Part shown: positions 1-64,000 of the stretch, piece after piece
Layout: each line of letters starts with the position of its first letter
Position numbering within the stretch: the stretch's first letter is position 1
Origin: an uncultured bacterium
Lineage (GTDB): Bacteria > Patescibacteriota > Minisyncoccia > UBA6257 > GWB1-50-10
Length of the DNA stretch: 64,000 nucleotides
Direction of reading: 5' to 3'
Assembly: GCA_963722655.1 (NCBI GenBank)
Contig: CAVRNT010000002.1
Location: forward strand, 71,461-135,460
Notes under the pieces: generated by a model
Databases searched by the model: none
The model's input: only the letters and a program-made list of their open reading frames with translations
What the model was told of the DNA's origin: nothing
Program-made: the position numbers and the translations under genes

Positions 1-107
1 AATATGGTAAACCGTCTAAGTCTTTCGCCGTCGTCGCGTCGGGGCTCTATGATCTCGGCAAGATTTTTTCTTTACAAAAAAACGAATATGTCCATTTTGT
101 AAAAGAT

Positions 108-566
108 TTGTTTGAGATCGAGGACACAATAACGAAAAAAATCGGCGGCGTTGAAGTTGATGGAAAGAAACGTGGGTACTATGTGAAGATCTTTCCGTAT
201 TGGGATTTGAAAAACGCCAGCGTTGACGAAAGGTATTTGCAGGAATTGCACAGGAATATTGGCGGAAAAATAGACGATAGATTTTACATAATCGCTCCGG
301 CGAATAATGTAAATTTCATTAGCGACTATCAGCAGATAGGCAGTGTTCGGTATTATTTCCTGAAAGTGCCGTATCAGATAATCAAGGAATTGCACAAAGT
401 GCAATTTAAGAAATTTCGCCAGCCGCAAAGCAAAAGCCAAATCAATGACTTGGACGAGGCAATCGGTTTTCATTTTATTCGTCAGCCGGAAGTAAAATCG
501 GAAATTAAGAAGTTGAAAGATAAGATTGTCTTGAAAATAAAAAAGTTCGAATCCGCTTATTCTGAA
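108..566 (+). pseudogene. AT-rich ORF fragment, possibly a chimeric remnant. Residues 'KKIGGVEVDG' resemble 'EKIGGVTVAE' at the start of the downstream TraG-like fragment, so it may be a leftover of another coupling-protein paralog
   Basis: Frame-0 ORF 108..803 has coding-like AT-rich sequence only for its first ~150 codons. Beyond ~570 the translation becomes R/G-rich junk while frame 1 carries the real TraG-like ORF. No Walker A motif is present. Confidence 0.3.
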
Positions 567-567
567 G

Positions 568-2322
568 ATGAGGCTGGCGAAAAGCTCAAGAATTTCGAAA
601 GCTTGGCACAATCCTCTGGAGAAGATAGGCGGCGTCACGGTCGCCGAGCAGGTGAACGAACTCGTGAGCGGCTTCAGGAAAATCTGGTCCGATTCATGGG
701 GCGCCAGGATGGAAGACCTGATGAGGAACTCGATGATCGCCCTCGGCGAGTCCGGCAACACGCTGGTCGATCTGCCGGTCTTCCTTTCGAGGAGGGCGTT
801 TAGACAAATGGTCATGAGAAAAGTGACCCACCCGGTGGCAGTGGAATATTTCGCTAGGTTCGAAGCCATGACGGACCGGGCCCAGGTAACCTGGACCGAG
901 CCGGTCATGAATAAGGTGAACGCGCTCTTGTCGGATGACCGGGTCAGGCAGATATTCTCCGCGCCAGAAAGCTCTTTCGATCTGAGAGACGTGATCGATT
1001 CAAAGAAGATTCTCCTGATCAAGCTCGACAAGGGGAAGCTCAAGGACTCCGCGGATCTTCTGGGCGCCCTGCTTCTCGGCAAAGTCCAGATGGCCGCCTT
1101 TTCGAGAAGCGACCTGCCCCAGAGGAAGAGGATTCCGTTCTACCTCTACATTGATGAGTTCCAGAATTTCGCGACGGAGTCTTTTTCGCTGGTTCTTTCC
1201 GAGGCGAGGAAGTACGGCCTTTCGCTCATCATGGCACACCAGACGCTCGCCCAGATTCCGGACGAACTGAGAAGCCTGATCCTGGGAAACGCCGGTCTTC
1301 AGGTTTGCTTCCGGCTCAACCGGCAGGATGCCTCGCTTCTCGCGAAGGAGGCCTTCAGTTATTCCGGCAGGGAGGTGAAGGCAGTCAGTTCTTTCAGTCC
1401 GATCTATTGGAGTTTTTCCGAGGAATGGGAAATGAAAACGGAGGAGCTCCAGAATCTCCAGCCGCGGTTCTGCTACGTGAAGCACAAGGTGCGGGGCGGG
1501 CTGATATCAATCCAGACGGTCGAGATCGAACAACCTTGGGTTCCTGCGGGGATGGGCCAGGACGAATTCGAGAAGCATCTGGAAGCGTTGCCGTTCGGCA
1601 AAAAGTATCTTAGGACGAGGGCGGAGCTCTCATCCGAGATGAAGGAAAGGCAGGACCGAAACCTCAAGGTACTCCGGGTGAGGGAAGACGAGCGCCGGAA
1701 GTCCCTTGAAGCCGAGCGGCCGCGAAAAGAAAAAATGGCTGGCGCAGTATCGGTTCAAGAGCAGCCGAGCGAAGCTGAAAGGGAAGCTCTTCCTAATGCC
1801 ATTGAAACCTCAAACGAGAAGTCCGAGTCTCAGCACAGGTATTTGCAGACCCTCATAAAGAAAATGGCGGAGGGAAAGGGCTACCGGGCGACCATCGAAG
1901 CCGTGACGCCCGACGGCAAGGGCAGAGTTGACATCGTGCTTGAGAGGGAAAGCGAGAAGATAGCGTGCGAGATTTCGAGCACGACGGACGAATACCACGA
2001 GACCGAGAACATCAGGAAGTGCCTGCTCGCCGGTTACGGAGAGGTGATAATGTGTTCGCCGGACAGGAAGAAGGCGGAGAAGATCAAGGCGCTTGTGTCG
2101 GGACAGTTCGGACCGGACGACCAGGCGAAAGTCCTGTTCTTCACACCGGAAGAACTCGCCGCGTACTTCAGCGCCAAGGCCGAAGTCGTCCGCGAAAGCA
2201 AAATAAAGGGGTACAAGGTGAAGGTCCAGTATCCCGGCGGCGAGAATGCCGAGAAACGGAAACGCCAGGCGGTCGCCGACGTAATCCTGAAGTCCTTCCG
2301 ACGCCTCAGGAACGAGAAATGA
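568..2322 (+). pseudogene. N-terminally truncated TraG/TraD/VirD4-family type IV coupling protein (FtsK/HerA superfamily). It lacks Walker A and carries a C-terminal PD-(D/E)xK-like domain
   Basis: It contains 'YIDEFQNF' and 'LIMAHQTLAQIP' motifs typical of T4SS coupling ATPases. It aligns (~45% identity by eye) with the minus-strand ORF 8587..9763, which supplies the missing Walker A N-terminus. The in-frame stop at 538-540 means no ATPase N-domain lies upstream. The C-terminal 'GRVDIVLERESEKIACEIS' is restriction-endonuclease-fold-like. Confidence 0.6.
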
Positions 2323-2368
2323 AATCCGGTTGGGAAAATTCGCAATCAATAAATGAGGGAGACGATAA

Positions 2369-2752
2369 ATGAAAAAGTGGAACTTAAGCGTCGTGCTGAT
2401 CGGAGCGCTGTCGATTGCGCTGGCGATCAGTCTGGTAATGAACTTCTCAGGCGAGACCAAGGCTCAGATGTTTTCCAAAAATTTCTCTTCTCAACTGAAG
2501 GAGTGTGTTGGGGACACCTTGGGAATAAGGATAGACTCACAGGATCTGTCCATGCAACAGATGTACAACACTAAGGCGGTACTTCAAGAGGTGGGCTCTG
2601 ACTTTGTGAGGTTCGACGTTTTGATTGATGGGCAGCCGCTGGCGAAAGTTGTCGTGCCAATGAATTCGATTTCAAGAATCATGACTGGCTCCATAAAGGG
2701 CAAATTGGTGCTCTTCAACCTCAAATTCACGAGCGGTGAATTCATAGCTTGA
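2369..2752 (+). CDS. small exported or membrane-anchored hypothetical protein
   Basis: 127 aa with an N-terminal hydrophobic signal/TM segment 'LSVVLIGALSIALAISLV'. A 'gagggaga' SD sits 8 nt upstream of the ATG. Confidence 0.5.
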   Translation: MKKWNLSVVLIGALSIALAISLVMNFSGETKAQMFSKNFSSQLKECVGDTLGIRIDSQDLSMQQMYNTKAVLQEVGSDFVRFDVLIDGQPLAKVVVPMNSISRIMTGSIKGKLVLFNLKFTSGEFIA

Positions 2753-2762
2753 CCGCCGACCG

Positions 2763-4594
2763 TTAGCTTGAATTGTTCTGGCATTTTTGCCGTTTCATCA
2801 AGTTGCCATCGACAAATTCGACGACCTTCTTCATTACTGAGTGAAATGACCTGGCGCCACCGCGTTCCAGTCTGCTTAGGGTTGCCGGATCGATTCCGAT
2901 CAACCGGGCAAGCCCTTTTTGACTGAGACCAATGGACAGGCGATAGCGGAGGAGTTTGCCCGCTAAATCATGGTCTTCCGACGCGAAGGGATCGTATCCC
3001 AGAAATGATATGACCGCTGGGATTTCCCTTGGCAGGGGTTTTGTCCTGTTCTTTTCCCAGTTCCAGATCGTCGCTTCATCGACTTTGATGGTGTGTGCGA
3101 CCTGTTTCTGCGTCATCTTCAGGTCCAGCCGCCGTCTCCTGATGTGGTCGCCGACTGTCGCGACTTGCCGGGGGTACGCCTTGGAAACGGGCTTTTTAGC
3201 GATTAATTGGACATCAAGAATGGCAACGCAGGGATGAGGATGCGTTGCCATTGAGGGGGAATTCAAGGAGTGGGGGACGTAGGACAGGTTTATTTGGATT
3301 TCATCGCCGGACACGATGATCTTCTCCGTTATGGTTTCGACGATCCTGCGTTTCTCGCTGGGTTCCAGGCTGGACCATCGCGAGTACAGGTCTTGAGCCT
3401 CGTTAACGACCTCGTCGCTCGATAGGTACTGTATCTTGAGGAAATCGATCTCTCCCTGCAATTCGGGCAGTTGTCTCTCGATTTGCTTGAAACGCTCGTC
3501 CAGCGGCTTGTAATGCCTCCCAACGGCCTCCTGGGGCACCGTCTTGTCCAAGTAGAGTTTCATGATCCGGTCCATCTCCTCCCGGATGGTCTTGGATTCG
3601 GCATCGATGGTTTCGAGGAGGCGCTCCTTTTCCCGGATGGTCTCATCCGCATGGCTCAGGTATTTCGCGATTTCTTCTGGGGAGAAGAAGAAAGCCTTGA
3701 GCTGCTCCTGGAAAACAGACTCAAGGTCGGCGGTGGCGATCTTGTTATGGCACTTGCGGCAGTAGTAGTTGGCGGATTTCGAGGGGACCGGCATCCCCGT
3801 GCCGCACGCGGAACAGTAAACGAGGCCGGAGAAAAGGTGAAGCGACTTCCTGGCGGGGGGTCTCCTTTGGGCGTGTTGTTCCTCAAGCATCTGGTTGCAA
3901 TGGTCCCACGTCTCCTCGGAGACAATCGGCTCGATTTCGGATAGCACCCATTCGTCTTCCGGTTTCAGAATCCACTTCTTTCCCTCACCAAGGGACTTCG
4001 TGTAATTGGCTCGTCTCAAACCCTTGGCACTCGGATCGCGGAGAAGCCGGTCAACCGTCGTGTCGCTGAACTTGGAACCGTTCCTTGTCCTGTGACCCCG
4101 CTCGTTGAGCATCCGTGCCACTGTCTTCTTGCGGCGGTGTTCGAGGAAAAGATCGTACATGAGCCTCCTGACGGGAGCCTCCTTCGGCTCGGGGACCAGT
4201 TTTCTGTCCAGCCAACGGTAGCCGAACGGCGCCGCTCCGCAGCGGTTTCCCAGCTTCGCCGTATCGGGACGGAGGCGGCGACCTGTCGGCTATCTCCTCG
4301 CGTTCACTGGGCCATGGCGGCGATCATGGTGTAAAAGAGACGGCCTGACGAACTCGAAAATGTCGGATCAATTCCTGGAGCGAAACGAGGTCGGCGTATA
4401 TTGCCGGAATATCTCGGCGAACTCCAAGAGTTCGCGGGTATTCGGCGAGCCGTGCAGCTTGGAGAATATAAGTGCGGTTATCCGTCCGCACTTGATGTCG
4501 TCGAGCATGCGCTGTGTTTCTGGATAGCCCATGACGGTCTTTCCGCTCATCGCCTCAAGGTGGTAAATCTCTTTCACCTCCCAGCCTTCGACTC
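2763..4594 (-). pseudogene. large serine recombinase that is frameshifted and N-terminally truncated: resolvase domain fragments, recombinase domain, zinc ribbon and coiled-coil
   Basis: ORF 2763..4160 carries the recombinase domain and the zinc-beta-ribbon 'LVYCSACGTG...YYCRKCHNK'. ORF 4368..4577 is a resolvase-domain piece 'GWEVKEIYHLEAMSGKTVMGYPETQRMLDDIKCGRITALIFSKLHGSPNTRELLEF'. The next resolvase segment, 'GIDPTFSSSSGRLFYTMIAAMAQ', is in a different frame at 4320-4400, so there are at least two frameshifts. The catalytic-Ser N-terminus is lost into the homopolymer block at 4595. Confidence 0.8.
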
Positions 4595-9763
<5,169 letters not shown>

Positions 9764-9894
9764 AATTCCGGGTTATCCAGTACATAAGGAGTGTATTGTT
9801 GACGTGAGCGGCACGTTTACCATTCTTACGGACCGTTCCTCATCGCCTTACGATGAATCCAGAATCATTAAAAAAGAAAAAGGAGATGAGGATC

Positions 9895-10383
9895 ATGTCA
9901 TTCAACAAACATGAGAAGGTTGAAGTGGGATTCAACCAGGCGACGAGGCTCCGGCTCATCAAGACCGAACCCTTCATCGGCACCAACGATTACGGGAGGT
10001 ACTACCGCTATGACGTTCTCGACCTCGGCGACGACAAGGAGAAATCGTTCTTCGCCCCTGATTACCTCCATGAGGAGATGAAGGAGAAGGGGCTGGCCGC
10101 CGGGAAGGAATTCGCGGTGAAGAAGGTGCCCTTCAAGAATAACGGGAAACCTTCTTCGCGGATTGAGCTTTCCGTGAACGGCGCGGCTTCGCCACGAAGA
10201 GAAAACCATCAAGCATCGCCCAAGCTGAATTTCCGCGACATCATGCTGGAGTGCCTGAAGGACGCGGTCGAGATCGTGAATTCGGTGAAGGAGGTCCCGT
10301 TCCAGACGAATGATATCCGTTCCATCGCCGCGACGCTCTTCATCGCCAAGGTGAAGCAGTGGAATTACCGGGAAGGCGACTGA
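9895..10383 (+). CDS. hypothetical protein upstream of the SymE-like gene
   Basis: The ORF has an 'aaaaggag' SD 9 nt upstream of ATG 9895. Its stop overlaps the next start in a 'TGATCATG' junction. No recognisable domain. Confidence 0.5.
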   Translation: MSFNKHEKVEVGFNQATRLRLIKTEPFIGTNDYGRYYRYDVLDLGDDKEKSFFAPDYLHEEMKEKGLAAGKEFAVKKVPFKNNGKPSSRIELSVNGAASPRRENHQASPKLNFRDIMLECLKDAVEIVNSVKEVPFQTNDIRSIAATLFIAKVKQWNYREGD

Positions 10384-10385
10384 TC

Positions 10386-10679
10386 ATGGACAAGACGGAT
10401 AGCGCAGGGGCAGACACGGGTAAGCTGGCGGGTGACGGTGTGCGCAGACTCCGGAAAGTCCAGTATGCGTACTATGACCACGGCTCTGACGCGCCGCATC
10501 CAGTCATTCGGATAGCTGGGAAGTACCTTGAAAAATTCGGATTCAGAATCGGAGATACGATCGAGGTGGAGATCGGAAACGGTGAAATATCCATAAGCAA
10601 GCTGTCGGACTCCGTGGGGGATTACCTCAACGAAGCTGGTCCGGATTCCTCTGATGAATCCCAAAACAAAAGGGAGTAG
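10386..10679 (+). CDS. SymE-like (SymE_toxin / AbrB-fold) type I toxin family protein
   Basis: 'KVQYAYYDHGSDAPHPVIRIAGKYLEKFGFRIGDTIEVEIGNGEISIS' aligns with E. coli SymE '[48 protein letters not shown]'. Confidence 0.6.
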   Translation: MDKTDSAGADTGKLAGDGVRRLRKVQYAYYDHGSDAPHPVIRIAGKYLEKFGFRIGDTIEVEIGNGEISISKLSDSVGDYLNEAGPDSSDESQNKRE

Positions 10680-10697
10680 CTCAACTACTCCCTTTTT
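10668..10697 (+). terminator. rho-independent terminator after the SymE-like gene
   Basis: Perfect 12-bp stem aaaagggagtag / ctactccctttt with loop ctcaa, followed by a T-run. The stop codon lies inside the stem. Confidence 0.7.
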
Positions 10698-10722
10698 ACT
10701 TTACGAGAGAATCTAGTTCATC

Positions 10723-10752
10723 TTGACTCAGGCGAATATCCAAACATATACT
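10723..10752 (+). promoter_or_regulatory. sigma70-like promoter (TTGACT, 18 bp spacer, TATACT), probably giving a leaderless transcript for the 10760 gene
   Basis: Hexamers are seen in the sequence. The ATG at 10760 lies 7 nt downstream of the -10 and there is no SD. Confidence 0.45.
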
Positions 10753-10759
10753 TTTAATA

Positions 10760-11770
10760 ATGGATAAGGAAACTCAACTGAAATTCAGAATATCAAAGAT
10801 CGCCAATCAATTTTTCTTCATTACCAATTTGGCTGAATGGGATTTCAGTTGTAGGACGGAATATAGTGCCTTGTGGATTGAACACACTGGCCCTCTTAAT
10901 GCGGAGGAAAAAGAAACGCTCCTAGCGGTGAAGAAGATCATACAGGCACACAGTCCCTATCATTATGAGGATGGGCGATCAAATTCACTTTGGAATTGTT
11001 TCTACACGCTTTCAAGCAGTTCTGCTTGGAAACGTGCGAGACTCGCCCTCACCGATTCGGATTACAACCAATTGAAGCGGGCTTTCAATCTGTTCGATTG
11101 GCGCTTCAAGAGAATTTGGCGGCGTTCAAATCTGCAAAAGGACGTTTCGAGACTGAAGCAGCTATCTCAGGCAAGGAGTTGCCGTGTTGCCATTCGAGAA
11201 ATGTTCCACTTCTTGGGGCTGACGGACATTCCATCGCAGCTGGAGGTTGTCGCATTGATGTCCCCGCTTAGTGGCGATTCGGTGACTGCTGCGGGTGGTG
11301 CAAACGTGGATGATCGACATATTACTCTCGAAATCCCATCACTGAGGCCCAATACATGGGAATTGGAACACTCTCTAGGGGTTCTAATCCACGAGGTAGG
11401 CCATATCGCGATGAGAATAGGTGCGAAAGCGGGATCTCTTGTCAAGAATATGAGCGGGAACATTAGGTTCGGCCAGAATCAAAGGCCCTTTCGCGAAATT
11501 TTGGAGGAGACGATCATAGATTGCCTTGCCCCTTCTGGCTTTCTCGCTCAACATTACTTTCGGTTCAAGCCAACAACATTGTTCACAGAAGACATGCCAC
11601 GCATCTTCGAACACTTTCTCAGGTTCAAAAGCGGCCGTCGATATTCGCCGTACAAAGTTGGCCAATATTTTGTCTGGCAACTCTATCCAATCACCGCATC
11701 ATACATGGGGAACAAAAAGACCATCGACAAAGCCTTTGTCGAATGCGTTGTCAATTTACTGAAGAGGTAA
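10760..11770 (+). CDS. hypothetical protein with an HExxH zinc-metallopeptidase-like motif
   Basis: 336 aa. 'VLIHEVGHIAM' is followed ~30 aa later by 'EILEE'. AT-rich. Its 3' end overlaps the convergent rSAM gene by 20 nt. Confidence 0.5.
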   Translation: MDKETQLKFRISKIANQFFFITNLAEWDFSCRTEYSALWIEHTGPLNAEEKETLLAVKKIIQAHSPYHYEDGRSNSLWNCFYTLSSSSAWKRARLALTDSDYNQLKRAFNLFDWRFKRIWRRSNLQKDVSRLKQLSQARSCRVAIREMFHFLGLTDIPSQLEVVALMSPLSGDSVTAAGGANVDDRHITLEIPSLRPNTWELEHSLGVLIHEVGHIAMRIGAKAGSLVKNMSGNIRFGQNQRPFREILEETIIDCLAPSGFLAQHYFRFKPTTLFTEDMPRIFEHFLRFKSGRRYSPYKVGQYFVWQLYPITASYMGNKKTIDKAFVECVVNLLKR

Positions 11771-12881
11771 CATCAAGGGGCGTGGACTTTAGCTTACCGC
11801 TTGAGATAATATCTCTGATTCTCGTCTGGATATAACGGAAGGTTTCCTGCCGAGCCTCGCAATATGGATAGTCGCCGTCATATCTTCCGGAATGCCAATA
11901 CGACGCCTCTCGGCAGCCGCCACGGCAGAGGGATAGGTACGCGCACTTGAGACATTTTGCGTTTACGTGCACTGAACGCATCTTCCTTAGTTTATGTGTT
12001 TTCTTTGACGATAGGATTTTGATAAGCGGTTCGGAGAAAACATTTCCTAGGACAAATTCTTCGGATGAAAATGAACCGCATGGCATGACTGTCCCGTCTG
12101 GTGCCACCGTAACCATTCTCTTAAGACAAGATGAGCTGAAAGAACACAGCTGTGGCGGAATGCCGAGTAATGATTGCACCATACTGTATATCGGGTCCAG
12201 TGTCAGCATGGTCTCGTTGCTTGGGTCAACCCACAATTCGAAGGTAGTCCGATAAAGTTCGAAGAGTTCCTCATTGGTGGGGGCTTCCACTCGTCTGCCA
12301 TTTGGGGTGCTCATCAATGGTAGTAACGAGTAAGAGGTTGCTCCCGATGAAGAGAAGAAACGATATATCTCGGAACCCCGCAGAACATTTCTTTTGGTTA
12401 CAACGCATAGGAAGCTGAGGGGGAACTTCTTCTCCCGCATGAGTGTGATGGTATGAGAAATCTCCGCTTCAATACCTGGATCTCCCATTGTTCTTTGGAA
12501 CCTTTGCACATCAGGTGGGGCGTCATAGCTGACACCTACGGAAAACTTATTCTTGTTAAAGAATTCTAGCCATTCACCATTGATCAGCGTTCCATTGGTC
12601 TGCAAAGTGTTCTTGAAGACTGTTGCGTTTTTCCTGGTGATCTCAGTTTCGGTTTCAACGGCTGTCTCATAGAATTCTAACCCTGCCAACATTGGTTCGC
12701 CGCCATGCCAGGTGAATTTGACTGAGTCAAAGCCTCGCGACGCATTTCGGACCACATTCTGCATTTCAGCGACGGACATTTTGCACACGCCCTTCCTTGA
12801 AGCCATGACATAACAATCATAGCCACAATGCATATTGCATTCGGAACTGGTCTGAACGATGACACTAATTGTGTTGCCCAA
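11751..12881 (-). CDS. radical SAM enzyme with a C-terminal SPASM domain (peptide/protein-modifying maturase family)
   Basis: The N-terminal Cys cluster is 'CNMHCGYDC' (CX3CX3C spacing as translated) and a 'WHGGEPMLAG' SAM-binding motif follows. The C-terminal SPASM motifs are 'C-x10-G' and 'CLKCAYLSLCRGGC' (CX2CX5CX3C), plus a final 'YPYC'. The start is a TTG. Confidence 0.8.
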   Translation of the reverse strand: MGNTISVIVQTSSECNMHCGYDCYVMASRKGVCKMSVAEMQNVVRNASRGFDSVKFTWHGGEPMLAGLEFYETAVETETEITRKNATVFKNTLQTNGTLINGEWLEFFNKNKFSVGVSYDAPPDVQRFQRTMGDPGIEAEISHTITLMREKKFPLSFLCVVTKRNVLRGSEIYRFFSSSGATSYSLLPLMSTPNGRRVEAPTNEELFELYRTTFELWVDPSNETMLTLDPIYSMVQSLLGIPPQLCSFSSSCLKRMVTVAPDGTVMPCGSFSSEEFVLGNVFSEPLIKILSSKKTHKLRKMRSVHVNAKCLKCAYLSLCRGGCREASYWHSGRYDGDYPYCEARQETFRYIQTRIRDIISSGKLKSTPLDVTSSVN

Positions 12882-13057
12882 AAGAATTAGTCGCCCCCCA
12901 TACTAACGCGCGGTGCTCTCAATGGGTATGATCGTGCCGCGGCTCGTCAGAATGGTGCTCGTGCGTATCCGTGTATCTGTCGCAGTTCTTTGATTTGGAA
13001 GAGTCGTGACTCAGAAATTCCAACGCTTCTCTGACGACTCGGCCATGGAACTTTCAA

Positions 13058-15055
13058 ATGCTCTTTCACATACTAAAGCAAGTGAAATATGAACCTAGAG
13101 ATAGAGTCTATGTGGGGACTGATGACCCATCTGCTTACAAGTATTCAGTAGTAGATTCCCTTTCCATTTCAACAAAAGATGATGATTTTTTCTTTAAAGG
13201 AATTGGGAAGATTCTACTTAATCAGGGTCTAAATTGTGTGATTGGTCCACGAGGAGCGGGGAAATCCACAATGCTAGATGTCATTGCGTTGAGTTTGGGA
13301 AATTTAGATGTACTAAAAGAAAACAGAAATAACTACGTCGGGTATTTCTTCAAGACAGGTGACGCAGGTATCGTAAAGTCACTCGTAAGAAATTCCTCTA
13401 CCGGAGAAAATAAGGAGTTGTCGGCTGCAACGGCAAAGGCAAGTGGGTTCGTATTCGATTACTATCATCAGAAACAGATAGGTTACTTAGCCGATCCCAA
13501 TAACGAAGAAATTTTAAGTCGCTTTCTATTCGAGAAAATCTTCAAAGAAGGACGTGGGTTGGATTCAATATTCAGCGAGATGAATGAACAAAGAGATAAA
13601 TGTGTTTCGAGCCTTGCAATTAATAGAGAGAAAGTGGTCGCCTGTGAAAAGGAAATTGCCAAGGAAACAGATGTACGCGGGAAGATTGATGACAAAACCA
13701 ACAGAGCACAATTCCTTTCACAGGAGGAAATTAAACATCTATTAAATCAAAGGAATAAGGTAATTAAACTACGCGAACAAGTAAAAAGAATAAAAACGCG
13801 GGTCGATAGAATTGACGAAGAGCCACTTATTGCAGAAGGCGAATTGGTTGACTCTGCTTTTTTCTCAGACCTTAAGCTTAGTTCGGTTGACCCGGAAGGG
13901 ACACTAATCCCGGCCGAGTGGAAAAAATTAGAAAAAGATGCAAACGAGTTTGTGACATCCTTAGGCAAGACAAGGGTGAGCCTCGAATCAGAAGTTGTGG
14001 GTTTCACAAAGAAGGTTGTGGAGTTGGAACCGTTATTCAAGTTCGATCAGGAACTTGAGGGGATATGGAAACAAATCCAGGCAGAATCTAGCAAGAAGGG
14101 TGTCACTATAACAAAGATCGATCTGGAGCGGCTGGATGCGATTCAAAAGGAAGTTGCTTCATTAGAAAAACAGTTACAGACAATCGAGGCACACAAAAGA
14201 GAGAGAACGACCTTCCTTGAAGAACGAGGGAGGCTACTGAAGGAATACAACGATCACCTAGTCACGGTGAAGAGTAGTCTAGAAGGTAATTTTAGAGACC
14301 TACTGGATAAAGATGGCGCTATTCTTGAAAACACAATTAAATTGGAAGTGGAGATTAACCTATCCCTAGACTCTTATCTGTCGGTCATTGAGGAAAAAGC
14401 TCAGCACGAGGCCGGAAGTGATGTAGCAAGATTTCCTAATAGAAAGTCCCTCCTCGAGCTTTTTAAGAGTTTGACTGCAGAGAAAGTATTACGCGACTTA
14501 CGCAATAACTATTTTGAAGACTGGATTGGACCTGGCTTTGGCTCTGGTGGCTTGGACTATTTTAGGAAGATGTCGAATCGCGAGGAGGTCGCTATGTATA
14601 TTGAGGAGCAATTGCCAACCCTGACATCGCGATTGACCTGGAGGCCAGACCAATCAAAGGAATTTAAACCTCTGAGAAAATGCTCCATTGGTGAGAGAGG
14701 AACAGCGCTACTGAGCGTAATTTTGATCGCGGGCCGAGAACCACTTGTCATAGACCAACCCGAGGATGATCTCGACCATTTTTATTTATTTAAAACCCTC
14801 ACGCCAATAATCAAAGAAGTTAAGAAGAGAAGGCAATTATTATTTGCCACACACGACGCTAATATCGTTGTCAACGGTGATGCTGAGTTGATTCTGATTG
14901 TAGCCACGGATGATGGAAAATACGGTGATATTACTACCTCGTCGATAGAAGACTTGAGAAATAGGACGAGGATAATGGGCATATTGGAAGGTGGCGAGGA
15001 TGCTTTCACAAAAAGAGAGCAGAAGTACAATTTCCCTCGACAGAAATCATCTTAG
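13058..15055 (+). CDS. SMC/RecN/RecF-like ABC-type ATPase with a long coiled-coil insert (665 aa), possibly a conflict/defence-system ATPase
   Basis: Walker A 'GPRGAGKST' at aa ~65. A ~300 aa heptad-rich K/E/L region. Signature-like 'SIGERG', Walker B 'LVIDQPEDDLD' and H-loop 'FATHD' near the C-terminus. AT-rich island gene. Confidence 0.75.
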   Translation: MLFHILKQVKYEPRDRVYVGTDDPSAYKYSVVDSLSISTKDDDFFFKGIGKILLNQGLNCVIGPRGAGKSTMLDVIALSLGNLDVLKENRNNYVGYFFKTGDAGIVKSLVRNSSTGENKELSAATAKASGFVFDYYHQKQIGYLADPNNEEILSRFLFEKIFKEGRGLDSIFSEMNEQRDKCVSSLAINREKVVACEKEIAKETDVRGKIDDKTNRAQFLSQEEIKHLLNQRNKVIKLREQVKRIKTRVDRIDEEPLIAEGELVDSAFFSDLKLSSVDPEGTLIPAEWKKLEKDANEFVTSLGKTRVSLESEVVGFTKKVVELEPLFKFDQELEGIWKQIQAESSKKGVTITKIDLERLDAIQKEVASLEKQLQTIEAHKRERTTFLEERGRLLKEYNDHLVTVKSSLEGNFRDLLDKDGAILENTIKLEVEINLSLDSYLSVIEEKAQHEAGSDVARFPNRKSLLELFKSLTAEKVLRDLRNNYFEDWIGPGFGSGGLDYFRKMSNREEVAMYIEEQLPTLTSRLTWRPDQSKEFKPLRKCSIGERGTALLSVILIAGREPLVIDQPEDDLDHFYLFKTLTPIIKEVKKRRQLLFATHDANIVVNGDAELILIVATDDGKYGDITTSSIEDLRNRTRIMGILEGGEDAFTKREQKYNFPRQKSS

Positions 15056-15107
15056 TAGGACACTTGCGAATTTGATTTAAGCAGGCGAAAATTATTAAGG
15101 TGATACT

Positions 15108-15623
15108 ATGAATTTCTCTCTTAAACCGAATCCCCTAATAGCCCTTTGGGTGCCGGGCTTTCTGACGGTCACGGTGATTCTTCTCAGTGCCTATGTAGGC
15201 GGATCGCTAAGTGTGTTGAACTCAATCACGACGCTTCCATTTTACGCCATTGGCTTCATGGTGATTGTTGCCGGGTTTGCGGTGGGAGAATTTTTAGATA
15301 CGATTAGAGATGTCCTATGGGAGAGCTTTTTGGATCATCTCTGCAAAGGGAAGTTCAAGATTCAATGGGAATTCTTTTTCAACGGAGAAGAAAGACATAT
15401 AAAAAATCTTGAGGAATGGTATTACACGTACTACGAGTTAGATTTCAATTTGTTTGCGGGAGAGGTGATAGTCTACCTACTGTCTTGGTTCCCAGTAATC
15501 CACATAAGCCTCGGAGTTCAGCTTATAATGGCCTTCCCCGCAGCACTCTTTCTCATAAGTGCTCTTCTTGTAAGAGGAGAAATTAAAAAATTAATTGATG
15601 AACATTATGCCCAACAAAAGTAA
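15108..15623 (+). CDS. small polytopic membrane protein (hypothetical)
   Basis: 171 aa with 3-4 hydrophobic segments. It sits between the ATPase and the SET gene with small overlaps, an operon-like arrangement. Confidence 0.5.
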   Translation: MNFSLKPNPLIALWVPGFLTVTVILLSAYVGGSLSVLNSITTLPFYAIGFMVIVAGFAVGEFLDTIRDVLWESFLDHLCKGKFKIQWEFFFNGEERHIKNLEEWYYTYYELDFNLFAGEVIVYLLSWFPVIHISLGVQLIMAFPAALFLISALLVRGEIKKLIDEHYAQQK

Positions 15624-16017
15624 TCTTCCCCATATTGGCGTTTACACCAGAATCAAGCGTTCTGAGGTAGACGAGAACGGTGTTGGGGTATTTGCCATAC
15701 AATCAATTAAGAAAGGAACCAATATCTTCCCCGGCGACATCGCCAGGATGGTTCCTGTAGACGGCAAGCAGATTAGGAAATTACCGAAGGCAATAAAGAA
15801 ACTCTATGAGGAGTTTTGTGTCATCAAGAAAAGGAAAAACGGGAAAATATACCTATGTCCCAAAAGCTTCAATCTTCTAACGGTTGCATGGTACATAAAC
15901 GACTCTGATACACCCAATGTCCGGTGTGACAAAAACTATGACTTCTTCGCACTCAGAAATATCAGGGCCGGGGAAGAATTAACAGCAGATTATTCGACTT
16001 ACAGCGACGAGGATTAG
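15607..16017 (+). CDS. SET-domain protein (putative protein lysine methyltransferase)
   Basis: 'GVGVFAIQSIKKGTNIF' matches the SET-N GxG motif. 'WYINDSDTPNVRC' matches the NHSCxPN motif. 'ALRNIRAGEELTADYS' matches ELxxDY. Confidence 0.75.
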   Translation: MPNKSNLPHIGVYTRIKRSEVDENGVGVFAIQSIKKGTNIFPGDIARMVPVDGKQIRKLPKAIKKLYEEFCVIKKRKNGKIYLCPKSFNLLTVAWYINDSDTPNVRCDKNYDFFALRNIRAGEELTADYSTYSDED

Positions 16018-16278
16018 GCTCCAAATTCACTCGCCAAATCGGTAGTCTTTTCAAATGAGTTTGTCTTTGTCTCTTCCGTCAATTTCTCCCACCTTATTCT
16101 GTGCATTCCTTTCCATTAGGATAATCAGGTGGTGACAAAGCATCCGACGGTGGACCTATGCACGCCGAAACTTCTTGTGCTTTTAGATCTAGTCCAAACC
16201 GTTGCCATGCCTGCAGCTCTTTGATTATCTGATTCCAATCCTCACGTATTAGGGCTACTAAAGCTGAGTACATACACA

Positions 16279-16305
16279 ACCTACCAAAAGCCCTCATACA
16301 ATGAG
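16279..16305. terminator. bidirectional hairpin terminator between the SET gene and the PAP2-like gene
   Basis: aaaagccctcat-acaa-tgagggctttt, a perfect inverted repeat flanked by A/T runs. Confidence 0.5.
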
Positions 16306-16451
16306 GGCTTTTGGTTTATCTAAAGCTAAGAAAGGTTCTAGCTTGGGTGGTGCAAGGGGAAGGATCTAACCTCCGAATAGATTATACTTTCCCGTTGAGG
16401 AGAATCGTCCACTGAATTGCGCTTGAGCACTTTCCCAACAATAAGAAAATG

Positions 16452-17075
16452 CTAATGACACAACAACCGATCTTTCATTCTACCCCAATACCCTATGGAG
16501 ACAGTATATATGAAGAAAACTATGAAGAAGCTGGCAACAACGTCGATTGTATAGTGCCCCCTGCCCGCTATTATGAAGAACGACTCCAGTATCGCCAGCG
16601 CGAGCATCGCATATTTACTCTTCTTGTCCCGCCACGACATAAGGAAAAACAACATGAATACCTGACCGACATGCCCGCTGGGGAAAGTTCCTCCCGTAAC
16701 AAGGACCTTCCCCAAGAGATCGAACGTGCCGGGCTCCATTGGTGTGGGGAGAGGCGTCAACGGAAGTATCGCCGCCCGGAATAGCTGGAAAAGCGCTATG
16801 CACGCGAGGTATAAGGGTAAGTCCTCGTATGATTTCTTGCGAATCACATAGGCTACAAAGCCGATGTCCGCGACCAGAAGGATTATGTCGGCGATATTGG
16901 AGTAGGCAGGATTGAATCCAAACAGCCGAAAGCCGAGATCGTTAAGAACGGGTCTGCTGCTTGCCACGCTGGAATAATGCGTCGAGACCGCATCCAGATA
17001 GCATCCTACGACCAGTAAGACCGCCGACAACACGAGTGCGGCCCAATACTTTTTATTGTATTTACATTTATGCAC
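16452..17075 (-). CDS. PAP2_C / sphingomyelin-synthase-like membrane phosphotransferase family protein
   Basis: Polytopic membrane protein with 'GGTFPSGHVG' (SGH motif) and 'GRGHYTIDVVASFF' (HYTxDV motif). Paralog of 53161..53829. Confidence 0.65.
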   Translation of the reverse strand: MHKCKYNKKYWAALVLSAVLLVVGCYLDAVSTHYSSVASSRPVLNDLGFRLFGFNPAYSNIADIILLVADIGFVAYVIRKKSYEDLPLYLACIALFQLFRAAILPLTPLPTPMEPGTFDLLGKVLVTGGTFPSGHVGQVFMLFFLMSWRDKKSKYAMLALAILESFFIIAGRGHYTIDVVASFFIVFFIYTVSIGYWGRMKDRLLCH

Positions 17076-17165
17076 CGTAGAGGGAACTGATTCGCTCTAT
17101 TATACCTTAACGCCATCCTCGCAAAATGGGGTGGCGTTAGGCATTCATCTCAAATAAATTTTTTC

Positions 17166-17582
17166 CTACTCACCGCTCACCGTGACCGTATAGGTTTGAG
17201 TCGTTCCATCCTGCGCCGTAACAGTGTATGTCACCGGATAAGTAAAATCCTGCGCTACGTCGGAGTCAGGATAAATTGTCGCACCGTTTGCAACCACGAT
17301 TGTCGGAACGAGGTTCGTCACATCCGTGCCCGCGGGAACCGTGAGCGTTACAGTGTCACCCATATTATCAACGATTCCGTCCACTTCCGGACTTAAGCCC
17401 ATGAAGTTAAATGAGGTGATGGATGTATCCGAACTCATCGGAGAGGCCTGGGTGGTCTGGGTAGTAGTTTGAGCGGCTGGCTGGCTATTTTGTGCCGGTG
17501 CCGGGTTCCGGGCGATAAAATACCATACGCCTCCGATAACGACGATTATCGCGACAATTAAAACAATTGCCTTTGTTGACAT
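17166..17582 (-). CDS. membrane-anchored extracytoplasmic hypothetical protein
   Basis: N-terminal TM 'AIVLIVAIIVVIGGVWYFI', a T/Q-rich linker and a beta-rich C-terminal domain. GC-rich. Confidence 0.5.
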   Translation of the reverse strand: MSTKAIVLIVAIIVVIGGVWYFIARNPAPAQNSQPAAQTTTQTTQASPMSSDTSITSFNFMGLSPEVDGIVDNMGDTVTLTVPAGTDVTNLVPTIVVANGATIYPDSDVAQDFTYPVTYTVTAQDGTTQTYTVTVSGE

Positions 17583-17928
17583 TATAATTATTGGTAACTA
17601 TTCCTTGCCATAACCGACCTTTATAAAATCTCTTCATAAACGAAACAACGTAGCCATCAGGATATTCAGCCGCAGTTTACGTTCATTTCCACTCGTGAGT
17701 TAATACTCTTTAGATGCTAAAAAGGGTTTAACTACCTGGTGACAAGGCGTCCTTCAGATACTTGTCTCTGAAAAAAAGTTCTAACGTCGATCACCAAGAC
17801 CTACAAGCAAAATCTCTTGACGCTAGCGCATCAAGGTATTATTTTAATCTTCAGTTCGACAAAAAAGGAGGGGTTTGATGAGAAAGACCTAGGTTTTCTT
17901 CGCGGTCCTGACCGGGATATCGCTTTTT

Positions 17929-18351
17929 ATGATCCCCACTTATTTGGTCACGACTCCGGTGAGCGGCGCTACCGGTGACAATACGCCTCCCCGAGACAAG
18001 GAGATCAAGCAATTGTCAGTCAGTATCGATTCGGTCGTAAATACCGCCGGCCGACTATCCAAAGACCGATTCTTCATGCGCGAGTTCATCACCGACGAGC
18101 AGGATTCCGTAATTCAGCAGATAATTTATTTCAACTACGACAGCGTAAGGATCATCCAATGCTCTTTCGACACGTTGGAAGAGACCTACGCCGCACTCGA
18201 CAGCGCGACGTATAAGGCTAGGGTCCAGCGGATAATCGAAATTGAAAACGGCGTGAGTCGGATCTGCGACCAAGCGGAACGGGCACTGCGAAACGCTATG
18301 CGGGTCTACATGATCCGGCAAGAGTTGTACAAGAGCACCCGTTCGATATGA
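17929..18351 (+). CDS. hypothetical protein. An in-frame upstream RBS+ATG (17878) is separated from this ORF by a TAG at 17890
   Basis: 'aaggagg' sits 7 nt before ATG 17878. 'MRKT*VFFAVLTGISLFMIPTYLV' reads like a signal peptide interrupted by a stop. Confidence 0.4.
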   Translation: MIPTYLVTTPVSGATGDNTPPRDKEIKQLSVSIDSVVNTAGRLSKDRFFMREFITDEQDSVIQQIIYFNYDSVRIIQCSFDTLEETYAALDSATYKARVQRIIEIENGVSRICDQAERALRNAMRVYMIRQELYKSTRSI

Positions 18352-18411
18352 ACGGCGAACCACGGCACCGAAAGGCGACCGTGGTTTTTATTCGCGTGGT
18401 ATAATAAAACC

Positions 18412-18903
18412 ATGAAAAAACTGGTCTATGTTTTGATAATCATCGTGGTCGTCGTGGCCCTATGGCTGCTTTTGGCCTCCACGAAGCCCGTCGTCGCCCC
18501 CACAGGCGAGAATCAAACTTCGTCCGTCCCGGCCACCGGGAGTTCGAACCCAGCCAAATCGGCCTACTTCGACCAGCGTTCCAACACCTCGCTCGGAACG
18601 TATCTCACTGACGCTAAGGGAATGACGCTCTATACCTTCGCGAACGATACGGCGGGCGCGCCGACCTGCGCGGGCGCCTGCGCCGCCAAGTGGCCGGCTT
18701 ACGGCCCGGATATAAGCGCGACCGGCACGGCCCCGATCAACCTGCCGATGCTCCCCCAAAACGTCGGCACCGTGAAGGGCTTGAACGGACTGGTCCAATT
18801 CACCTGGAAGAATATGCCGCTCTATTACTACTTCGAAGATAAGGTGTCCGGCGACACCTACGGCGAAGGCATCGGCGGGGTCTGGTACGTCGTGAAGCTA
18901 TAG
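18412..18903 (+). CDS. secreted lipoprotein-like protein with a COG4315-type repeat ('secreted repeat of unknown function')
   Basis: Signal peptide, then 'LTDAKGMTLYTFANDTAG...CAGACAAKWPA' and a second 'LYYYFEDKVSGDTYGEG' repeat. Confidence 0.55.
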   Translation: MKKLVYVLIIIVVVVALWLLLASTKPVVAPTGENQTSSVPATGSSNPAKSAYFDQRSNTSLGTYLTDAKGMTLYTFANDTAGAPTCAGACAAKWPAYGPDISATGTAPINLPMLPQNVGTVKGLNGLVQFTWKNMPLYYYFEDKVSGDTYGEGIGGVWYVVKL

Positions 18904-18957
18904 AAAGAAATAAAAGCTGATTTTCCCAACGTTTACGGCTATAATGAGACGGATAAA

Positions 18958-19293
18958 ATGGCCGTCTTCAAAAGCAAGGTCCTTTGGATACCGCTTGGGC
19001 TGACCATCGCGCTCACAGCGGCCGGTCTCATCGTCGGTCTCGTGAAGATCAGCGGTTTGGGATACCCGGTCATCATCCACTTCGACCAGTTCCACGGCGT
19101 GGACTTCATCGGCACGGCGACCGATTTCTGGGGCGTTTGGCTCGGCGGTTTGGCACTGCTAATCCTGAACGGTATCTTGAGCGAGGTCTTCTTCCGCCGC
19201 GAACGATTCCTCGCCTACCTTTTCCTTTCCGCGAACGCGCTCCTTGCGCTCTTGATGTTCATCTTCGCGGTCGTCGTCGCCGCGGCCAATTGA
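18958..19293 (+). CDS. small integral membrane protein (hypothetical)
   Basis: 111 aa with three hydrophobic helices. Confidence 0.45.
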   Translation: MAVFKSKVLWIPLGLTIALTAAGLIVGLVKISGLGYPVIIHFDQFHGVDFIGTATDFWGVWLGGLALLILNGILSEVFFRRERFLAYLFLSANALLALLMFIFAVVVAAAN

Positions 19294-19298
19294 AATAA

Positions 19299-20330
19299 AT
19301 GGAGACCATTCTAATCATCGCCATCGTAATGCTCGCCGCCGCCATTATCCTCGTCGGCGCCGCCATCTTCATTTTCCGGAAAAACAGGACGCCCCACGAT
19401 GGCCAGTCGCTCGTCCTTCTCCAAAACCAGATGAATGAAATCACGCGCACTCTGGATTCCAAGCTCGCCGAGTCCACCCGCGTCATCCAGAGCCAGTTCG
19501 GCCAGAGCGCCAAGATTATCAAAGACGTCACCGAACGCCTCACCAAGCTCGACGAGACGAACAAGCAAGTGGTGAACTTTGCCGACCAATTGAAGAACCT
19601 CCAGGACATTCTGAAGAACCCCAAGCAGCGGGGGATCCTCGGCGAGTATTACTTGGAGACCGTCCTCAAGAACGTATTGCCGCCCGGCGCCTTCCAAATG
19701 CAGTACCCCTTCAAGGACGGTACGATCGTGGACGCCGCCATCTTCGTGAAGGACAAGGTCATCCCCATCGATTCCAAGTTCAGCTTGGAGAACTATAACC
19801 GCATCCTGGAAACGCGGAGCCCGGAAGAGAAGGAGCGCCTGGAGGGCGCCTTCCGGAACGACCTCAAAATGCGTATCGACGAGACGTCCAAATACGTGAA
19901 ACCGGAGGAGGGGACGATGGACTTCGCCTTTATGTTCATCCCCTCCGAGGCGGTCTTCTACGACGTCCTGATCAACAAGGTGGGCGCTGTGACGGGCAAA
20001 GACCTCATTGAGTACGCCTTCGGCAAGAAGGTCATCATCGTTTCGCCGACCTCCTTCCTGGCCTATCTCCAGACGGTCCTCCAGGGCCTCAAAGCGCTCC
20101 AGATCGAGGAATCGGCCAAGGAGATCCGGAAGAGAGTGGAAGAGCTCGGCAAGCATCTCGGGAGCTACGAGACCTATATGAAAAAACTCGGCGGTCATCT
20201 TGGCACGACCGTCGGGATGTACAACAACGCCTATAAGGAGCTGGGGAAGATCGACAAGGACGTCCTGCGCATTACGGGCGAGGCGGTGGATGTCGAGCCG
20301 ACGATCATCGAACCACCCAACGAAGAATGA
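19299..20330 (+). CDS. rmuC: DNA recombination protein RmuC
   Basis: N-terminal TM, long coiled-coil, and a C-terminal RmuC nuclease-like region 'IPIDSKFSLENY...FAFMFIPSEAVF'. Confidence 0.85.
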   Translation: METILIIAIVMLAAAIILVGAAIFIFRKNRTPHDGQSLVLLQNQMNEITRTLDSKLAESTRVIQSQFGQSAKIIKDVTERLTKLDETNKQVVNFADQLKNLQDILKNPKQRGILGEYYLETVLKNVLPPGAFQMQYPFKDGTIVDAAIFVKDKVIPIDSKFSLENYNRILETRSPEEKERLEGAFRNDLKMRIDETSKYVKPEEGTMDFAFMFIPSEAVFYDVLINKVGAVTGKDLIEYAFGKKVIIVSPTSFLAYLQTVLQGLKALQIEESAKEIRKRVEELGKHLGSYETYMKKLGGHLGTTVGMYNNAYKELGKIDKDVLRITGEAVDVEPTIIEPPNEE

Positions 20331-21184
20331 TAGAAAAACTGCTTGCATTCTACTCCGCTCTCGGCCGGCCCCTAACTTTGATGGAGACCGCCCGCCTCGG
20401 CGATCAACCGCCCCAGGCGACGTTGAAAGAGCTGGAGCGGCTAACTGCTCAAGGAAAGGTTAATAAAGAAGACGGTTTCTTCTCGCTTGTTGGCGCCGGT
20501 TTGAGCGCTACGGAGAGGAAGAGACAGGATCTCCTCTCGGACCTCAAATGGAAAAAACTTTTGCGTCTCGCCAAATGGTTCCGCTTCGCGCCTTTCATTG
20601 AATTCGTCATCGCGAGCGGCTCGATGGCCATTGGCAACGTCCGCGCGAGCTCGGATTTCGACGTTCTGGTTGGCGTGCGCTCCGGTCGGATCTTCACAGC
20701 CCGTTATTTTTTGAACTTCATCTTCGGCCTCTTGGGGAAAAGGCGCCTCGACGACGCAACGGATTCCAGCCCCGACAGGTTTTGTTTCAACCATTTAATA
20801 ACGGAGGTGACCTTCGCGCGCGGCGCGCCGGACACCTACGATCAGCTGCTTTACCGGAACATGGTCCCACTCTGGGGAGATTCGGGAGCGATCCGGGCAT
20901 TTTTCCGGGCGAACACATGGTGCGGTGTGACGGAGCTCGCCGCCCAAAATCTAAGATCCCTGCCCGACGGGCGGAATATCATCGGTCGACTTTGGGAACT
21001 TTTCCTCGGCGGGCGTTTCGGCGACCTCGTTGAATATAAGCTCATCGCACCGATCGCCAAACGACGCCTTGCGGTCTACGTTTCCGGCAAACCGCAAGAG
21101 GGGAGGGTGGTCGTTTCCGACGCGGAATTGGAGTTCCACTTCAACCTTCGATACGAAAAGAGGTTCACCGGCCCTGAGTTGTGA
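20327..21184 (+). CDS. nucleotidyltransferase-domain (Pol-beta superfamily) protein, overlapping the rmuC stop
   Basis: 'ASGSMAIGNVRASSDFDVLVG' matches the GS...SD.D NTase motif. An N-terminal ~80 aa region could be a winged-helix domain. Confidence 0.5.
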   Translation: MIEKLLAFYSALGRPLTLMETARLGDQPPQATLKELERLTAQGKVNKEDGFFSLVGAGLSATERKRQDLLSDLKWKKLLRLAKWFRFAPFIEFVIASGSMAIGNVRASSDFDVLVGVRSGRIFTARYFLNFIFGLLGKRRLDDATDSSPDRFCFNHLITEVTFARGAPDTYDQLLYRNMVPLWGDSGAIRAFFRANTWCGVTELAAQNLRSLPDGRNIIGRLWELFLGGRFGDLVEYKLIAPIAKRRLAVYVSGKPQEGRVVVSDAELEFHFNLRYEKRFTGPEL

Positions 21185-21254
21185 ACAACTCCGGCTTGCG
21201 GTTCACTCCGATAGTTTTAGAATTTAGAAAGAACAACAAAAACCGGAGGTATTC

Positions 21255-21644
21255 TTGAAATACGACGCGGAATCGTTGGTAGCCAAGTGTCTCTCAAGGC
21301 ACGGCATGACTTTTGAACACGCCATCAAGAACGGTTCTCTGGACAGGGTCGGTATTGATTTCAGGATCTATCTTGAAGAACGCGAGAAAATGATAGATCT
21401 TCAGGTCAAGACGTCCGATCGGGGCATAACGACCGGCTTGATACTGCCGTTGTCCAATCCACCGCTCGAAACGTACCCGTATCTTTCGGAAACGATGCTT
21501 TGGAGGGTTTCCAACCACATGAAGAAGCATCCCAACGTAAGATACATACTTTTCGTGGCGCGAATCTGCAGAAGACGACCGGAGGACGTGATAATCTCCG
21601 AGATCTGGCGGGAAACCAAAAGATTGTTCCTGCTAGCCGCGTAA
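21255..21644 (+). CDS. hypothetical protein
   Basis: 129 aa ORF in a coding-like context. A hairpin terminator follows at 21654-21680. Confidence 0.4.
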   Translation: MKYDAESLVAKCLSRHGMTFEHAIKNGSLDRVGIDFRIYLEEREKMIDLQVKTSDRGITTGLILPLSNPPLETYPYLSETMLWRVSNHMKKHPNVRYILFVARICRRRPEDVIISEIWRETKRLFLLAA

Positions 21645-21691
21645 AAGAGTTCATCGGGGCTGCCTTCGGGCGGCCCTTTTCTTTCCACCTC

Positions 21692-21720
21692 TTGCATTTT
21701 TAAACGGCTCATGATACAAT
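21692..21720 (+). promoter_or_regulatory. strong sigma70-like promoter (TTGCAT, 17 bp spacer, TACAAT)
   Basis: -35 at 21692-21697 and -10 at 21715-21720, read directly from the sequence. Confidence 0.6.
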
Positions 21721-21803
21721 ACGGGAGATGTGAAGTGCAGAGTTTGCCTTGCTGCGATGCCGGTTTGCCGGAAGCGCAGAAATCAAGGAAAACCCTTCCA
21801 ATT

Positions 21804-21834
21804 CCTCCCGGCGTCAGCCGGGAGGTTTGTTTTT
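21804..21834 (+). terminator. rho-independent terminator ~85 nt downstream of the promoter above. Together they bound a ~105 nt RNA
   Basis: Perfect 9-bp stem cctcccggc / gccgggagg with loop gtca, then tttgttttt. Confidence 0.65.
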
Positions 21835-21987
21835 ACCCGCCACTTCATATTTAGCGAGAAATAACCTATGCTATTTGGAAGGACGAGGTGGGGCCGCTGG
21901 AGCGGCCACGGGTGAGCACTCTCACATCATTCAAAAAATTGGAGGTCACCACCGTGGCCGCTCTGGCGGCCCGACCAGTGTTTTTAA

Positions 21988-24507
21988 ATGTCATTCCTGA
22001 TCAAGTTATTCAAGGACAGTAACCTAAAACGCTACCAAAACCTGGTAGCGGTTATTAACGCCTTGGAACCGGAACTCCAGAAGCTTTCCGGCGAAGAGCT
22101 CAAGGCGCATTCCCTCGCGCTCAAAGAAGAGGTCAAAAATGGCAAGACCCTGGACGAAGCTATGCCCCTGGCCTTCGCCCTGGCCCGGGAATCCGGCAAG
22201 CGCACGCTCGGCCAGCGCCACTTCGACGTCCAGCTCATCGGCGGCATGGCCCTCCACGACGGCAAGATCGCCGAGATGCTCACGGGTGAAGGCAAGACCT
22301 TGGCCGCGACGGCGCCGGCCTACCTGAACGCGCTTGCGGGTGAAGGCGTCCACGTCGTCACGGTGAACGACTACCTCGCGAAGCGCGATACGACCTGGAT
22401 GGGCCAGATCTACGACGCCTTGGGACTCAAGGTGGCCTGCATCGTCCACGATTCTTCTTATATTTACGACCAAAGTTTCCAAGGAGAGGAGAAGGCTGAT
22501 AAGGAGCGCGACGCGCTCGGTTCCTTCCGGGTGGCCGAGAAATTCCTCCGACCCGTCACGCGCCGAGAAGCCTACGCGGCGGACATCACTTACGGCACGA
22601 ACCATGATTTCGGTTTTGATTACCTCCGCGACAACCTCGCCATCCGCTCCGCCGACCGCGCCCAGAGGAAACACAATTTCGCCATCATCGACGAGGTGGA
22701 CAGCATTCTAATCGACGAGGCCCGAACGCCGCTCATCATCGCCGCGCCCGACATGCAGGCGAGCGAGTTCTACAAGACCTTCGCCAAGGTCGTCGAGCGC
22801 TTGAACGATGACGAGGACTACGAAACGGACGAGAAGCTCAAGACCGTGAGCATTACGGACGCGGGGATAGAAAAGGTGGAGAAGATGACCGGCATAGAGA
22901 ACATCTACGCGCCGGAGAACCTCCGCCTCGTCCATTTCCTCCAGGAGAGCTTGAAGGCCAAGGCCCTTTTTAAGCGCGACCGCGACTACATCGTCCGCCA
23001 GGGCGAGGTCATCATCGTGGACGAGTTCACGGGGCGGATGCTCATGGGCCGGCGCTACTCCTGGGGCCTCCACCAGGCGATCGAGGCCAAGGAAGGCGTG
23101 CCGGTCCAGAACGAGAACCGCACCTTCGCCCAGGTCACCATCCAGAACTACTTCCGTCTTTACGGGAAGATCGCCGGAATGACCGGCACCGCCGAAACCT
23201 CGGCCGAGGAGTTCCAGAAGGTCTACAAATTGGACGTCGTCTCCATCCCGCCGAACCGGCCGATGGTACGCCAAGACCTACCGGACCTCATTTACAAGAA
23301 CAAGGACGCCAAATATCGGGCCGTCGCGGAGGACGTAAAGAAGCAACGGGCGGCCGGGCGACCGATCCTCGTCGGCACGACATCCATCACGAACAACGAG
23401 GTCATTTCCTCGTACCTCACCAAGGCCAACATCCCGCACGAGGTCTTGAACGCCAAAAACCACGAACGAGAAGGGGAGATCATCGCCCAGGCCGGGCGGG
23501 CGGGGGCCGTGACGGTCGCGACCAACATGGCCGGCCGCGGCGTAGACATCATCTTGGGCGGCAATCCGCCGGACAAGGCAGAGGCAGAGAAGATCAAGGC
23601 GGCGGGGGGGCTCCACGTCGTCGGCACCGAACGCCATGAGGCGCGCCGCATCGACAACCAGCTCCGCGGGCGGAGCGGCCGGCAAGGCGACCCCGGCTCC
23701 ACCCAGTTCTACCTTTCACTCGAGGACGACCTAATGCGCATCTTCGGCGGCGACCGCATCAAGGGGATGATGCAGACGCTGAACTTCCCGGAGGACACGC
23801 CCATTAGGTCCAAGATCGTCACCAAATCCGTGAACCAGGCCCAAACGAAGGTGGAGGGGGCGAACTTCGACATCCGCCATCACCTCCTGGACTTCGACGA
23901 CGTCTTGAACAAACAGCGCAGCGCGATCTACGCCCGCCGCAGCAAGTTCATCGAGGCCGGTGAGAAGAACGAGATCCTGCCGCTCCTTTCGGAGACCGTC
24001 CGCCACTTCGCGGAAGGGTACGAGCAGGCGCTCCGCGCCCAGATGGATATCGAACCAGACAAGGTCGGCGATATCGAAAAGCAGATAGCGGAGGCTGAAG
24101 AGCGCCTGAAGAAGTTGCCGGAAACGCTCGAGCCGCAAAAAGCCGCGCTCTTGGGCCAACATATGACGCAGATCTTGGATACGCTTTGGGTGGACCATCT
24201 GGAGAACCTGGAATCCCTCCGCGAATCGGTGAACATCCGCGCCTACGGCCAGCATGAGCCGCTCGTCGAGTACCGCCGCGACGCCCACGGCCTGTATCAG
24301 CGCCTCCAAAACGCCTTCGAATCGCTCCTCTGGGACACATTCGTCCAGGTCCTGAATGTCGATCTGAATCAAGTGCGTCCTGCACAAAACACGATTAGCA
24401 TCGGCCCGCAGGGTCAAGCGCCCTCCGGACCGAAAAAGGACATCGGCCGCAACGACCCTTGTTGGTGCGGTTCCGGGAAGAAATTTAAGAAATGCCACGG
24501 AGCTTAG
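21988..24507 (+). CDS. secA: preprotein translocase ATPase SecA
   Basis: Full-length match to SecA: the N-terminus 'FDVQLIGGMALHDGKIAEMLTGEGKTL', 'ATNMAGRGVDI', and the C-terminal zinc finger 'CWCGSGKKFKKCHG'. Confidence 0.97.
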   Translation: MSFLIKLFKDSNLKRYQNLVAVINALEPELQKLSGEELKAHSLALKEEVKNGKTLDEAMPLAFALARESGKRTLGQRHFDVQLIGGMALHDGKIAEMLTGEGKTLAATAPAYLNALAGEGVHVVTVNDYLAKRDTTWMGQIYDALGLKVACIVHDSSYIYDQSFQGEEKADKERDALGSFRVAEKFLRPVTRREAYAADITYGTNHDFGFDYLRDNLAIRSADRAQRKHNFAIIDEVDSILIDEARTPLIIAAPDMQASEFYKTFAKVVERLNDDEDYETDEKLKTVSITDAGIEKVEKMTGIENIYAPENLRLVHFLQESLKAKALFKRDRDYIVRQGEVIIVDEFTGRMLMGRRYSWGLHQAIEAKEGVPVQNENRTFAQVTIQNYFRLYGKIAGMTGTAETSAEEFQKVYKLDVVSIPPNRPMVRQDLPDLIYKNKDAKYRAVAEDVKKQRAAGRPILVGTTSITNNEVISSYLTKANIPHEVLNAKNHEREGEIIAQAGRAGAVTVATNMAGRGVDIILGGNPPDKAEAEKIKAAGGLHVVGTERHEARRIDNQLRGRSGRQGDPGSTQFYLSLEDDLMRIFGGDRIKGMMQTLNFPEDTPIRSKIVTKSVNQAQTKVEGANFDIRHHLLDFDDVLNKQRSAIYARRSKFIEAGEKNEILPLLSETVRHFAEGYEQALRAQMDIEPDKVGDIEKQIAEAEERLKKLPETLEPQKAALLGQHMTQILDTLWVDHLENLESLRESVNIRAYGQHEPLVEYRRDAHGLYQRLQNAFESLLWDTFVQVLNVDLNQVRPAQNTISIGPQGQAPSGPKKDIGRNDPCWCGSGKKFKKCHGA

Positions 24508-24812
24508 TCACTCATAGATTGCGTTTCCGAGCTGTTAACAAAGATATTTGGGGCGCTATCAAAAGCGGCCGGAAGAAAGTGGAGACCCGCGCCGCAACCG
24601 TGAGATATGAGAACATCAAGGTAGGGGATACGATAGAATTTATCTGCGGCAAACAGAAGTTCCGGAAGGTCGCGAGGAAAGTAAAAATACATAAAAACAT
24701 CGAGGCCTTGGTTAAGGCCTACGGCTTCAAAGCAATAAACCCGAACGTAAATTCGACCAAAGAACTGCGCGAACTTTATTACACTTTCCCCGACTATCAC
24801 GATAAAGATTAA
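24492..24812 (+). CDS. ASCH-domain protein
   Basis: 'IKSGRKKVETRA' matches the GxKxxExR ASCH motif. ~105 aa. Confidence 0.55.
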   Translation: MPRSLVTHRLRFRAVNKDIWGAIKSGRKKVETRAATVRYENIKVGDTIEFICGKQKFRKVARKVKIHKNIEALVKAYGFKAINPNVNSTKELRELYYTFPDYHDKD

Positions 24813-24842
24813 AAAGTCCGGCCTTATTGCCATCGAATTAAG

Positions 24843-25817
24843 ATGAAAAGAGCTTTCATTATTGTCGGGGTGGTCATCTTAGTTATTGTGGCTGGATATT
24901 ATTTCCTCCTCACGGCGCCGCAGGGGAACGCCCAAGCGGAGAGGTTCGTTGTGGCCCAAGGCGAGACGCGGGCGCAGACGGTCCAGGCGCTTTCAAGCGG
25001 TGGATACATCAGAAGCTCTTTCGGTTTCACGCTGGCCTCGATTTTGACGGGCAAATCAGGTGGCATCGCGCCCGGCGGATACAAGCTCTCCAAGTCGATG
25101 AACGTCTTCGAGGTCATTTCCGTCCTGAACGCGCCACCCTATATGAAATGGGTGACGGTCAAAGAGGGGGTGCGGAAGGAGCAGATCGCTGATCTGCTCC
25201 AGACGACCCTCGGCTGGAGCGACGCGACGAAGAGCGAGTTCCTGAACGCCTACCAGACGCTCGGCGGCAGCGATTACAAGGAGGGAGTCTATTTCCCAAA
25301 TACCTACCTTCTACCCGTTGACGAAACCGGAACGCAAATCGCCCAAAGGTTCGTCGCGCAGTTCGACGAAGCCTTCGCGCCTTATGCCAAAGAGGCAACC
25401 GCCCAGAATATAAAATGGACGACGGCCCTTAAGATCGCCTCGCTCATAGAGCGCGAAGCGGCCGGGCCGAGCGATATGGCGCTCATCTCCGGCATCATCT
25501 GGAACCGACTTGAGCAGGGAATGAAGCTCCAGATAGACGCGACGATCCAATATACCCGCGGTGACACGGGGAGTGGCTACTGGGCGCCGCTTTCGGCCAC
25601 CGATCTTAAGTTAAACTCACCCTATAACACCTATCTCCATGCTGGCCTCCCGCCGACGCCCATCTGCGATCCGGGATTGAACGCCATCGTCGCGGCCCTC
25701 AATCCGGCGAAGACCGACTGCCTTTATTACATCCACGACTCGACCGGCCTCATTCACTGCTCTGCCACGTATGCCGGACAGGAGGTAAATATCAATAAAT
25801 ATTTGAAAAATCAATGA
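24843..25817 (+). CDS. mltG: endolytic murein transglycosylase MltG (YceG-like)
   Basis: N-terminal TM, 'GVYFPNTY', 'SLIEREA', and 'NSPYNTYLHAGLPPTPICDPGLNAIVAALNP'. Confidence 0.85.
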   Translation: MKRAFIIVGVVILVIVAGYYFLLTAPQGNAQAERFVVAQGETRAQTVQALSSGGYIRSSFGFTLASILTGKSGGIAPGGYKLSKSMNVFEVISVLNAPPYMKWVTVKEGVRKEQIADLLQTTLGWSDATKSEFLNAYQTLGGSDYKEGVYFPNTYLLPVDETGTQIAQRFVAQFDEAFAPYAKEATAQNIKWTTALKIASLIEREAAGPSDMALISGIIWNRLEQGMKLQIDATIQYTRGDTGSGYWAPLSATDLKLNSPYNTYLHAGLPPTPICDPGLNAIVAALNPAKTDCLYYIHDSTGLIHCSATYAGQEVNINKYLKNQ

Positions 25818-25919
25818 AACAGCATTCAAAAGTGGGGAATCGCCCAGGCAGGCCTACTTATCGGACTCCGGCGAGCTTCCGCATCAAGCAATACGCTAGA
25901 ATGAGAAAGATAAAAAGAA

Positions 25920-26579
25920 ATGGAAGGTAAACTCTATATCGTCGCGACGCCGATCGGGAATTTGAAGGATATCACCGAACGGGCGGTGGAGACGCTCAAA
26001 AACGCGGACCTGGTCCTCGCCGAAGACACCCGCGTCACGGGGAAGCTTTTGCTCCATTTCGGCATCAAAAAGTCCATCTGGCGCTTCGATGAGTACGCGA
26101 AAGAGAGTTCGTATGAAAAGATAAAAGAGCTACTAAAAGAGGGGAAGAATGTCGCTTTCGTCTCCGACGCCGGCACGCCGAACATCGCCGACCCAGGCGC
26201 AAAGCTCGTCGGTGCCATCAATGACGCCCTGCCGGACGTCCGCGTCATCCCCATACCGGGACCATCGGCAATTGCGACGGCCCTTTCCGCATCGGGGTTG
26301 AATGCCGATAAGTTCACTTTCCTCGGCTATCCGCCCCACAAGAAGGGGAGGCAAACGTTCTTCAAAGAGCTCGCGGAGATCAAGATCCGACCGGTCATTT
26401 TCTACGAATCTCCCCACCGCCTTGCGAAAACGCTGGAAGCTCTCGGCGAAGGCGGGGTCATCGTCGCCAAAGAGCTTACGAAAATCCACGAAGAGATCTG
26501 GCGCGGGCCGGCGAGCACGGCATTCAAATACTTTTCAAAAGAGAAAGGGAAGGGGGAATTCGTGATAATCATTCCGTAA
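25920..26579 (+). CDS. rsmI: 16S rRNA (cytidine1402-2'-O)-methyltransferase RsmI
   Basis: 'LYIVATPIGNLKDIT' and 'AEDTR' tetrapyrrole-methylase-fold motifs. Confidence 0.9.
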   Translation: MEGKLYIVATPIGNLKDITERAVETLKNADLVLAEDTRVTGKLLLHFGIKKSIWRFDEYAKESSYEKIKELLKEGKNVAFVSDAGTPNIADPGAKLVGAINDALPDVRVIPIPGPSAIATALSASGLNADKFTFLGYPPHKKGRQTFFKELAEIKIRPVIFYESPHRLAKTLEALGEGGVIVAKELTKIHEEIWRGPASTAFKYFSKEKGKGEFVIIIP

Positions 26580-27181
26580 TGAGCGGCTATCCCGGAAAAA
26601 GAGCTTTTGATATTTTGGGAGGTTTCATCGCCTCCGTTTTTACGGTCATCCTCACCCCATTCGTCGGACTCGCCATCATCATTGAGAGCGGCTGGCCGGT
26701 ATTCGTGCGCCTCGAAAGGATAAGCGGCGGCAAGACCATCCGCGTCTGGAAGCTCCGAACCATGGTCAAAGGCGCGCACGAGATGAAACCGCAACTCGCC
26801 GATCTGAACGAACGCCGGGACGGACCGCTTTTCAAGATCAAGAACGATCCGCGCCTCACGCGCGTCGGCAAATTCCTGCGCAAACTGCGCCTGGACGAAT
26901 TCCCGCAGTCGTTCAACGTGCTTGCGGGCGATCTCTCGCTCGTCGGCCCGCGGCCGCATGAGCCGGGAGAGATAGAGAAGTATCCGCCGGAGTTCAAAAG
27001 AATCGCCGAGGCCAAATCCGGCCTTACCGGGCTATCGCAAGTAATGGGCGCCTCACTCCTGCCCTTTCGGAAGGAACTGGAGTACGACCTCCAATACATC
27101 GAGCACCAGTCGTTTGCACTGGATGTAAAAATACTCTGCAAAACGTTCTTTATTTTCCTATTCGATCCAACGGGCGTATAA
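26579..27181 (+). CDS. undecaprenyl-phosphate sugar phosphotransferase (bacterial sugar transferase, WbaP/PglC-like)
   Basis: 'KRAFDIL', 'WKLRTM', 'DPRLTRVGKFLRKLRLDEFPQSFNVLAGDLSLVGPRP'. Confidence 0.85.
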   Translation: MSGYPGKRAFDILGGFIASVFTVILTPFVGLAIIIESGWPVFVRLERISGGKTIRVWKLRTMVKGAHEMKPQLADLNERRDGPLFKIKNDPRLTRVGKFLRKLRLDEFPQSFNVLAGDLSLVGPRPHEPGEIEKYPPEFKRIAEAKSGLTGLSQVMGASLLPFRKELEYDLQYIEHQSFALDVKILCKTFFIFLFDPTGV

Positions 27182-27224
27182 AAAATCCCGGAAAATCAAT
27201 TCCGGGATCGGAGGCTAGTCACGA

Positions 27225-28133
27225 TCATTTCATGCCAAGCCGCTTATAGATCTTATTCGCTTCGTGGATGTACGGGTCAACGTCTAAAATATAGCCCATC
27301 TTTCTTTCTACATCCGCTAGTTGCATAAGCGCATCGGCAGTATGGCGAGGCCATTTAGCCTCTCTGGCTGCCTTCAAACCAAATTGCGCCTTGTCCAAAG
27401 CCTTTTGCAAACTGAACCGCTGGCCAGATTCCGAATCGGCGTATAATTGGCTCAACCGAATGTAGGAAGATGGGACAGCATACTTATAGGCCTTGCGTGC
27501 CATTTCGTTGGCGTTCTCCAATCTGCGCTCGGCTTCCGGCCAATTGTGCTGCCTCAAGGCAACGTTCCCTAGGTCGCCCCAAAGCGTCGTTAGGCGCTCA
27601 TAATAGTTGGCCTGGGTAGCCCAGTTCATCGAGATCCAAAAGTACTTTTCCGCTTCAGAAAGATTACCGGTGTCATAGTAATAATTCCCCAATGCAGCGT
27701 AAGTATTAGCCGCGACACGCCACGCTGCTTTCCTGTGATCGTTCCACGCGCTCTTTTCCATGATGGCGGATTTCGGGCTTAGCGATTGCAATTCCTTCTC
27801 TAAAACATCGACCGCTTCGTCGATATCCTTAAAGGCGCCACTAAAATCTTTCAAAGCGTTGAGCTTGAAGAATCCTTGTTTACGCAGGAAATCCACGTAC
27901 GTCAACTTGAATCCTTCGTCCCACTGGCTTATATGAGCCGCTATCTCCACCGCTTGCGCGAAAGCTCTTTCCGCACGTCGGATATTACCGCTATCCTGGT
28001 ATAGATTGGCCAAGGCAAAATTCAACTTGGCGATCAATCTTGGTGGTAGCACAAAGAGATGCACGAGGAAACGTAGTAGCGTTATCGATGCCCATCGGCC
28101 AAAGGGGTGATTCCTGATATTCCGGAGTTTCAT
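27225..28133 (-). CDS. TPR-repeat protein
   Basis: Repeated A/Y/W-rich 34-mer-like helices. The longest ORF (to 28262) begins with TTG and adds an implausible Cys/Trp-rich N-terminal extension, so the start is placed at 'MKLRN'. Confidence 0.5.
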   Translation of the reverse strand: MKLRNIRNHPFGRWASITLLRFLVHLFVLPPRLIAKLNFALANLYQDSGNIRRAERAFAQAVEIAAHISQWDEGFKLTYVDFLRKQGFFKLNALKDFSGAFKDIDEAVDVLEKELQSLSPKSAIMEKSAWNDHRKAAWRVAANTYAALGNYYYDTGNLSEAEKYFWISMNWATQANYYERLTTLWGDLGNVALRQHNWPEAERRLENANEMARKAYKYAVPSSYIRLSQLYADSESGQRFSLQKALDKAQFGLKAAREAKWPRHTADALMQLADVERKMGYILDVDPYIHEANKIYKRLGMK

Positions 28134-28261
28134 CCAATCCTCCTCTTTCTTTATTTTTTCATGACAAACTTCCAAATAGACCTTCTCACAAATCCAGCAA
28201 ATTGTAAAGTGAGACGGCCAAAATCTAGCGCAGGCGCGAAAATCGGAGTAAAATATGGCCA

Positions 28262-29356
28262 ATGCGCGTTGCGATACTCCACGATTACTTGAACCAGTTC
28301 GGCGGGGCCGAACGGGTGCTCCAAGTTCTACTTGAAATATTTCCGGACGCCGATCTTTATACTCTCGTCTATGACAAGGAAAAGACGCGCGGCCTCTTCG
28401 AAGGTAAGGTGAAGGGCACGAGCTTCTTGGACTGGCCCCTCGTACGCCGCTACCACCGGCTCTTCATCCCCTTTATGCCGCTCGCCGCGGCCTCTTTCAA
28501 ACAAAAAGGGGATTATGACCTCGTTGTTTCCTCAACGGCCGGCTATGCCAAGGGGTTCAACATCAAAGCGCCCTATCACGTGAGCTACTGCCACAGCCCG
28601 CTCCGCTACGCTTGGGAGATCGATTATATGAAAGATCTGCCTTTTGCCCCTTCCGGCTTCAAGACCGCGGTCGCCAAGCCCATCGCCAAGCTCCTCAAGC
28701 GCTGGGACCGCAAGGCCTCCGCTAAGGTGAATTTCTTCATCGCCAATTCGGCTCACATCGCCGAGAAGGTCCGCTCTTACTACGGCCGCGAGGCCGCCAT
28801 CGTCCATCCGCCGATCGCGGACGACATCTTCTATCCCGAGCCAGAAGGCAAGCGCGATTATTACCTGATGGCCGGCCGGCTCTTATATTACAAATGCTTC
28901 GACCTCGGCATCCTCGCCTTCAACCAGCTTAAAAAGCCGCTCAAGATCGTGGGGCGGGGACCTGAGCTCGCGAAGCTCAAAAAGATCGCCCGGTCGCCTT
29001 ACATCGAGTTCATTGAGGACGCAGATGATGCCGCTCTCCGGCTTATGTACTCCAACGCCAAGGCTCTCATCTTCCCCCAGGTGGAGGACTTCGGCTTGGT
29101 CGCCGCCGAGGCCCAGGCCTGCGGCACCCCCGTCATCGCCTTCGACCAAGGCGGCGCCCGGGAGATCGTGGTGCATAAAAAGACCGGCCTGCTTTTCCCG
29201 AACCAAACGCCCGAGGATATCATCGAGGCGGTCCAGGCCTTCGAGGGAATGAACTTCGATCGGCGCGCCATCGCGAAGAGCGCCCTCCGTTTTTCCAAGG
29301 ATAATTTCAAGCGGAATATCGCCGATATTTTCGCGGAGTTCGGCTTCAGGACATGA
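28262..29356 (+). CDS. GT4-family glycosyltransferase
   Basis: 'FPQVEDFGLVAAEAQACGTPVIAFDQGGAREIV' matches the GT4 EX7E region. Confidence 0.85.
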   Translation: MRVAILHDYLNQFGGAERVLQVLLEIFPDADLYTLVYDKEKTRGLFEGKVKGTSFLDWPLVRRYHRLFIPFMPLAAASFKQKGDYDLVVSSTAGYAKGFNIKAPYHVSYCHSPLRYAWEIDYMKDLPFAPSGFKTAVAKPIAKLLKRWDRKASAKVNFFIANSAHIAEKVRSYYGREAAIVHPPIADDIFYPEPEGKRDYYLMAGRLLYYKCFDLGILAFNQLKKPLKIVGRGPELAKLKKIARSPYIEFIEDADDAALRLMYSNAKALIFPQVEDFGLVAAEAQACGTPVIAFDQGGAREIVVHKKTGLLFPNQTPEDIIEAVQAFEGMNFDRRAIAKSALRFSKDNFKRNIADIFAEFGFRT

Positions 29357-30468
29357 GGATATTTATCGATATCCGTTCCTTAGACACGCCCATCCATTCC
29401 GGCATACCGGAATACGCCTTCGCCCTCACCCGGGAGCTCCTCGCGGAGAAGGAAAACGACGAGTACGTCCTTTTCGCCAACAGCTTCCGTAAGCGGCTGG
29501 AGGACCTGCCGCTCAAAGCCAAAAGCGATGCCTGGATAAATTGGAAGGTCCCGAACCGGATTTTGGATGCCACGAGCTTCTTCCCGCGTCTTCCGAAGAT
29601 CGATCGACTGGTCAAGGCCGATGTCTACTTTAGCCCCCACTTCAACGTCCTGGCCTTCCGCGAACCGCGGCGGCATGTTCTCACCATCCACGACCTTTCC
29701 TTCGCCCATTTCCCCGAATTTTTCCCATGGCGGAAAAATGTCTGGCACTCGGAACAGGGCTGGAAGCGGCAGATCCAGGAGGCAGGGAGGGTAATCGCCG
29801 TCTCGGACTTCACCCGCGACGACATCTTGGATTCTTTCTGCTTACCGGCGGAAAAAGTGGTCCGCGTCTATCCGGGTCTGAACGAAAGATATCGGTCGCT
29901 CCCCAATGGCTCGCCGGATCGCGAGGCGCCCTTTTTCCTTTACGTGGGGACATTGGAGCCGCGCAAGAACGTGATCGGCCTCATCCGGGCCTTCAATCTC
30001 TTCAAGGCGAAACCGGCGAACAAGGATTTTAGATTGGTCATCGCGGGCGCGCCCGGCTGGCTCTATGATAAAATCTTCAAAGAGGCCGCATCTTCGCCGT
30101 ACGCGAAGGACATCGATATCCGAGGGCCAGCGGCGGAAGATGAGGTCTTGCGTCTCTATAACGGCGCCGCCGTCTTCGTCTACCCGTCCTTCTTCGAGGG
30201 CTTCGGTTTCCCGCCTCTCGAGGCACAAAAATGCGGCTTGCCGGTCATCGCCTCTAACCGCTCGTCTTTGCCGGAAATCTTAGGCTCGAGCGCCCTCCTC
30301 GTGGATCCCTACCGCTTGGAGGAGATCACGGCGGCGATGGAAGCGGTTGCGATCGACAATAGCTTGAGAAAAGAGCTCATCCAAAGGGGTTTTCAAAATT
30401 CGGCCCGTTTCAGTTGGCAAAAGGCCGCCGCGGAGACGAGACGAATATTCAAAGATATTAATATTTGA
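29353..30468 (+). CDS. GT4-family glycosyltransferase
   Basis: 'YPSFFEGFGFPPLEAQKCGLPVIASNRSSLPEI'. Confidence 0.85.
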   Translation: MRIFIDIRSLDTPIHSGIPEYAFALTRELLAEKENDEYVLFANSFRKRLEDLPLKAKSDAWINWKVPNRILDATSFFPRLPKIDRLVKADVYFSPHFNVLAFREPRRHVLTIHDLSFAHFPEFFPWRKNVWHSEQGWKRQIQEAGRVIAVSDFTRDDILDSFCLPAEKVVRVYPGLNERYRSLPNGSPDREAPFFLYVGTLEPRKNVIGLIRAFNLFKAKPANKDFRLVIAGAPGWLYDKIFKEAASSPYAKDIDIRGPAAEDEVLRLYNGAAVFVYPSFFEGFGFPPLEAQKCGLPVIASNRSSLPEILGSSALLVDPYRLEEITAAMEAVAIDNSLRKELIQRGFQNSARFSWQKAAAETRRIFKDINI

Positions 30469-32585
30469 AAATGGCCAAGAAAAAAGTCCCTAAAAAGAAC
30501 ATCGAGCCGGTCATTGTGGACGTCAAAAAGCCGACGTTCAATTACGAGCGCTTGGCGAAGTCCGACACCCTGAACTTAACGAGGATCACCCAGCAAAAGA
30601 TCTCGGGCTGGAAGAAGACCCGGCGGGTCCTTTTCGCCTGCCTCGTCGGCTTCATCGTCTTTTTGACCGCCGCGACCATCATCGTCGCGGCGAACCTCCA
30701 GCACGTGAAATCGTCCGTGACCGCGAGCGGCCAGACGCTTGTCCAGAACTTCGTCGCCTCGGCCGACGCCATCAAGAAGTTCGACCCCCAGTCCGCCTCG
30801 AACTATCTGACCGAGAATAACGCCGCCCTTTCGAGCATCAATGCGACGGTGAACCAGGGGTTCACCGGCACGCTCCTCCAGACGCTCGGCAACTTCGTGC
30901 CGCTCTTCAAGAGCGCCGTCGGCTTCCTGGGTCAGGCGATGACCTTGAACTCCGATTTCCTCTCGCTCGCCCAGAACATCTCCGATCTCCAGACCCAGGC
31001 CCTGCCCGACCTGATGCACGACGGCCCATCGCTCATCAAGCTCCTTTACGACACCCACGCGCTCATAGAGAAGATCGCCGCGGAGACCCAAAGCGCCAAG
31101 AACACGACGAGCCAGCTCAAGGACCTCTCGCCCTATTTTGAGAATTTGGACGCCGGCATCGGCAACGATTACCTTAAATACAGCAGCGACCTTTACGCTT
31201 GGGACAACGTCCTCGTGACCCTTACGAACTGGCTCGCTTCCCAGAACGACCGGCATCTTTTGGTCTTCTTCCAAAATCCCGCCGAGATCCGGCCGGGCGG
31301 CGGCTTCATCGGCAGCTACGCCAACATCACGATCCGGAACGGGCAGATGACGAACATAGACGTGCGCGACATCTACGACCCGGACGGCCAGCTCAAGGAG
31401 AAGGTGGAACCGCCGGAAGAGCTCCAGGGGATCACGACGGATTGGGGGGCGCGCGACGCGAACTGGTTCTTCGACGGCCCGACCTCGGCCAAGACCGTCG
31501 TTGACTTCATGGAAGCGTCAAAGATGTACTCGGACGCGAGCACCACTTTCGACGGCGCGATTGCCATCAACATCCATGTCATCGAGGCAATGCTCCAGGC
31601 GACCGGGCCCATCTACCTGCCGGACTACAAGACGACGATCGATGCCTCGAACATCTTGGACGTCGTCCAGCAGCAGACCGAACAGAGCGCCGACAAGAAC
31701 GCCAGCCAGCCCAAGCGCATCCTCCAGGTCCTCGCGCCCTTGCTCCTCCAGAAGATCCAAACGCTCTCGCCCGACGCCGAGCAGGGGCTGATGAGCGCCT
31801 TCAAGGACTTCATCAACACCAAGGACATCACTTTGTACTTCAAGGACCAGAATTTGGCCTCGTTCCTCCAGACGAACGACCTGGACGGCTCGGTCTATGA
31901 CCTGCCGACCGGCTTCTGGGGGAGCTACCTTGCGGTCGTGAACGCGAACGTGGCGGGCGGGAAGAGCGATGCCTACGTCTCGGAAGACATCGCGGCGACC
32001 ATCGATACCGACACGAGCGGCAACATCTTCACCGATACGACCATCACCCGGACGCACACCGGGAACACTCAAACCGAATCCTGGTGGCGGGCGACGAACA
32101 AGGATTTCATCCAGGTCTTCACCGAACCGAACTCCACGCTCGCGACGACGATCGGCGAAAATCAGCGGCCTTCCATTCCGGTCTTCAACTATAAATCCGC
32201 CGGCTATTCGGTGAATCCTGACCTCGCGGCGATCGAGGGCAACGAGACCTTCCTGGGGAACGACCAGACGATGGAGCGGCAGGAGTTCGGCAAGAATGTC
32301 TTCGGCGCCTGGCTCATCCTCCCGGCCGGTCAGACGAAGACGCTTGAAATGCGCTACCAGACGCCGTATAACGATCCAACGCTGGTTTCGGCCGGGCAGA
32401 CCTTCACCTTCATCTTCGAAAGGCAATCCGGCGTTCAGAACTCCCTGAACGTCACGATCAACGCCCCGTTCCACTACGTCTGGGCCGAGAGCGGAACGGC
32501 CTCGTACAACTACCAGTCGGATGACCCGCCGGGAAGGGTGGTCGTGACGCTCACGCTCAAGAACCAGCCTCCGGCCACGGATTAA
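30465..32585 (+). CDS. large membrane-anchored extracytoplasmic protein, DUF4012-like
   Basis: N-terminal TM plus 'FFQNPAEIRPGGGFIGSYANITIRNGQMTNIDVRDIY', which resembles the DUF4012 core. It is translationally coupled to the upstream GTs. Confidence 0.55.
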   Translation: MKMAKKKVPKKNIEPVIVDVKKPTFNYERLAKSDTLNLTRITQQKISGWKKTRRVLFACLVGFIVFLTAATIIVAANLQHVKSSVTASGQTLVQNFVASADAIKKFDPQSASNYLTENNAALSSINATVNQGFTGTLLQTLGNFVPLFKSAVGFLGQAMTLNSDFLSLAQNISDLQTQALPDLMHDGPSLIKLLYDTHALIEKIAAETQSAKNTTSQLKDLSPYFENLDAGIGNDYLKYSSDLYAWDNVLVTLTNWLASQNDRHLLVFFQNPAEIRPGGGFIGSYANITIRNGQMTNIDVRDIYDPDGQLKEKVEPPEELQGITTDWGARDANWFFDGPTSAKTVVDFMEASKMYSDASTTFDGAIAINIHVIEAMLQATGPIYLPDYKTTIDASNILDVVQQQTEQSADKNASQPKRILQVLAPLLLQKIQTLSPDAEQGLMSAFKDFINTKDITLYFKDQNLASFLQTNDLDGSVYDLPTGFWGSYLAVVNANVAGGKSDAYVSEDIAATIDTDTSGNIFTDTTITRTHTGNTQTESWWRATNKDFIQVFTEPNSTLATTIGENQRPSIPVFNYKSAGYSVNPDLAAIEGNETFLGNDQTMERQEFGKNVFGAWLILPAGQTKTLEMRYQTPYNDPTLVSAGQTFTFIFERQSGVQNSLNVTINAPFHYVWAESGTASYNYQSDDPPGRVVVTLTLKNQPPATD

Positions 32586-32588
32586 TGC

Positions 32589-34412
32589 ATGGAAAAGAAC
32601 ATAAGGAATTTTTGCATCATCGCGCACATCGATCACGGCAAGTCCACCTTGGCCGACCGGCTGCTTGAACTCACCGGTACGGTGGAGAAGCGGAAGATGC
32701 AGGCGCAATATCTGGACCAGCTGGAACTGGAAAGGGAGCGCGGCATCACTATTAAAATGGCTCCCGTCAGGATGTACTACGCCTCGGGCGGGAAGGAATA
32801 CATCTTAAACCTCATCGATACCCCGGGGCACTCGGACTTCGGCTACGAGGTCTCCCGCGCCCTCCAGGCCGTCGAGGGCGGCATCCTCCTCGTGGACGCG
32901 ACCCAGGGCATTCAGGCTCAGACCCTGGCCAACTTCCGCTCGGCCAAGGAGGCGGGTCTCGTCATCCTCGGGGCCGTGAACAAGGTGGACCTCTTCCCGA
33001 AGGACAGCCCGGAGGTCGGGAAGATCAGAATCGAGCTTGCGAAGCTCATCGGCGCGGAGCCGGAAAGGATAATGCTCGTCTCGGGCAAAACAGGCGAGGG
33101 TGTGAAAGAACTTTTGGACAATATCGTCACCCAGGTTCCGTCTCCGCATGAACGGCTTTCGGATTACGACCGGCGGTCCTCGGCGGCGCTCTCGCGCGCC
33201 CTCATCTTTGACTCATTCTATGACGACCACAAAGGCATAATCGCCTCCGTCCGCGTCTTCGATGGCCGCATCCGCAACCACGACGACTTCGTCCTCGCCG
33301 CGGTCAAGGCCTCCGGCAAGCTCAAGGAGATCGGCTTCTTCTCGCCGCAGCTGACCCCGGCCGATGAGATCGGCCCGGGGGAGATCGGCTATGTCGCGAC
33401 CGGCGTCAAAGACACGGCGCTCCTCAAGATAGGCGACACGCTCATAGCGAATCCGCCCCAAGGCCTGGACCCGAGGGCGGCGGCGCTCCACGGCTACAAC
33501 GAGCCTCACCCCGTCGTCTACGTCTCCTTCTATCCCGAGGAGGCGGGGGATTACGACCTCCTAAAGCGCAGTCTGCTCAAACTTCATCTGAACGATTCGG
33601 CTTTGAACATCGAGCCGGACCAGAACGAGGTCCTGGGCCGCGGCTTCAAGGTGGGCTTCTTGGGCCGCCTCCACTTCGAGATCACGGCCGAGCGCTTGAA
33701 GCGGGAGTTTAACGTCGGCACCGTCAGTACCTTTCCCTCGGTGCTCTACCGCGTGAAGACCAAGGATGGCTGGCGGACCATCGTGAAGCCGGAGGAACTG
33801 CCCGAGATCTACGAGGAGATCCAGGAGCCGATGGTGAACGTGACCATCCTCGTTCCGGCCTCGTCGCTCTCCGCCATCTTCCCGATATACGGCCGGTTCC
33901 AGTTGAAAGACGTTCAAACTTCCACTCTGGACGACCAAGCGAAGGTGGATGCGGTGATGCCCCTCGCCGAATTGATTTCCGATTTTGACGACCAGCTCAA
34001 ATCGCTCACCTCCGGCTTCGCTTCGATGTCCTACGAGCTCGCCGGCTACGAGAAGGCGGACGTCGTTCGGGTGGACATGGCCGTCGCGGGCGACAATATT
34101 CCTGGCCTCTCGCGCTTCTTCCCGCGCGTCACGGCGGAGACGGAGGGCCGGCGGATGGCCGAGAAGCTCAAGAACACGCTACCCCGCCAGCAGTTTTCCC
34201 AGGCGGTCCAAGCGAAGATCGGCGGCAAGATAATCGCGAGGGAGGACATCCCGGCCCTGCGCAAGGAGCTGGGTAACTTCGGCAAGAACGGCGGCGACCG
34301 GACGCGGAAGATGAAGCTCTGGGCCAAGCAGAAGCGGGGAAAGGAGAAGCTCCTCGCGAACGCCCGCGTCACCATCCCGCCCCAGCTTTTCAAAGAGCTA
34401 CTAAAGAAATAA
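32589..34412 (+). CDS. lepA: elongation factor 4 (LepA)
   Basis: 'NFCIIAHIDHGKSTLADRLL' G-domain and the LepA C-terminal domain. Confidence 0.97.
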   Translation: MEKNIRNFCIIAHIDHGKSTLADRLLELTGTVEKRKMQAQYLDQLELERERGITIKMAPVRMYYASGGKEYILNLIDTPGHSDFGYEVSRALQAVEGGILLVDATQGIQAQTLANFRSAKEAGLVILGAVNKVDLFPKDSPEVGKIRIELAKLIGAEPERIMLVSGKTGEGVKELLDNIVTQVPSPHERLSDYDRRSSAALSRALIFDSFYDDHKGIIASVRVFDGRIRNHDDFVLAAVKASGKLKEIGFFSPQLTPADEIGPGEIGYVATGVKDTALLKIGDTLIANPPQGLDPRAAALHGYNEPHPVVYVSFYPEEAGDYDLLKRSLLKLHLNDSALNIEPDQNEVLGRGFKVGFLGRLHFEITAERLKREFNVGTVSTFPSVLYRVKTKDGWRTIVKPEELPEIYEEIQEPMVNVTILVPASSLSAIFPIYGRFQLKDVQTSTLDDQAKVDAVMPLAELISDFDDQLKSLTSGFASMSYELAGYEKADVVRVDMAVAGDNIPGLSRFFPRVTAETEGRRMAEKLKNTLPRQQFSQAVQAKIGGKIIAREDIPALRKELGNFGKNGGDRTRKMKLWAKQKRGKEKLLANARVTIPPQLFKELLKK

Positions 34413-34421
34413 AATACCTGT

Positions 34422-34733
34422 ATGCTACGCAACTGGCGGTGGATCGCTTTCGCTATCGTCGTCCTCATCCTCGGCTGGGGACTCGTGAGCCTGATCAGCA
34501 CCAATAATTCATACCAGTCGCAGGAAGCGGCACTTTCCTCCCAGCTCGCGGAGCTCCATGAGCAGAACATCTCGCTCCAAAATGAGCTAGATTCCCTCAA
34601 AAACCCCCAGAATCTCATCAACATCCTCAAGTCGCAGACGAACTACGTGGAGCAGGGCGAAAAACTCATCATCATCACGTCGCCGAATTCCACTTCCACG
34701 GCCACGTCTTCGGCGACGAGCACTGGCCAATAA
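34422..34733 (+). CDS. septum-formation initiator (FtsB/DivIC-like) protein
   Basis: Single TM followed by a coiled-coil 'LSSQLAELHEQNISLQNELDSLKN'. Confidence 0.5.
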   Translation: MLRNWRWIAFAIVVLILGWGLVSLISTNNSYQSQEAALSSQLAELHEQNISLQNELDSLKNPQNLINILKSQTNYVEQGEKLIIITSPNSTSTATSSATSTGQ

Positions 34734-34761
34734 CGCGGCATCGTTGTAATATCCAAATCAA

Positions 34762-34832
34762 GCGGAATTAGTACAGTGGTAGTACGCTTGCTTCCCAAGC
34801 AAGATGCACGGGTTCGATTCCCGTATTCCGCA
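34762..34832 (+). tRNA. tRNA-Gly(CCC)
   Basis: Cloverleaf read by hand: acceptor GCGGAAT/ATTCCGC, D-stem GTAC, anticodon stem CTTGC/GCAAG with loop TTCCCAA, T-stem ACGGG/CCCGT with loop TTCGATT. Confidence 0.85.
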
Positions 34833-34855
34833 CCCAAGATTGCCGGAATGGTAGA

Positions 34856-34884
34856 AAAAGCCCACCTTACGAGGTGGGCTTTTG
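34856..34884. terminator. bidirectional rho-independent terminator between tRNA-Gly (+) and the M15 peptidase (-)
   Basis: aaaagcccacc-ttacga-ggtgggctttt. Confidence 0.7.
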
Positions 34885-34891
34885 CATCAAT

Positions 34892-35551
34892 TTAACTACT
34901 CTCTGGAATTTTTGAAAAATCAGGTGCACCGCAACTTTTTAAGTCACTAAGAGTTAATGGTTGATTGTCTTTAGCGCGTTCGGCCATTATCGGGCAGGGT
35001 AGTGTGAGTGGCGCTGGTCTCATGCCTGCTGCGAATTGATCTGTTACTAGTCCGTCCCTGTATTCAAAGTGAGGATAGTCCCCAGCTCCACCGTTGCTTA
35101 GACCGCAATATGCGCCTATCGCTATTAGTTTCTGCCAATTGATGTCATAGCCCCTCCATTTATCGACGACGTCCACCGCAAAACCGTAATTGTGCAGACT
35201 GTGCCCCGGCTCCGCTTCGGTAACAATATGTCCGTCTTCTAATCTCCCTTGATCGTATATCTGTTGCTGCTCCGCCACGCTCCTAAAACCAGCGGTAATG
35301 CGCAATGTGTATCCGTACACCGCGGCGGTGGGGATAAAGCAGTTGTTTACTTGGTTGATAAAATTAGGATCTAATCCAGCTGGGACCGGAACCGCTCTAG
35401 CTATAGGAACAATAAAATGTCGCACCAGTAACACTAGGCTGGCGGCCGCAAATAATAAATCTATGGCGATGATCCAGCGACGCACTTCAGGTTCCATTGT
35501 ATCGAATTCTGGCTCATCATAACTTGTCCATGAAAAAAAATCTAATGTCAT
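34892..35551 (-). CDS. peptidase M15 (VanY/D-Ala-D-Ala carboxypeptidase-like) with an N-terminal TM
   Basis: 'GFRSVAEQQQIY', 'SLHNYGFAVDVV', 'HFEY' (zinc ligands). Confidence 0.7.
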   Translation of the reverse strand: MTLDFFSWTSYDEPEFDTMEPEVRRWIIAIDLLFAAASLVLLVRHFIVPIARAVPVPAGLDPNFINQVNNCFIPTAAVYGYTLRITAGFRSVAEQQQIYDQGRLEDGHIVTEAEPGHSLHNYGFAVDVVDKWRGYDINWQKLIAIGAYCGLSNGGAGDYPHFEYRDGLVTDQFAAGMRPAPLTLPCPIMAERAKDNQPLTLSDLKSCGAPDFSKIPESS

Positions 35552-35700
35552 CCACCCAAGGCAGGACGCGCTGATGTGCTCGAGATTGCCTCATTAGCAA
35601 CACAATGCCAGCCTTAAGACTGAAAAAAAATCCTCGAGGCAATTTATCCGTTTTCCACAGGTCGGACTGAAACGATTATTCTATACTTAGAATCGTTTCA

Positions 35701-36255
35701 ATGAATACCTTGGTCCCCAAGCGGATGTTCTTCACGAAAGGCGTCGGACGCCACAAGGAGCAGCTGCAGTCGTTCGAGATGGCACTGCGGGATGCCGGCA
35801 TCGCCGAATACAACTTGGTGATGGTGAGCTCCATCTTCCCGCCGAACTGCAAACGGGTCTCAAAAGATGACGGCAAGAAGCTCCTGAATCCCGGCCAGGT
35901 CGTTTTCTGCGTCATGGCCCGGAATGCCACGAACGAGCCGAACCGGCTTGTCGTTTCGTCCATCGGATTGGCTCAGCCCAGCGACCCGAACCAGTACGGC
36001 TACCTCTCCGAGCACCATTCCTTCGGCGAGACGGAGGAAAAGGCGGGGGAATACGCCGAGGACCTGGCGGCCACGATGCTCGCGACCACCCTGGGACTGG
36101 AATTCGACTCCAACGCCGCCTGGGATGAGCGGGAGGAGGTTTACAAGGCCTCCGGGAAGATCTTTAAGACCACAAACATCACCCAGTCGGCCGAGGGCCA
36201 CAAGGACGGCCTTTGGACGACCGTGGTCGCCGCCGCCGTTCTCATTTTCGAGTGA
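35701..36255 (+). CDS. pdaD: pyruvoyl-dependent arginine decarboxylase
   Basis: '[42 protein letters not shown]', including the Ser-Ser self-cleavage site. Confidence 0.8.
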
Positions 36256-36285
36256 CCGGGCATAAAAGCTAATGGAACCAGCCCA

Positions 36286-36314
36286 TTGTCAATCAATGGG
36301 CATCGTGATATAAT
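36286..36314 (+). promoter_or_regulatory. sigma70 promoter (TTGTCA, 17 bp spacer, TATAAT), leaderless for ATG 36322
   Basis: Consensus hexamers. The ATG lies 8 nt after the -10. Confidence 0.55.
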
Positions 36315-36321
36315 TCAAATA

Positions 36322-38772
36322 ATGGAAATGCTTAAGGGAAATTCTGGGGAGGTGTTTGAACCACCCAAGAACGAGGGAGAGCAAAAGCCGGAGCAGGAGA
36401 AGCCGGCGGAGAGCCAGCCGCTTAAAACGGCTGCGGAGGTCGCGACCGGAGAAAAGAAGCCGGAAAAACCGGCCGAGGCTGGGCTGGAGCCGAAAGCAGA
36501 GGAGTTGAGCGACGAGCAAAAAGAGAAGAAGTTAGAAAAGTCTCCGGAAGCGACGGAAGTGAAAAAAGAGATAGACGCGATGCCTCGCGAAGAAAAAATG
36601 GGACTGTGGCGCGGCATCAAAAGCGCCGGCTTTTATGCGATGAAGGGTAAAAGCAGTTTCTTCGCCGGTACTTTCGAAAAACTCGGCGGAAAATCCGATT
36701 CTCAAAAGACACTCTCGCGTTTCATGTCCGGCCTGGCTGAAACTTACCGCCGTGACGAAAAGAGTGCCGACAAAAAACTCGAGGATGCCCGGAAAGGTAA
36801 GACTCATATTTGGATCAGTTCCGGATCCCTGTTCGGCAATCTCATTAAATACGGCCGCATTGTCGGCGACGTTGCCAGTTGGACGGCTTCAATGCCGCTC
36901 CGCTATGCGATGCTCGGCAGCGCCGGATTTGCGCGCATATCCGAATCGGCTAAAGAGGCGCGGTTCAAGAACGAGGAATTAATGGATAAGACCCGCATCC
37001 AGGATGCCGACCAAGCGTCGGAAGAGGCGTGGAAGATATATGAAAAGGCCAAAGAGAAAAACGGCGGCCAACCGGTGAAAAGCGAGGATCTACAAAAGGC
37101 TTACAACAAGGAACTTCCGGCCGACCTTTTGGAACGGCTCCAAAAGCCGTCGCTCACCGAGAAGGTCGGGATGGCCAACCGCGTTGTCCAGAACGTCGCC
37201 AAGTGGAACATAGAACGCTCGGCCGAGAAGATCCAGAAGAAATTGGACGAGATCCAATTCAATAAAGACCTAAGCAAATCCCAAAAGGCGGCCGGGCAGA
37301 AGAAAATAATGGACAAATACGAACGGCGCCTCAAGGACTGGGACCGTGCGGTCACCCAGTATGGCACGGTCGACGCCTTGGCGATGGGGGCACGCTACGC
37401 CGAACTCGCCGGCAAGACCGCGGTCATCGCAATGACAGCGGAAACCTTGGCCTCGGGCATCGAGCATATACCGAAGGTAATCCACAATATCGCCAATCTT
37501 TTGAGCAAATCCGACCTTAGTCATGTTGTCGAAACGACAGCCATCGGCCATATCACTGGTAATCCGGAGATTCATCCGGACATATCGGCCATGCACGGCA
37601 CAGCGCCGCACGAATTCGCCACGGCTCAAGCCGACCGCCTTGCTCAACCAATGCTGGGACATCGGCCAATGCCGGCATACCTCAGCTCTACCACACCACA
37701 CGAAGCAGCTATGGGTATGACACCGCACGAAGCGGCACCGGAAATACCGCGTGGCGCGCCCGTACCGGTGCCGGAAGCATTCGTAAACCCGGAATATTCA
37801 GCGGTCATACCCAAAAACGGTTCCACTTGGGAGGCAGCCAAGTCCATCGGTTTGAACGACAAAGAGTTCGCGGCGGCCTGGAGCAATCCAGAATCGGTTG
37901 TCCACACCGCCCAAGGCGTCGTCCATATCTCTGAGGCTAATGTAGTCCACCCGGGCGACATTGCAAATTACATCCCGGGGAAGAACGGCGGCGTCGGCCA
38001 TTTTGATATCTTCCCGGCAAGTGGCCAGCATATTGGCACGGGTGCAGTTTTGGAGCATGTCGCGCCGCTGAAACCGCTCGATATGAGCGCGCCGCAAGGA
38101 CCGTCGCCCTTAACGCAAGAAGCCTTCGGCAATCCGCCACCGGCCGGCCACGAGAACGTAATGGGCTATCCCGACCATCCGCCGGTCATCCCGACGCACC
38201 CCGACCATCCGCCGGGGAACCCGGTTTGGGAGTTCAACAACCAGCCGACCACACCGGAGCACGCTGCGATTCCTCCGCATCCGGAGGCAACCCAAGCTTT
38301 CGTTCATCCGCCGGAAACCCCAAAGTCGATGCCGAACATCGACCAAGCTATTCACAATGTGGAGATAAATTCAGCCGTGGAGAACGTCCCGATGCACACG
38401 AATGATATGATCGGTGATGCGCACATCGGCTATGACAGTGCCGGCCAATTGACCCTGGATACCGGAAACGTCACCCTGTTCAACGAACAGTCGGCGTACG
38501 AAAACCTATCTAAGAACTATGCTGCGGCGCTCAAAGAGCTCACTGCCAATAACCATATGGACTTCCAAAACGCAGTGGACAACGTGAAGAGTAGTGCTCG
38601 ACAGATCTTCAAGGCCATCCACATTTACGGCAACTTGCGCGGCAACACCAGCACGAAACCTGAAATGCTAACCGCTCTCAAAGAGATGATCACGAACGAG
38701 ATCGGCCGGATGACCAAGATCTACGGTCCCGACATCATCGACAAATCCAAGCTCGCCGAATTCTTGAAATAG
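36322..38772 (+). CDS. large lineage-specific hypothetical protein (K/E-rich N-terminus, His/Pro-rich central repeats)
   Basis: ~816 aa. Repeated 'TPHEAA', 'HP', 'DHPP' motifs. No known domain recognised. Confidence 0.5.
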   Translation: MEMLKGNSGEVFEPPKNEGEQKPEQEKPAESQPLKTAAEVATGEKKPEKPAEAGLEPKAEELSDEQKEKKLEKSPEATEVKKEIDAMPREEKMGLWRGIKSAGFYAMKGKSSFFAGTFEKLGGKSDSQKTLSRFMSGLAETYRRDEKSADKKLEDARKGKTHIWISSGSLFGNLIKYGRIVGDVASWTASMPLRYAMLGSAGFARISESAKEARFKNEELMDKTRIQDADQASEEAWKIYEKAKEKNGGQPVKSEDLQKAYNKELPADLLERLQKPSLTEKVGMANRVVQNVAKWNIERSAEKIQKKLDEIQFNKDLSKSQKAAGQKKIMDKYERRLKDWDRAVTQYGTVDALAMGARYAELAGKTAVIAMTAETLASGIEHIPKVIHNIANLLSKSDLSHVVETTAIGHITGNPEIHPDISAMHGTAPHEFATAQADRLAQPMLGHRPMPAYLSSTTPHEAAMGMTPHEAAPEIPRGAPVPVPEAFVNPEYSAVIPKNGSTWEAAKSIGLNDKEFAAAWSNPESVVHTAQGVVHISEANVVHPGDIANYIPGKNGGVGHFDIFPASGQHIGTGAVLEHVAPLKPLDMSAPQGPSPLTQEAFGNPPPAGHENVMGYPDHPPVIPTHPDHPPGNPVWEFNNQPTTPEHAAIPPHPEATQAFVHPPETPKSMPNIDQAIHNVEINSAVENVPMHTNDMIGDAHIGYDSAGQLTLDTGNVTLFNEQSAYENLSKNYAAALKELTANNHMDFQNAVDNVKSSARQIFKAIHIYGNLRGNTSTKPEMLTALKEMITNEIGRMTKIYGPDIIDKSKLAEFLK

Positions 38773-38832
38773 AGGCACGGGTAATCTAAACTCCTTTCGT
38801 AACCCTTAGGCAGGAGAACTAAGGGAATTTAC
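38764..38832 (+). promoter_or_regulatory. uvrB promoter (TTGAAA, 17 bp spacer, TAAACT) plus a leader hairpin that encloses the SD
   Basis: -35 at 38764-69, -10 at 38787-92. The inverted repeat cccttag...ctaaggg flanks 'aggaga'. The architecture is identical upstream of uvrA. Confidence 0.55.
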
Positions 38833-38838
38833 GTGTAT

Positions 38839-40824
38839 ATGAACACTTTCAAGCTCGAATCCAAAAACCGGCCCAGTGGAGACCAACCGAGGGCGATAGA
38901 GAAGCTCGTCGTGGGCCTCAAGAAGGATTACCGCTACCAGACGCTCATGGGTGTCACGGGTTCCGGCAAGACCTTCACGATGGCGAACGTGATTGAGAAG
39001 GTCGGTAAGCCGACCTTGGTCATCGCCCATAACAAGACCCTGGCCGCCCAGCTCACGAACGAGTTTCGCGAGCTTTTTCCTCATAGCTCGGTAAACTATT
39101 TTGTCTCTTACTACGACTATTACCAGCCGGAGGCCTATATGCCTTCATCCGACACCTACATCGAGAAAGAGGCAATGGTGAACGACGAGATCGACAAGCT
39201 CCGCCACGCGGCGACGACCGCACTTTTAACCCGCAAGGACGTCATCGTCGTCGCCTCCGTCTCGTGCATCTACGGTTTGGGAGCGCCGGAGGTCTACGCC
39301 GAGAACATCTTCCACCTGAAACCCGGCGACAAAGTTAAGCGCGACGCATTCATCCGCAAGCTCGTGGAGCTCCAGTTCAACCGTACGACCGCCGACCTCA
39401 CCCGCGCCACCTTCCGCGTCCGCGGCGACAACTGGGAGATAATGCCGCCCGATAGAGAGATCATCTATAACTTCGCCATCAAGAACGGCGCGATCGAGAA
39501 AATCTACGAGGTAAATCCGGTAGAAGGTTTCCGCCCGGGGATCACGCCAACCCTGGACGAGATCTACGTCGCCCCGGCCAAGCACTTCATCACCCCGCCC
39601 GAAGACCGCGCCCGGGCCGTGAAGGAAATAGAAGCGGAGCTCAAGGCGCGCCTCAAGGTCTTTGAGAAGGAGAAGAAGTTCCTGGAGGCCGAACGTCTGG
39701 AGCGTCGGACCAAGGCCGACATCGCGATGATGCGCGAGGTGGGTTACTGCCACGGCATCGAGAACTATTCCCGCATCCTCTCCGGCCGCGGTGCCGGCGA
39801 GCCGCCCGAAACCCTCTTGGACTATTTCCAAGGGGAGTTCCTCACCATCATCGACGAGTCCCACGTCACGGTTCCGCAGATCCAGGGAATGTACGAAGGC
39901 GACGCCTCGCGCAAAAAGACGCTCATCGAGTACGGTTTCCGTTTGCCCAGCGCGGCCGACAACCGCCCTTTGCGCTTCCATGAGTTCACCGAAAGGACGG
40001 GGCAGACGATCTTCACTTCGGCCACGCCCGCCGAGTTCGAGAAGAAGGTGAGCGCCCAAATCGTTGAGCAGATCATCCGCCCGACGGGGCTCGTGGACCC
40101 GAAGATAACGATGCGCCCGGTGCGCGGCCAGATTGATGACCTCATCCCACGAATCGAGGACCGGGTGAAGAAAAGTGAACGGGTGCTCGTGACAACCCTG
40201 ACCAAAAAGATGGCTGAAGACCTGAGTGCCTATCTCGAAGAACGGAAGATAAAAGTGACCTACCTCCACAGCGACGTGGAAACGTTAGACCGCATCAAGA
40301 TATTGACCAACCTCCGCCGGGGCTCGGCCAAGGGTGGTTTCGACGTTCTCGTGGGCGTGAACTTGCTCCGGGAGGGGTTGGACCTACCGGAGGTCTCGCT
40401 CGTCGCGATCCTCGACGCCGACAAAGAGGGCTTCCTTCGGAGCGAAACGGCCCTCATCCAGACGATCGGTCGAGCGGCCCGCAACGTCGAGGGCGAGGTC
40501 TTGATCTACGCCGACAACATCACCGGCTCCATCAAGCGGGCGGTGGGGGAGACGGAGCGCCGCCGCGAGATCCAAATTGCGTATAACAAAGAGCACGGCA
40601 TCACGCCCAAGACCATCGTGAGGGAGATCAAAGACATCCTGCCGACCGAGGAGATATTGAAACTGGAGACCAAGCCGCTCCCGAAATCCAAAAAGTCGCT
40701 TGAAACGCTCGTCAAAGAGAAGCAGAAGGAGATGAAGGAGGCGGCGGAGAAGCTGGACTTCGAGCTCGCCGCCATACTGCGGGACGAGATTATCGCTTTA
40801 AATAAAAAGTTGAAAGCGAAATAA
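38839..40824 (+). CDS. uvrB: excinuclease ABC subunit B
   Basis: 'FKLESKNRPSGDQPRAIEKL', 'GVTGSGKTFTMANVI'. Confidence 0.97.
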   Translation: MNTFKLESKNRPSGDQPRAIEKLVVGLKKDYRYQTLMGVTGSGKTFTMANVIEKVGKPTLVIAHNKTLAAQLTNEFRELFPHSSVNYFVSYYDYYQPEAYMPSSDTYIEKEAMVNDEIDKLRHAATTALLTRKDVIVVASVSCIYGLGAPEVYAENIFHLKPGDKVKRDAFIRKLVELQFNRTTADLTRATFRVRGDNWEIMPPDREIIYNFAIKNGAIEKIYEVNPVEGFRPGITPTLDEIYVAPAKHFITPPEDRARAVKEIEAELKARLKVFEKEKKFLEAERLERRTKADIAMMREVGYCHGIENYSRILSGRGAGEPPETLLDYFQGEFLTIIDESHVTVPQIQGMYEGDASRKKTLIEYGFRLPSAADNRPLRFHEFTERTGQTIFTSATPAEFEKKVSAQIVEQIIRPTGLVDPKITMRPVRGQIDDLIPRIEDRVKKSERVLVTTLTKKMAEDLSAYLEERKIKVTYLHSDVETLDRIKILTNLRRGSAKGGFDVLVGVNLLREGLDLPEVSLVAILDADKEGFLRSETALIQTIGRAARNVEGEVLIYADNITGSIKRAVGETERRREIQIAYNKEHGITPKTIVREIKDILPTEEILKLETKPLPKSKKSLETLVKEKQKEMKEAAEKLDFELAAILRDEIIALNKKLKAK

Positions 40825-40900
40825 ACTGGACGCTCTTGTCCAGCCATTGTTGTTGTAATTTTTACTGCACCCATTCCCAAAATGGGGCGTATTAAACTTT

Positions 40901-41269
40901 ATGAAGATACACTTGGAATGCAACGGTTTCGCCCTCACGCCGGCCATCAAGGAGCATGTGGAGCGGAAAATCGGCTCCTTGAGCAAGCCCTTGAAGCGCT
41001 TTGAAGCGAACGGGGAGCTCTTGGCCCTAGTGGAAGTGGGCCGGACGACCCATCACCACAGAAAAGGCGATATCTTCCGCACCGTCATCAACATCATCGG
41101 GCTACCGGGAAGGGTATTCCGGGCCGAAAACCGCAGTACGAACCTCATCGCCGCCGTGGACGGATTGAAAAACCGGCTCTGGGACGACCTCGTAAAATAT
41201 AAGAAAAAGCTGGTCAAACAATCCAAGCACGGCTACCGGTGGATAGGGAAGCGGTTCAAGATAGGGTAG
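40901..41269 (+). CDS. hpf: ribosome hibernation promoting factor (HPF/RaiA)
   Basis: 'MKIHLECNGFALTPAIKEHVERKIGSL...AAVDGLKNRLWDDLVKYKKK'. Confidence 0.8.
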   Translation: MKIHLECNGFALTPAIKEHVERKIGSLSKPLKRFEANGELLALVEVGRTTHHHRKGDIFRTVINIIGLPGRVFRAENRSTNLIAAVDGLKNRLWDDLVKYKKKLVKQSKHGYRWIGKRFKIG

Positions 41270-41303
41270 CACTCCGGAGGAGGTTCAAAACCTCCTCACG
41301 TTA

Positions 41304-41377
41304 TTGAAATCCGGCGGGCTTTATACTAAACTCGCCTCATACCCCCTTAGGAAGGAGAACCGAGGGGACATTTCTGT
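41304..41377 (+). promoter_or_regulatory. uvrA promoter (TTGAAA, 17 bp spacer, TAAACT) plus a leader hairpin around the SD. It matches the uvrB upstream region
   Basis: -35 at 41304-09, -10 at 41327-32. 'cccttaggaaggagaaccgaggg'. ~75% identity with 38782-38838. Confidence 0.55.
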
Positions 41378-43900
41378 ATGAAAGACAAAATAATCATCAA
41401 GGGCGCCCGGGAACACAATTTGAAGAACATCAACCTGGAGATACCCCGGGACAAGATGGTCGTTTTCACTGGGCTTTCCGGCTCCGGGAAGTCATCCTTG
41501 ACTTTCGATACCATCTTCGCCGAGGGCCAGAGACGCTACATTGAGTCCCTCTCGGCCTACGCGCGGCAGTTTTTGGGGCGCCTGGACAAACCGGATGTGG
41601 ACGAGATCGAGGGCCTTTCGCCCGCCATCTCCATCGACCAAAAGCACCACAGCGCCAACCCGCGCTCAACGGTCGCGACCATCACCGAGATCTACGACTA
41701 CCTGCGCGTTCTTTTCGCGCGCGCCGGGAAGCCCTTTTGCCCCATCTGCGGCCGCGAAATCAAGAAGATGACGAACGACGAGATCGTGGACGTGGCGATC
41801 CAGATCTCGGATGAGAACAAGGAGCGGCGGAACCTCGTCGTCCTCGCCCCCGTCGTGCGGGGAAGGAAAGGGGAGTATTATCAGATGCTCTACGATTTCC
41901 TGAACGCGGGATTTTCCGAGGTGCGGATCGACGGGAAGTTCTTGAGCTTAAGGGAGCGGATCTACATTTCGCGTTACAAACAGCACACGATCGAGCTCGT
42001 CGTCGACCGCCTGCCGGCCGGGATCGATTTTTCGGAGAAGAATAATCGCGCCCGCCTCGCCGAGGCCATCGAAACCGGTTTGAAGTACGGTCACGACGTC
42101 GTGACGCTCATTACGGACAAAGAGACCTCCTTATCCGCCAAGTTCACCTGCCCAGCGGACGGCTTTTCCTTCCCGGAGATAGAACCCCGCCTCTTTTCTT
42201 TCAACAGCCCCTTCGGGGCCTGCGAGGCCTGCCACGGATTGGGGACGGAAGACATTTGGTCGGATAAGATCTGCCCGGTCTGTTTGGGGAAACGCCTGAA
42301 GCCGGAGGCCTTGAACGTGCTCATCGAGAACCGCAACGTCAGCGAAGTAGTGGATATGTCCATCAGCAACGCCTTCGAATTCTTCGAGAAACTAGAGAGC
42401 AAGATCTCCAAGAACAAGAGCTTGGCGGCCATCGCTGAGGTGCCGATGAGGGAGATAAAGAGCCGGCTGCAGTTCATGATGGACGTCGGCTTGGAATATC
42501 TCACCCTCGGCCGCAAGGCGGGGACACTCTCGGGCGGCGAGTCCCAGCGCATCCGCCTCGCCTCGCAGATCGGCTCGCGCCTCGTCGGGACCCTCTACAT
42601 ACTGGACGAGCCGACGATCGGTCTTCACCAAAGGGACAACGCCAAGCTCATCAAGACGCTCCTCGACCTGCGGGACCTCGGGAACACCATCTTGGTCGTG
42701 GAGCACGACGAAGAGACGATCCGGGCCGCCGACCACCTGGTGGACATCGGCCCGGGGGCGGGCGTCCACGGCGGGCACATCATCGCTCAAGGTCCGATGC
42801 CCCAGGTGATCAGCGACAATAATCAGGATTCGCTCACGCTGGAATATCTCCGTGGCAAACGCTTCATCGCCACGCCCAAGGAGCGGCGGAGCGTCTCCCG
42901 GCACCACGACTCGCTGCGGCTCACGAAGGTCAACGCGAACAATCTGAAGAACCTCGATCTGGAAATCCCGCTCCGGCGCTTCGTCGCCGTGACGGGCGTT
43001 TCCGGTTCGGGCAAGAGCACGCTCGTTTACGACGTCCTTTACAAGGCCCTGGCCAATACGTTCAACGGCACGCATTACAAGACGGGAACGTACGAGAACA
43101 TCTCCGGCTTGGAATACGTGAACCGGGTCATCAACATCGACCAGTCGCCGATCGGCCGGACGCCGCGTTCCAATCCCGCGACCTACGTCGGCGCCTGGAC
43201 TTTCATCCGAGACCTCTTCGCTTCAACGGACGACGCCCGCGTCCGCGGCTGGAAGCCAGGCCGCTTCAGTTTCAACGTCCGGGGAGGCCGGTGCGAGAAC
43301 TGCGAGGGTCATGGCGTGATCGCCATCGAGATGCACTTCCTCCCGACGGTTTACGTGGAATGCGAGGTCTGCCGCGGCAAGCGCTTCGACCGCGAGACCT
43401 TGGAGGTCAAATACCAAGGAAAGAACATTTATGAGGTCCTCAAGATGACGATCGAAGAGGCGACCAAATTCTTTGAGGACATTCCATGGCTCTACGATCG
43501 CCTCAAGATACTGAACGAGGTAGGCTTGGGCTACGTCGAGCTCGGCCAGTCGGCGACGACGCTCTCGGGGGGCGAGGCCCAGCGCATCAAGCTCGCCGCC
43601 GAGCTCGGCAAGCGCGATACGCGGCGGACCATCTACCTTTTGGACGAGCCGACAACCGGACTGCATTTCGCCGACGTTCAGAATCTCTTGGACGTCTTGA
43701 ACCGGCTGGTGGACCGCGGGAACACCGTGGTCGTTATCGAACACAACTTGGACGTCATTAAGACCGCTGACTGGGTCATCGATCTCGGGCCGGAGGGGGG
43801 AGAAAAGGGTGGCAAGGTCGTCGCGACCGGCACGCCAGAGGACATCGCGCACAAAGCGGGGAGCTTTACAGGCGCATATCTCAAAAAAGTATTAAAATGA
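41378..43900 (+). CDS. uvrA: excinuclease ABC subunit A
   Basis: Two ABC modules with zinc fingers. '[10 protein letters not shown]', '[12 protein letters not shown]'. Confidence 0.97.
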
Positions 43901-44760
43901 GACCGATGAAGCAAAAAACCATCGGTTTGGCCCTCGGGGGAGGGGGTGCGCGGGGCTTGGCTCACATCGGTATCATCAAGGCCCTCATCGAGGCCGGTTT
44001 CAAAATAAATTACATCGCCGGCACCTCGATGGGCGCGCTCGTGGGCGGCTTTTACGCCGCGACCGGCGACCTCTCCTTCATGGAAAACACCTTCCGTTCC
44101 GTGACCGAAAAGGATATGCTCTCGCTCCGGAAGATCACCAAGCACAAGGACGGATTACTCTTCAAACCGAAACATCCGATCAGCAAGATATTGGAAAACT
44201 ACGTCTCCGGCACGCCAATCGAGAGGTGCCACATACCTTTCAAGGCAATCGCGACGGACGCGAACACGGGGATGGAGGTGGTGCTCGATAAGGGCGATCT
44301 CGTGCGGGCGGTCGAGGCGAGCGTGGCCTTACCGGCCATCTTTCCGCCGGTCACAATTGACGGGCATCTACTGGTGGACGGCGGTCTCGTGAATCCAGTC
44401 CCGGCCGACATCGCGCGGCAGATGGGCGCCGATTACGTGATCGCCGTTGACGTCTCGAAGCACTGGCCGGACATCTCGAAGGACACCGTGAGCATCCGCG
44501 GCATCAAATCCATCATCACCGACGCCTTTTCGGCGATGGAGTTCCAGCTCTCCCGGGAGATCCTCAAGGAGGCCGACCTCGTGATGCGGCCCTTGATCGC
44601 CGGCCACACTTGGATGGATTTTGCCCACGCCGCCGAGCTCATCACCGCCGGCGAGAACGAGGCGACGCGGTACATCAGAGAGATCAGGAGAGCCACCGGT
44701 TATCCCGAACCGAAGCGCACCGGTTTCCAGAAGTTCCTAGACTTCATTTCCGAGGAATGA
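43897..44760 (+). CDS. patatin-like phospholipase
   Basis: 'GLALGGGGARG' oxyanion motif, 'GTSMGA' nucleophile elbow, and 'DGG' Asp dyad. Confidence 0.85.
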   Translation: MRPMKQKTIGLALGGGGARGLAHIGIIKALIEAGFKINYIAGTSMGALVGGFYAATGDLSFMENTFRSVTEKDMLSLRKITKHKDGLLFKPKHPISKILENYVSGTPIERCHIPFKAIATDANTGMEVVLDKGDLVRAVEASVALPAIFPPVTIDGHLLVDGGLVNPVPADIARQMGADYVIAVDVSKHWPDISKDTVSIRGIKSIITDAFSAMEFQLSREILKEADLVMRPLIAGHTWMDFAHAAELITAGENEATRYIREIRRATGYPEPKRTGFQKFLDFISEE

Positions 44761-45947
44761 ACTTGTACTCCAAACTTCCCGATACGCCGGGAGTTTACAT
44801 AATGAAGGACGCCGCGGGGCGCATTCTTTACGTCGGCAAGGCGGTAAATCTAAAACGCCGCGTCTCCAGTTATTTTTTGCGCCCGCACGACGCGCGCATC
44901 GAAGGCCTCGTGCGACGCATAAAGAAGATAGACCACAAAAATACCGACACCGCGATCGAGGCGCTCATATTGGAATCGGCTCTCATCAAGAGGTATCAGC
45001 CGCCCTTTAACGTCCGCGAGAAGGACGACAAGAGCTTCCTTTTCGTCGAGATCACGGACGAAAAGTTCCCGCGCGCCCTTTTGGCGCGCGGCAAGGACAA
45101 GCCGAACGGCCGGCGTTATGGGCCGTTCACATCCGCCTCAAGCGTCAGAGAGGCCTTGCGTCTCATTCGACGCATTTTTCCTTACCCGACCCATCCGACA
45201 CCGGCGAAACTTCTTGCAAGGCCTTGTTTCGACTACCAGATCGGCCTTTGCCCCGGCACATGCATCGGCGCCATAAGTCGCCGGGATTACATGAGAAATA
45301 TCCGAAACATCGAGCTGCTCTTTGATGGCAAAAAGGGGAAGATCGTGAAGAACTTGGAGAAGGCGATGCGCGAGGCGAGCGCCAAAACGAATTTCGAGAA
45401 GGCCGAGAAGTACAAACGCCAGCTCTTCGCCCTGCGCCACATTCAGGACGTCGCGCTGATTAAGGACGATCAGATAGAGACAAGGAATAAGAGACAAGAG
45501 ACAAGGATCGAAGGCTACGATATTTCCAACATTTCCGGGACTTCAGCCGTCGGTTCAATGGTCGTTTTTACGGACAACGAGCCGGACAAGACCGAATACC
45601 GCAAATTCAAGATCAGGACCGTCTCCGGCTCGGACGATCTTGCGATGCTCCGCGAGGTGATCGAGAGGCGTTTGAAAAATGATTGGCCCTTGCCGAACCT
45701 TTTTCTCATTGACGGCGGCCGGGGGCAGGTGAGCGCCGTAAAAACCATCGTCTCAAAAAGCGGCCGGCCAATACCCGTCATCGGCATCGCCAAGGGGCCG
45801 GAACGTAAGCGGAACGACATTATCGGGAAGATACCGGCCTTCACGGACAAAAAAACGCTCATCCGGGTGAGGGATGAGGCGCATCGCTTCGCCATCGCTT
45901 ATCACAGAAAACTCAGAAAGAATAATTTCATTCCGCAGGGTCACTAA
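44757..45947 (+). CDS. uvrC: excinuclease ABC subunit C, short form lacking the C-terminal (HhH)2 domain
   Basis: GIY-YIG 'PGVYIMKDAAGRILYVGKAVNLKRRVSSYF', UVR motif 'FEKAEKYKRQLFALRHI', RNase-H-like 'LIDGGRGQ...RDEAHRFAIAYHRKLR'. The ATG overlaps the patatin stop (ATGA). Confidence 0.85.
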   Translation: MNLYSKLPDTPGVYIMKDAAGRILYVGKAVNLKRRVSSYFLRPHDARIEGLVRRIKKIDHKNTDTAIEALILESALIKRYQPPFNVREKDDKSFLFVEITDEKFPRALLARGKDKPNGRRYGPFTSASSVREALRLIRRIFPYPTHPTPAKLLARPCFDYQIGLCPGTCIGAISRRDYMRNIRNIELLFDGKKGKIVKNLEKAMREASAKTNFEKAEKYKRQLFALRHIQDVALIKDDQIETRNKRQETRIEGYDISNISGTSAVGSMVVFTDNEPDKTEYRKFKIRTVSGSDDLAMLREVIERRLKNDWPLPNLFLIDGGRGQVSAVKTIVSKSGRPIPVIGIAKGPERKRNDIIGKIPAFTDKKTLIRVRDEAHRFAIAYHRKLRKNNFIPQGH

Positions 45948-46013
45948 GCCGAAAAAGTGTGCGCTCCGGGCCGCTAGGCCAAGTCTTACCCACTTTTTCA
46001 GCTTACTGCCCTT

Positions 46014-46418
46014 TTATCTATTCTCTTTCGTCTCCAGTGAAGTGGCGTCGGGCTCTTCAGGTTTTAGATAGGTCTCGTTCAAAAAATTGTCCGCTTCCAC
46101 CTTGAAGGCGGTCTCTTTTTCAGGATCGCCGAAGATGCGCGTGTTGAAATCCATGTCGTCTTTGATGTACTTCGCCACTTCTTTGGCCGACTCCTCGCTT
46201 TCCATGGCCTTCACCGTATCCAGCGTTTGCTTCGTCATCGCGACAAAGGCATTGGTGATCAGTCCCATCTCTTTGTTTTTTATCCAATTCCGCACGTCTT
46301 CCCGGCCCTTGAAAGCATCGAAAAGCTTGCCGGAGATCATATCCGGCGTTAGGAGTTTCTTTTCTTCCTCCGCCTTGCTCTCCGGCTTCTTAGGGAAGTT
46401 CATCTTTTCCATAGACAT
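46014..46418 (-). CDS. acidic hypothetical protein
   Basis: 134 aa ORF. No domain recognised. Confidence 0.4.
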   Translation of the reverse strand: MSMEKMNFPKKPESKAEEEKKLLTPDMISGKLFDAFKGREDVRNWIKNKEMGLITNAFVAMTKQTLDTVKAMESEESAKEVAKYIKDDMDFNTRIFGDPEKETAFKVEADNFLNETYLKPEEPDATSLETKENR

Positions 46419-46489
46419 AAAATCTTCGATATTTTACGCCTAAACGGCAGAAAAATCAAGCTGATCGTCCATCGGGGCCAACGGTCGCC

Positions 46490-47581
46490 TCAAAGCACTG
46501 GCTGGTACTTCTTCTCCCTGAAAAGGTAACCTTCCAGGGAATACCGATCGTAACCGTAGAAGATATAGGCGATGGGGATGCCGATGAGGATGAGGTGCGG
46601 CCAGACGATCTCTCCGAAAAAGAGCAAAGAGAGGGTGAGCCAGAAAAGGAAAAAGAGCGAAGTGAAACGGATCTCTATTCCCAGTATGAAGAAGAGGCCG
46701 ATGAGGAGCTCGACGATCGCCGCGCCGAGAACGAGGAAATGCGGCTCAAAGCCTAGGAGTTTGTCGAGGTGGTACTGTTCAACGGTGAAGAGCGCCAAAT
46801 TATTATGGATTATCTTGGCGTACGCGGAGGCGTAGATGAGGGCGATGCCGAAGAGAACCCGCAGGATGGCGAAACTCCGCGGTTTCAGATATTCCCCGAC
46901 TTTGGAAAGCAACGTCGTGCCGGCCGGTCCTGCATTTACCGCTCTTTCGCGCCGACGAGCGATATACGTGTCAAAACTCAAACCGTGAGCACCGAGAATG
47001 AGAAGAACGATGATCTCGCCGAGATAGTTCACGTACGTGAGCATATAGATACCGTGGAACCAAATAGTAAAACCGAAAATCACAAGGGCGACAAAAGCGG
47101 CGGGCCGGACCCATAAGCCGATGATGGCCAAAACACCAAGGATCGCGAAAATACTGGTCAAAATTCCCGAGAACGGCCCAAAGGTCGAGAAAAGCGGCAA
47201 CTCCGGTCCGAACGTTGCCTGATAGTAAGCGCAGGCGAGGAAAGAAACACCGATGGTCAATCGCGCAATGAAGGGCGCGTATTTCTTCATCTTTACAAAG
47301 ACCGGATCAAGCCAGCGCTCGATAAAACGCAGAGTTGAGATCAAGAAAACGCAGAGAACGGTGAGGACGGCAATAAAAGCCCAGAGAACGAATTGATGCA
47401 AGTTCTGGACGACAACGTTCCACATATTGAACGAGGGTATGCTTACGGCCTCGTCGATCGAAGAGGATGAGAGAACATAGACCTCGTGGGCCGAGGCCAG
47501 GCCGGGCAAGGCCGCAAGGGACAAGAAAAAAGAGGCCAAACCGAACCTCGCCAATCTTCTCCAAATTGGCGCGAGGAGCAT
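46490..47581 (-). CDS. polytopic integral membrane protein (hypothetical)
   Basis: 363 aa with ~8 hydrophobic segments and a signal-like N-terminus. Confidence 0.55.
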   Translation of the reverse strand: MLLAPIWRRLARFGLASFFLSLAALPGLASAHEVYVLSSSSIDEAVSIPSFNMWNVVVQNLHQFVLWAFIAVLTVLCVFLISTLRFIERWLDPVFVKMKKYAPFIARLTIGVSFLACAYYQATFGPELPLFSTFGPFSGILTSIFAILGVLAIIGLWVRPAAFVALVIFGFTIWFHGIYMLTYVNYLGEIIVLLILGAHGLSFDTYIARRRERAVNAGPAGTTLLSKVGEYLKPRSFAILRVLFGIALIYASAYAKIIHNNLALFTVEQYHLDKLLGFEPHFLVLGAAIVELLIGLFFILGIEIRFTSLFFLFWLTLSLLFFGEIVWPHLILIGIPIAYIFYGYDRYSLEGYLFREKKYQPVL

Positions 47582-47648
47582 ATTGCCTTGATTGTACCAT
47601 AATCTGGTATAATCGGGTCAGTACAAGCACCACAACCAACTGAAGGGA

Positions 47649-47954
47649 ATGGCCATGACCACGATCAGTGTGGCGCGCGAAAAGATCGACAGGGTCTTGG
47701 GAACCGGAGCGGCGAAGAACCCTCCGAAGAAATTGGCGGATAGTATCGGTTCCGCCATCGCTAGAAAGCTCTATACCGGCGATTTTGCAGCGATCGACCT
47801 TAGCAGTATTAAAGTGGAAAAGAGCTGGGATGGCCGCATCATAGAGATACAGTTCACTAAGAGCGATGATAAATGCGGCGATGCTTCCGTCGCATCGGCA
47901 GTTAAGAAGGTTCAAGACCTATTTGAAAATCCCGAAGCGCACCACGATATCTAA
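47649..47954 (+). CDS. small hypothetical protein
   Basis: 101 aa ORF. A 'gaaggga' SD-like sequence sits upstream. Confidence 0.4.
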   Translation: MAMTTISVAREKIDRVLGTGAAKNPPKKLADSIGSAIARKLYTGDFAAIDLSSIKVEKSWDGRIIEIQFTKSDDKCGDASVASAVKKVQDLFENPEAHHDI

Positions 47955-48050
47955 GGGGCCCGTTCTGCAGCGGGCCCGAATTTTTTGACTAACGTGAGTT
48001 TTTCTGGTTTAATGAAATTCAACGGAAATCCGCAGAGGATTCGTTTTTTT

Positions 48051-49871
48051 ATGGAAAAGAAAGACATTAGGAACATCGCAATAATAGCGCACGTCGATCA
48101 CGGAAAGACCACGCTCGTCGACGCGCTTTTGAAGCAATCGGACGGCTTCCGGATGAAGAGCGACGCGCCCCAGGAGCTCATCATGGACTCGAACGAGCTG
48201 GAACGGGAGCGGGGGATTACCATCTTCTCCAAGAACGCAGCGGTGCACTACCAAGGCATCAAGATCAACATCGTGGATACGCCCGGCCACGCCGATTTCG
48301 GCGGCGAAGTGGAACGAATAATGCGGATGGTGGACGGCGTCCTCCTCCTCGTGGACGCGAAGGAAGGCCCGATGCCTCAGACGAAGTTCGTCCTGCGGAA
48401 AGCCATCGAGGCCGGCCACAAGGTCATTGTGGTCATCAATAAGATCGACAAGCCCGACGCCCGGCCAGGCTGGGTCTTGAGCGCCACTTACGACCTCTTC
48501 ATCGAGCTCGGGGCGACGGACGAGCAGATCGAGTTCCCGGTCATCTACGCCTCGGCCGTCCAGGGCAAAGCGGGCCTCAAACCCGAACTCGCCTGGATGA
48601 ATGACGTGCGGCCCATCTTCGAGATGATTATCTCCTACGTCCCGGCCCCGGCCGCGGACGACTTGAAGCCGCTCCAAATGCTCACCGTCTCCCTCATCTA
48701 CGACAACTACAAGGGTAAGGTGGCCGTCGGCCGGATCTACGCCGGCAAGGTGAAGAAGGGGATGACGGTCGTCCACATCGACCGGAAAGGCAACGCTCAA
48801 AAGGCGCAGCTTTCGGCCGTGATGCTCTTCGACGGCTTGAGCCGTGTGGACGTCGAGGAAGCCGCCTCCGGCGACATCGCTGCCATTGCCGGTATCTCCG
48901 ATATTTCTATAGGCGAAACGATCGCCGACGCCGAGAACCCGGTCGCTTTGCCCATCATCCACATCGACGAACCGACCATCAAGATGACCTTCGGCGTGAA
49001 CACCTCGCCCTTCGCCGGCAAAGAAGGGGAGTACACCACTTCCCGGAACATCAAGGAACGCCTGGAACACGAGCTCGAGACGGACGTGGCGCTTTCCGTC
49101 ACCCCGACCGAGTCCTTCGACCGCTGGACCGTCGCCGGACGCGGTGAGCTCCACCTCGCCATCCTCATCGAGAAGATGCGGCGCGAGGGCTTCGAACTGG
49201 AGGTCTCGAAACCGCAGGTTATTTTCCACGAAAAGGACGGCCGGCGACTCGAGCCGATGGAGCTCGTTTCGATCGAGGTGCAGGAGACCTATGCCGGCGT
49301 CGTCATCGAGATGCTCGGCAAGCGCCTGGGCGTGATGAAGGACATGCGGGTGGACGGCACCACAAATCACTTGGACTTCGCCGTCCCGACCCGGGGACTC
49401 ATCGGCATCCGGAACGAATTTTTGACCGCGACCAAAGGCACGGGAATAATGAACTCCATCTTTTTGGGCTATGAGGAATACAAGGGCGACCTCCGGGACG
49501 ATCCGCACGGCTCGATCGTCACGACGGAAACGGGGCTGACGAACAACTACGGCCTGGTCTCCGCCCAGGGGCGGGGCAAGCTCTTCGCCTCGGCCGGCGT
49601 TCCGGTCTATGAAGGGATGGTCATCGGGGTGAACGCCAAAGCCGGGGATATGCCGGTGAACGCCTGCCGGGCGCGGGAACTCACCAACTTCCGGGCCAAG
49701 AACGAGGGATTGAGCGACCAGCTCGAGGTGCCGCTCACGCTCACCCTGGAGGACGCCTTGAACTACATCGGCGACGACGAGCTCGTCGAGGTGACGCCCA
49801 AAAGCGTCCGCATCCGCAAAAAGCTCCTCACCGACAATGAAAGGCGAAGGGCGCGGCGTGCGGGCGAATGA
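48051..49871 (+). CDS. typA: translational GTPase TypA/BipA
   Basis: '[19 protein letters not shown]', '[14 protein letters not shown]'. Confidence 0.95.
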
Positions 49872-49920
49872 CGAATCAGGTATAATAGAGGAAAGGTCGT
49901 CTATTTAAATCAAAACTGAT

Positions 49921-50250
49921 ATGGATATGAAGAACGAAGGCCACCCGGAGGGCTGCAAGTGCATGCTCTGCCAGGGCGGCAAGTGCGAGATGTGCGGGAT
50001 GAAGCATGGCTGCGGCATGGGTTGCGGCTACGGATATGGCTGTGGTTTCGGTCACCACCGGCATGTGTTGATCAGGATCATCATCGCCATCGTGATCGCC
50101 TCAGCGATCTTCTGGATCGGCACCCGCATCGGCGCCGTCATGGGCGGCTTCGGTTACGGACCGGGCTACCGGATGATGTATCGCGGCGGCTATTACCCGA
50201 TGATGGGCTACTGGCAAAACGCGACGGGCACTCCGTCGACGGCTAAATAG
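49921..50250 (+). CDS. Cys-rich / Gly-Tyr-Met-rich small membrane protein
   Basis: 'GCKCMLCQGGKCEMCGMKHGCGMGCGYGYGCGFGHH', then a TM 'VLIRIIIAIVIASAIFWIG', then 'GGFGYGPGYRMMYRGGYYPMMGYW'. Confidence 0.5.
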   Translation: MDMKNEGHPEGCKCMLCQGGKCEMCGMKHGCGMGCGYGYGCGFGHHRHVLIRIIIAIVIASAIFWIGTRIGAVMGGFGYGPGYRMMYRGGYYPMMGYWQNATGTPSTAK

Positions 50251-50266
50251 CAAGAACACAAACCAG

Positions 50267-50294
50267 AAAAACGCCCTTTTGAAGGGCGTTTTTC
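50267..50294 (+). terminator. rho-independent terminator
   Basis: aaaaacgccctt-ttg-aagggcgttttt. Confidence 0.75.
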
Positions 50295-50353
50295 GCACCA
50301 AAGGGAGTGCTCCCGGCGTATTAAGGGAGACTAAGCCGACTTCTGGCTTTAAT

Positions 50354-50866
50354 ATGAAGAAGTTATTTTTCTCATTGTCACTCATAGCGGCCTTTTTTGT
50401 TTACCTCATCCTCAAACGCTCCGGGGGGACGGTGGCCATCGCGCCGGCGACTCCGGTGAACACGGCTGGCACCGGACCGAAGAAGCCGACGCCTTCGGCG
50501 CCGGTCGCCCAAACGACGCCGACCCCGTCGCAAACGCCCACGACCCCGACCGCTCCGGCGCCGCAACCGAAACCGAATGGACTTTACAACGATGGGACCT
50601 ACGTGGGCAGCGTCGCCGACGCCTATTATGGCAATGTTCAAGTGAAAGCGATCATCCAAAACGGCAAGATCGCCGACGTCCAGTTCCTCCAATATCCCAA
50701 CGACCGGGGCACTTCGATCGAGATCAACTCCCAAGCGATGCCATACTTGAAGCAGGAAGCGATCCAAGCCCAGAACGCCCAAGTCGACGTCATCTCCGGC
50801 GCCACTCAGACGAGCGCGGCCTTCGTCCAGTCCTTGAGCGATGCCCTCGCTCAAGCCAAAGCCTGA
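50354..50866 (+). CDS. exported FMN-binding domain protein (flavinylation substrate)
   Basis: Signal peptide. 'DGTYVGSVADAYYGNVQVKAIIQNGKIADV' and 'DVISGATQTSAA', which contains the [S/T]GAT covalent-FMN motif. Confidence 0.75.
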   Translation: MKKLFFSLSLIAAFFVYLILKRSGGTVAIAPATPVNTAGTGPKKPTPSAPVAQTTPTPSQTPTTPTAPAPQPKPNGLYNDGTYVGSVADAYYGNVQVKAIIQNGKIADVQFLQYPNDRGTSIEINSQAMPYLKQEAIQAQNAQVDVISGATQTSAAFVQSLSDALAQAKA

Positions 50867-50868
50867 AC

Positions 50869-51615
50869 ATGAGAGAGACCAGAACGATAATGGGAATGCC
50901 GATCACGGTGGAAATCGTCGACCCTAAGGCCTCGGAAGGTATCTTCGACGAGGTCTTTTCTTATTTCGAATACGTGGACGAAAAGTTCAGCCCATACAAA
51001 GAGGGAAGCGAACTTTCCCTCCTGAACTCCGGCGCGATCGCCGAGGACGATCGGAGCGAGGACATGCGCCTGGTCCTTGAGCTCGCCGAAGAGACCAAAC
51101 GGGAGACCGGCGGCTATTTCGACGTTCGGAACCGCGAAGGTCTCATTGACCCTTCCGGCCTCGTAAAGGGATGGGCGATCCGGAACGCCGCCCGCATCAT
51201 CGCCGAGCGGGGCTATGAGAACTTCTTCGTCGACGCCGGCGGCGACGTCACCGTGCGGGGTAAAAGCGGGCAAGGGCAAGCTTGGACCATTGGCATTCGG
51301 AACCCGTTCGCCCGGGACGGCATCGTCAAGGTCGTGCGGCTCGAAAATAGAGGCGGGATCGCGACCTCCGGCACCTACGTCCGCGGCCAGCATATCTGGA
51401 ACCCCAAAGACAAAAGCCGGCTGCTCACCGACCTTGCGAGCGTCACCGTCATCGGACCGGACGTCTACGACGCCGACCGTTTCGCTACGGCCGCCTTCGC
51501 CATGGGCCGGGAGGGGGCAAACCTTATTGAGCGGCTACCCGGACTCGAGGGATATTTCATCGACAAGGATGGCATGGCGACGATGACAAGCGGTTTTGAA
51601 AAATATGTGGCGTAA
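50869..51615 (+). CDS. apbE: FAD:protein FMN transferase ApbE
   Basis: 'MGMPITVEI', 'GLVKGWAI', 'FVDAGGDVTVRG', 'GGIATSGTYVRG'. Confidence 0.85.
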   Translation: MRETRTIMGMPITVEIVDPKASEGIFDEVFSYFEYVDEKFSPYKEGSELSLLNSGAIAEDDRSEDMRLVLELAEETKRETGGYFDVRNREGLIDPSGLVKGWAIRNAARIIAERGYENFFVDAGGDVTVRGKSGQGQAWTIGIRNPFARDGIVKVVRLENRGGIATSGTYVRGQHIWNPKDKSRLLTDLASVTVIGPDVYDADRFATAAFAMGREGANLIERLPGLEGYFIDKDGMATMTSGFEKYVA

Positions 51616-53140
51616 GCTTCTCGACTGGATCGACGGTATTTTGAACCGGGTCACGATGTACCGGCTTATTCTGTACTATTTGATCGCCCTGCTCGTCGTT
51701 GCGATCGGCTTCAGCGCCTTGAACGTCCTGCCTTACGACCCGCTCGCCCTCGCGGCCTCGGCGGTCTTCATCCTCGGCGTCTGCCTCCTCGCGAACGAGG
51801 TTTTTGCCAAGGTTTGGAAGGTGCCGGCGAATGCGGAGTCGGCCTACATCACCGCCTTCATCCTCACGCTCATCATCACGCCCCTCAAACTGCCGCACCA
51901 AGGAGCTTTCATCGAGACCGCCCTTTGGGCCTCCGCGATCGCCATCGCCTCCAAGTACGTCATCGCCATCAAGAAGAAGCACATTTGGAACCCCGCGGCC
52001 TTCGGCGTCGCCGCGACGGCGCTTTTTTTGAACGACCCGGCCACTTGGTGGGTCGCGACGGCCGCACTCGCCCCCTTCGTCCTTTTGGGCGGGCTGCTCC
52101 TCGTCCGGAAACTTCAGCGCTCCGATCTCGTTTGGAGTTTCTCCCTCGTCGCCCTCGCGACGATCGTCGCGACGAACGCCGGAGGCAACCTCGGCTTGCC
52201 CACGATTCTCCAAAGGGCCCTACTTGACGCCCCGCTTCTTTTCTTCGGCTTCGTGATGCTCACCGAGCCTTTGACCTCGCCGCCCACCCGGCCGCGCCGC
52301 ATCGTTTACGGCGCCTTTGTCGGTCTTCTCTTCGCCCCGGCGGTCCACTTGGGCAGCGTTTATTCCACGCCGGAGCTCGCGCTCCTTTTCGGGAACGTCC
52401 TTTCGTACCTGATGAGCCCGAAACAAAAGCTCGTTCTCACACTCAAGGAGAAGGTCCAAATCGCTCCCGATATGTACGACTTCGCCTTCGCGGGCGGCGA
52501 GGAAATGCGCTTCCGGCCCGGCCAGTACATGGAATGGACCCTAGGCCACGAAAAAACGGACAGCCGCGGCAATCGCCGTTACTTCACCTTAGCTTCGTCG
52601 CCGACCGAAGACGACATCCGGCTCGGCGTGAAATTCTACGAGCGGTCCAGTTCCTTCAAGCGGGCGCTTTTGAACCTAGACGATGGGCAAACCATCGTCG
52701 CCGGGCAGCTCGCCGGGGACTTCACTCTCCCGCGGGACAAGAGGAAAAAGCTCGCCTTCATCGCCGGCGGCATTGGCATCACGCCCTTCCGGAGCATGGT
52801 CAAATACCTTTTGGACAAAAAAGAGGTTCGGCCGGCCGTGCTCATTTATTCCAACCGGAACGCGGAGGATATCGTCTACAGCAACCTTTTCGCCCGGGCC
52901 GAAAGGGAATTGGACCTCAAGACCGTTTACACTCTGACCGAGACTGCGCCGGTCGATTGGCGCGGCGAGAAAGGGCGGGTGAGCGCTGCGCTGATCGCCC
53001 GGAACGTGCCGGATTGGCGCGAAAGGACTTTCTACGTCTCGGGCACGCACGCGATGGTCGCGGCGACGGAAAGCGTCCTCAAAGGGATGGGGGTGCCGCC
53101 GGGCCGGATCAAGACCGACTTCTTCCCAGGATTCGCCTGA
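51596..53140 (+). CDS. membrane protein fusion: N-terminal polytopic domain (NqrB/RnfD-like?) plus C-terminal ferredoxin-NADP-reductase-like FAD/NAD(P)-binding domain
   Basis: ~300 aa hydrophobic N-terminus with 'HIWNPAAFG'. The C-terminus has 'RFRPGQYMEWTL...RRYFTLASSP' (FAD binding) and 'IAGGIGITPFRSM' (NAD binding). The start is TTG 51596 or ATG 51605. Confidence 0.7.
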   Translation: MKNMWRKLLDWIDGILNRVTMYRLILYYLIALLVVAIGFSALNVLPYDPLALAASAVFILGVCLLANEVFAKVWKVPANAESAYITAFILTLIITPLKLPHQGAFIETALWASAIAIASKYVIAIKKKHIWNPAAFGVAATALFLNDPATWWVATAALAPFVLLGGLLLVRKLQRSDLVWSFSLVALATIVATNAGGNLGLPTILQRALLDAPLLFFGFVMLTEPLTSPPTRPRRIVYGAFVGLLFAPAVHLGSVYSTPELALLFGNVLSYLMSPKQKLVLTLKEKVQIAPDMYDFAFAGGEEMRFRPGQYMEWTLGHEKTDSRGNRRYFTLASSPTEDDIRLGVKFYERSSSFKRALLNLDDGQTIVAGQLAGDFTLPRDKRKKLAFIAGGIGITPFRSMVKYLLDKKEVRPAVLIYSNRNAEDIVYSNLFARAERELDLKTVYTLTETAPVDWRGEKGRVSAALIARNVPDWRERTFYVSGTHAMVAATESVLKGMGVPPGRIKTDFFPGFA

Positions 53141-53160
53141 TGGCGTAAAATAAGAACGGA

Positions 53161-53829
53161 ATGTCGCAACTGTTTTTGAGATACAAAACCTGTTTCCGCG
53201 ACCGAAAGTTCGTCTGGTCGTTCATCCTGGGGGTCCTCGTCCTCGCCGCCGGGATCGCGGTCTCGATCTTCGCCATCGCCTACGCCACGAACCGGGCCAG
53301 CAACTCGGTGACCGACCTCATTTTGAGCAACATCCCGGTCTTCAACGTAGACGACGCCTTCGTTTACGGACCGGTGATCTTCTGGCTCGTCGTCATCGGC
53401 TACACATTTTGGGACCCGAAGAAATTGCCTTTCACCTTGAAGAGCATCGGCGTTTTCCTCATCATCCGTTCGGCCTTCGTCAGTTTGACCCACATCAGTC
53501 CCTTCCCGACCCACGTTGAGATCGACTCCTCCGGGCTTCTCGCCGTCTTCACGACGGGCAAGGACCAGTTCTTCTCCGGCCACACCGGACTGCCATTTCT
53601 CATTGCCATGATCTATTGGCGGGATAAATGGATGCGGGCCTTCGCCTTGGCCGCCTCGTTCTTCTTCGGCATCATCGTCCTTCTGGGCCATCTCCACTAT
53701 TCCATCGACGTCTTCGCCGCCTTCTTCATCACGTACTCCATCTTCCACATCTGCCTCTCAATGTTCCACAATGACCGGCTGATCTTCCTCGGCAAAGACC
53801 CCGCCCTCACGCCGCAAACGCAAACCTGA
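53161..53829 (+). CDS. PAP2_C / sphingomyelin-synthase-like membrane protein
   Basis: 'FFSGHTG' and 'GHLHYSIDVFAAFFITY'. Paralog of 16452..17075. Confidence 0.65.
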   Translation: MSQLFLRYKTCFRDRKFVWSFILGVLVLAAGIAVSIFAIAYATNRASNSVTDLILSNIPVFNVDDAFVYGPVIFWLVVIGYTFWDPKKLPFTLKSIGVFLIIRSAFVSLTHISPFPTHVEIDSSGLLAVFTTGKDQFFSGHTGLPFLIAMIYWRDKWMRAFALAASFFFGIIVLLGHLHYSIDVFAAFFITYSIFHICLSMFHNDRLIFLGKDPALTPQTQT

Positions 53830-53837
53830 GCTCAGCG

Positions 53838-54236
53838 ATGGAAAGGTTCAAAAAAAACCAGGAGAAGTACATTGTGGCGGTGATGGCCGTCCTTACCCTC
53901 GTTCTCATCGTCCTTTTCATTGCCCTCATCCAGCAGTACCTGGACCTGCGTCAGCAAAGGATGATCGACGACCACGTTCTTTGGCTCTCTTTCATCAATC
54001 GCCACACGCCCTTGACCGCCGCGGACACCAACGTCATCCAGCCGTGGATGACCTTCGATTACGTTAACCGTGTCTTCAACCTGCCGCGGACCTACCTCCA
54101 AACCGCCCTCAGCGTGGGGAGCGCCAGTTACCCCCAACTCCCGCTCTACCGCTTCGCCGAATCGCAGAAGATTTCTCCCGCAACCTTCACCGACGAGGTG
54201 AGGAACGCCGTGCGGAGCTACGTCCCGGCGAAGTAA
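53838..54236 (+). CDS. membrane-anchored hypothetical protein
   Basis: 132 aa with an N-terminal TM. Confidence 0.4.
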   Translation: MERFKKNQEKYIVAVMAVLTLVLIVLFIALIQQYLDLRQQRMIDDHVLWLSFINRHTPLTAADTNVIQPWMTFDYVNRVFNLPRTYLQTALSVGSASYPQLPLYRFAESQKISPATFTDEVRNAVRSYVPAK

Positions 54237-54237
54237 G

Positions 54238-54861
54238 ATGGCCTCCTATACTTCCGTCCTCGGCGTTCTCCTTTCTTACGTCCTCCTTTACAAGTATTTT
54301 ACGCTCTTCCTAGCGATCTTCCTGGCGGGCATCATCGTGCCCATCCCGGCGAGCGAGCTTTTGATGGCCGTCGGCGCCTTTTCCGGCCAGGGCTACCTGA
54401 ATTTCTGGCTGGCGCTTCTAGCCGGCCTTTCTGGTAACGTTTTGGGCGATCTGGTGGATTATTCCCTGGCGAAAAGGTACGGCCCCAGATTGATTCGCCG
54501 CTTCCGCCTCAATCGGATAAAGTTCATCGACCAACTGGAAGCGGAGGTGCGGCGGGACGCGCCTTTCATGATCTTCGCGACCCGCATCGCGGGTGCCCTG
54601 GGGCCGGCGGTGAGCGTCCTTTCCGGCGTCTCCGGCGTCTCGCTTAAAAAATTCCTGCTCTACGACGTGACGGGCAACCTGGTGGACATCGGCGGGCTGC
54701 TCCTCATCGGCTACACCGTGGGGAGCTATTGGGAGAACCTTTCCGACATCGCCGGCATCGTCATCGCCATCCTCGTCGTCGCCATCGTGATGTTCATCCT
54801 CTGGCGGATATCACAGCGGATTTTCAAAAGGACCTTTCGCTATCATGACGAGCAAAACTGA
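54238..54861 (+). CDS. DedA / SNARE-associated (TVP38/TMEM64) family membrane protein
   Basis: 'GIIVPIPASELLMAVGAF', 'GNVLGDLVDYSLAKRYG'. Confidence 0.8.
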   Translation: MASYTSVLGVLLSYVLLYKYFTLFLAIFLAGIIVPIPASELLMAVGAFSGQGYLNFWLALLAGLSGNVLGDLVDYSLAKRYGPRLIRRFRLNRIKFIDQLEAEVRRDAPFMIFATRIAGALGPAVSVLSGVSGVSLKKFLLYDVTGNLVDIGGLLLIGYTVGSYWENLSDIAGIVIAILVVAIVMFILWRISQRIFKRTFRYHDEQN

Positions 54862-55375
54862 AATTGCGGTCTTCGGCGGCGGTTGCTTCTGGTGCACCGA
54901 GGCTGTTTTCAAGGCGCTCAAGGGAGTTGTTTCCGTGATGCCCGGCTACGCCGGTGGCACGACCGCAAATCCTAACTATGAGGATGTTTGTTCTGGCAAG
55001 ACCGGTCACGCCGAAGTGTCGCGCGTGGAGTACGACCCCATAGCGACATCCTACGAAGATCTGCTCACAATCTTCTTTGCCACTCACGATCCGACGACCT
55101 TGAACCGGCAGGGCGCCGACGTTGGGACACAATACCGTTCCATTATCCTCTACACGAACGAAGAACAGAAAAACGTAGCCGCGCGTTTCATTGAAAAGCT
55201 CAACGTATCCGGGCCCAAGGTCGTAACGGAGGTGAAGCCGCTTGACGTCTTCTATCCGGCAGAAGAGGGACACCAGGACTACTATGCCCGCAATCGGTCG
55301 GCCCCGTACTGCCAGATCGTTATCAACCCGAAGATGGAAAAATTGAGACAAAGATTCGATAAGTTGTTAAAATAA
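54845..55375 (+). CDS. msrA: peptide methionine sulfoxide reductase MsrA
   Basis: 'AVFGGGCFWCTEAVF', 'GYAGGTTANPNYEDVCSGKTGHAEV'. Confidence 0.9.
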   Translation: MTSKTEIAVFGGGCFWCTEAVFKALKGVVSVMPGYAGGTTANPNYEDVCSGKTGHAEVSRVEYDPIATSYEDLLTIFFATHDPTTLNRQGADVGTQYRSIILYTNEEQKNVAARFIEKLNVSGPKVVTEVKPLDVFYPAEEGHQDYYARNRSAPYCQIVINPKMEKLRQRFDKLLK

Positions 55376-55380
55376 GTACT

Positions 55381-55758
55381 ATGAAAGACGACAAAGAACT
55401 ACCTAAGGAGCTTTACGAGGTCGCCCGCCAGAGGGGGACAGAAGCGCCTTTCACTGGCAAATATCTGAACACACACGATAAAGGAATGTACAAGTGCGCC
55501 GTCTGCGGAGCGGAGTTGTTCTCCTCCGACGCCAAATTCGATTCCGGAACCGGCTGGCCGAGCTTCACTGAACCTAAAAATCTCGAGAACGTCGAGTTAC
55601 GACCCGATAATTCGCACGGCATGCACCGCACCGAAGTGGTCTGTAAGAACTGCGGAGCACATCTCGGGCACCTCTTCGACGACGGCCCGAAAGAAAAAGG
55701 CGGCAAGCGGTACTGCATCAACTCCGTCTGCCTAGAACTGGAGAAAAAAGATCAGTAA
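55381..55758 (+). CDS. msrB: peptide methionine sulfoxide reductase MsrB
   Basis: 'CAVCGAELFSS', 'GWPSF', 'CKNCGAHLGHLFDDGP'. Confidence 0.9.
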   Translation: MKDDKELPKELYEVARQRGTEAPFTGKYLNTHDKGMYKCAVCGAELFSSDAKFDSGTGWPSFTEPKNLENVELRPDNSHGMHRTEVVCKNCGAHLGHLFDDGPKEKGGKRYCINSVCLELEKKDQ

Positions 55759-56372
55759 CCGGCCGGGAAGTTATAAGAGGAGGGGATTTGCTTGGGCGCC
55801 TCGGCGGGCGAGCCGTAAACTATCGCTATTTCCTGGTGCGATTGGAGCTCGATGCTCCTGGGATCTCCGTAATATTGCGCGCCGTTAACGTAAACGGCGA
55901 GCGTGTCCGTGGCGTCGGCGCAGTAGCCGCCAACGCAGCTCGCCGTGAGACGCACACCCCAGATATCAAAGAACTGGCCGAGGTAGAAGGGCTGGACGAC
56001 GGGGGACTCCACGTGGACGATGGCCGTGCCGTCGTGAACGTGGATGGGCGAGATGAAACCGGCCGCGTCGTCAATGCCGATGTCCGCCGGAACCGCAACC
56101 GCTTGGCCGTGGATGAATATGTCCAAATGCTGGTGGATATGGAGGGCCGTGCCTTCCTGAGCGAGGGTCGGCAAGCCAATCGCCTGGAGCCGGGCCGCGA
56201 GCCCACCGATGTTCGCCGGCCAAGGGGCGTTACCGGTCAAAAGCCCCGGCAAGCTGCTCGGATCGGCGATGGGCTTGGGAGCCAGCGCCTGACCGCTCCG
56301 GCCGAAATAAAAAAGCGCGATCAGTATGATAACTAAAACGCTGATAATATAAGGGGTTTTGCTCTTCCGCAT
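55752..56372 (-). CDS. exported hypothetical protein
   Basis: Signal/TM N-terminus and His-rich motifs 'HIHQHLDIFIHGQ' and 'PIHVHDGT'. Confidence 0.5.
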   Translation of the reverse strand: MRKSKTPYIISVLVIILIALFYFGRSGQALAPKPIADPSSLPGLLTGNAPWPANIGGLAARLQAIGLPTLAQEGTALHIHQHLDIFIHGQAVAVPADIGIDDAAGFISPIHVHDGTAIVHVESPVVQPFYLGQFFDIWGVRLTASCVGGYCADATDTLAVYVNGAQYYGDPRSIELQSHQEIAIVYGSPAEAPKQIPSSYNFPAGY

Positions 56373-56427
56373 GAAAATCGAGGTTGGATTTAGTATAATA
56401 TCCTAAGTCGAAAAAACCAAATATCTT

Positions 56428-56706
56428 ATGTCCAAATCATCAAAGTTCATAGTTTGGATCGTGATCGCCGCCATCGTCGTCGTAGGCATCATTTTGATCA
56501 TCAACTCCAACCAGTCGAACCAGCCAGCTGGTACGAGCGCCGGAATCTCTGGGAACGTGAGCGGTCAAACTTCGCCGACCGACACATCGGATGCTGCGCT
56601 GAACCAGGACCTCTCGTCGCTCGACAATCAGTTGAACGGCTTGAGCTCCGATTCGGCGAGCATCAACCAAAGCTTGAACGACCAGCCGGTCACGCAAGGT
56701 CAATGA
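56428..56706 (+). CDS. small membrane-anchored S/N/Q-rich protein
   Basis: 92 aa with an N-terminal TM. Confidence 0.4.
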   Translation: MSKSSKFIVWIVIAAIVVVGIILIINSNQSNQPAGTSAGISGNVSGQTSPTDTSDAALNQDLSSLDNQLNGLSSDSASINQSLNDQPVTQGQ

Positions 56707-57506
56707 TCAAAAATAAAACAAGGAACATGAAACAAGACGCAAGAAATACAGTAGCGGTGATCGCGATCGTAGCGACGATGATCGCCGTGCCAGTTTTCGC
56801 CCAGTCAAGTTCGACGGCGGCCACCTCGACCCGGCCCGGTCTCACAGCCCGGCTCCAGAACATCGTGAACCGCGCCGACCAGGAGATCGAAAGACGGGTC
56901 AACACGCTAAACGGCCTATCTTCCCGCATCAACTCAATGGTCAAGCTCTCGGACGCGGAAAAGAGCGGACTTTCTTCATCCATCCAGTCGCAGATAGACG
57001 AGATGAACTCTTTGAAGTCCAAGGTGGGTGAGGACGGCGACCTCACCTCGCTCAAGTCCGACGTCCAATCCATCACTAATTCCTACCGTATCTATATGCT
57101 CGTCGTGCCCCAGGGGACGATCACCGCGGCCGCCGACCGAGCGATGGAGGTGGCGAGCTCTGTCCAGGCGATTGGCGTGAAACTCCAGGCACGCCTCACG
57201 GCGGCCCAGTCGGCCGGCCATGACGTGACCGCGCTCCAGACGGACCTTTCCGACATGAACGCCAAGGCGAGCGATGCCATCACCCAGGCCCAAGCGGCCA
57301 TCGCGGAGGTGACGGCGCTCACGCCGGATAACGGTTCATCGACCCTGGCGCAGGCGAATACCGCCGCGCTCAAGGACGCCAGGACGAAGATCCAGACGGC
57401 GATGAAGGACCTCCAGGCCGCCCGCAAGGACGCTGGGACCATCGTCCAAGGTCTCCGGGCCTTCGCCAAACCGAACGCCTCTTCCACCACCTCCGGGAAC
57501 CAATAA
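56704..57506 (+). CDS. secreted coiled-coil protein (hypothetical)
   Basis: Signal peptide 'VAVIAIVATMIAVPVFAQ' and an Ala/Gln/Leu-rich heptad-like sequence. Confidence 0.5.
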
Positions 57507-57551
57507 GGAAATGAAAATAGAAACGCTCCGAATCAAATCGGAGCGTTTTTG

Positions 57552-57854
57552 TTATGCCTCGTCCAGGATTATTTTCTTCTTGAAGCCGCCTCTTTCCGCC
57601 ACTTTCTTCTGGCGAATGGCCTCCGCCTCCTTCATGCTGAAACCTTCAAGTTCCGCGACGGCGTTCATCACCTCAAGAATGTCGGCGAACTCGTGGATGC
57701 TTTCGTCCTTCTTGAACTCCGCGACCTCTTCCGAAAGTTTTCCCAAAAGCTTTTCCTTGTACTCCGCGTCAGTTGCGATGTGCGTCTTAGATGTATCGCC
57801 CTTGGACCGGATGATGTCGGGAATATTGTCCCTGACAAGTTTATTGTATTTCAT
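57552..57854 (-). CDS. MazG-like nucleoside triphosphate pyrophosphohydrolase domain protein
   Basis: 'KLVRDNIPDII', 'EFADILEVMNAVAELEGFS'. A 'gagg' SD sits 8 nt upstream. Confidence 0.7.
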   Translation of the reverse strand: MKYNKLVRDNIPDIIRSKGDTSKTHIATDAEYKEKLLGKLSEEVAEFKKDESIHEFADILEVMNAVAELEGFSMKEAEAIRQKKVAERGGFKKKIILDEA

Positions 57855-57955
57855 AATTGCCTCGTTTTAGGTTTCTTAAAGAATTATAGGCGTGATCCTC
57901 AAATTACTGCAACTTCTTGAAAAACCCGGCGATTTACCTTAAGATAGGAATGTTT

Positions 57956-58026
57956 TGCGGGATCGTCTAATGGTAGGACACATGCCTCTGGAGCATGGTA
58001 TCTTGGTTCGAATCCAGGTCCCGCAG
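57956..58026 (+). tRNA. tRNA-Gln(CUG)
   Basis: Hand-folded: acceptor TGCGGGA/TCCCGCA (U1:A72 as in bacterial tRNA-Gln), D-stem GTCT/GGAC, anticodon stem CATGC/GCATG with loop CTCTGGA, T-stem CTTGG/CCAGG with loop TTCGAAT. Confidence 0.8.
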
Positions 58027-58041
58027 CTAATACTAATTTAA

Positions 58042-58716
58042 ATGACCCGTATCAAATTTATAATTGATAAGAAAATAGATATCGATAATCATCTGATTGC
58101 TCTGGACGCGTATAGGCGACATTTGAAATCCGGTTTTAAACAAAGAGACAAGATAAACGATGCTCTTCTCAGGTTGTCAATCCAAAAAAGAAAAAAGGAG
58201 ATAGAGAAGAGTATTTCTGGATTATACAAAAAAAGAAAATACCTTGACGTTCTCGCTAGGGATATAAATAAAGTTTGGATTGAAATCGAGCCTGAATTTA
58301 TACGGAGATTAGAAAAAATTCACAAACACCCATTTCCTTTCAGGTCTGTGAGGGGCGTACTCTCTTCGGCGCAAGGATTTGGTTACAAGGTCGATAAGGG
58401 TTGGTTCGCAACAAGCATGTTTAAGAATAAATTTGGGGCCACGGATACCGCCATGCACGAACTCATGCATTTCATGTTCCATAAATATTATCAAAATTCT
58501 CCTGCCGAAAAAGGACTCCCTCAAAACAAGTTTTGGGACGTTAAAGAATCCTTTACTGTCTTACTAAATCTGGAATTTGAAGATCTACGGTTTAATATGG
58601 ATTATGGCTATCCGCAACATAAAAAACTACGGGAAGCGATAACAAAATCTTGGAAAAAGCATCATGATTTTGACAAAGCACTAGATGCGGCGGTTAGGGC
58701 CGCAAAGAGGTCATAA
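58042..58716 (+). CDS. AT-rich hypothetical protein with an HExxH motif, immediately downstream of tRNA-Gln
   Basis: 'DTAMHELMHFMFHKY'. GC is far below the surrounding sequence. Confidence 0.5.
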   Translation: MTRIKFIIDKKIDIDNHLIALDAYRRHLKSGFKQRDKINDALLRLSIQKRKKEIEKSISGLYKKRKYLDVLARDINKVWIEIEPEFIRRLEKIHKHPFPFRSVRGVLSSAQGFGYKVDKGWFATSMFKNKFGATDTAMHELMHFMFHKYYQNSPAEKGLPQNKFWDVKESFTVLLNLEFEDLRFNMDYGYPQHKKLREAITKSWKKHHDFDKALDAAVRAAKRS

Positions 58717-58811
58717 CAATAAAATCGTTCGAAAATCGTCCAAGACAGCCAGCAGTAGTCAGCGCAGTTCAGAGGGAGACCGGAGAGCGTTATTTTGCTA
58801 CAATTTTTAAA

Positions 58812-59321
58812 ATGCTTCTCTCAAAAGGTTCCAGGTTAGGAATGTGGCTAATTGCAGCGATCCTTGTTTGGGTCGTTGCCCAATTTATAGGCGGGGATCT
58901 ATTCGGTTTGATGCAAAACGACCGATGTTTCGCCGTTTTCGGCTGCAACGCTGGTTTTTTCGGCTACGACGCCTTCGTCCACCTCCTATCTGGGGCAATG
59001 CTCGCACTTTTCATTGTGTGGCTTGGAGAGGCGTACCCGCAGCTCAAGGTTGTATCGGAAAATTTTCTTAAGAGCGCGGTCATCGTTATCGCGATTTGCG
59101 CGCTCATAGAGACGTGTTGGGAGATGTGGGAATTCGGGGTTGATCACTTCAGAATGGATGTCCTGCACGAGAACCTGACGAACCCGAACGTCTTGTGGCA
59201 ACCGAGCAACAGCGACACGATGGGCGACGAGACGTTCAATCTTGCGGGGAGCATCATCGCCGTTTTGATGCTCGCGGCCATCAAAGGTGAAACGCCGACG
59301 GACGAAACCGGCCGATCTTAA
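58812..59321 (+). CDS. integral membrane protein (hypothetical)
   Basis: 169 aa with 4 hydrophobic segments. Confidence 0.45.
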   Translation: MLLSKGSRLGMWLIAAILVWVVAQFIGGDLFGLMQNDRCFAVFGCNAGFFGYDAFVHLLSGAMLALFIVWLGEAYPQLKVVSENFLKSAVIVIAICALIETCWEMWEFGVDHFRMDVLHENLTNPNVLWQPSNSDTMGDETFNLAGSIIAVLMLAAIKGETPTDETGRS

Positions 59322-59385
59322 GCGTTCTTCGATAAGCACCAATTTAGCCGCCAAAACGTATCAAAAAGCAAAGAGAAGGGGAACG

Positions 59386-61284
59386 ATGTTGTATAATACA
59401 CATATGAAAAGCCTTTTATTGAAGGCGGTTAAAGCCGCGCCGTTTCTTGTCGTAATCTCGGCTCTTATCATCGCTCAAAGCGCCTACGCGATGACGCCTA
59501 CCCTCACCGCCTACGCGACGGGTAGCGGGGACAACGTCCAATTGAACGTGAACGGCGATCCGAATGCAAGCGTAGTGTTGATCTACAACACCAGCGCATC
59601 AAGCTATCCGCAAAACAGCGTCATCGGCAACACTAACGCCAACGGTTCCTTCTCGATCGTTCTCAGCACCGCGACCTATGGCATCTCCCCGAACAGTTTG
59701 TTTGCCGTGAGCGTAAACAGCCAGCAGTCCAACTCCCTCGTTTGGCCGTACAGTGCGACGAGCACAACCTCGACCGCCTTTTCCTTGGGCCAGACAACGC
59801 TTTCCCTCCAGGCCGGCCAGACCTCGGCTGTCACGGCAAATAACCTTAACGGCGGCACTATCTATCTCGCGAGCAACTCCACGCCCTCGGTGGCAAACGT
59901 CTCGATCAGCGGCAGCCAGATAACGGTCACGGCCATCGCCGCCGGTTCCACGACCGCCAACTTCTGCCTCTCGACGAACACCTCGGCCTGCGCCGCCCTT
60001 TCGATCACGGTCCCGAGCGCGAACGTGTCGCCCATCACCCTCAGCCAAAGCAGTCCGTCCATCCCGTACGGCCAGAGCGTCTCAGTCACGATCGGGGGCG
60101 GGACCGGCAACTACTCCATCGTAAGCAACTCCAACCCCGGCGTCATCCAAACGACCTTGAGCGGCGCCTCAGTCAGCTTGTACGCGAACGGCACGAGCGG
60201 CGCGGCGGCGATCACCATCTGCTCCACCGATATGAGCTCCTGCGCCGTTATTAACGCCACAGCCACCGGTTCCCAGACCGGTTCCACCGTTTCCTTTAGC
60301 CAGGTCAACCCGACGCTTTCGCCCGGCCAGATCACGGCCGTGACCGTGAGCGGGGGAACCGGCACCTATTACGTTTCGTCCAATTCCAATACGAACGTGG
60401 TCCAGACCAATCTTGTGAACGGCGTCCTCACCCTGACCGGCATCTCGAACGGTTCCGCCGTCCTCACCGTTTGCGCCTCCTCCGGTGCCTGCGGCGTGAC
60501 GACGGTGACGGTCTCGAACCCCGGCACGACCTCGTTCGCGCTCAGCCAGTCCACTTTGAACATGGCGCTGAACCAGACAGCGAGCGTGACCGCATCCGGC
60601 GCCGGCGGATATTACGTCTCGACGAACAGCAATCCCTCCATCGTCACTCCAACGATAAACGGCAGCACCATCACACTCATTTCGGGCGCCAATTCCGGCA
60701 CCTCCAATTTGAGCATTTGCCAGACCGGCGGCCAGTGTGCCGCGCTCGCCGTGACCGTGGGGACGGGCACGACGAACGCCTCGAATATCGTTCTTAGCCA
60801 GGTACTTTCCGTCGGCCAGGGCGTGAACCTCTTCATCTCCGGCGGGGCGGCCCCTTACTACCTCTCCTCGAACAGCACGTCGGCCTTCACCGCTACCATC
60901 GTCGGCGGCAACGCCTTGATGCTCTACGGCGCGAGCGCCGGGAGCGGCTCGGTCCAGGTCTGCGGCTCCATTGGCGGCTGCGCGACGGTGAACGTCGTGG
61001 TCGTAAGCGCCCCGGCCTCGTCCGGGAGCACGACCTCGGGTACGCCTGCGGCGACCGGCGGCACCTACCAATTCACATATAACTTCACGATCGGGGCCAA
61101 GGGCGCCGACGTGACCGCCCTCCAGAACCGCCTGACCGCGCTCGGCTTCTACTCCGGCCCGGTGACCGGATATTACGGCTCGCTCACCGAAGCCGCCGTC
61201 GAGAAATACCAGACGGCTCACGGCCTCAATTCTCTCGGCAACGTCGGTCCGGGAACACGGTCTTTCCTTAACGCGGGACAATAG
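59386..61284 (+). CDS. cell-surface protein with ~6 tandem ~90-aa Cys-pair repeats and a C-terminal peptidoglycan-binding domain
   Basis: Signal peptide. Repeats of the form '...SNSN..V....I.G..I.L.G...GS......C.....CA...VTV'. The C-terminus 'GADVTALQNRLTALGFYSGPVTGYYGSLTEAAVEKYQ' looks like PG_binding_1. A 'gaagggga' SD sits upstream. Confidence 0.6.
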   Translation: MLYNTHMKSLLLKAVKAAPFLVVISALIIAQSAYAMTPTLTAYATGSGDNVQLNVNGDPNASVVLIYNTSASSYPQNSVIGNTNANGSFSIVLSTATYGISPNSLFAVSVNSQQSNSLVWPYSATSTTSTAFSLGQTTLSLQAGQTSAVTANNLNGGTIYLASNSTPSVANVSISGSQITVTAIAAGSTTANFCLSTNTSACAALSITVPSANVSPITLSQSSPSIPYGQSVSVTIGGGTGNYSIVSNSNPGVIQTTLSGASVSLYANGTSGAAAITICSTDMSSCAVINATATGSQTGSTVSFSQVNPTLSPGQITAVTVSGGTGTYYVSSNSNTNVVQTNLVNGVLTLTGISNGSAVLTVCASSGACGVTTVTVSNPGTTSFALSQSTLNMALNQTASVTASGAGGYYVSTNSNPSIVTPTINGSTITLISGANSGTSNLSICQTGGQCAALAVTVGTGTTNASNIVLSQVLSVGQGVNLFISGGAAPYYLSSNSTSAFTATIVGGNALMLYGASAGSGSVQVCGSIGGCATVNVVVVSAPASSGSTTSGTPAATGGTYQFTYNFTIGAKGADVTALQNRLTALGFYSGPVTGYYGSLTEAAVEKYQTAHGLNSLGNVGPGTRSFLNAGQ

Positions 61285-61387
61285 GAACTCCGCCCGCGCA
61301 CCAGGAAACCGTGGTGCCCCGTATACCCTAACGGGGTTAGGTGGTCGAGCTAGCCTTTTTAATTCGTCCTTAAAAACGCAAAAGAAT

Positions 61388-62161
61388 ATGATTAACAAAA
61401 ATCTGTTACTGGCAATAACGGCAACGAGCTTAATCGGCGGAATTGCCTTCGCTGCGCCGGCTTTCGCCCAAATGAGCGGTGGGGTCCCTCATCGAGGATG
61501 GAACGGTCAGCCAGGAAGACCGGCACATATGATGGCTCCGGGGGTTTTCGGAACCGTATCATCCATTAACGGCATGATACTCACGGTTTCATCGAAAACG
61601 CCAAGAAATGCGAGCACGACGACCGTTTATACGGTCGATGCCTCGAATGCGACCGTCTATAAGAACGGAGCCACTTCCACCGTTGCGGCGATAGCCGTCG
61701 GCGACAACGTGATGATCCAGGGCACCGTGAGCGGCACTAACGTCACCGCGAAGACGATCCGAGACGGTATTGGCAAACCGGGGATAATTGGCACGTTCGA
61801 CCGGAAAGCGCCGGCGACGAGCACGATCGTCCAAGGAAACGGTGAGCCGGTCGTTGGCGGGAGCGTGACGGCGATAAGCGGCACGACGACGCTCACGGTG
61901 ACGAACAAGAGTAACGTCACTTACACGGTTGACGTTTCAAACGCCAAGGTGGAAAAGGCGGGTACGAGCACCACGGTCTCGGCCATTGCCGTCGGCGACA
62001 ACGTCATCGTTCAAGGGACGGTAAACGGCACATCCGTTACGGCCTCGTCGGTGATCGATAGTGGAAATCCAACCACCATTCCGGCAGCGAATCCGCCTAA
62101 GGCCAGCCACGGCTTTTTCACCGCTATCGGAAACTTCTTCCAAAAACTGTTCGGGTTTTAG
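61388..62161 (+). CDS. secreted protein with internal beta-rich repeats
   Basis: Signal peptide. Duplicated 'TVYTVD(A/V)SNA.V.K.G.ST.V.AIAVGDNV.(I/V)QGTV.GT.VTA' units. Confidence 0.5.
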   Translation: MINKNLLLAITATSLIGGIAFAAPAFAQMSGGVPHRGWNGQPGRPAHMMAPGVFGTVSSINGMILTVSSKTPRNASTTTVYTVDASNATVYKNGATSTVAAIAVGDNVMIQGTVSGTNVTAKTIRDGIGKPGIIGTFDRKAPATSTIVQGNGEPVVGGSVTAISGTTTLTVTNKSNVTYTVDVSNAKVEKAGTSTTVSAIAVGDNVIVQGTVNGTSVTASSVIDSGNPTTIPAANPPKASHGFFTAIGNFFQKLFGF

Positions 62162-62275
62162 AGAGATCAGTCCAGCTATCAAAGGATTCAAGTTAAAACT
62201 GCTCCGGCCAAAGCCGGAACGGTTTTTATTTCACCTGCTTGCCATTTGGGACAGGCGGTTTGATAATGCGAGCGT

Positions 62276-63406
62276 ATGGAACCGTTAGCCGCCAAAATCA
62301 GGCCTAAAAAACTGGAAGAATTCATCGGCCAAGAGCACCTCGTGGGCAAAGGCAAACCCATCCGCGAGGCGATGGAAAAGAAACACCTGTTCTCCTTCAT
62401 CCTCTGGGGACCGCCCGGAGTGGGGAAGACGACGCTCGCCAAGATCTACGCCCACGCCCTCCAAGCCGACATTGTTGAGCTTTCGGCCGTCTCGGCCGGC
62501 AAGGATGACATCAAAGAGGTGGTGAAGGGCCAGGTGGGACTGCGGCCGACTATCCTTTTCCTCGACGAGATCCATCGCTTCAATAAGGCCCAGCAGGATT
62601 TTCTTTTGCCCTTCGTCGAGACCGGCCGCATCACCTTGATCGGCGCGACGACCGAGAACCCCTCCTTCGAGGTCATCAGCCCGCTCCTCTCGCGCTGTCG
62701 CATCTTCGTTCTGAACGAGCTCACGCCGGAAGAGCTTTCGAAAATCATCGACCGCACGGGCATCTCGATGGATAAGGCGGCCCGCGATTGGGTCGTGAAC
62801 TTCGCGAACGGCGACGCCCGGCAACTGCTCGGACTTCTAGAGGCCGCCCAAGCGCTCTACAAAGAGGTGAACATCCAAACCTTGACCGACGCCCTCCAGT
62901 CCAAATACATCCGGTACGACAAGAAGGGCGAAGAGCACTACAACACCATCAGCGCTTTCATAAAAAGCATGCGGGCCTCCCAGCCGGACGCCGCACTCTA
63001 TTATCTCGCCCGAATGGTCGAGGCAGGAGAGGACCCGAAGTTCATCGCGCGGCGGATGGTCATCTTTGCCTCGGAGGACATCGGCTTAGCCGACCCGATG
63101 GCCTTGGAAGTAGCCAATAACGTCTTCCGGGCTGTTGAGGTCATAGGGCTTCCGGAATGCGCCATCAACCTCGCCCACGGCGTCTGCTACCTTTCGGGCG
63201 CGCCAAAAACCAAGCGCTCGTACGAGGCCTACTTCCGCGCTCTGGAGGACGTGAAGCAATACGGTAATCTGCCAATCCCGCTCCAGATCCGCAACCCGGT
63301 CACGAAACTGATGAAGGACCTAGACTACGGGAAAGGATACGAACGCTATCCCAAGAACGACCTCCTGCCGGAAAAGCTCAAAGGGAAGAAGTACTTATCT
63401 TCTTAG
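62276..63406 (+). CDS. rarA: replication-associated recombination protein A (RarA/MgsA AAA+ ATPase)
   Basis: 'LWGPPGVGKTTLAKI', 'LFLDEIHRFNKAQQD', and the MgsA C-terminal domain. Confidence 0.9.
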   Translation: MEPLAAKIRPKKLEEFIGQEHLVGKGKPIREAMEKKHLFSFILWGPPGVGKTTLAKIYAHALQADIVELSAVSAGKDDIKEVVKGQVGLRPTILFLDEIHRFNKAQQDFLLPFVETGRITLIGATTENPSFEVISPLLSRCRIFVLNELTPEELSKIIDRTGISMDKAARDWVVNFANGDARQLLGLLEAAQALYKEVNIQTLTDALQSKYIRYDKKGEEHYNTISAFIKSMRASQPDAALYYLARMVEAGEDPKFIARRMVIFASEDIGLADPMALEVANNVFRAVEVIGLPECAINLAHGVCYLSGAPKTKRSYEAYFRALEDVKQYGNLPIPLQIRNPVTKLMKDLDYGKGYERYPKNDLLPEKLKGKKYLSS

Positions 63407-63944
63407 TCCAGGCAACGAGAGCCGTAAGATAATCGGCCACGCGTTTTTTTGTGTCCTCGTCGGTCAAATTGCCGTTCGAGTCGAACTTGTCCTGGACCGT
63501 CGGTACCATCACCTCCGGCTTGTTCAAGGGGTACATATCCAAAAAGACGAATGACTGGCGCAGGTGGTATTGGGCCTTCGCGCCGCCTTGGAGCCCGCCG
63601 GAGGCGCTCATTATCCCGACCGGCTTGCCGGTCCAAGCGCTATCGCCGTAAGGCCGTGAGGCGCAGTCAATGGCGTTCTTAAGGACGCCTGGGACGGAGT
63701 AGTTGTACTCCGGCGTCACGAAGAGGATTGCGTCGCTCGCCTTGACCTTCCGCTTGAACTCTTTGACCGCCTCCGGCGGGTCCATCTCGAAATCCTGGTT
63801 GAAGAGCGGCAGTTCGCCGATCTCGGCGATCTCGACCTCCACGCCCGCCGGCGCCAAGGCCGCGGCGGCGCGCAGGAGCATCTTGTTGAACGATCCTTTC
63901 CGCAAACTTCCCGCGATCCCCAAGATCTTTATTTTTTTGTCCAT
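63378..63944 (-). CDS. NAD(P)H-dependent FMN reductase (flavodoxin-like fold)
   Basis: 'ILGIAGSLRKGSFN', 'FVTPEYNYSVPGVLKNAIDCAS'. Confidence 0.8.
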   Translation of the reverse strand: MDKKIKILGIAGSLRKGSFNKMLLRAAAALAPAGVEVEIAEIGELPLFNQDFEMDPPEAVKEFKRKVKASDAILFVTPEYNYSVPGVLKNAIDCASRPYGDSAWTGKPVGIMSASGGLQGGAKAQYHLRQSFVFLDMYPLNKPEVMVPTVQDKFDSNGNLTDEDTKKRVADYLTALVAWTKKISTSSL

Positions 63945-64000
63945 TTTTCGTTGAGCGCCACGACGCAGAACAGGATGACGAAGGTGCCGACGAGACCAAA

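Follow-up and report, generated by a model that had tools for sequence, protein, structure and literature searches.

Serine-recombinase integrative mobilisable and conjugative elements combine a large serine recombinase, an HTH_17 excisionase-like gene and TraG/TrwB coupling-protein-like ATPases with an orphan N6/N4 DNA methyltransferase and AT-rich, swappable cargo between the backbone genes. In the TrlF (NF045780) and Ppl (NF042955) families, an N-terminal PHP (HxH) phosphoesterase domain precedes an ABC/SMC-like ATPase with a D-loop region at its C-terminus and a long coiled-coil insert. In the radical SAM (rSAM)/SPASM cyclophane-type RiPP clusters used for comparison, such as those of the triceptides (3-CyFE, such as HtkB/HaaB; PMC11499958), a short precursor, whose core repeats an aromatic-x-D/N triplet, is encoded directly upstream of the maturase. 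Minimal prokaryotic and viral SET lysine methyltransferases consist of a single SET domain of ~130 aa with the motifs GxG, N-x-S-x-x-PN and ELxxxY. In the Fxs system, as described in NCBIfam, an HExxH partner is genetically linked to the maturase, and TIGR04267, the Fxs HExxH domain, would be expected among the NCBIfam models.

The locus described here shares features with all of these systems. With a probability of about three in four, an ~18.5-kb integrative element is inserted in a Parcubacteria (Patescibacteria/CPR) chromosome, and positions 10700 to 16151/16181 of the window (the whole stretch of 64,000 nucleotides that was analysed) form its cargo arm, with three unrelated cassettes. Features of this kind are ordinary, but the trio of HExxH, rSAM and precursor genes and the pair of membrane protein (TM) and SET genes are so far uncharacterised modules. 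The features are as follows.

1-16181, no strand: in-window part of the integrated serine-recombinase element (total ~18.5 kb; start ~1.9 kb before position 1; right end at 16151-16181)
4597-8587, no strand: low-complexity junk (AT microsatellite, poly-A, poly-T, poly-C), standing in for 4.4 kb of real element sequence
9895-10383, + strand: 162-aa backbone gene upstream of SymE, GC3 0.75 (host-like), no function assigned
10386-10679, + strand: SymE-like (AbrB-fold) toxin gene (Pfam SymE_toxin, 1.2e-8, above cut-off)
10760-11770, + strand: HExxH protein (336 aa) of an unnamed family, predicted gluzincin-type metallopeptidase and rSAM partner
11751-12881, - strand: rSAM/SPASM enzyme (376 aa, TTG start; Pfam Radical_SAM and SPASM)
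12919-13023, - strand: 5'-truncated precursor-peptide gene (34 aa, TTG start), frame open only to 13053, core ...THEHHSDEPRHDHTH
13047-13072, + strand: junction sequence GGAACTTTCAAATGCTCTTTCACATA between two truncated genes, giving the ATPase ORF its ATG and first five codons
13058-15055, + strand: TrlF/Ppl-family ABC/SMC-like ATPase (665 aa; NCBIfam TrlF, PADLOC Ppl) without the N-terminal ~260-aa PHP domain
15108-15623, + strand: 171-aa four-helix membrane protein of an orphan family (no Pfam family), first gene of the TM-SET pair
15607-16017, + strand: minimal SET-domain methyltransferase (136 aa; Pfam SET, 3e-11), overlapping the TM gene by 17 bp
16152-16181, no strand: 30-nt overlap of element contig and host contig, an assembly-graph branch point and probable right attachment junction
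16452-17075, - strand: PAP2_C membrane phosphatase/transferase-like gene (Pfam PAP2_C, 34.2 bits against a cut-off of 27)

The first-pass annotation had listed seven island ORFs; six credible genes are counted between 10700 and 17150. Its domain calls agree with Pfam for Radical_SAM plus SPASM, AAA_21/SMC_N, SET and PAP2_C, while the HExxH and TM proteins belong to no Pfam family.

The element and its backbone

An independent assembly (k=31) of the same sample contains one Logan contig bearing the element (L001) and one bearing host sequence (L002). The element contig, ERR10755942_195319 (18,539 bp), matches window positions 1-4594 at 99.6% and 8591-16181 at 99.8%, and stops at 16181. All 32 differences between the window and this contig lie no more than ~700 bp from the low-complexity junk, which hides a DCD-like gene, a gene for a 450-aa FAD-type protein, AP_endonuc_2, a 190-aa gene and part of a TrwB-like gene. 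What had been read as recombinase/TraG debris beside an island is an assembly artefact: in the independent contig the serine recombinase (654 aa) and the two TraG/TrwB-like genes (504 aa and 444 aa) are all intact. Instead of a free-standing island next to mobile-element remnants, the AT-rich stretch appears as cargo inside an apparently intact integrative element.

Besides the large serine recombinase and the two TraG/TrwB-like ATPases, the element encodes an HTH_17 excisionase-like protein and an orphan N6/N4 DNA methyltransferase. Unlike the integrative mobilisable and conjugative elements it resides in a CPR host, contains no recognised relaxase, oriT or mating-pore/secretion genes, and has no tRNA gene beside its insertion, the closest lying at 34762. 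The SymE-like gene closes the backbone ahead of the AT-rich cargo; after it come a terminator hairpin with T-run (10672-10697) and a promoter-like site (10723-10752) scoring 10/12. A sister element, L084, shows identities of 75% for the recombinase, 62% for the TrwB-like protein, 58% for SymE and 72% for a full-length 916-aa ATPase, and carries different cargo. The left end of the element contig bears a homologue of the gene that comes directly after SET in another contig, L088, so that the two ends of the element contig are neighbours in a relative.

Three cargo cassettes

The cargo had been treated as a single island unit, but it divides into three independent cassettes that differ in GC content and in their relatives, and from which PAP2_C is excluded. 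The AT-rich cargo blocks are separately acquired.

In the first cassette, the HExxH protein has no match in Pfam or, at E ≤ 0.01, in NCBIfam. Its family comprises 489 clusters with invariant residues H211, E212, H215 and E250, and its AF2 model (pLDDT 86.9) gives weak zincin matches only. The rSAM gene is convergent with the HExxH gene, with a 20-bp overlap; the two are neighbours in 17 of the 20 usable loci (the window counted), and in 15 of these 17 they converge. The family appears to be centred on CPR/groundwater genomes, and relatives with the module have a GC content of 0.30-0.40. The SPASM maturase of the window is closest to the anSME/DynA/cyclophane clade, with anSME (218 bits) and DynA (203 bits) as best NCBIfam matches. 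Unlike dynobactin DynA, the triceptide maturases and Fxs, it scores under the cut-off of every NCBIfam maturase model. In contrast to the Fxs and cyclophane clusters, the peptidase gene is convergent and not co-transcribed, and no transporter is conserved near the module.

In L094, L098, L101, L103 and L105, homologous ORFs of 56-67 aa immediately precede the rSAM gene. They share a leader NFxGxDLxxxDxxKLP and a core HxYHSDxPRxDHxRD; the window copy lacks the N-terminus of the leader. Omega-x-D/N triplets are enriched in these precursors, with 25 in 275 residues, while other small ORFs have 0.007 per residue (P ~ 2e-4 from shuffles), in a post hoc statistic on ORFs picked by eye. Judged from sequence, the trio would constitute a peptide-modification, RiPP-like module, in which the rSAM/SPASM maturase would act on the upstream precursor with its aromatic/His/Asp-rich core. 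Cyclophane-type cross-linking by the putative maturase and removal of the leader peptide by the predicted gluzincin-like HExxH peptidase would be the steps. As a label for the whole stretch, 'conflict-system-like' holds only in part: the ATPase of the second cassette is a truncated defence-type gene, and the HExxH and rSAM genes would serve peptide modification.

This ATPase has the Walker A motif GPRGAGKST, the coiled-coil insert and the D-loop region of TrlF/Ppl. It matches NCBIfam TrlF with 3.3e-83, at model positions 259-944 only (280.9 bits against a cut-off of 350), and PADLOC Ppl with 3.8e-30, and, unlike curated members, scores under both cut-offs. As in TrlF/Ppl, its relatives are carried by mobile elements; one of them, P0005 (four recovered contigs), belongs to an operon of MTase, ATPase and SNF2 helicase genes. 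Of the full-length homologues listed, nearly all have about 890-980 aa and, like the TrlF/Ppl models, retain the PHP domain, of which no remnant is present in the window or the element. The 665-aa ORF itself is fully open and has an ATG start, which speaks against decay.

A single junction at ~13.05 kb cuts both cassettes. One event at ~13.03-13.07 kb would have deleted the 5' end of the precursor gene together with the first ~260 codons of the ATPase gene (the PHP phosphoesterase domain), leaving the two remnants back to back with a 40-nt filler between them. In addition, the iron-sulfur motif of the window rSAM protein is a non-canonical CX3CX3C (CNMHCGYDC), while 11 relatives have CX3CX2C, the insertion being unique among 12 sequences. 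The shared cut and this one-residue insertion suggest that cassettes 1 and 2 are probably decaying relics that have lost their function. The CX3CX3C motif might still bind a cluster, and the 34-aa, TTG-initiated peptide, with its core retained, could still be produced. The junction 26-mer has a one-mismatch copy at the end of contig L088, and no further copy in the window or the other compared loci, apart from L001, which bears the same element. Because the 26-mer recurs in another element, the PHP-less ATPase may be a fusion kept by selection and not a relic.

The third cassette, the TM-SET pair, looks intact. The TM protein, with 4 long helices in its AF2 model, represents a family of 15 clusters in 5.8 billion proteins, with invariant MNxSLxPxP and NLEEWY. 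The SET motifs GVGVFA, N-x-S-x-x-PN and GEELT-x-x-Y are kept in 5 orthologues, and the position that is His in the canonical NHS motif holds D, N or H here. Unlike other minimal SET methyltransferases, the protein has an obligate partner, the orphan four-helix membrane protein, encoded in an overlapping frame, the TM gene always being followed by the SET gene (5/5 independent contexts), on mobile elements and in defence islands. The pair is promoter-less and recurs alone, twice beside defence genes; the DNA similarity to L088 is limited to 15108-16016.

Since the ATPase, TM and SET genes lie on one strand, with 52 nt between the first two and 17 nt shared by the last two, they could be regarded as one working three-gene defence operon of a PHP-less sensor ATPase, a membrane effector and a methyltransferase, in which the 5' truncation represents adaptive domain loss or fusion. 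The intact, ATG-initiated 665-aa ORF and the recurrence in L088 of the 26-mer that supplies the start codon agree with such an operon, as does L095, where TM-SET likewise follows an ABC/OLD-type ATPase within a defence island. The operon is nevertheless unlikely. The ATPases of L095 and the window are homologous in fold only, no ATPase accompanies TM-SET in L088, L091 and L096, and the similarity to L088 begins exactly at the TM start codon. Furthermore, the PHP domain is retained in nearly all of the listed close homologues of full length (48-72% identical), and TM and SET match no PADLOC model.

The right border

The element contig stops at 16181 and the host contig L002, which is 100% identical to window 16152-22222, begins at 16152, placing the right end of the element at ~16.15-16.18 kb. 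The island border previously set at 17150 thus shifts to ~16152-16181. L002 carries PAP2_C and core genes, and PAP2_C is located on the chromosomal side, outside the element; it has a terminator hairpin at 16283-16315, and a homologue (31% identical) adjoins RmuC in L058. The contig break and the composition, on which the placing of the exact end also depends, suggest a serine-recombinase-driven integration at 16.15-16.18 kb. Neither att repeats nor an empty site could be recovered, and the left end of the element falls outside the window.

An 18.5-kb free plasmid-like circle, mis-stitched to the chromosome at a shared 30-mer, would also produce such a join. There are indeed faults in the source assembly close by, namely clustered indels and 4 kb of homopolymer junk; two assemblies yield a discrete ~18.5-kb contig (18,539 and 18,488 bp), and both contig ends are adjacent in a sister element. 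Such a chimera is improbable, however, as the two Logan contigs reproduce window 9275-22222 base for base across the join, and the ends of the Logan contig have no mutual overlap and do not close as a circle. Moreover, integrated and excised forms are both expected of a serine-recombinase element, which makes a circle compatible with integration.

Composition and occurrence in relatives

The sharp fall in GC relative to the flanks was borne out, with 0.448 in 10700-17150 versus 0.562 in 17151-64000. Across the host part, 5.45-kb segments never drop below 0.525 (mean 0.563, sd 0.017). The codon usage of the cargo is equally distinct, with GC3 values of 0.52 (HExxH), 0.52 (rSAM), 0.42 (ATPase), 0.47 (TM) and 0.52 (SET) versus 0.748 ± 0.092 for 18 long host ORFs, and a CAI against host usage of 0.40-0.46 versus 0.66 ± 0.08. 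The backbone genes of the element show host-like codon usage, and its GC content forms a mosaic along its length (0.41/0.55/0.42/0.52/0.47/0.42). The compositional step at ~10.7 kb is real, yet internal to the element and not at its edge.

In 80 related Patescibacteria genomes no island gene is present within ±10 kb of RmuC (66 of the 80 loci reach the junction distance), but all these relatives are distant (RmuC ≤ 77% identical), so that the absence is weak evidence on recent gain. The same cassettes are found elsewhere in unrelated contexts and genomes, next to IS3 transposases or recombinases. Together with the foreign composition, these observations support the horizontal acquisition proposed in the first-pass annotation. 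A native origin of the stretch, as low-GC DNA passed down vertically in the lineage, for instance a variable surface/stress region, is very improbable. The general AT-richness of CPR genomes, the GC of 0.30-0.40 in relatives that carry the HExxH/rSAM module and the GC below the host mean of the host-side PAP2_C, DUF5018 and 140-aa genes would agree with it, but the stretch is contiguous with the recombinase/TraG backbone on a separate 18.5-kb contig that breaks at the junction, and its cassettes occur beside mobile genes in unrelated genomes and are missing from the RmuC neighbourhoods.

The GC3 of PAP2_C is 0.63. The GC-rich core described as starting at 17166 does not begin there: positions 17166-18400 have a GC content of 0.48, and the genes in this region are not syntenic in the relatives.

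Composition and mobile context of the AT-rich stretch

Between positions 10700 and 17150 of the window the GC content is 0.448, compared with 0.562 for 17151-64000, and the host part contains no 5.45-kb stretch below 0.525 (mean 0.563, sd 0.017). A 1-kb sliding profile gives 0.41-0.49 at ~10.5-16.5 kb, 0.50-0.54 immediately before this and 0.54-0.63 beyond 18.5 kb. The fall is stepped rather than uniform, with values of 0.47 for the HExxH and radical SAM (rSAM) genes, 0.42 for the ATPase, TM and SET genes, and 0.48-0.50 for 16.15-18.4 kb. Codon usage follows the same pattern: GC3 is 0.52 (HExxH), 0.52 (rSAM), 0.42 (ATPase), 0.47 (TM) and 0.52 (SET) against a host reference of 0.748 ± 0.092, and the island genes have a CAI of 0.40-0.46 where the host has 0.66 ± 0.08, with 18 long host ORFs as the reference set in both cases. 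In view of these contrasts the drop in GC content is real and lies far outside the normal variation of the window, as the first-pass annotation had proposed. Its Radical_SAM and SPASM, AAA_21/SMC_N, SET and PAP2_C calls are likewise supported by Pfam, which has no family for the HExxH or the TM protein. The genes concerned are:

10760-11770 (+), HExxH protein
11751-12881 (-), rSAM/SPASM enzyme
12919-13023 (-), fragment of a peptide precursor gene
13058-15055 (+), TrlF/Ppl-type ATPase
15108-15623 (+), TM protein of 171 aa
15607-16017 (+), SET protein
16452-17075 (-), PAP2_C protein, on the host side

The segment 4597-8587 to the left is made up of an AT microsatellite and, after it, runs of ~600 A, ~3000 T and 36 C. 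An exact-protein look-up retrieved a Logan contig of 18,539 bp from run ERR10755942 (the element contig, recovered as L001 and L003), which matches the window at 1-4594 with 99.6% and at 8591-16181 with 99.8% identity and carries 4.4 kb of normal sequence in place of the homopolymers. All 32 differences, mostly single-base indels, fall at 3216-4585 and 9024-9274, beside the homopolymers (within ~700 bp either side), and 9275-16181 is base-identical in both sequences. The 4-kb homopolymer stretch is thus an artefact of the source assembly that replaces 4.4 kb of real sequence. The element contig bears an intact large serine recombinase with Resolvase, Recombinase and HTH domains, an HTH_17 gene and two TraG/TrwB-like genes, all within 18.5 kb, and the recombinase copy in the window is frameshifted only beside the artefact. 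Since these genes are intact on an independent contig they are not remnants, and what had been annotated as recombinase/TraG debris is a product of the assembly; 'mobile-element debris' of this kind is an annotation trap.

Gene order of the element contig
1-6: 173-aa gene; HTH_17 (61 aa); N6/N4 DNA methyltransferase (670 aa); TraG-D_C (504 aa); 127-aa gene; large serine recombinase (654 aa)
7-11: DCD-like; 450-aa FAD-type protein; AP_endonuc_2 protein; 190-aa gene; TrwB/TraG-like ATPase (444 aa)
12-18: 162-aa gene; SymE-like toxin; HExxH; rSAM/SPASM; ATPase; TM; SET

The GC content of the element contig is a mosaic, with 0.41 for the left cargo, 0.54-0.58 for the TraG and recombinase genes, 0.41-0.44 for the DCD block, 0.52 for TrwB/SymE, 0.46-0.48 for HExxH/rSAM and 0.41-0.43 for ATPase-TM-SET, while the backbone genes have a host-like GC3 of 0.68-0.75. 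The AT-rich DCD block (L001 1504-5237, GC 0.41-0.44), masked by the homopolymers in the window, encodes a dCTP-deaminase-like DCD protein, a 450-aa FAD/NAD-binding-type protein, an AP_endonuc_2/UvdE-like TIM barrel and a 190-aa protein; it matches no PADLOC model and may serve in nucleotide or DNA modification or in defence. The 162-aa gene and the SymE-like (AbrB-fold) toxin gene at 9895-10679 form a backbone pair of host-like GC content, and the SymE gene is kept in the sister element L084 (58% identical). A scan of IMG/VR with the TrwB-like backbone gene gave no match.

Position 16181 is the last one covered by the element contig. Another Logan contig of the same run (L002, 6071 bp), which carries genes for PAP2_C, a DUF5018 protein, Lipoprotein_15, RmuC and others, corresponds to 16152-22222 with 100% identity. 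The 30 nt shared by the two contigs at 16152-16181 are what k=31 unitigs share at a branch node, which implies that more than one path leads through this site in the sample. The junction between element and chromosome, and with it the right end of the element, probably lies here, 135-165 nt downstream of the stop codon of SET and ~110 nt past the terminator hairpin of PAP2_C (16283-16315); the element extends on its left ~1.9 kb beyond the window. PAP2_C (GC3 0.63) is on the chromosomal side of the junction. The left end of the element contig carries a 173-aa gene that shares 37% identity with a 186-aa gene directly following SET in L088, another sister element, and the alignment starts one residue from the contig's end, so that both ends of the 18.5-kb contig adjoin each other elsewhere. 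In a second assembly (ENA) a frameshifted copy of the TM gene lies on a contig of 18,488 bp. Both observations support a discrete unit. A search for direct or inverted (att) repeats, in which 16020-16450 was compared with the element, with the window and with the sister elements, found none and returned only the PAP2_C terminator hairpin; no tRNA or ncRNA was found at the borders, the only tRNAs of the window being at 34.8 and 58.0 kb.

A search with RmuC (19299-20330) returns only Patescibacteria/Parcubacteria genomes, at ≤ 77% identity. Across 80 RmuC loci of relatives the only recurrent synteny is TM111-RmuC-285aa-SecA; these loci (66 with enough upstream DNA) contain no HExxH, rSAM, ATPase, TM171 or SET gene, and no DUF5018, 140-aa or Lipoprotein_15 gene. 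PAP2_C occurs once, as a 31% identical homologue adjoining RmuC in L058. The absence of every island gene favours acquisition, in relatives so distant (RmuC ≤ 77%) that the gain cannot be dated. Of the horizontally acquired island that was first proposed, the acquisition therefore stands; its borders, its inclusion of PAP2_C and the neighbouring 'remnants' do not, and the object is instead part of an integrative element. The host-side genes at 16152-18400 (PAP2_C, the DUF5018-domain protein and the 140-aa gene) have a GC content of 0.48-0.52 and, except for the one PAP2_C, are not syntenic with RmuC in relatives; this segment looks like an older variable region that received the element. A second low-GC islet (0.41-0.46) lies at 57400-59300 around tRNA-Gln (57956-58027) and contains a 100-aa gene (57552-57854, -) and a gene for a 224-aa HELMH-motif protein (58042-58716, +) unrelated to the island HExxH family.

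The stretch is probably the cargo arm of the integrative element, comprising three independent cassettes, two of which are probably relics. As a genomic island it is routine, cargo on an integrative element being a known kind of feature. It is of value for the two conserved, uncharacterised modules that it exposes and for the annotation warnings. It also documents a family of CPR serine-recombinase elements that swaps defence-type and peptide-modification cassettes, in bacteria whose mobile elements and secondary metabolism are poorly known.

The HExxH, radical SAM and precursor genes

The conserved trio of precursor, rSAM/SPASM and HExxH genes is a candidate RiPP unit. The HExxH family comprises 11 close clusters, and 489 clusters at 50% identity in a profile search, with the invariant motifs NQFFFIxNLxEWxFSCR, TAAGGAN, ITLExP, HExxH, E250 and WQLYP; residues H211, E212, H215 and E250 are invariant in 11 sequences. 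The protein, with an AlphaFold model of pLDDT 86.9, has no significant PDB sequence or Foldseek match, the best Foldseek matches being weak ones to gluzincins (M61 at E 0.21, followed by M1 and PPEP-1), and it matches no NCBIfam family at E ≤ 0.01. The model of the Fxs-type HExxH partner domain (TIGR04267), presumably included in that library, is not among its matches. An IMG/VR scan with the family gave no match.

Linkage was counted over the window and 27 other loci, 20 of them with enough downstream DNA. An rSAM/SPASM gene immediately follows the HExxH gene in 17 of the 20 (convergent in 15, co-directional in two), the exceptions being L093, L108 and L117. No further gene, such as one for a transporter or a second protease, consistently neighbours the trio. 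IS3-type transposase genes lie directly upstream of the HExxH gene in two loci (L094 6874-7961; L111 538-1125), which suggests that IS elements move the trio. Locus L115 (116-2158) has two tandem HExxH paralogues ahead of the rSAM gene.

Directly upstream of the rSAM gene and on the same strand, five loci (L094, L098, L101, L103 and L105) contain an ORF of 56-67 aa with a leader NFxGxDLxxxDxxKLPxxLxCI and a core HxYHSDxPRxDHxRD (for example YHSDxPRYDHTRDD) rich in aromatic-x-Asp/Asn triplets. The peptides of L111-L118 are shorter and divergent, and rich in W/H/Y-x-D/N. In 275 C-terminal residues the aromatic-x-D/N triplet occurs 25 times, compared with 13.6 ± 2.8 in composition-preserving shuffles (P ~ 2e-4), a post hoc statistic on peptides chosen by eye; its frequency in other small ORFs of the same regions is 0.007 per residue. 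The precursors match no NCBIfam model. Triceptide cyclophane synthases act by an omega1-X2-X3 motif logic (PMC11499958), which the aromatic-x-D/N pattern fits. Among named families the rSAM protein comes closest to anSME, DynA and cyclophane-forming enzymes, in each case below cut-off, and its SPASM domain is recognized by Pfam SPASM (2.1e-10) and TIGR04085 (1.3e-16), with the SPASM motif CLKCAYLSLCRGGC (CX2CX5CX3C) present and intact. Assignment as an anaerobic sulfatase-maturing enzyme (TIGR03942) was rejected, given a score of 218 bits against a cut-off of 349 and the lack of a sulfatase in the window or among the neighbours scanned at L098, L103 and L111.

The copy in the window looks damaged, judging by its reading frames and motifs. 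Its rSAM gene has no ATG start, and the motif CNMHCGYDC (CX3CX3C) contains a one-residue insertion relative to the CX3CX2C of 11/11 relatives. The precursor frame is open only from 13053, with TTG as the sole start and the N-terminus of the leader missing. Intact copies of the trio are found in L101 and L103.

That precursor, rSAM/SPASM maturase and convergent gluzincin-like HExxH peptidase constitute a genuine, undescribed peptide-modification system is a tentative reading, to which we assign a probability of about 0.4; a literature search on rSAM and HExxH proteins in Patescibacteria found nothing specific. The trio would represent a new, largely CPR-borne family of cyclophane-type peptides moving with IS3 and integrative elements. 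In L093 alone, 3 kb separate the HExxH gene from the rSAM/SPASM gene; the latter is preceded by a different 50-aa peptide (2114-2266) with a Cys/Asp-rich core (…MCPCDDCDPCDYEAR), which suggests a different substrate class. The enzyme of this locus is only 27% identical to that of the window.

The truncated ATPase gene and its junction

The ATPase (665 aa) matches the NCBIfam model TrlF at 3.3e-83, over model positions 259-944 only, with 280.9 bits against a cut-off of 350, and also PADLOC/NCBIfam Ppl, with 111 bits against 1000. The TrlF/Ppl family models have an N-terminal PHP phosphoesterase fused to the ATPase. The window protein lacks the PHP domain and keeps the ABC/SMC-type core, with Walker A (GPRGAGKST), Walker B/D-loop (LVIDQPEDDLD), a match to AAA_21 and SMC_N and an identity of 58-72% to full-length members of the family. 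The full-length homologues listed (48-72% identical) are nearly all about 890-980 aa long and start with a PHP domain (…WDLHVHTP…). Homology begins at 13064-13073, equivalent to residue ~258 of the homologous protein P0002, and the frame upstream is closed; TrlF from an E. coli plasmid (893 aa) aligns likewise. The missing 257 PHP residues left no tblastn trace in the window or the element. On these alignments the ATPase is to be regarded as a beheaded Ppl/TrlF-type gene, one that automated pipelines would still call intact.

The precursor fragment (-) and the ATPase fragment (+) stand back to back across ~40 nt (13033-13072). The ancestral arrangement would have been a divergently transcribed pair of precursor-rSAM and PHP-ATPase units, from which, in the simplest history, a single deletion or illegitimate recombination removed both 5' ends together with both promoters. 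The 26 nt at 13047-13072 hold the ATG of the ATPase and its first five codons (MLFHI). A copy of this 26-mer with a single mismatch lies at the very end of contig L088 (5-30), which also carries QatABCD, TM-SET and a serine recombinase; in the sequences searched, including IMG/VR, the 26-mer has no further occurrence apart from L001, the same element. It could belong to a backbone gene or mark a site of recurrent recombination. Since the recurring segment includes the start codon, the PHP-less ORF could alternatively be a selected fusion, a less likely reading given that nearly all listed homologues start with the PHP domain.

Full-length relatives of the beheaded gene are found on mobile elements, one of them in L084 (recombinase 75%, TrwB-like gene 62%). 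A literature search on 'TrlF' found nothing specific. Another is encoded in an operon that is identical in loci L085-L087 and consists of an N6/N4 methyltransferase (800 aa), a full-length TrlF-like PHP-ATPase (958 aa) and a SNF2/ResIII helicase (979 aa); in L085 the operon is part of an integrase/relaxase element. It resembles an R-M/BREX-like defence system around a TrlF-type ATPase.

The TM-SET gene pair

The orphan TM family consists of 15 clusters with invariant MNxSLxPxP and NLEEWY motifs and four long predicted helices; the protein has no significant PDB sequence or Foldseek match, and an IMG/VR scan with the family gave none. The SET gene (131-136 aa) overlaps the TM gene or follows it within ≤ 38 nt in all recovered contexts. 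Its product scores 44.1 bits in Pfam against a cut-off of 22.4, and the cofactor and catalytic motifs are conserved in five orthologues. No PADLOC defence-system model matches either protein, and nothing was found in the literature on TM-SET or on SET domains in defence islands.

Genomic contexts of the TM-SET pair
Window: preceded by the truncated ATPase
L088: preceded by QatABCD; the element bears a recombinase; 81/83% identity
L095: within a defence island that also holds a Schlafen/AlbA protein, DrmD-like helicase, OLD/AriA-like ATPase and type III restriction-modification
L091/L092: after a two-component system
L096: after BatA

A conserved ATPase-TM-SET triple was considered and rejected, the ATPase in L095 being unrelated to that of the window. 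DNA similarity between the window and L088 is limited exactly to 15108-16016, and these two observations together indicate that TM-SET is a self-contained module. The most that can be inferred is a membrane-anchored protein methyltransferase unit. The pair adjoins a defence-type gene or system in three of the five contexts, and would constitute a new, mobile module linked to defence loci.

Follow-up and report, generated by a model that had tools for sequence, protein, structure and literature searches.

This locus raises the question of whether a radical-SAM (rSAM)/SPASM enzyme with unusually spaced SAM-cluster cysteines represents a new kind of enzyme, and of what such an enzyme would act upon. 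The window, meaning the whole 64-kb stretch of DNA that was analysed, contains a gene at 11751..12881 on the minus strand for a homologue of rSAM/SPASM peptide maturases (376 aa, with TTG where homologues have Met1). Re-translation of the loop expected to carry the SAM cluster (12813..12839, minus strand) from the DNA, TGC AAT ATG CAT TGT GGC TAT GAT TGT, gave C15-N-M-H-C19-G-Y-D-C23. The motif CNMHCGYDC, CX3CX3C, given in a preliminary description of this DNA was therefore read correctly.

The family to which the enzyme belongs was examined using Pfam, NCBIfam and solved structures. Pfam matched both Radical_SAM (PF04055, 41 bits, cut-off 29.5) and SPASM (PF13186, 41.2 bits, cut-off 21.5), and the SPASM model TIGR04085 matched at 60.8 bits (cut-off 27). 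The SAM-binding motif GGE(P), here G60-G61-E62-P63, is invariant in the clade alignment, as are the columns of the eight conserved Cys in the SPASM region (11859..12146, minus strand). The preliminary description had called the SPASM signature complete, which it is (C252-x10-G263-x4-C268, C310-x2-C313-x5-C319-x3-C323 and C341, plus C246), but had counted seven auxiliary Cys where there are eight: C246, C252, C268, C310, C313, C319, C323 and C341. Each has an aligned counterpart among the eight Cys that ligate the auxiliary clusters of anSMEcpe (PDB 4K36), the best solved-structure match (E = 1e-41), and, judged from the sequence, the eight suffice for full ligation of two auxiliary [4Fe-4S] clusters.

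The similarity to anSME goes further, as length, architecture, the lack of an N-terminal RRE domain and the placing of the SAM cluster at residues 15-23 are all shared, and the best NCBIfam match is the anSME model TIGR03942 (218 bits, E = 1.9e-64). These results could be taken to indicate a housekeeping anSME converting a Cys/Ser of a sulfatase, encoded elsewhere, to formylglycine. However, 218 bits is far under the cut-off of 349.45 and is nearly equalled by the second-best model, that of DynA (NF041298, 203 bits, cut-off 450). The other anSME models scored 153.5 (NF010321, cut-off 441) and 121 (NF010308, cut-off 484), the DarE model 101 (cut-off 650) and the triceptide-enzyme models (XyeB, GrrM/OscB, YhhB, AmcB, FxsB) 54-124 bits against cut-offs of 310-445, with XyeB at 54 (against 450). 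The closest relatives form a clade of ~27 proteins (43-52% identity, 325-421 bits), after which the scores drop to 178 bits and ~30% identity; annotated anSMEs are set off from the clade by the same fall, from ~45% to ~30%. The conserved small ORF upstream of the clade enzymes encodes a peptide of 55-74 aa, not a sulfatase, and lacks the C/S-x-P-x-R motif, the clade enzyme is partnered with an HExxH protein, no sulfatase was present among the neighbouring genes scanned (9056-17075), and the rSAM gene is located on a mobile island. A housekeeping anSME is thus a very remote prospect, and this copy differs additionally in its CX3CX3C loop. The comparisons place the enzyme in a small distinct radical-SAM/SPASM clade, nearest to anSME and DynA but under every curated family cut-off, and the earlier assignment to peptide maturases instead of housekeeping enzymes stands.

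In alignment A1, CX3CX2C (C-x3-C-x-[YS]-C) was found in all 20 clade homologues having an N-terminus (43-52% identity), and with this copy included the alignment of 21 sequences opened a one-column gap in every sequence but this one. The canonical C-x3-C-x-aromatic-C spacing, kept by all 20 homologues, is broken here by Asp22, encoded by a GAT codon at 12816-12818 (minus strand) that is private to this copy and comes between the conserved aromatic and the third Cys. Contrary to what had been proposed, the atypical cluster is therefore not a trait of the enzyme type.

Since this record has a gross assembly artefact ~4 kb away with error-dense flanks, the extra codon might be a sequencing or assembly error hiding a true CX3CX2C, a proviso already made in the preliminary description. 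However, positions 8591-16181 agree with the Logan assembly L001 (run ERR10755942) at 99.8% identity, with all 13 differences at 9024-9274; the cassette DNA is identical, GAT codon included. In the ENA assembly ERZ25039512 the encoded proteins are the same, though the three assemblies with the GAT codon may come from the same or related samples. The insertion is also an in-frame one of 3 nt, outside any homopolymer and in a non-repetitive context, which is not typical of errors. An error is thus highly unlikely.

A radical-SAM motif CX3CX3C was not found described in the literature, the only two matches being a probable typographical error for NifB and a Cys pattern in a peptide. In HmdB (CX5CX2C) and QueE (CX14CX2C) the first spacer alone is altered and CX2C is kept, while ThiC (CX2CX4C) and PhnJ (CX2CX21CX5C) have non-canonical C-terminal motifs (PMC4389238); these variants argue against a working CX3CX3C loop. 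The loop of this copy is most likely a recent lesion and not a new kind of cluster.

The preliminary description found no short precursor ORF within the 176 bp upstream of the rSAM gene. This must be revised, as an ORF at 12919..13023 on the minus strand (34 codons, starting with TTG), MEFLSHDSSKSKNCDRYTDTHEHHSDEPRHDHTH, carries the conserved core of a precursor family, HEHHSDEPRHDH. A profile was built from the 11 intact precursors of relatives, leaving out the sequence from this locus, and searched against all six frames of the 64-kb window. It gave a single significant match (E = 4.9e-6), to this ORF, and the search found no second precursor in the window. The match is confined to core positions 37-59; the ORF lacks the Met start and ~25-30 residues of the leader, and ahead of it, at 13054-13056, is a TGA in the same frame. 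In addition, a His occupies the position that is Tyr or Trp in 11 of 11 relatives. A frameshift was considered as the origin of the missing leader, and an overlapping ORF of 40 codons (12947-13069, minus strand) was tested, but the leader profile matched none of the three frames. A leader-helix remnant, RVVREAL, does lie in the same frame as the core, reaching upstream of the TTG that is inside it, and resembles RVICEAL of the relative at locus L175 (shuffle p ~0.04). The mismatch of the leader profile in three frames together with a remnant in the core frame favours truncation over frameshift.

The intact precursors, of 55-74 aa, have a helical leader of the form L/V-x-x-I/V-I/V and a core rich in His, Tyr and Trp, H-x-[YH]-[YW]-x-[DE]-x-P-[RS]-x-[DE]-[HYK]. 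All 11 lie beside clade rSAM genes, in Patescibacteria, Saccharibacteria, Bacteroidota and unbinned contigs, and NCBIfam models gave no match to them. Nine related loci (L002, L004, L008, L010, L012, L090, L091, L173 and L175) have a small ORF immediately ahead of the clade rSAM gene, and two further members of the precursor family are P0285 and P0286.

Converging on the rSAM gene, with an overlap of 20 bp, is an ORF for a protein of 336 aa with the motif HEVGH (10760..11770, plus strand), as the preliminary description had it. The protein is a putative gluzincin-type zinc peptidase and a candidate leader peptidase. Its putative metal site, H211-E212-V-G-H215 with E250 (11390..11509, plus strand), is conserved across diverse family members (H211 and E212 in 136 of 137, H215 and E250 in 137 of 137) and all four residues are also invariant in alignment A5. 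Private substitutions were counted to look for relaxed selection; the protein has 19, though it is the outgroup of the small alignment in which these were counted. Neither Pfam nor NCBIfam assigned it to a family (NCBIfam none at E <= 0.01); sub-threshold Pfam matches were to SprT-like, DUF2201_N and Reprolysin_5. In a profile search the family amounted to 489 cluster representatives (E <= 1e-3), and no relatives were found in viral contigs. An AF2 model (pLDDT 86.9) gave nothing at E <= 0.001 in a Foldseek search of the PDB. The best match, a weak one, was to an M61 aminopeptidase (prob 0.63, E 0.21, TM 0.30), and PPEP-1, aminopeptidase N and ADAM were matched weakly as well. As in the MA-clan gluzincins (M61 and M1 aminopeptidases), the HExxH lies on a helix after a beta-sheet; 35 residues further on comes an invariant Glu, and ~30 residues before the motif is a Gly-rich segment, TAAGGAN, that is likewise invariant. 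Unlike them, the protein has a large conserved N-terminal helical domain with invariant N16, F20, N23, W27, S30, R32 and W39. The motif and the weak fold matches suggest that it is probably a zinc peptidase.

An rSAM gene adjoins the gene for the HExxH protein in all 12 of the loci examined for this pairing. It is a clade rSAM at this locus and in L004, L008, L012, L090, L092, L093, L173 and L175, and a different rSAM enzyme in L007 and L174, with Cys-rich small ORFs, and in L009. In two clade rSAM loci, L002 and L172, no HExxH gene is nearby. The HExxH protein is thus a genuine and conserved partner, as had been suspected. A comparable pairing is that of FxsB with FxsC (TIGR04267/TIGR04269), in which an rSAM/SPASM enzyme goes with a HEXXH-motif protein. 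The likeness of a peptide-modifying rSAM/SPASM enzyme next to an HExxH protein ends there, as the rSAM enzyme scores 66 bits against the FxsB cut-off of 370 and the precursor is unrelated. The FxsC model TIGR04267 did not match the HExxH protein at E <= 0.01, and its homologues P0125 and P0132 gave just noise (E <= 1). PADLOC was also run on the pair and gave weak generic viperin matches over the rSAM core (E = 1e-10 to 1e-12) and no match for the HExxH protein, so that nothing links the pair to a known defence system.

The layout in relatives is a precursor, then the rSAM gene, then a convergent gene for an HExxH protein of ~340 aa, and in one locus, L170, an ABC exporter adjoins this trio, the precursor there spanning 6338-6529, the rSAM gene 6621-7760 and the HExxH gene 7771-8802. 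A short precursor with leader and core therefore lies beside a modifying enzyme in different taxa, which is the arrangement expected of a RiPP cassette. The rSAM gene of L175 has an in-frame TAG, showing decay in a relative. The preliminary description had proposed that the substrate might be a neighbouring protein (the HExxH protein, or the SET-domain or ATPase product). The genes are physically close and some rSAM/SPASM enzymes (anSME, QhpD) do act on proteins. However, related loci retain precursor, rSAM and HExxH protein, whereas none of them has the SET or ATPase genes, and the invariant metallopeptidase-type site of the HExxH protein fits an enzyme and not a substrate. A neighbouring protein is accordingly a most improbable substrate, and the small precursor is preferred.

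The surroundings suggest that the cassette is cargo of an integrated conjugative element, given its low GC and the presence of a coupling protein, a serine recombinase and SymE-like and TrlF-like genes. Three changes in this copy are read as lesions. The first is the private Asp codon, turning CX3CX2C into CX3CX3C; the second is the loss of the 5' part of the precursor gene, most leader codons and the start included, where it adjoins the divergent gene for the TrlF-like ATPase; the third is the core His where all relatives have Tyr/Trp. A single deletion might have taken away both divergent 5' ends, as the ATPase itself is without model positions 1-258 of the TrlF family, but such short forms may also be natural; its plasmid homologues are annotated as TrlF. 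A scan of 10400-13400 for promoters and terminators gave counts at chance level. A single site resembling a promoter closely precedes the HExxH gene, and the precursor and rSAM genes have none ahead of them.

The enzyme with its CX3CX3C loop might nevertheless be functional if the loop tolerates an extra residue and the substrate is the 34-aa peptide with its short leader, TTG being a legitimate start, or some precursor from another place in the genome. Neither the rSAM nor the HExxH ORF has a frameshift or stop and both are full-length, the invariant GGEP and eight auxiliary Cys are kept, and the HExxH protein retains all of its catalytic residues. The rSAM enzyme has only three private substitutions at otherwise invariant columns, all conservative and within the range of its homologues, and the three Cys of the loop still lie inside nine residues. 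However, the insertion is unique among 21 sequences and displaces the conserved aromatic before the third Cys, the precursor lacks most of its leader and the invariant Tyr/Trp, and the 64-kb window offers no other precursor. A functional enzyme of this kind is therefore unlikely. The private codon sits in a cassette whose precursor is truncated as well, which makes the insertion a likely lesion, and we infer that the cassette is probably impaired or dead in this genome. Given the full-length ORFs and the three conservative rSAM changes, any inactivation is recent, or the enzyme may still be working. The reading that we consider fairly probable is that an integrated conjugative element carries here an impaired copy of a RiPP-type cassette that is rare and undescribed, with CX3CX3C most likely a lesion.

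The chemistry of the intact copies can be guessed from family resemblance and core composition. The maturase would bind the precursor and cleave SAM at the CX3CX2C cluster, and the 5'-deoxyadenosyl radical would abstract hydrogen from a residue of the core. The two auxiliary clusters would handle the electrons while at least one side-chain cross-link is made at the conserved His/aromatic motif, perhaps a cyclophane or a His-N/C link as made by DynA, DarE and the triceptide enzymes. The HExxH...E protein would afterwards remove the leader as a zinc peptidase and, in at least one locus, the adjacent ABC transporter would export the product. The positions of the cross-links in dynobactin were reportedly given by Miller et al. 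in 2022.

The DynA/DarE and triceptide systems are alike in having an anSME-like rSAM/SPASM enzyme directly after a short precursor with an aromatic/His-rich core. The elements H-x-[Y/H] and [Y/W]-x-[D/E] of the relatives resemble H-S-Y of dynobactin and the aromatic-X-X motif of triceptides. The dynobactin core WNSNVHSYRF contains H-x-Y (PMC10125368), and anSME is what the cross-linking enzyme DarE most resembles beyond its own group (PMC10288494). The dynobactin-type core differs in all but the H-x-Y/H element, the relatives' full core H-x-aromatic-aromatic-x-D/E-x-P-R/S-x-D/E-H is not among the described motifs, and the clade also differs in its taxa, coming from Patescibacteria, Saccharibacteria and Bacteroidota MAGs. 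A tentative proposal, which we hold to be quite possible though short of probable, is that the intact relatives, mainly in MAGs of these three groups, form a new RiPP class in which an anSME/DynA-like rSAM enzyme makes an undescribed cross-link in this core and the HExxH...E family serves as a dedicated leader peptidase for several rSAM families. A working cluster still bound by this copy's CX3CX3C loop would be a distinctly doubtful addition to this proposal. The core, rich in His, Tyr, Trp and Asp, may on this proposal bind metal.

These results remove a tempting false lead, as the CX3CX3C spacing seen here ought not to be taken for a new motif of cluster binding. In its place there are three linked unannotated families: the precursors (~12 known), the anSME/DynA-like rSAM/SPASM clade and the HExxH...E proteins (several hundred clusters). 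They provide a new marker gene for RiPP genome mining and a small, defined group of intact cassettes that includes L170, L004, L008, L012 and L173. To our knowledge the natural products of candidate-phyla-radiation bacteria are almost unknown, and several of the intact cassettes come from such bacteria. The damaged copy is itself a natural test of the tolerance of the CX3CX2C loop to insertion and, if its CX3CX3C loop does work, it would be the first canonical-fold radical-SAM enzyme with a longer second spacer.

The radical-SAM/SPASM (rSAM) ORF (11751-12881, minus strand; 376 aa, TTG start) and the ORF for the HExxH protein (10760-11770, plus strand; 336 aa) were confirmed from the DNA, as was their convergent layout, with an overlap of 20 bp. 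In Pfam the rSAM enzyme exceeded the thresholds of both domains, scoring 41 bits for Radical_SAM (29.5 required) and 41.2 bits for SPASM (21.5 required), and the full signature C252-x10-G263-x4-C268 / C310-x2-C313-x5-C319-x3-C323 / C341 bears out the complete SPASM domain of the preliminary description. The count of seven auxiliary cysteines given there was one too few: of the 13 cysteines in the enzyme, eight (C246, C252, C268, C310, C313, C319, C323 and C341) lie in the SPASM half, and in an alignment they pair one to one with the eight auxiliary-cluster cysteines of the sulfatase maturase anSMEcpe (PDB 4K36, E = 1e-41). The TTG at 12881 falls on Met1 of the homologues in the alignment. Public gene calls start late in the region 12804-12881, at Met26 in the database protein P0001 (351 aa) and at Met17 in P0288 (360 aa), so that the SAM-cluster motif is wholly or partly missing from the deposited proteins, which hide both the motif and its defect.

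Comparison with related loci in other assemblies showed that the two genes are part of a conserved cassette (precursor, rSAM, HExxH) whose family is unannotated. The association is strong: each of the 12 distinct loci in which an HExxH-family member was seen has an rSAM gene next to it. In nine of these (the window, L004, L008, L012, L090/L170, L092, L093, L173 and L175) the rSAM enzyme belongs to one distinct clade, and in three (L007, L174 and L009) it is a different enzyme. The HExxH gene is absent from two clade loci, L002 and L172. The commonest order, precursor, rSAM and then convergent HExxH gene, is that of the window. Additional genes encode an ABC exporter in L170, an M16-like peptidase in L008 and a second MA-type peptidase in L175 and L009. 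The SET-domain, membrane and ATPase genes flanking the window cassette were found in none of the related loci and are therefore outside the cassette. Small Cys/Asp/Gly-rich ORFs (L007 2114-2275, …MCPCDDCDPCDYEAR; L174 2569-2739, …CECGDSDGCDGDCGGDCNDVTCPSGGG) lie 5' of the unrelated rSAM genes in two of these loci, and thus the HExxH family may serve several RiPP classes. The clade rSAM gene of L175 (399-1472), a locus from the same study as L003, has an in-frame TAG at codon 159 (AGC TAG TGG) and is apparently a second decayed copy, from the same sampling project; decayed copies of the cassette therefore occur.

A small ORF was found directly 5' of the clade rSAM gene in L173 (55 aa), L090/L170 and L175 (63 aa), L010/L172 (65 aa), L004 and L008 (66 aa), L012 (68 aa), L091 (72 aa) and L002 (74 aa). 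A profile search added P0285 and P0286. The whole database yielded only eight such proteins, and no NCBIfam model matched these precursor-type proteins. Their leaders share a helix of the type L/V-x-x-I/V-I/V, and the C-terminal core has the consensus H-x-[Y/H]-[Y/W]-x-[D/E]-x-P-[R/S]-x-[D/E]-[H/Y/K], with many His, Tyr and Trp residues. Within this core H-x-Y/H recalls the H-S-Y of dynobactin and Y/W-x-D/E recalls the aromatic-X-X motif of the triceptides.

No precursor ORF had been found at first in the 176 bp upstream of the rSAM gene. One came to light there when a profile made from 11 intact precursors, leaving out the window peptide, was searched against the 1957 stop-to-stop segments of all six frames. 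The sole significant match, 12922-13053 on the minus strand (E = 4.9e-6; runner-up E = 1.1), lies directly upstream of the rSAM gene; with its start codon the ORF occupies 12919-13023 (minus strand) and encodes MEFLSHDSSKSKNCDRYTDTHEHHSDEPRHDHTH. The closest relative of this peptide is P0287 in L175, with the core RHEHYSDEPRHDHTY. The match is confined to the core (profile positions 37-59), and the leader positions found no match in any frame. In frame and 5' of the TTG, RVVREAL resembles the leader helix RVICEAL of the L175 precursor (shuffle p ~0.04), and five codons 5' of this remnant there is an in-frame TGA (13054-13056), ~2 bases from the ATG (13058) of the divergent ATPase gene. The precursor gene has thus lost its first 25-30 codons, the Met among them. 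The remaining core is also altered, with His (HEHH) where 11 of 11 relatives have Tyr or Trp (H-x-x-[Y/W]). The ATPase gene (13058-15055, plus strand) encodes a TrlF-family/Ppl-like AAA ATPase of 665 aa whose match to the TrlF model is limited to positions 259-944, a region of ~258 N-terminal residues being absent. One deletion may have taken the 5' ends of both genes, though natural short forms of the ATPase are possible.

The atypical N-terminal cluster spacing of the rSAM enzyme, CX3CX3C, is real and is read directly from the DNA as TGC AAT ATG CAT TGT GGC TAT GAT TGT (C15-N-M-H-C19-G-Y-D-C23). All 20 clade members possessing an N-terminus align as C-N-[LFI]-x-C-x-[YS]-C with a one-residue gap opposite Asp22. 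The GAT codon at 12816-12818 is thus an insertion that the window sequence alone carries, and it moves the conserved aromatic residue away from the third Cys. A sequencing error whose removal restores CX3CX2C had been considered, but the extra codon is not an obvious error. The Logan assembly of run ERR10755942 (L001) is identical in DNA across the entire rSAM N-terminal region, its 13 differences from the window over 8591-16181 all fall at 9024-9274 and none within the cassette, and the proteins encoded in ENA assembly ERZ25039512 are the same. A literature search for a CX3CX3C radical-SAM motif found no description; one of its two text matches is probably a slip concerning NifB and the other is an unrelated Cys pattern in a peptide. 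In HmdB (CX5CX2C) and QueE (CX14CX2C) the first spacer alone varies, and the non-canonical motifs of ThiC (CX2CX4C) and PhnJ (CX2CX21CX5C) are close to the C terminus (PMC4389238). The CX3CX3C spacing is best explained as a lesion, and we infer that the window copy of the cassette is impaired or dead. That the enzyme still functions is unlikely. The rSAM and HExxH reading frames are intact in other respects, and the private substitutions of the rSAM enzyme are only three and conservative; any inactivation must therefore be recent, and some residual function may persist.

A search of 5.8 billion proteins gave a sharply bounded clade, P0002-P0028, whose members show 43-52% identity and score 325-421 bits, beneath which matches fall to 178 bits and ~30% identity and are mostly annotated as anSME. 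The top NCBIfam models were anSME, at 218 bits against a cut-off of 349, and DynA, the dynobactin maturase, at 203 bits against 450. Next came the cyclophane- or ether-forming peptide maturases AmcB, GrrM/OscB, DarW, DarE, YhhB, XyeB and FxsB, all far under their cut-offs, and P0017, an intact clade member, gave the same picture. The window enzyme thus falls in no curated family. Its likeness to anSME is no evidence of sulfatase maturation because the cross-linking enzyme DarE also resembles anSME more than anything else outside its own group (PMC10288494).

The HExxH protein matched nothing in Pfam, NCBIfam or PADLOC. A word-indexed search found 11 relatives. Among 1.84 billion cluster representatives, a full profile search detected 489 with E <= 1e-3, of which 146 had E <= 1e-30. 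H211, E212, H215 and E250 are each kept in at least 136 of 137 full-length members, and a Gly of the TAAGGAN segment and N-terminal N16, F20, N23, W27, S30, R32 and W39 are also conserved. A confident AlphaFold model (pLDDT 86.9, pTM 0.87) has a helical N-terminal half followed by two long strands and the HExxH helix. Foldseek found no significant match to it in the PDB; an M61 aminopeptidase (E 0.21, prob 0.63) ranked first, and other weak matches were zinc peptidases. We read the protein as a putative gluzincin-type metallopeptidase site on a new scaffold. Intact cassettes would produce a leader-dependent, cross-linked peptide, with the HExxH protein as the candidate peptidase that would trim the leader.

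The cassette stretch at 8-18 kb has a GC content of 38-49% vs 53-61% from 18 kb to 58 kb, and SecA, UvrA, UvrB and TypA are encoded further along the chromosome. The low-GC stretch also holds a type-IV coupling protein, a serine recombinase, a SymE-like toxin and the TrlF-like ATPase, and looks like an integrated conjugative element. Coupling-protein genes also adjoin the clade cassettes in L002 and L172; other copies lie amid housekeeping genes of Patescibacteria or Saccharibacteria MAGs. The large serine recombinase (2763-4160, minus strand), with C-terminal HTH domains, is probably the integrase of the element. The SymE-toxin-like ORF (10359-10679, plus strand; PF08845, 35 bits) lies immediately 5' of the HExxH gene and follows a 176-aa ORF that has no family match; it resembles the addiction modules typical of mobile elements. 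At 15108-16017 (plus strand), 3' of the ATPase gene, the gene for a predicted membrane protein of 171 aa is followed, with an overlap, by that for a bacterial SET-domain protein of 140 aa (PF00856, E = 3e-11). This pair is co-linear in L001, absent from every other cassette locus, and possibly a defence or toxin module of the element.

The record contains ~4 kb of low complexity at 4600-8590, with AT-only short repeats followed by A x607 (4887-5493), T x3058 (5494-8551) and C x35 (8552-8586). In the same element in L001, 4.4 kb of ordinary coding DNA (7589-12024) stands in its place, with the coupling-protein end, a 190-aa ORF, an AP-endonuclease-2 gene, a 450-aa ORF and a DCD-domain gene. The block is almost certainly an assembly artefact, and mismatches and indels gather in its flanks (9024-9274 and 4240-4586). 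The recombinase, 654 aa in L001, is shorter in the window owing to indels close to the artefact. The TraD/VirD4-like coupling protein gene, intact at 444 aa in L001 and L006, is split and frameshifted (8600-8809 and 9056-9763, minus strand), its breaks coinciding with the error-dense flank.

Overall, the locus probably represents an undescribed family of cross-linked-peptide cassettes, of which the window holds an impaired copy with CX3CX3C as one of its lesions. A lesion makes the locus itself less interesting, and the cassettes fall within the rSAM-dependent RiPPs, a well-known kind. The family behind the locus appears to be undescribed: its precursor motif is new, its rSAM enzymes form a distinct clade, and its HExxH proteins belong to a sizeable family for which there is no model.

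Follow-up and report, generated by a model that had tools for sequence, protein, structure and literature searches.

A PHP-less TrlF/Ppl-family ATPase and a membrane-protein/SET cassette as probable independent cargo of one mobile element

A TrlF/Ppl-family ATPase that lacks the PHP domain

The TrlF family is found on enterobacterial conjugative plasmids, and Ppl is a single-gene anti-phage system of E. coli. The effector of Ppl is a PHP exonuclease, an NTP-regulated 3′–5′ ssDNA exonuclease (PMC12904381). In the TrlF/Ppl family, one polypeptide unites an N-terminal PHP 3′–5′ exonuclease with an ABC/SMC-like NTPase. We know of no agreed function for the SET domains of free-living bacteria. SET genes themselves are known from such organisms (PMC3980110). 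Here, we analyze a window of 64,000 nucleotides from an uncultured bacterium, in which an ATPase gene is followed by genes for a small membrane protein and a SET-domain protein, a trio put forward in a preliminary description as an undescribed three-gene module. The three open reading frames were reproduced at 13058–15055 (665 aa), 15108–15623 (171 aa), and 15595–16017 (140 aa from a TTG); public gene calls place the SET start at an ATG at 15607, giving 136 aa. All features lie on the forward strand unless stated otherwise.

By its sequence, the ATPase (13058–15055) is a member of the TrlF/Ppl family, a defense-associated ABC/SMC-like family, in agreement with the kind of family first proposed for it. 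The NCBIfam TrlF_fam_ATP profile (NF045780) matches residues 6 to 658 (E = 3.3e-83, 280.9 bits) from profile position 259 through 944 of 944, and Ppl profiles match the C-terminal head (PADLOC, 3.8e-30; NCBIfam, 4e-32), with both scores falling below the curated NCBIfam cut-offs (280.9 versus 350 bits for TrlF and 111.2 versus 1000 bits for Ppl). Homologs share 47 to 72% identity across 98 to 100% of the query, and every column that is invariant in a 21-sequence family alignment is kept in the window protein. The nucleotide-binding motifs are located where they had been placed previously: Walker A, GPRGAGKST (residues 63–71; 13244–13270), made up of mostly invariant residues; an ABC signature-like motif, CSIGERGTALL (residues 542–552; 14681–14713); Walker B and the D-loop, PLVIDQPEDDLD (residues 562–573; 14741–14776); and the H-loop, FATHDAN (residues 596–602; 14843–14863). 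The insert between Walker A and the signature is longer than the ≈300 residues originally given, at ≈470, and residues 161 to 440 are 53% Glu, Lys, Arg, Gln, Asp, or Leu; subthreshold Pfam matches to coiled-coil families (Prefoldin_3 and SKA2) point to a putative coiled coil, and the Pfam SMC_N match is split (28 bits versus a cut-off of 40). The likeness to LmuB and JetC suggested at the outset did not hold, the protein being TrlF/Ppl-like instead: the PADLOC LmuB match (E = 0.003–0.027) covers the P-loop (Walker A) region only, and JetC is absent from the 25 matching PADLOC families. Among the neighbors of the ATPase gene, no family match was found to the Lamassu and Wadjet partners LmuA, LmuC, JetA, JetB, or JetD.

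Relatives of this ATPase are 892 to 981 residues long (43 of 61 homologs), and the shorter homologs are mostly cut by contig ends or distant (≤40% identity over ≤20% of the query). The closest homolog (P0002) is 72% identical in an alignment that covers its residues 258 to 916, and all 10 of the relatives' loci with sufficient upstream DNA (7 distinct proteins) encode 269 to 304 additional residues N-terminal to the match. This extension opens with (S/T)xW(R/Q)(K/R)WD(L/V)HxH(T/S), in which the first His is replaced by Gln in one case. The window protein, with its match to the TrlF profile beginning at position 259, does not have the PHP H-x-H metal site, and the missing PHP domain amounts to ≈260 to 300 residues. 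No PHP remnant was found in a search of the whole window, nor did Pfam and PADLOC searches find a replacement nuclease adjoining the ATPase. The window copy has an intact ATPase and is devoid of the entire nuclease effector, which was probably lost in the rearrangement that placed a radical-SAM gene upstream. That gene (11751–12881, reverse strand) lies outside the module and directly upstream of the truncation point; it encodes a SPASM-domain maturase matching NCBIfam anaerobic sulfatase maturase (1.9e-64) and DynA (6e-60). It was also considered as a prokaryotic viperin and set aside, since the pVip match reaches just 2.7e-12. Coded on the opposite strand and related to SPASM-type anaerobic sulfatase and peptide maturases, this neighbor does not strengthen the case for a module, as had been argued from its presence.

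The membrane-protein/SET cassette and its genomic settings

The second gene (15108–15623) encodes a 171-residue protein with four hydrophobic segments, as expected of the small polytopic membrane protein described previously; hydropathy and loop charges predict four transmembrane (TM) helices in an N-in/C-in topology with a charged cytoplasmic loop of ≈50 residues (66–115). We refer to this partner of the SET protein as family A. Residues G17, G60, D64, R67, W87, Y109, and R156 are invariant in the family alignment, and the protein has no match in Pfam, NCBIfam, PADLOC (2023), or PHROG. Its relatives fall into 196 clusters (50% identity) that match at E ≤1e-3, and in 43 of 182 members the domain is fused to a C-terminal SET domain.

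The third gene (15607–16017) encodes a small SET-domain methyltransferase of 136 residues from the ATG, or 140 residues from the TTG at 15595. That this is a bona fide SET domain is borne out by Pfam SET (PF00856), which matches over profile positions 1 to 104 of 105 (3e-11, 44.1 bits versus a gathering threshold of 22.4), and by three motifs whose residues are mostly invariant or near-invariant in an alignment of 31 homologs. These are motif I, GVGVFA, with the SAM-binding GxG (residues 25–30; 15679–15696); NDSDTPN, conforming to N-x-S-x-x-P-N (residues 98–104; 15898–15918), with N98, S100, P103, and N104 invariant or nearly so; and GEELTADY, conforming to ELxxDY (residues 122–129; 15970–15993), which holds the putative catalytic Tyr, a role we presume from established knowledge of SET enzymes. 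The canonical His of “NHS” is replaced by Asp in the window protein, at a position that is variable across the clade. A profile search of the PDB returned MLL/KMT2 SET domains. The SET β-fold is likewise present in an AF2 model (pLDDT 78), for which the best Foldseek matches are vSET (3kma first), MLL1, EZH2, and SET8 with TM-scores of 0.38 to 0.52, indicative of moderate quality. The SET protein has no match among PADLOC (2023) and PHROG models.

As originally proposed, the membrane-protein and SET genes belong together in an operon; they form a conserved cassette with overlapping reading frames. The overlap is 17 nt from the ATG start or 29 nt from the TTG start, the membrane partner is immediately 5′ of SET in 13 of 80 species-representative loci, and elsewhere the membrane module and SET constitute a single polypeptide. 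A similar overlap had been claimed for the ATPase and membrane-protein genes; here there is instead a 52-bp spacer (15056–15107), which contains an AAGGTGA Shine–Dalgarno site serving the membrane-protein gene. No terminator is predicted in this spacer, which allows cotranscription of the ATPase gene and the cassette. The 17-nt overlap would lead to translational coupling and stoichiometric subunits, and a four-TM protein in the N-in/C-in orientation would anchor the small SAM-dependent methyltransferase on the cytoplasmic side of the membrane, where it presumably acts on a membrane-proximal amine of a protein lysine, a small molecule, or a lipid head group.

The cassette is found in varied surroundings, with no conserved third gene around membrane-protein/SET loci. 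The closest copy (locus L003, 81% DNA identity) follows QatABCD, and its DNA homology to the window spans exactly 15108–16016 (80.7%), ending at the cassette borders; the spacer 5′ of the L003 cassette is not homologous to the 52-bp spacer of the window. A related cassette (L109) follows an AriA/OLD-like ATPase inside a DrmD/type III restriction–modification island, and another copy is carried by a DUF932/DUF3276 element. All four contexts of close relatives that are long enough to evaluate are defense islands or mobile elements (n = 4). More distant family-A members are found among housekeeping genes, including yidC/nusA, asd/dapB, glycosidases, and a tRNA synthetase. PADLOC matches outside L003 are few among the 124 neighbors in 14 family-A loci and consist of methyltransferases, two AriA-like proteins, and matches attributable to SMC proteins or sigma-54 activators.

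In the window, the trio lies in the low-GC cargo region of a mobile element with a serine recombinase and TrwB, consistent with the island setting first described. The GC content of the ATPase, membrane-protein, and SET genes is 42 to 43%, compared to 56% for the region from 18 to 64 kb, and to the left are a large serine recombinase (2763–4594, reverse strand), 98% identical to positions 1–1100 of L002, which encodes a Resolvase/Recombinase protein, a TrwB/TraG-type coupling protein (8591–9763, reverse strand), and a SymE-like gene. Homopolymer artifacts account for the missing 5′ end of the recombinase gene and cut the 3′ end of the coupling-protein gene.

The SET clade as a whole is represented by 390 loci in at least eight phyla among GTDB species representatives, with hosts that are chiefly free-living soil and groundwater bacteria. 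In 33 of 80 loci, SET is fused or adjacent to one of three four-TM families (A, B, and C), and in 20 of 80 its partner is an FRG domain; homology among the three four-TM families is not detectable by hhalign (probabilities of 0.4–18%). In 62 of 76 loci, the SET module falls more than 3 GC points below its flanks (mean, −7.5 points; p = 8e-13). By GC content, the SET segment ranks among the lowest 5% of flank windows in 43 of 76 loci, and in 39 of 64 its GC3 is lower than that of all long flanking ORFs. Exchangeable partners, together with AT-richness relative to the flanks, are typical of a mobile accessory module, which may be conflict-related. The clade does behave as a horizontally mobile accessory module; a conflict-related role, in defense or exclusion, is a serious possibility that stays short of even odds, and a housekeeping role stands at a similar level.

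Two probable cargo units and what they might do

We consider it probable, at roughly 0.7, that the locus consists of two independent cargo units, a truncated TrlF/Ppl ATPase and a self-contained membrane-protein/SET cassette, carried by the serine-recombinase/TrwB element. Neither a SET nor a membrane-partner gene is present in 19 other ATPase-family loci, and no window-type ATPase is found in 88 other SET loci. The neighbors of the ATPase relatives are unrelated and variable (Dcm/Vsr, an N6_N4 methyltransferase with a helicase, type I restriction–modification, or SIR2), and the relatives on E. coli plasmids stand alone. Since the preliminary description had named exactly such solitary or unrelated settings as grounds for giving up an undescribed SMC-like ATPase and SET module, that claim is not supported. 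A three-component defense system, with the SMC-like ATPase as sensor of foreign DNA and the other two proteins as effectors, would explain the shared strand, the tight spacing across a gap with no predicted terminator, and the equally low GC content of all three genes; it would also accommodate L109, in which the related cassette is again directly 3′ of an ABC-type ATPase. However, the L109 ATPase is of the AriA/OLD type with no significant similarity to the window ATPase (best BLASTP E = 1.4), QatD rather than an ATPase precedes the closest cassette, and the homology of that cassette stops precisely at its borders. The triad is moreover known from one sequence population only, both assemblies that show this gene order may come from one sample, and the ATPase family is elsewhere a single-gene PHP-ATPase, of which the window copy is truncated. 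We regard such a three-component system as very improbable, and the adjacency of ATPase and SET as chance juxtaposition; a neofunctional link between the two may exist in this single element. The state of the ATPase itself bears on its role. With its nuclease effector lost, we infer that it is incapable of Ppl-type defense and represents either a remnant or, at the most, a derivative consisting of the ATPase only; its intact ORF, with motifs and invariant residues kept, means that it could still be expressed and function. This and a truncation that falls exactly on the domain boundary with an ATG present would also suit a functional, naturally PHP-less family variant serving as an ATPase-only sensor, and distant ATPases of 626 to 631 residues that have no PHP domain do exist (P0049 and P0050). 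That reading is unlikely, given that all close relatives with sufficient upstream DNA (the 10 loci above) have PHP and that the family's effector domain is gone with no adjacent substitute nuclease. In addition, the ATG of the ATPase is not preceded by a Shine–Dalgarno-like sequence, in contrast to that of the membrane-protein gene, and conserved columns show a modest excess of lineage-specific changes (15 versus 4, p = 0.02), 3 of the 15 being located at the new N terminus.

For the cassette, as a unit separate from the ATPase, two functions merit consideration. It is possible, at somewhat less than even odds, that the membrane-protein/SET pair functions as a physiological membrane-proximal methyltransferase and is ordinary accessory cargo of the element. 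The enzyme would modify either a protein of the membrane or of envelope biogenesis, at a lysine, or a lipid or small molecule that bears an amine. The wide spread of the clade, the housekeeping surroundings at many loci, the conserved catalytic motifs, and the known occurrence of SET genes in free-living bacteria are in line with this. The patchy distribution and foreign base composition are not, nor are the exchange of the partner for undetectably related families and FRG, the defense-island settings of the closest relatives, and the absence of a conserved neighbor from a substrate pathway. These same features lend tentative support to a one- or two-gene abortive-infection or exclusion module, with an N-terminal effector (four-TM or FRG) and a C-terminal SET sensor or switch. 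The effector may be a membrane-perturbing four-TM bundle or an FRG/ART-type NAD-consuming domain, Frg being an ART-superfamily candidate antiviral effector or NADase (PMC9503650), and SET could serve as a readout of SAM availability, have a phage protein as its trigger, or restrain the effector by methylation. One SET clade combined with three unrelated-looking four-TM families and FRG, compositionally foreign in most hosts and with no conserved neighbors, fits such a module, as do the four contexts of close relatives. On the other hand, the defense-island association derives from n = 4, distant family-A members sit amid housekeeping genes, PADLOC matches around family A are few outside L003, and neither protein of the window cassette matches PADLOC or PHROG models; strictly conserved catalytic motifs are no less compatible with an enzyme than with a sensor, and conserved polar cytoplasmic residues of the four-TM partners suggest specific binding over simple pore formation. 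We consider less likely than not the more general proposal that the SET clade is a common C-terminal module of undescribed one- or two-gene conflict systems with an exchangeable N-terminal effector (three four-TM modules or an FRG/ART putative NADase), the window cassette being a split member carried as defense cargo. Should this hold, a SET-domain protein would for the first time be implicated in prokaryotic immunity, perhaps as a SAM-dependent switch guarding against phage interference with SAM or methylation.

Comparison with described systems

The membrane-protein/SET pair is a widespread but unstudied unit, and recognition of its chance juxtaposition with the ATPase keeps a spurious “SMC-ATPase plus SET” system off the list of candidate defense modules. 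What emerges is one SET clade (390 loci) that dedicated partners, for which there is no Pfam model, link to the membrane; it is joined to FRG in other lineages and subject to horizontal movement, and its four architectures could offer a route to a first function for prokaryotic stand-alone SET proteins.

From end to end, the window ATPase is homologous to the ATPase portion of TrlF, and it resembles Ppl in its C-terminal head; common to all is an ABC head split by a long helical insert, with relatives that are solitary in defense islands and mobile elements. TrlF of E. coli plasmids is an 893-residue stand-alone gene product with ≈25% identity to the window ATPase. The difference lies in the N-terminal PHP exonuclease, the effector of Ppl (PMC12904381), which the window ATPase does not have. 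With LmuB and JetC, the window ATPase shares a Rad50/SMC-like layout, in which Walker A is N-terminal and the signature, Walker B, and H-loop are C-terminal to a long helical insert; the match to LmuB covers the P-loop alone, however, and the partner genes are absent.

Like small stand-alone SET lysine methyltransferases, among them PBCV-1 vSET, the MLL/KMT2 cores, and SET proteins of bacteria and archaea, the window SET is a domain of ≈120 to 140 residues with no pre- or post-SET and with all three motifs. Unlike them, SET proteins of the window type have a dedicated polytopic membrane partner or fusion, an arrangement for which no description was found in the searched literature, and a histone-like substrate is not evident. 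BurB, a soluble bacterial SET enzyme encoded in a biosynthetic cluster that S-methylates free methionine, has no sequence-level match to the window SET at E ≤1e-3, and the latter is paired with a membrane protein. Finally, the SET clade, in which a four-TM module (A, B, or C) or FRG/ART precedes SET in patchy, low-GC, one- or two-gene units, is reminiscent of Pycsar, CBASS, and Thoeris ThsA, which from general knowledge likewise combine exchangeable N-terminal TM or NADase modules with a C-terminal sensor; an N-terminal effector and a C-terminal sensor would be a layout common to both. The SET clade differs from these systems in having no linked signal-producing enzyme and, for the two window proteins, no PADLOC match, and in that its conserved domain is a methyltransferase rather than a nucleotide-binding sensor.

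The ATPase and the three-gene arrangement

The three plus-strand ORFs that the preliminary description joined into one defence-like operon are present where it placed them: a 665-residue ATPase (13058–15055), a 171-residue membrane protein with four hydrophobic segments (15108–15623), and a SET-domain protein (15595–16017) of 140 residues from a TTG start or 136 residues from the ATG at 15607, which is where public gene calls begin it. The operon-style overlap holds for the second and third ORFs but not for the first two, since the ATPase and membrane-protein genes are 52 bp apart; this spacer carries a good Shine–Dalgarno site for the second gene. The cargo holding the three genes has a GC content of 42–43%, compared with 56% elsewhere in the window, and its element encodes a large serine recombinase, a TrwB-type coupling protein, and a SymE-like gene. 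We favor, with a probability of roughly 0.7, a composite reading of this locus in which a truncated TrlF/Ppl-type ATPase lies beside a separate membrane-protein/SET unit.

The ATPase resembles TrlF/Ppl proteins but is missing PHP, their N-terminal exonuclease domain. Its motif layout is as originally described, with the Walker A motif (residues 63–71) on the N-terminal side and a signature-like CSIGERGTALL (residues 542–552), the Walker B motif (residues 562–573), and the H-loop (residues 596–602) on the C-terminal side; the intervening insert, put at first at ~300 residues of coiled coil, measures ~470 residues, is charged, and is taken to be helical. With E 3e-83, the NCBIfam model "TrlF family AAA-like ATPase" is the top match; the protein also matches the anti-phage Ppl models of NCBIfam (4e-32) and PADLOC (4e-30). 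The suggested affinity with LmuB, JetC, and ABC-3C proteins was ruled out, as the PADLOC LmuB match (E 0.003–0.027) is confined to the P-loop.

The match to the TrlF profile spans positions 259–944 of 944, leaving the first ~258 positions unmatched by the window ATPase. Among the database homologs, 43 of 61 are 892–981 residues long and share 47–72% identity over 98–100% of the query, the shorter ones being mostly cut by contig ends or else distant; the alignment to the closest homolog (72% identity) begins at residue 258 of that protein. The family alignment reveals a conserved N-terminal block, WRKWDLHxHT, which corresponds to a PHP-type metal site. Inspection of the ATPase loci with sufficient upstream DNA (10 loci, seven distinct proteins) places the start of each ORF 269–304 residues further upstream, where it opens with a WRKWDLHxHT-type block whose first H is replaced by Q in one locus. 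A tblastn search found no displaced PHP remnant anywhere in the window. Homology to L001, a related element, starts at 13064–13073, right behind the ATPase ATG; a radical-SAM gene in the opposite orientation lies upstream of the truncation, and no Shine–Dalgarno-like sequence precedes the ATG. What remains of the ATPase is intact, with every motif and family-invariant residue kept; at conserved columns it carries somewhat more lineage-specific changes than its closest relative does (15 versus 4, p 0.02), three of the 15 falling at the new N-terminus. We read the window ATPase as a recent truncation.

E. coli Ppl is a single-gene 3′–5′ ssDNA exonuclease with PHP as its nuclease domain (PMC12904381). 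Because that domain is missing here, the window ATPase has lost the effector of its family, and it would be incapable of Ppl-type nuclease defence. It also falls below both curated family cutoffs; for this reason, and since PHP is the family-defining feature, we do not classify it as a Ppl/TrlF system. It represents a new, defective member of an established family.

The surroundings of full-length relatives vary from locus to locus and include Dcm with HATPase and Vsr, an N6_N4 MTase and a DEAD/ResIII helicase on either side of the ATPase, SIR2_2, an MTase with one unknown gene near AbiE, a type I R-M system on a conjugative element, and, on E. coli plasmids, an 893-residue gene that stands alone; a relative is present in 1124 plasmid records. 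A SET or membrane-partner gene is found in 0 of 19 other ATPase loci, and a window-type ATPase in 0 of 88 other SET loci. Because relatives of the ATPase occur with unrelated neighbors or alone, the proposal that the three genes constitute an undescribed module is unsupported.

The membrane-protein/SET cassette and its relatives

The cassette formed by the membrane-protein gene and the SET gene is real and conserved. That the latter encodes a genuine SET domain is borne out by a full-length Pfam match (44 bits against a cutoff of 22.4) and by the GVGVFA, NDSDTPN, and GEELTADY motifs, and the first matches of its predicted structure (pLDDT 78) are vSET, MLL1, EZH2, and SET8. The protein thus has the motifs and, according to the predicted model, the fold of a SAM-dependent methyltransferase.

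In L003, which harbors the closest cassette copy, the closest SET protein (83% identity) and the closest membrane protein (81%) are paired with the same 17-nt overlap directly behind a QatABCD system, with a serine recombinase nearby; DNA similarity to the window is confined to 15108–16016 (80.7%). A second pair, 44%/58% identical to that of the window (L109), has an AriA/OLD-like ATPase-TOPRIM protein on one side and two unknown genes on the other, on an island that also contains a DrmD-like helicase and a type III R-M system, and another is carried by an element that also encodes DUF932, DUF3276, and Mu Gam proteins and a ligase. No third conserved gene accompanies the pair: the neighbors are heterogeneous, and what follows the pair in L003 bears no relation to what follows it in L109. 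Membership of the AriA/OLD-like ATPase of L109 in the window ATPase family was ruled out (best BLASTP E 1.4). This protein is a single polypeptide of 632 residues (L109 4667–6565) that matches AriA over residues 1–382 (5e-63) and, across a longer stretch, OLD/GajA. We read a TOPRIM-like EGxxD motif in its C-terminal region, and the protein resembles a fused PARIS-like or class-1 OLD protein. In one Acidobacteria MAG (L033 4000–6538), the pair is found between the lysine biosynthesis genes asd (aspartate-semialdehyde dehydrogenase) and dapB, a single case that may be coincidence.

The membrane protein, whose family we term family A, has no family model in Pfam, NCBIfam, PADLOC, or PHROG. In 13 of the 80 best SET loci taken from GTDB species representatives, the gene directly preceding SET encodes a homolog of the membrane protein, and in three or four of these 13 it shares the SET reading frame. 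Family A comprises 196 clusters at 50% identity, and 43 of the 182 retrieved members are single chains in which a membrane domain (residues 1–170) is followed by SET (residues ~175–300); as judged by Pfam labels, and leaving out five longer SET-less members, SET is the sole fusion partner detected. This gene pairing, along with the fusions, shows that the membrane protein and SET form one functional unit. Charge distribution predicts an N-in/C-in topology for the membrane partner, which would place both a 50-residue conserved loop (D64, R67, E72, W87, Y109, and N114) and SET in the cytoplasm.

Two more 4-TM families are found upstream of SET, family B in 13 and family C in seven of the 80 loci, each as a separate gene or as a SET fusion. 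Neither has a Pfam model, and homology among families A, B, and C went undetected by hhalign (probabilities of 2.4%, 0.4%, and 18%, from shallow profiles). In 20 further loci of the 80, SET is fused to a conserved ~260-residue soluble N-terminal domain, which we identify as FRG (PF08867), given the precomputed Pfam labels of the database protein P0086 (PF08867 and PF00856) and the YRGQ and QHxGxPTRLLDWT motifs. Frg has been described as a candidate antiviral effector of the ART superfamily and a possible NADase (PMC9503650). The FRG-SET fusions are ~390–450 residues long and derive mostly from Acidobacteriota MAGs (loci L012, L014, L016, L019, L024, L025, L035, L045, L049, L054, L055, L058, L063, L065, L068, L076, L078, L081, L085, L086, and L112); in public calls, they are often reduced to the SET part or cut (for example, P0086, P0141, and P0165). 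SET domains of free-living bacteria are already known (PMC3980110), and we found no description of the membrane partners or of FRG-SET fusions in open-access papers, although paywalled reviews from the Aravind laboratory could mention them.

Mobility of the module and its element

In most hosts, the base composition of the SET module is foreign. Across 76 loci, its GC content differs from that of the flanks by a mean of −7.5 points (Wilcoxon p 8e-13), and in 62 of them the deficit exceeds 3 points; in 43, the SET segment by itself ranks within the bottom 5% of flank windows of equal size. Every long flanking ORF has a higher GC3 than the SET segment in 39 of 64 loci. The order in the SET tree does not track partner type. 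Partners, composition, and tree order collectively indicate a horizontally mobile accessory module in which a 4-TM protein of family A, B, or C, or FRG, is combined with SET. A phage origin is disfavored, with the ATPase family absent from 2.9 M viral contigs and only two close SET relatives found in viral contigs, the others being distant vSET-like genes; phage and plasmid collections returned no SET match. Approximately 70 IMG/VR contigs (L113–L185, including GVMAG giant-virus bins) encode small vSET-type proteins, 25–41% identical and unrelated to the membrane-partnered SET clade.

The related element L001 (JGI 3300035688) has the recombinase, TrwB-type coupling protein, and ATPase in common with the window (3877–4595, 8591–9752, and 13073–15033; 67–70% DNA identity). 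It also repeats the SymE-like gene and its ~190-residue neighbor, which together with the TrwB-type gene look like the backbone of a mobile-element family. L001 holds a full-length 916-residue PHP-ATPase, followed by Dcm, an HATPase_c protein, and Vsr; the comparison shows that cargo has been swapped while the backbone is shared. In the window, a 176-residue protein with no family match overlaps a 106-residue SymE-toxin-like/AbrB-fold protein (9853–10679, plus strand). Beyond these, a 336-residue protein with no family match and an HEVGH motif (HExxH zinc-protease-like; 10760–11770, plus strand) is encoded convergently with a radical-SAM/SPASM maturase (11751–12881, minus strand), the overlap being 20 nt. 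This maturase is similar to maturases of the anaerobic sulfatase and peptide (DynA) types, and the two genes may be a small peptide-modification cassette. Family matches in PADLOC and NCBIfam rule out a viperin identity for the radical-SAM gene.

An independent 18.5-kb Logan contig of the element stops at ~16181, 164 bp past the SET stop codon, and GC climbs across the 2 kb beyond, which suggests that the right end of the element (attachment junction) lies just past the SET gene. Window positions 4887–8586 consist of homopolymers (A ×607, T ×3058, and C ×35; GC zero) that are almost certainly an assembly or scaffolding artefact and create spurious 1282- and 1348-residue poly-K/poly-F ORFs. They stand in for ~4.4 kb that, in L002, an independent assembly of the element, encodes a dCTP deaminase, a 450-residue protein, AP endonuclease 2, a 190-residue protein, and the 3′ portion of the gene for the TrwB-type coupling protein.

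Possible roles of the cassette

The membrane partner would tether SET to the inner face of the membrane, where SET would methylate a membrane-proximal amine; alternatively, the tethered SET may control the membrane or FRG module. A physiological methyltransferase role can be entertained tentatively, as the more distant family-A members are housed among housekeeping genes. The same distribution weighs against a conflict-type role, which we entertain about as tentatively; in addition, catalogued PADLOC defence models match neither cassette protein, few PADLOC matches are listed outside L003 among 124 neighbors in 14 family-A loci (two AAA_15/AriA-like proteins among them), and the defence-island link of close relatives is based on four contexts. 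What argues for a conflict-type role is a possible analogy of architecture. Several defence effectors join an exchangeable transmembrane or NADase N-terminal module to a C-terminal sensor, and the combination of a 4-TM protein of family A, B, or C, or of FRG, with SET follows a comparable layout.

Follow-up and report, generated by a model that had tools for sequence, protein, structure and literature searches.

A predicted NQR/RNF-like electron-transfer locus in which an exported FMN-binding subunit is paired with an ApbE lacking an export signal

How does an exported flavoprotein obtain its FMN when the ApbE encoded next to it carries no export signal? The question is raised by three translationally coupled genes on the forward strand (50354-53140) of the 64,000-nt stretch of DNA that was analysed (the window). 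They code for an FMN_bind protein, an ApbE-family protein and a fusion of a membrane domain with an FNR-like reductase module. A sequence-only reading had described them as an extracytoplasmic flavinylation module. The three-gene module is indeed present, with Pfam domains on all three products. It was also correctly stated that apbE follows immediately, as it starts 2 nt past the FMN_bind stop codon. The FMN_bind and apbE genes are in different reading frames. Stop codon read-through or recoding that would join them was considered and rejected, because reading TGA as sense leads to a TAA eight codons later and the frames differ. For the fusion, the gene itself stands while its start codon was reassigned. 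The original start at 51596 is a TTG, whereas a 100% identical database copy (511 aa) begins with ATG at 51605. With this start, the gene has an 11-nt overlap with apbE.

The locus is an ordinary member of the known NQR/RNF-like flavinylation-associated class. This class is characterized by an ApbE/FMN_bind gene cluster that includes a fusion of PF03116 with PF00175, occurs chiefly in Actinobacteria and the candidate phyla radiation (CPR), and was recognized in genome sequences and reported with 127 clusters (Meheust 2021, eLife, PMC8238504). The defining fusion is found here (PF03116 with 29.7 bits, PF00175 with E=5.8e-18). ApbE or FMN_bind is expected within five genes of it, and both are encoded immediately upstream. 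The order FMN_bind-ApbE-fusion on one strand recurs in 60 of the 71 related loci for which upstream DNA is available, so that the search for the same arrangement in other genomes was successful. These loci represent at least six phyla (from Patescibacteria, Chloroflexota, Proteobacteria, Spirochaetota, Saccharibacteria and Actinobacteria), and FMN_bind and apbE are 0-10 nt apart. The class was found in at least 403 species genomes, and homologs of the N-terminal domain (E<=1e-30) form 359 clusters at 50% identity. This suggests that the class is far larger than the 127 reported clusters. The system is widespread in the CPR, Chloroflexota, Actinobacteria and rhizobia. Among the carriers with complete genomes are a Woesebacteria chromosome of 0.98 Mb (OY970314.1), Dictyobacter, Mesorhizobium and Agreia. 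The module is thus a rediscovery of a class published in 2021, and the new point is the uniformly signal-less ApbE.

The N-terminal part of the fusion (51605..52420, forward strand; residues 1-272) is an RnfD/NqrB-like polytopic membrane domain. PF03116 (NQR2_RnfD_RnfE) matches residues 159-273 with 29.7 bits (range 29.7-32.7 bits), where the gathering cut-off is 27.7 bits, and matches are found in 19 of 26 family members. In sequence, the domain thus resembles RnfD modestly, barely exceeding the Pfam cut-off. The domain was modelled with AF2 from an alignment built from database proteins (pLDDT 82, pTM 0.82; pLDDT 83 for the full-length fusion). When the modelled domain was compared with the PDB by Foldseek, the best 15 matches were all RnfD/NqrB (query-normalised TM-score 0.54-0.70, best E 1.6e-5), consistent with the RnfD/NqrB fold of about 10 helices. 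An alignment profile of this domain matched the RnfD chain 8ahx_D (E=3.9e-6) in its C-terminal half only, whereas the full-length profile returned only FNR-type matches. Based on Foldseek, the profile match and PF03116, the membrane domain as modelled is homologous to RnfD/NqrB. The comparison with electron-transfer membrane families that had been proposed earlier thus gave a positive result. Positive charge alternates cleanly between the loops, which points to an N-in, C-in topology.

In RNF and NQR, the riboflavin of RnfD/NqrB sits close to the cytoplasmic side of the membrane and the FMN close to its outer side (PMC12174285). The sequence-only reading had proposed to look for a flavinylated Thr in periplasmic loops of the fusion. 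In the membrane domain, the best candidate is T147, which precedes an invariant WW (A-[ST]-W-W) and is a putative counterpart of NqrB T236. The family has no conserved flavinylation Ser/Thr in this domain: close relatives have T or S at this position, whereas E, I, L, V, A or N occur in the wider family. This agrees with an earlier report, according to which NQR/RNF-like membrane domains do not conserve the Thr that is flavinylated in NqrB/RnfD (Huang 2024, PMC10979944/PMC11334425).

The remainder of the fusion (52421..53140, forward strand; residues 273-511 and the stop codon) is an FNR-like FAD/NAD(P)H-binding domain. PF00175 (NAD_binding_1) covers residues 388-492, NCBIfam Fre/Hmp-type models span residues 286-510, and the NqrF model also matches. 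Foldseek retrieved flavohaemoglobin, NqrF, Fre and b5 reductase for this domain (E ~1e-15, target-normalised TM-score up to 0.85). RYFT(LAS) and GGIGITP are invariant in 29 homologs and fit the flavin motif R-x-[YF]-[ST] and the nucleotide motif G-G-x-G-x-x-P. The domain thus has both motifs of its class together with the two-domain fold of beta-barrel and Rossmann domain. The fusion of a polytopic membrane domain to an FNR-like reductase, which had been read from the sequence, is borne out by PF03116 and PF00175, and the loop charge bias puts the reductase module on the cytoplasmic side.

The published NQR/RNF-like systems (PMC8238504; PMC11334425/PMC10979944) have the same fusion, the same FMN_bind and apbE companions and the same CPR home. 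The same one-way path from NAD(P)H to the outside was proposed for them, and the membrane Thr is likewise not conserved. There is no essential difference to the locus analysed here. The route that the sequence-only reading proposed, with NAD(P)H as the donor and a flavoprotein outside the cytoplasm as the recipient of the electrons, is essentially that of the published model, so that its implied novelty does not hold (Meheust 2021, PMC8238504; Huang 2024, PMC10979944). RNF (RnfABCDGE) and Na+-NQR (NqrABCDEF) are similar in several respects. Their RnfD/NqrB shares the fold of the membrane domain, RnfG/NqrC resemble the small subunit with its N-terminal anchor and C-terminal SGAT, and the FAD/NADH domain of NqrF resembles the FNR module. 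However, RnfA/E or NqrD/E, the Fe-S subunits, and RnfC or NqrA are all missing here, so that there is no six-subunit complex. As had been noticed before, Fe-S or other RNF/NQR subunits are absent, both from the locus itself and from the conserved neighbors in 80 loci. Further differences to RNF and Na+-NQR are that the reductase is fused straight to the RnfD-like domain, that the Thr carrying covalent FMN in RnfD/NqrB is not kept, and that a one-way outward flow of electrons is proposed in place of a loop. The MsrQ-like and PepSY-like membrane cytochrome-FNR fusions and bacterial NOX (e.g. SpNOX) follow the same logic, with a cytoplasmic FNR-type module on a polytopic domain that passes electrons outward. 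Such systems are often found beside apbE and FMN_bind genes (PMC8238504), and SpNOX is among the Foldseek matches through its FNR part. Their membrane domains are, however, of the haem-binding ferric-reductase or PepSY type, whereas the domain analysed here has the flavin-binding RnfD/NqrB fold and no haem ligand pattern.

The locus probably codes for a typical NQR/RNF-like transmembrane electron-transfer system, with a predicted path from the FNR module via the RnfD/NqrB-like domain to an exported FMN. As judged from fold and motifs, the cytoplasmic FNR domain would oxidise NAD(P)H on FAD. The RnfD/NqrB-like domain would then conduct the electrons across the membrane, as in the NQR/RNF-like system's AlphaFold-multimer model (Huang 2024, mSystems, PMC11334425/PMC10979944). 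As the membrane domain has not kept the Thr for covalent FMN, its outer flavin site is probably occupied by FMN that is tethered to Thr151 of the FMN_bind protein, to which ApbE would have attached it. From this reduced exported flavin, the electrons may then pass to an acceptor outside the cytoplasm, whose identity cannot be read from the locus. We infer that electrons flow, which way they do so, whether NADH or NADPH donates them and what accepts them; no experimental study of any member of the class was found in the searchable literature. If the published model is right, this is among the simplest known flavin-only routes for NAD(P)H electrons across a membrane.

The FMN_bind subunit (50354..50866, forward strand; 170 aa) is NqrC/RnfG-like. 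In this protein, an N-terminal signal or anchor and a linker rich in Pro and Thr precede the FMN-binding domain (PF04205, E=3.5e-10; weak match to the rnfG model TIGR01947, E=1.7e-4). It starts with MKK, followed by a hydrophobic segment (residues 3-21, Kyte-Doolittle 1.91) and the linker. This 19-aa anchor is possibly uncleaved and has two positive charges per flank (MKK ... KR). The homologs begin with MKK and a hydrophobic anchor, with a cleavable signal peptide or with a lipobox. Judged by sequence, the FMN_bind protein is predicted to be exported. Near the C-terminus, the family motif [ST]-G-A-[ST] is found as SGAT (residues 148-151, within VDVISGAT), which had been recognized earlier as a flavinylation motif. 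It aligns with the SGAT of the solved FMN-binding domains 8p2a_A (E=1e-13) and 8p2b_A, and Thr151 (codon at 50804..50806, forward strand) is the predicted phosphoester-FMN site. SGAT is near-invariant among the homologs, a few of which have SGAS, TGAT or SGSS. A Tat signal, which would permit cofactor loading in the cytoplasm, was considered and rejected as a general explanation, as RR/KR occurs in only a few homologs (L055, L066, L070 and L058), while most have MKK or lipoprotein Sec-type N-termini.

The middle gene (50869..51615, forward strand; 248 aa) codes for a short form of the ApbE-family FAD:protein FMN transferase (PF02424, E=1.7e-41, 142.9 bits). PDB ApbE chains match residues 4-86 and 89-244 (E=1e-18), and the protein is about 45 residues shorter than canonical ApbE. 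It was aligned to the ApbE structures of E. coli, Salmonella and Listeria. Across 51 cluster ApbEs, the positions of GKG, GGD, TSG, His and D-x-x-x-T, which we take to be FAD/Mg2+ site residues, are kept; conserved residues include K100, G101, G125, D126, S167, H175, D203 and T207. ApbE is usually pictured as a secreted lipoprotein that works outside the cytoplasm (PMC12052999), and a secretion or lipoprotein signal is typical, but not universal, in the family. The ApbE encoded in the window has neither a signal peptide nor a lipobox (maximal 19-aa hydropathy 0.66). Its N-terminus, MRETRTIMGMPITVE, coincides with the first strand of the fold. An upstream start that would supply a signal peptide was rejected, as the open frame upstream contains no ATG, GTG or TTG. 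Likewise, no signal peptide or lipobox was found on ApbE in about 60 related loci. In about half of them, at most 15 open codons precede the start of the fold. In loci with a longer open frame, this frame extends into the FMN_bind gene, and the N-terminus is not hydrophobic. The name "lipoprotein", under which these ApbEs appear in databases, is wrong and would be corrected once the puzzle is solved. The missing export signal is not discussed in the text of PMC8238504 or PMC10979944. It makes the term "extracytoplasmic flavinylation", as used in the sequence-only reading, doubtful.

Because ApbE lacks an export signal here and in all related clusters, the attachment of FMN would most likely take place in the cytoplasm and precede export of the subunit. 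A cytoplasmic ApbE with an exported substrate is at odds with the secreted-lipoprotein picture. It is tempting to speculate, and we do so only tentatively, that the cluster ApbE is a dedicated cytoplasmic flavin transferase that places FMN on the small subunit prior to Sec export, irrespective of whether this subunit is an anchored protein, a cleaved protein or a lipoprotein. The strictly conserved order of FMN_bind and apbE and their coupled translation would be in keeping with a subunit that is modified where it is made. We know of no description of a pre-export maturation route for an exported ApbE substrate. The closest parallel is the cytoplasmic ApbE of Klebsiella pneumoniae, which likewise has no signal peptide and acts in the cytoplasm (PMC12052999). 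Its substrate, however, is the cytoplasmic soluble NADH:fumarate reductase, while the sole conserved candidate substrate in the cluster is exported. No fusions of FMN_bind with ApbE or of ApbE with RnfD were found in 80 loci; nor were fusions that fix the membrane side of ApbE found among the best 120 ApbE homologs or the best 150 N-domain representatives (the longest having 589 aa).

The cluster ApbE may instead not be the transferase of the exported subunit. It might be a cytoplasmic accessory protein (an FAD pyrophosphatase or a loader of non-covalent flavin) or a structural subunit, with a secreted ApbE encoded elsewhere flavinylating FMN_bind. This would explain why the export signal is missing across about 60 loci. 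In addition, the fusion family has lost the Thr that carries covalent FMN in RnfD/NqrB, so that a non-covalent flavin needs loading, and hydrolysis of FAD to FMN has been ascribed to some ApbE/Ftp proteins (PMC4767422). We nevertheless consider an accessory role unlikely, given that the core residues common to canonical flavin-transferase ApbEs are conserved and that FMN_bind and apbE, in strict order and 0-10 nt apart, suggest a substrate encoded next to its enzyme. Moreover, rhizobia probably possess another, periplasmic ApbE already, yet keep this extra one, and CPR genomes that are very small may encode this ApbE alone. The topological puzzle would vanish if the FMN_bind domain were cytoplasmic, held by an N-out/C-in anchor, so that the entire flavin chain faced the cytoplasm. 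For the single protein in the window, the two positive charges on each side of the anchor leave the orientation ambiguous. This arrangement is highly improbable in view of the lipoprotein signal peptides with lipobox in Actinobacteria and the cleavable signal peptides in Spirochaetes and Alphaproteobacteria. The Pro/Thr-rich linker, a feature typical of extracytoplasmic tethers, also argues against it, as does the periplasmic location of NqrC and RnfG (PMC12174285). What is new is that a predicted cytoplasmic ApbE is always paired with an exported target, and the answer to this puzzle will be either flavin attachment before export or a new role for an ApbE clade. If attachment before export is true, CPR bacteria and others could equip themselves with a flavoprotein outside the cytoplasm and would not need to export FAD for it.

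The physiological role was approached through the gene neighborhood. The sequence-only reading had suggested envelope redox repair, with the module feeding electrons to extracytoplasmic repair and lipid-carrier functions of the PAP2_C, DedA and MsrA/MsrB genes downstream. In the window, eight genes follow each other on one strand with gaps of at most 20 nt, and there is no strong terminator in 53140-55758. In small genomes, however, unrelated co-directional genes are commonly packed tightly. PAP2_C, a 132-aa ORF, DedA, MsrA and MsrB occur near the fusion gene in only 0-2 of 80 related loci. The MsrA protein begins with its GCFWC active site and MsrB lacks a hydrophobic N-terminus; since both start at their catalytic folds and have no export signals, they would be cytoplasmic. 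Envelope repair is thus scarcely credible. The downstream genes are not part of the electron-transfer system, and the suggested tie to methionine-sulfoxide and lipid-carrier genes is to be dropped.

The exported flavin might alternatively reduce extracellular Fe(III) or free flavins for iron uptake, so that the system would be an assimilatory Fe(III) or flavin reductase. A VIT1-type ferrous-iron transporter adjoins the triad in four loci (from rhizobia and one Chloroflexia genome), six VIT1 clusters were reported (Meheust 2021, PMC8238504), and two-component regulators adjoin the triad in 21-23 loci, which suggests regulated expression. We regard this function as rather unlikely, as VIT1 is confined to a small minority of loci and is not encoded in the window, where no iron-transport gene is near 50354-53140. 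The commonest neighbors (two-component systems and MacAB-like exporters) are uninformative on iron. Other recurrent neighbors are, in CPR, a small secreted protein rich in Gly and, in a few loci, VIT1; a conserved terminal acceptor gene was not found beside the triad in 80 loci.

Upstream of the module, a GC-rich palindrome between an A run and a T run (50266..50294, no strand assigned) forms a hairpin with a 13-bp stem and a 3-nt loop, likely a terminator. As read from the sequence, it is likely the 5' edge of the transcription unit of the module. A Cys-rich gene is located upstream of this hairpin, with the module downstream of it.

The genes between positions 50354 and 53140 of the window belong to the NQR/RNF-like systems, a known class of which they are typical and which is characterized by bioinformatics only. 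ORFs and Pfam matches confirm the three forward-strand genes described in the sequence-only reading. The first (50354-50866, +) codes for an FMN_bind protein of 170 aa (Pfam E=3.5e-10). Its stop codon is separated by 2 nt from the start of the ApbE gene (50869-51615, +; 248 aa; Pfam E=1.7e-41). The third gene (51605-53140, +; 511 aa) codes for a fusion of NQR2_RnfD_RnfE (PF03116) and NAD_binding_1 domains. Its start had been placed at a TTG at 51596; an identical database protein starts at ATG 51605, so that the first 11 nt of the gene lie within the end of ApbE.

The FMN_bind protein starts with MKK; next come a hydrophobic stretch of 19 residues (Kyte-Doolittle 1.91), a Pro/Thr-rich linker of about 55 residues and the FMN-binding domain. 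VDVISGAT, in the C-terminal region, aligns with the SGAT of the solved FMN-binding domains 8p2a_A (E=1e-13) and 8p2b_A; the predicted target Thr is residue 151. Actinobacterial homologues have lipoboxes (e.g. VTGC, LAGC, TAAC), those from spirochaetes and Methylocapsa have cleavable signal peptides, and the rest share the MKK start and anchor. Judged by these N-termini, the protein is clearly predicted to be exported, as had been proposed.

The C-terminal module of the fusion protein matches NAD_binding_1 with E=5.8e-18, and NCBIfam models (Fre, flavohaemoprotein, NqrF) cover residues 286-510. In a full-length model (pLDDT 83), it matches the modules of flavohaemoglobin, NqrF, Fre and cytochrome b5 reductase (E about 1e-15). 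RYFTLAS and GGIGITP are invariant across the family. For the N-terminal domain, the Pfam match of the window protein (29.7 bits) barely exceeds the cut-off of 27.7. PF03116 is present in 19 of 26 family members (best E-value 1e-13), and a profile from 26 sequences matches Azotobacter vinelandii RnfD (8ahx_D, E=3.9e-6) in its C-terminal half only. The top 15 PDB matches of an AlphaFold2 model of residues 1-277 (pLDDT 82, pTM 0.82) are RnfD or NqrB chains without exception, with TM-scores up to 0.70 (8rbq_D) and a best E-value of 1.6e-5 (9eri_D). Urea transporters, which are distant relatives of this fold (PMC12174285), rank next. The domain is thus related to electron-transfer membrane subunits.

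The Lys and Arg content of the membrane-domain loops alternates cleanly in 29 homologues. The N-terminus, residues 120-129, 168-172 and 229-232, and the linker 271-280 carry 1.8-3.3 positive charges each, the loops between them 0-0.3. This argues that the topology is N-in, C-in and that the FNR domain faces the cytoplasm, the positively charged side, where the sequence-only reading had put it. RnfD/NqrB is regarded as the subunit that translocates ions. Three acidic residues in membrane helices of the RnfD-like domain (51605-52420) are invariant: E78, E221 (TEPLT motif) and E257 (PELAL). For these reasons, ion coupling may have been retained in the fusion protein.

In the parent fold, a riboflavin towards the cytoplasm and a covalent FMN towards the periplasm are about 8 Å apart, and RnfG/NqrC sits outside on a single N-terminal helix (PMC12174285). 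Conservation of the flavinylated NqrB/RnfD Thr does not extend to the fusion; upon AlphaFold-multimer modelling of the Ktedonobacter racemifer pair, it was suggested that the small subunit carries a tethered FMN that samples the membrane domain's flavin site (Huang 2024, PMC10979944). While domain identities, topology and synteny of the triad are shown by the comparisons above, we infer the electron path, cofactor occupancy and acceptor. The FAD of the FNR domain would take electrons from NAD(P)H; the RnfD-like domain, with its flavin site(s), would conduct them to the Thr151-bound FMN of the exported subunit, which would hand them to an acceptor outside. We consider this chain probable. The mechanism proposed from the sequence is that already published for the class (Meheust 2021, PMC8238504; Huang 2024, PMC10979944) and is therefore not new; the finding is a rediscovery. 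A literature search retrieved no experimental paper on this class.

Among at most 8,000 candidates, more than 7,000 are relatives of the fusion (90% clustering), and the N-domain alone retrieves 359 clusters (50% identity, E<=1e-30), most of these proteins having 490-515 aa. With one genome scanned per species, at least 403 loci were confirmed, in Patescibacteria, Saccharibacteria, Chloroflexota, Alpha- and Gammaproteobacteria, Spirochaetota and Actinobacteria. The first report counted 127 clusters, so that the class is considerably larger than it stated; a likely reason for the difference is that, in the original screen, a signal peptide had to be predicted within the cluster (Meheust 2021, PMC8238504). 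For 80 fetched loci, 71 of which have upstream DNA, profile HMMs were run on the translations from stop to stop. The order FMN_bind-ApbE-fusion on one strand, which the sequence-only reading suggested searching for, occurs in 60 of these 71; four have FMN_bind and the fusion only, and seven the fusion alone.

The only feature of the locus that merits pursuit is its ApbE. It begins MRETRTIMGMPITVE; in crystal structures of mature ApbE, this aligns to the first strand. The protein has neither an upstream start codon nor a hydrophobic segment (hydropathy maximum 0.66), and it lacks about 45 residues present in the canonical fold. The GKG, GGD and TSG motifs, His175 and D203-x-x-x-T207, common to canonical flavin-transferase ApbEs, are kept across 51 cluster ApbEs. 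In related loci, the ApbE ORF starts 0-10 nt past FMN_bind, and at most 15 open codons precede the fold in about half of them; longer open frames overlap the FMN_bind gene and lack a hydrophobic N-terminus. An export signal is absent from the cluster ApbE in every related locus examined. The best 120 database homologues have 239-263 aa, except for one of 302 aa. Several public sources name such short proteins "thiamine biosynthesis lipoprotein" or "ApbE family lipoprotein", which is wrong for this signal-less clade.

ApbE is usually a secreted lipoprotein working outside the cytoplasm, and the cytoplasmic ApbEs so far known act on cytoplasmic substrates (PMC12052999). A signal-less ApbE beside an exported FMN_bind protein is thus the unexplained feature of the system, and the texts of Meheust 2021 (PMC8238504) and Huang 2024 (PMC10979944) do not take it up. 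Three explanations are possible. We prefer that FMN is attached in the cytoplasm and the modified chain is then exported via Sec. Next in preference, the cluster ApbE may have another cytoplasmic role, with a second ApbE acting outside; last comes its export by an unrecognized route. A Tat route for FMN_bind is not general across the homologues. Gene fusions that would fix the topology of ApbE occur neither in the 80 loci nor among the best 120 ApbE homologues or the top 150 N-domain representatives.

Downstream, PAP2_C (53161-53829, +), a 132-aa membrane ORF (53838-54236, +; one strongly hydrophobic helix, Kyte-Doolittle 3.31), DedA/VTT (54238-54861, +), MsrA and MsrB follow, tightly packed on the same strand. 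The 132-aa ORF has no Pfam or NCBIfam family and was not found in related loci. From PAP2_C, DedA and MsrA/MsrB, a role of the module in envelope redox repair had been proposed. This idea lacks comparative support, because the genes from PAP2_C to MsrB accompany the fusion in just 0-2 of 80 related loci, and MsrA and MsrB read as ordinary cytoplasmic enzymes, given the GCFWC active site at the very start of MsrA and an MsrB without a hydrophobic N-terminus. In the 80 loci, two-component regulators (21-23), MacAB-like ABC exporters with adaptor (11-26), a small Gly-rich secreted protein (7, in CPR) and VIT1 iron transporters (4) recur beside the triad; none of these is found in the window, and no conserved terminal acceptor gene emerges among them. 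In several CPR genomes, the triad adjoins a MacA/MacB-like exporter (adaptor, ATPase, permease), a two-component system and the small secreted protein (e.g. loci L001, 1380-4945; L019, about 4000-8641; L053, L004, L006 and L015). The latter, of about 135-155 aa, combines a conserved beta-rich domain (SITVKL.DGST...NSDGS.TAQ.IQ) with a Gly-rich linker.

Directly upstream of the module is an ORF of 109 aa (49921-50250, +). Its Cys/Gly/His-rich N-terminal segment contains many CxxC-like pairs, and the protein also has one transmembrane helix and a tail rich in Gly, Tyr and Met. It may bind metal. Neither Pfam nor NCBIfam matches it, and in the 80 loci it is not kept beside the module. A hairpin with a 13-bp stem (50266-50294) lies between it and the module.

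Elsewhere in the window, within 4760-8590, an AT-rich microsatellite-like stretch leads into 607 A (4887-5493), 3,058 T (5494-8551) and about 35 C in succession. The whole is almost certainly an assembly artefact, and annotation across it should be distrusted. Rfam and ARAGORN detect tRNA-Gly(CCC) (34762-34834) and tRNA-Gln(CTG) (57956-58027) and nothing further in the whole window. A second PAP2_C-like coding region (16461-16826, -) has 33% identity over 125 residues to the protein encoded at 53161-53829. A polytopic membrane protein of 363 aa (46490-47581, -) starts with a segment that resembles a signal, and DoxX matches it weakly (E=2e-4, under the cut-off). As read from its translation, a putative secreted protein of 665 aa (59287-61284, +) has many Ser/Thr/Gly-rich repeats of about 90 residues and a C-terminal segment resembling a peptidoglycan-binding domain.
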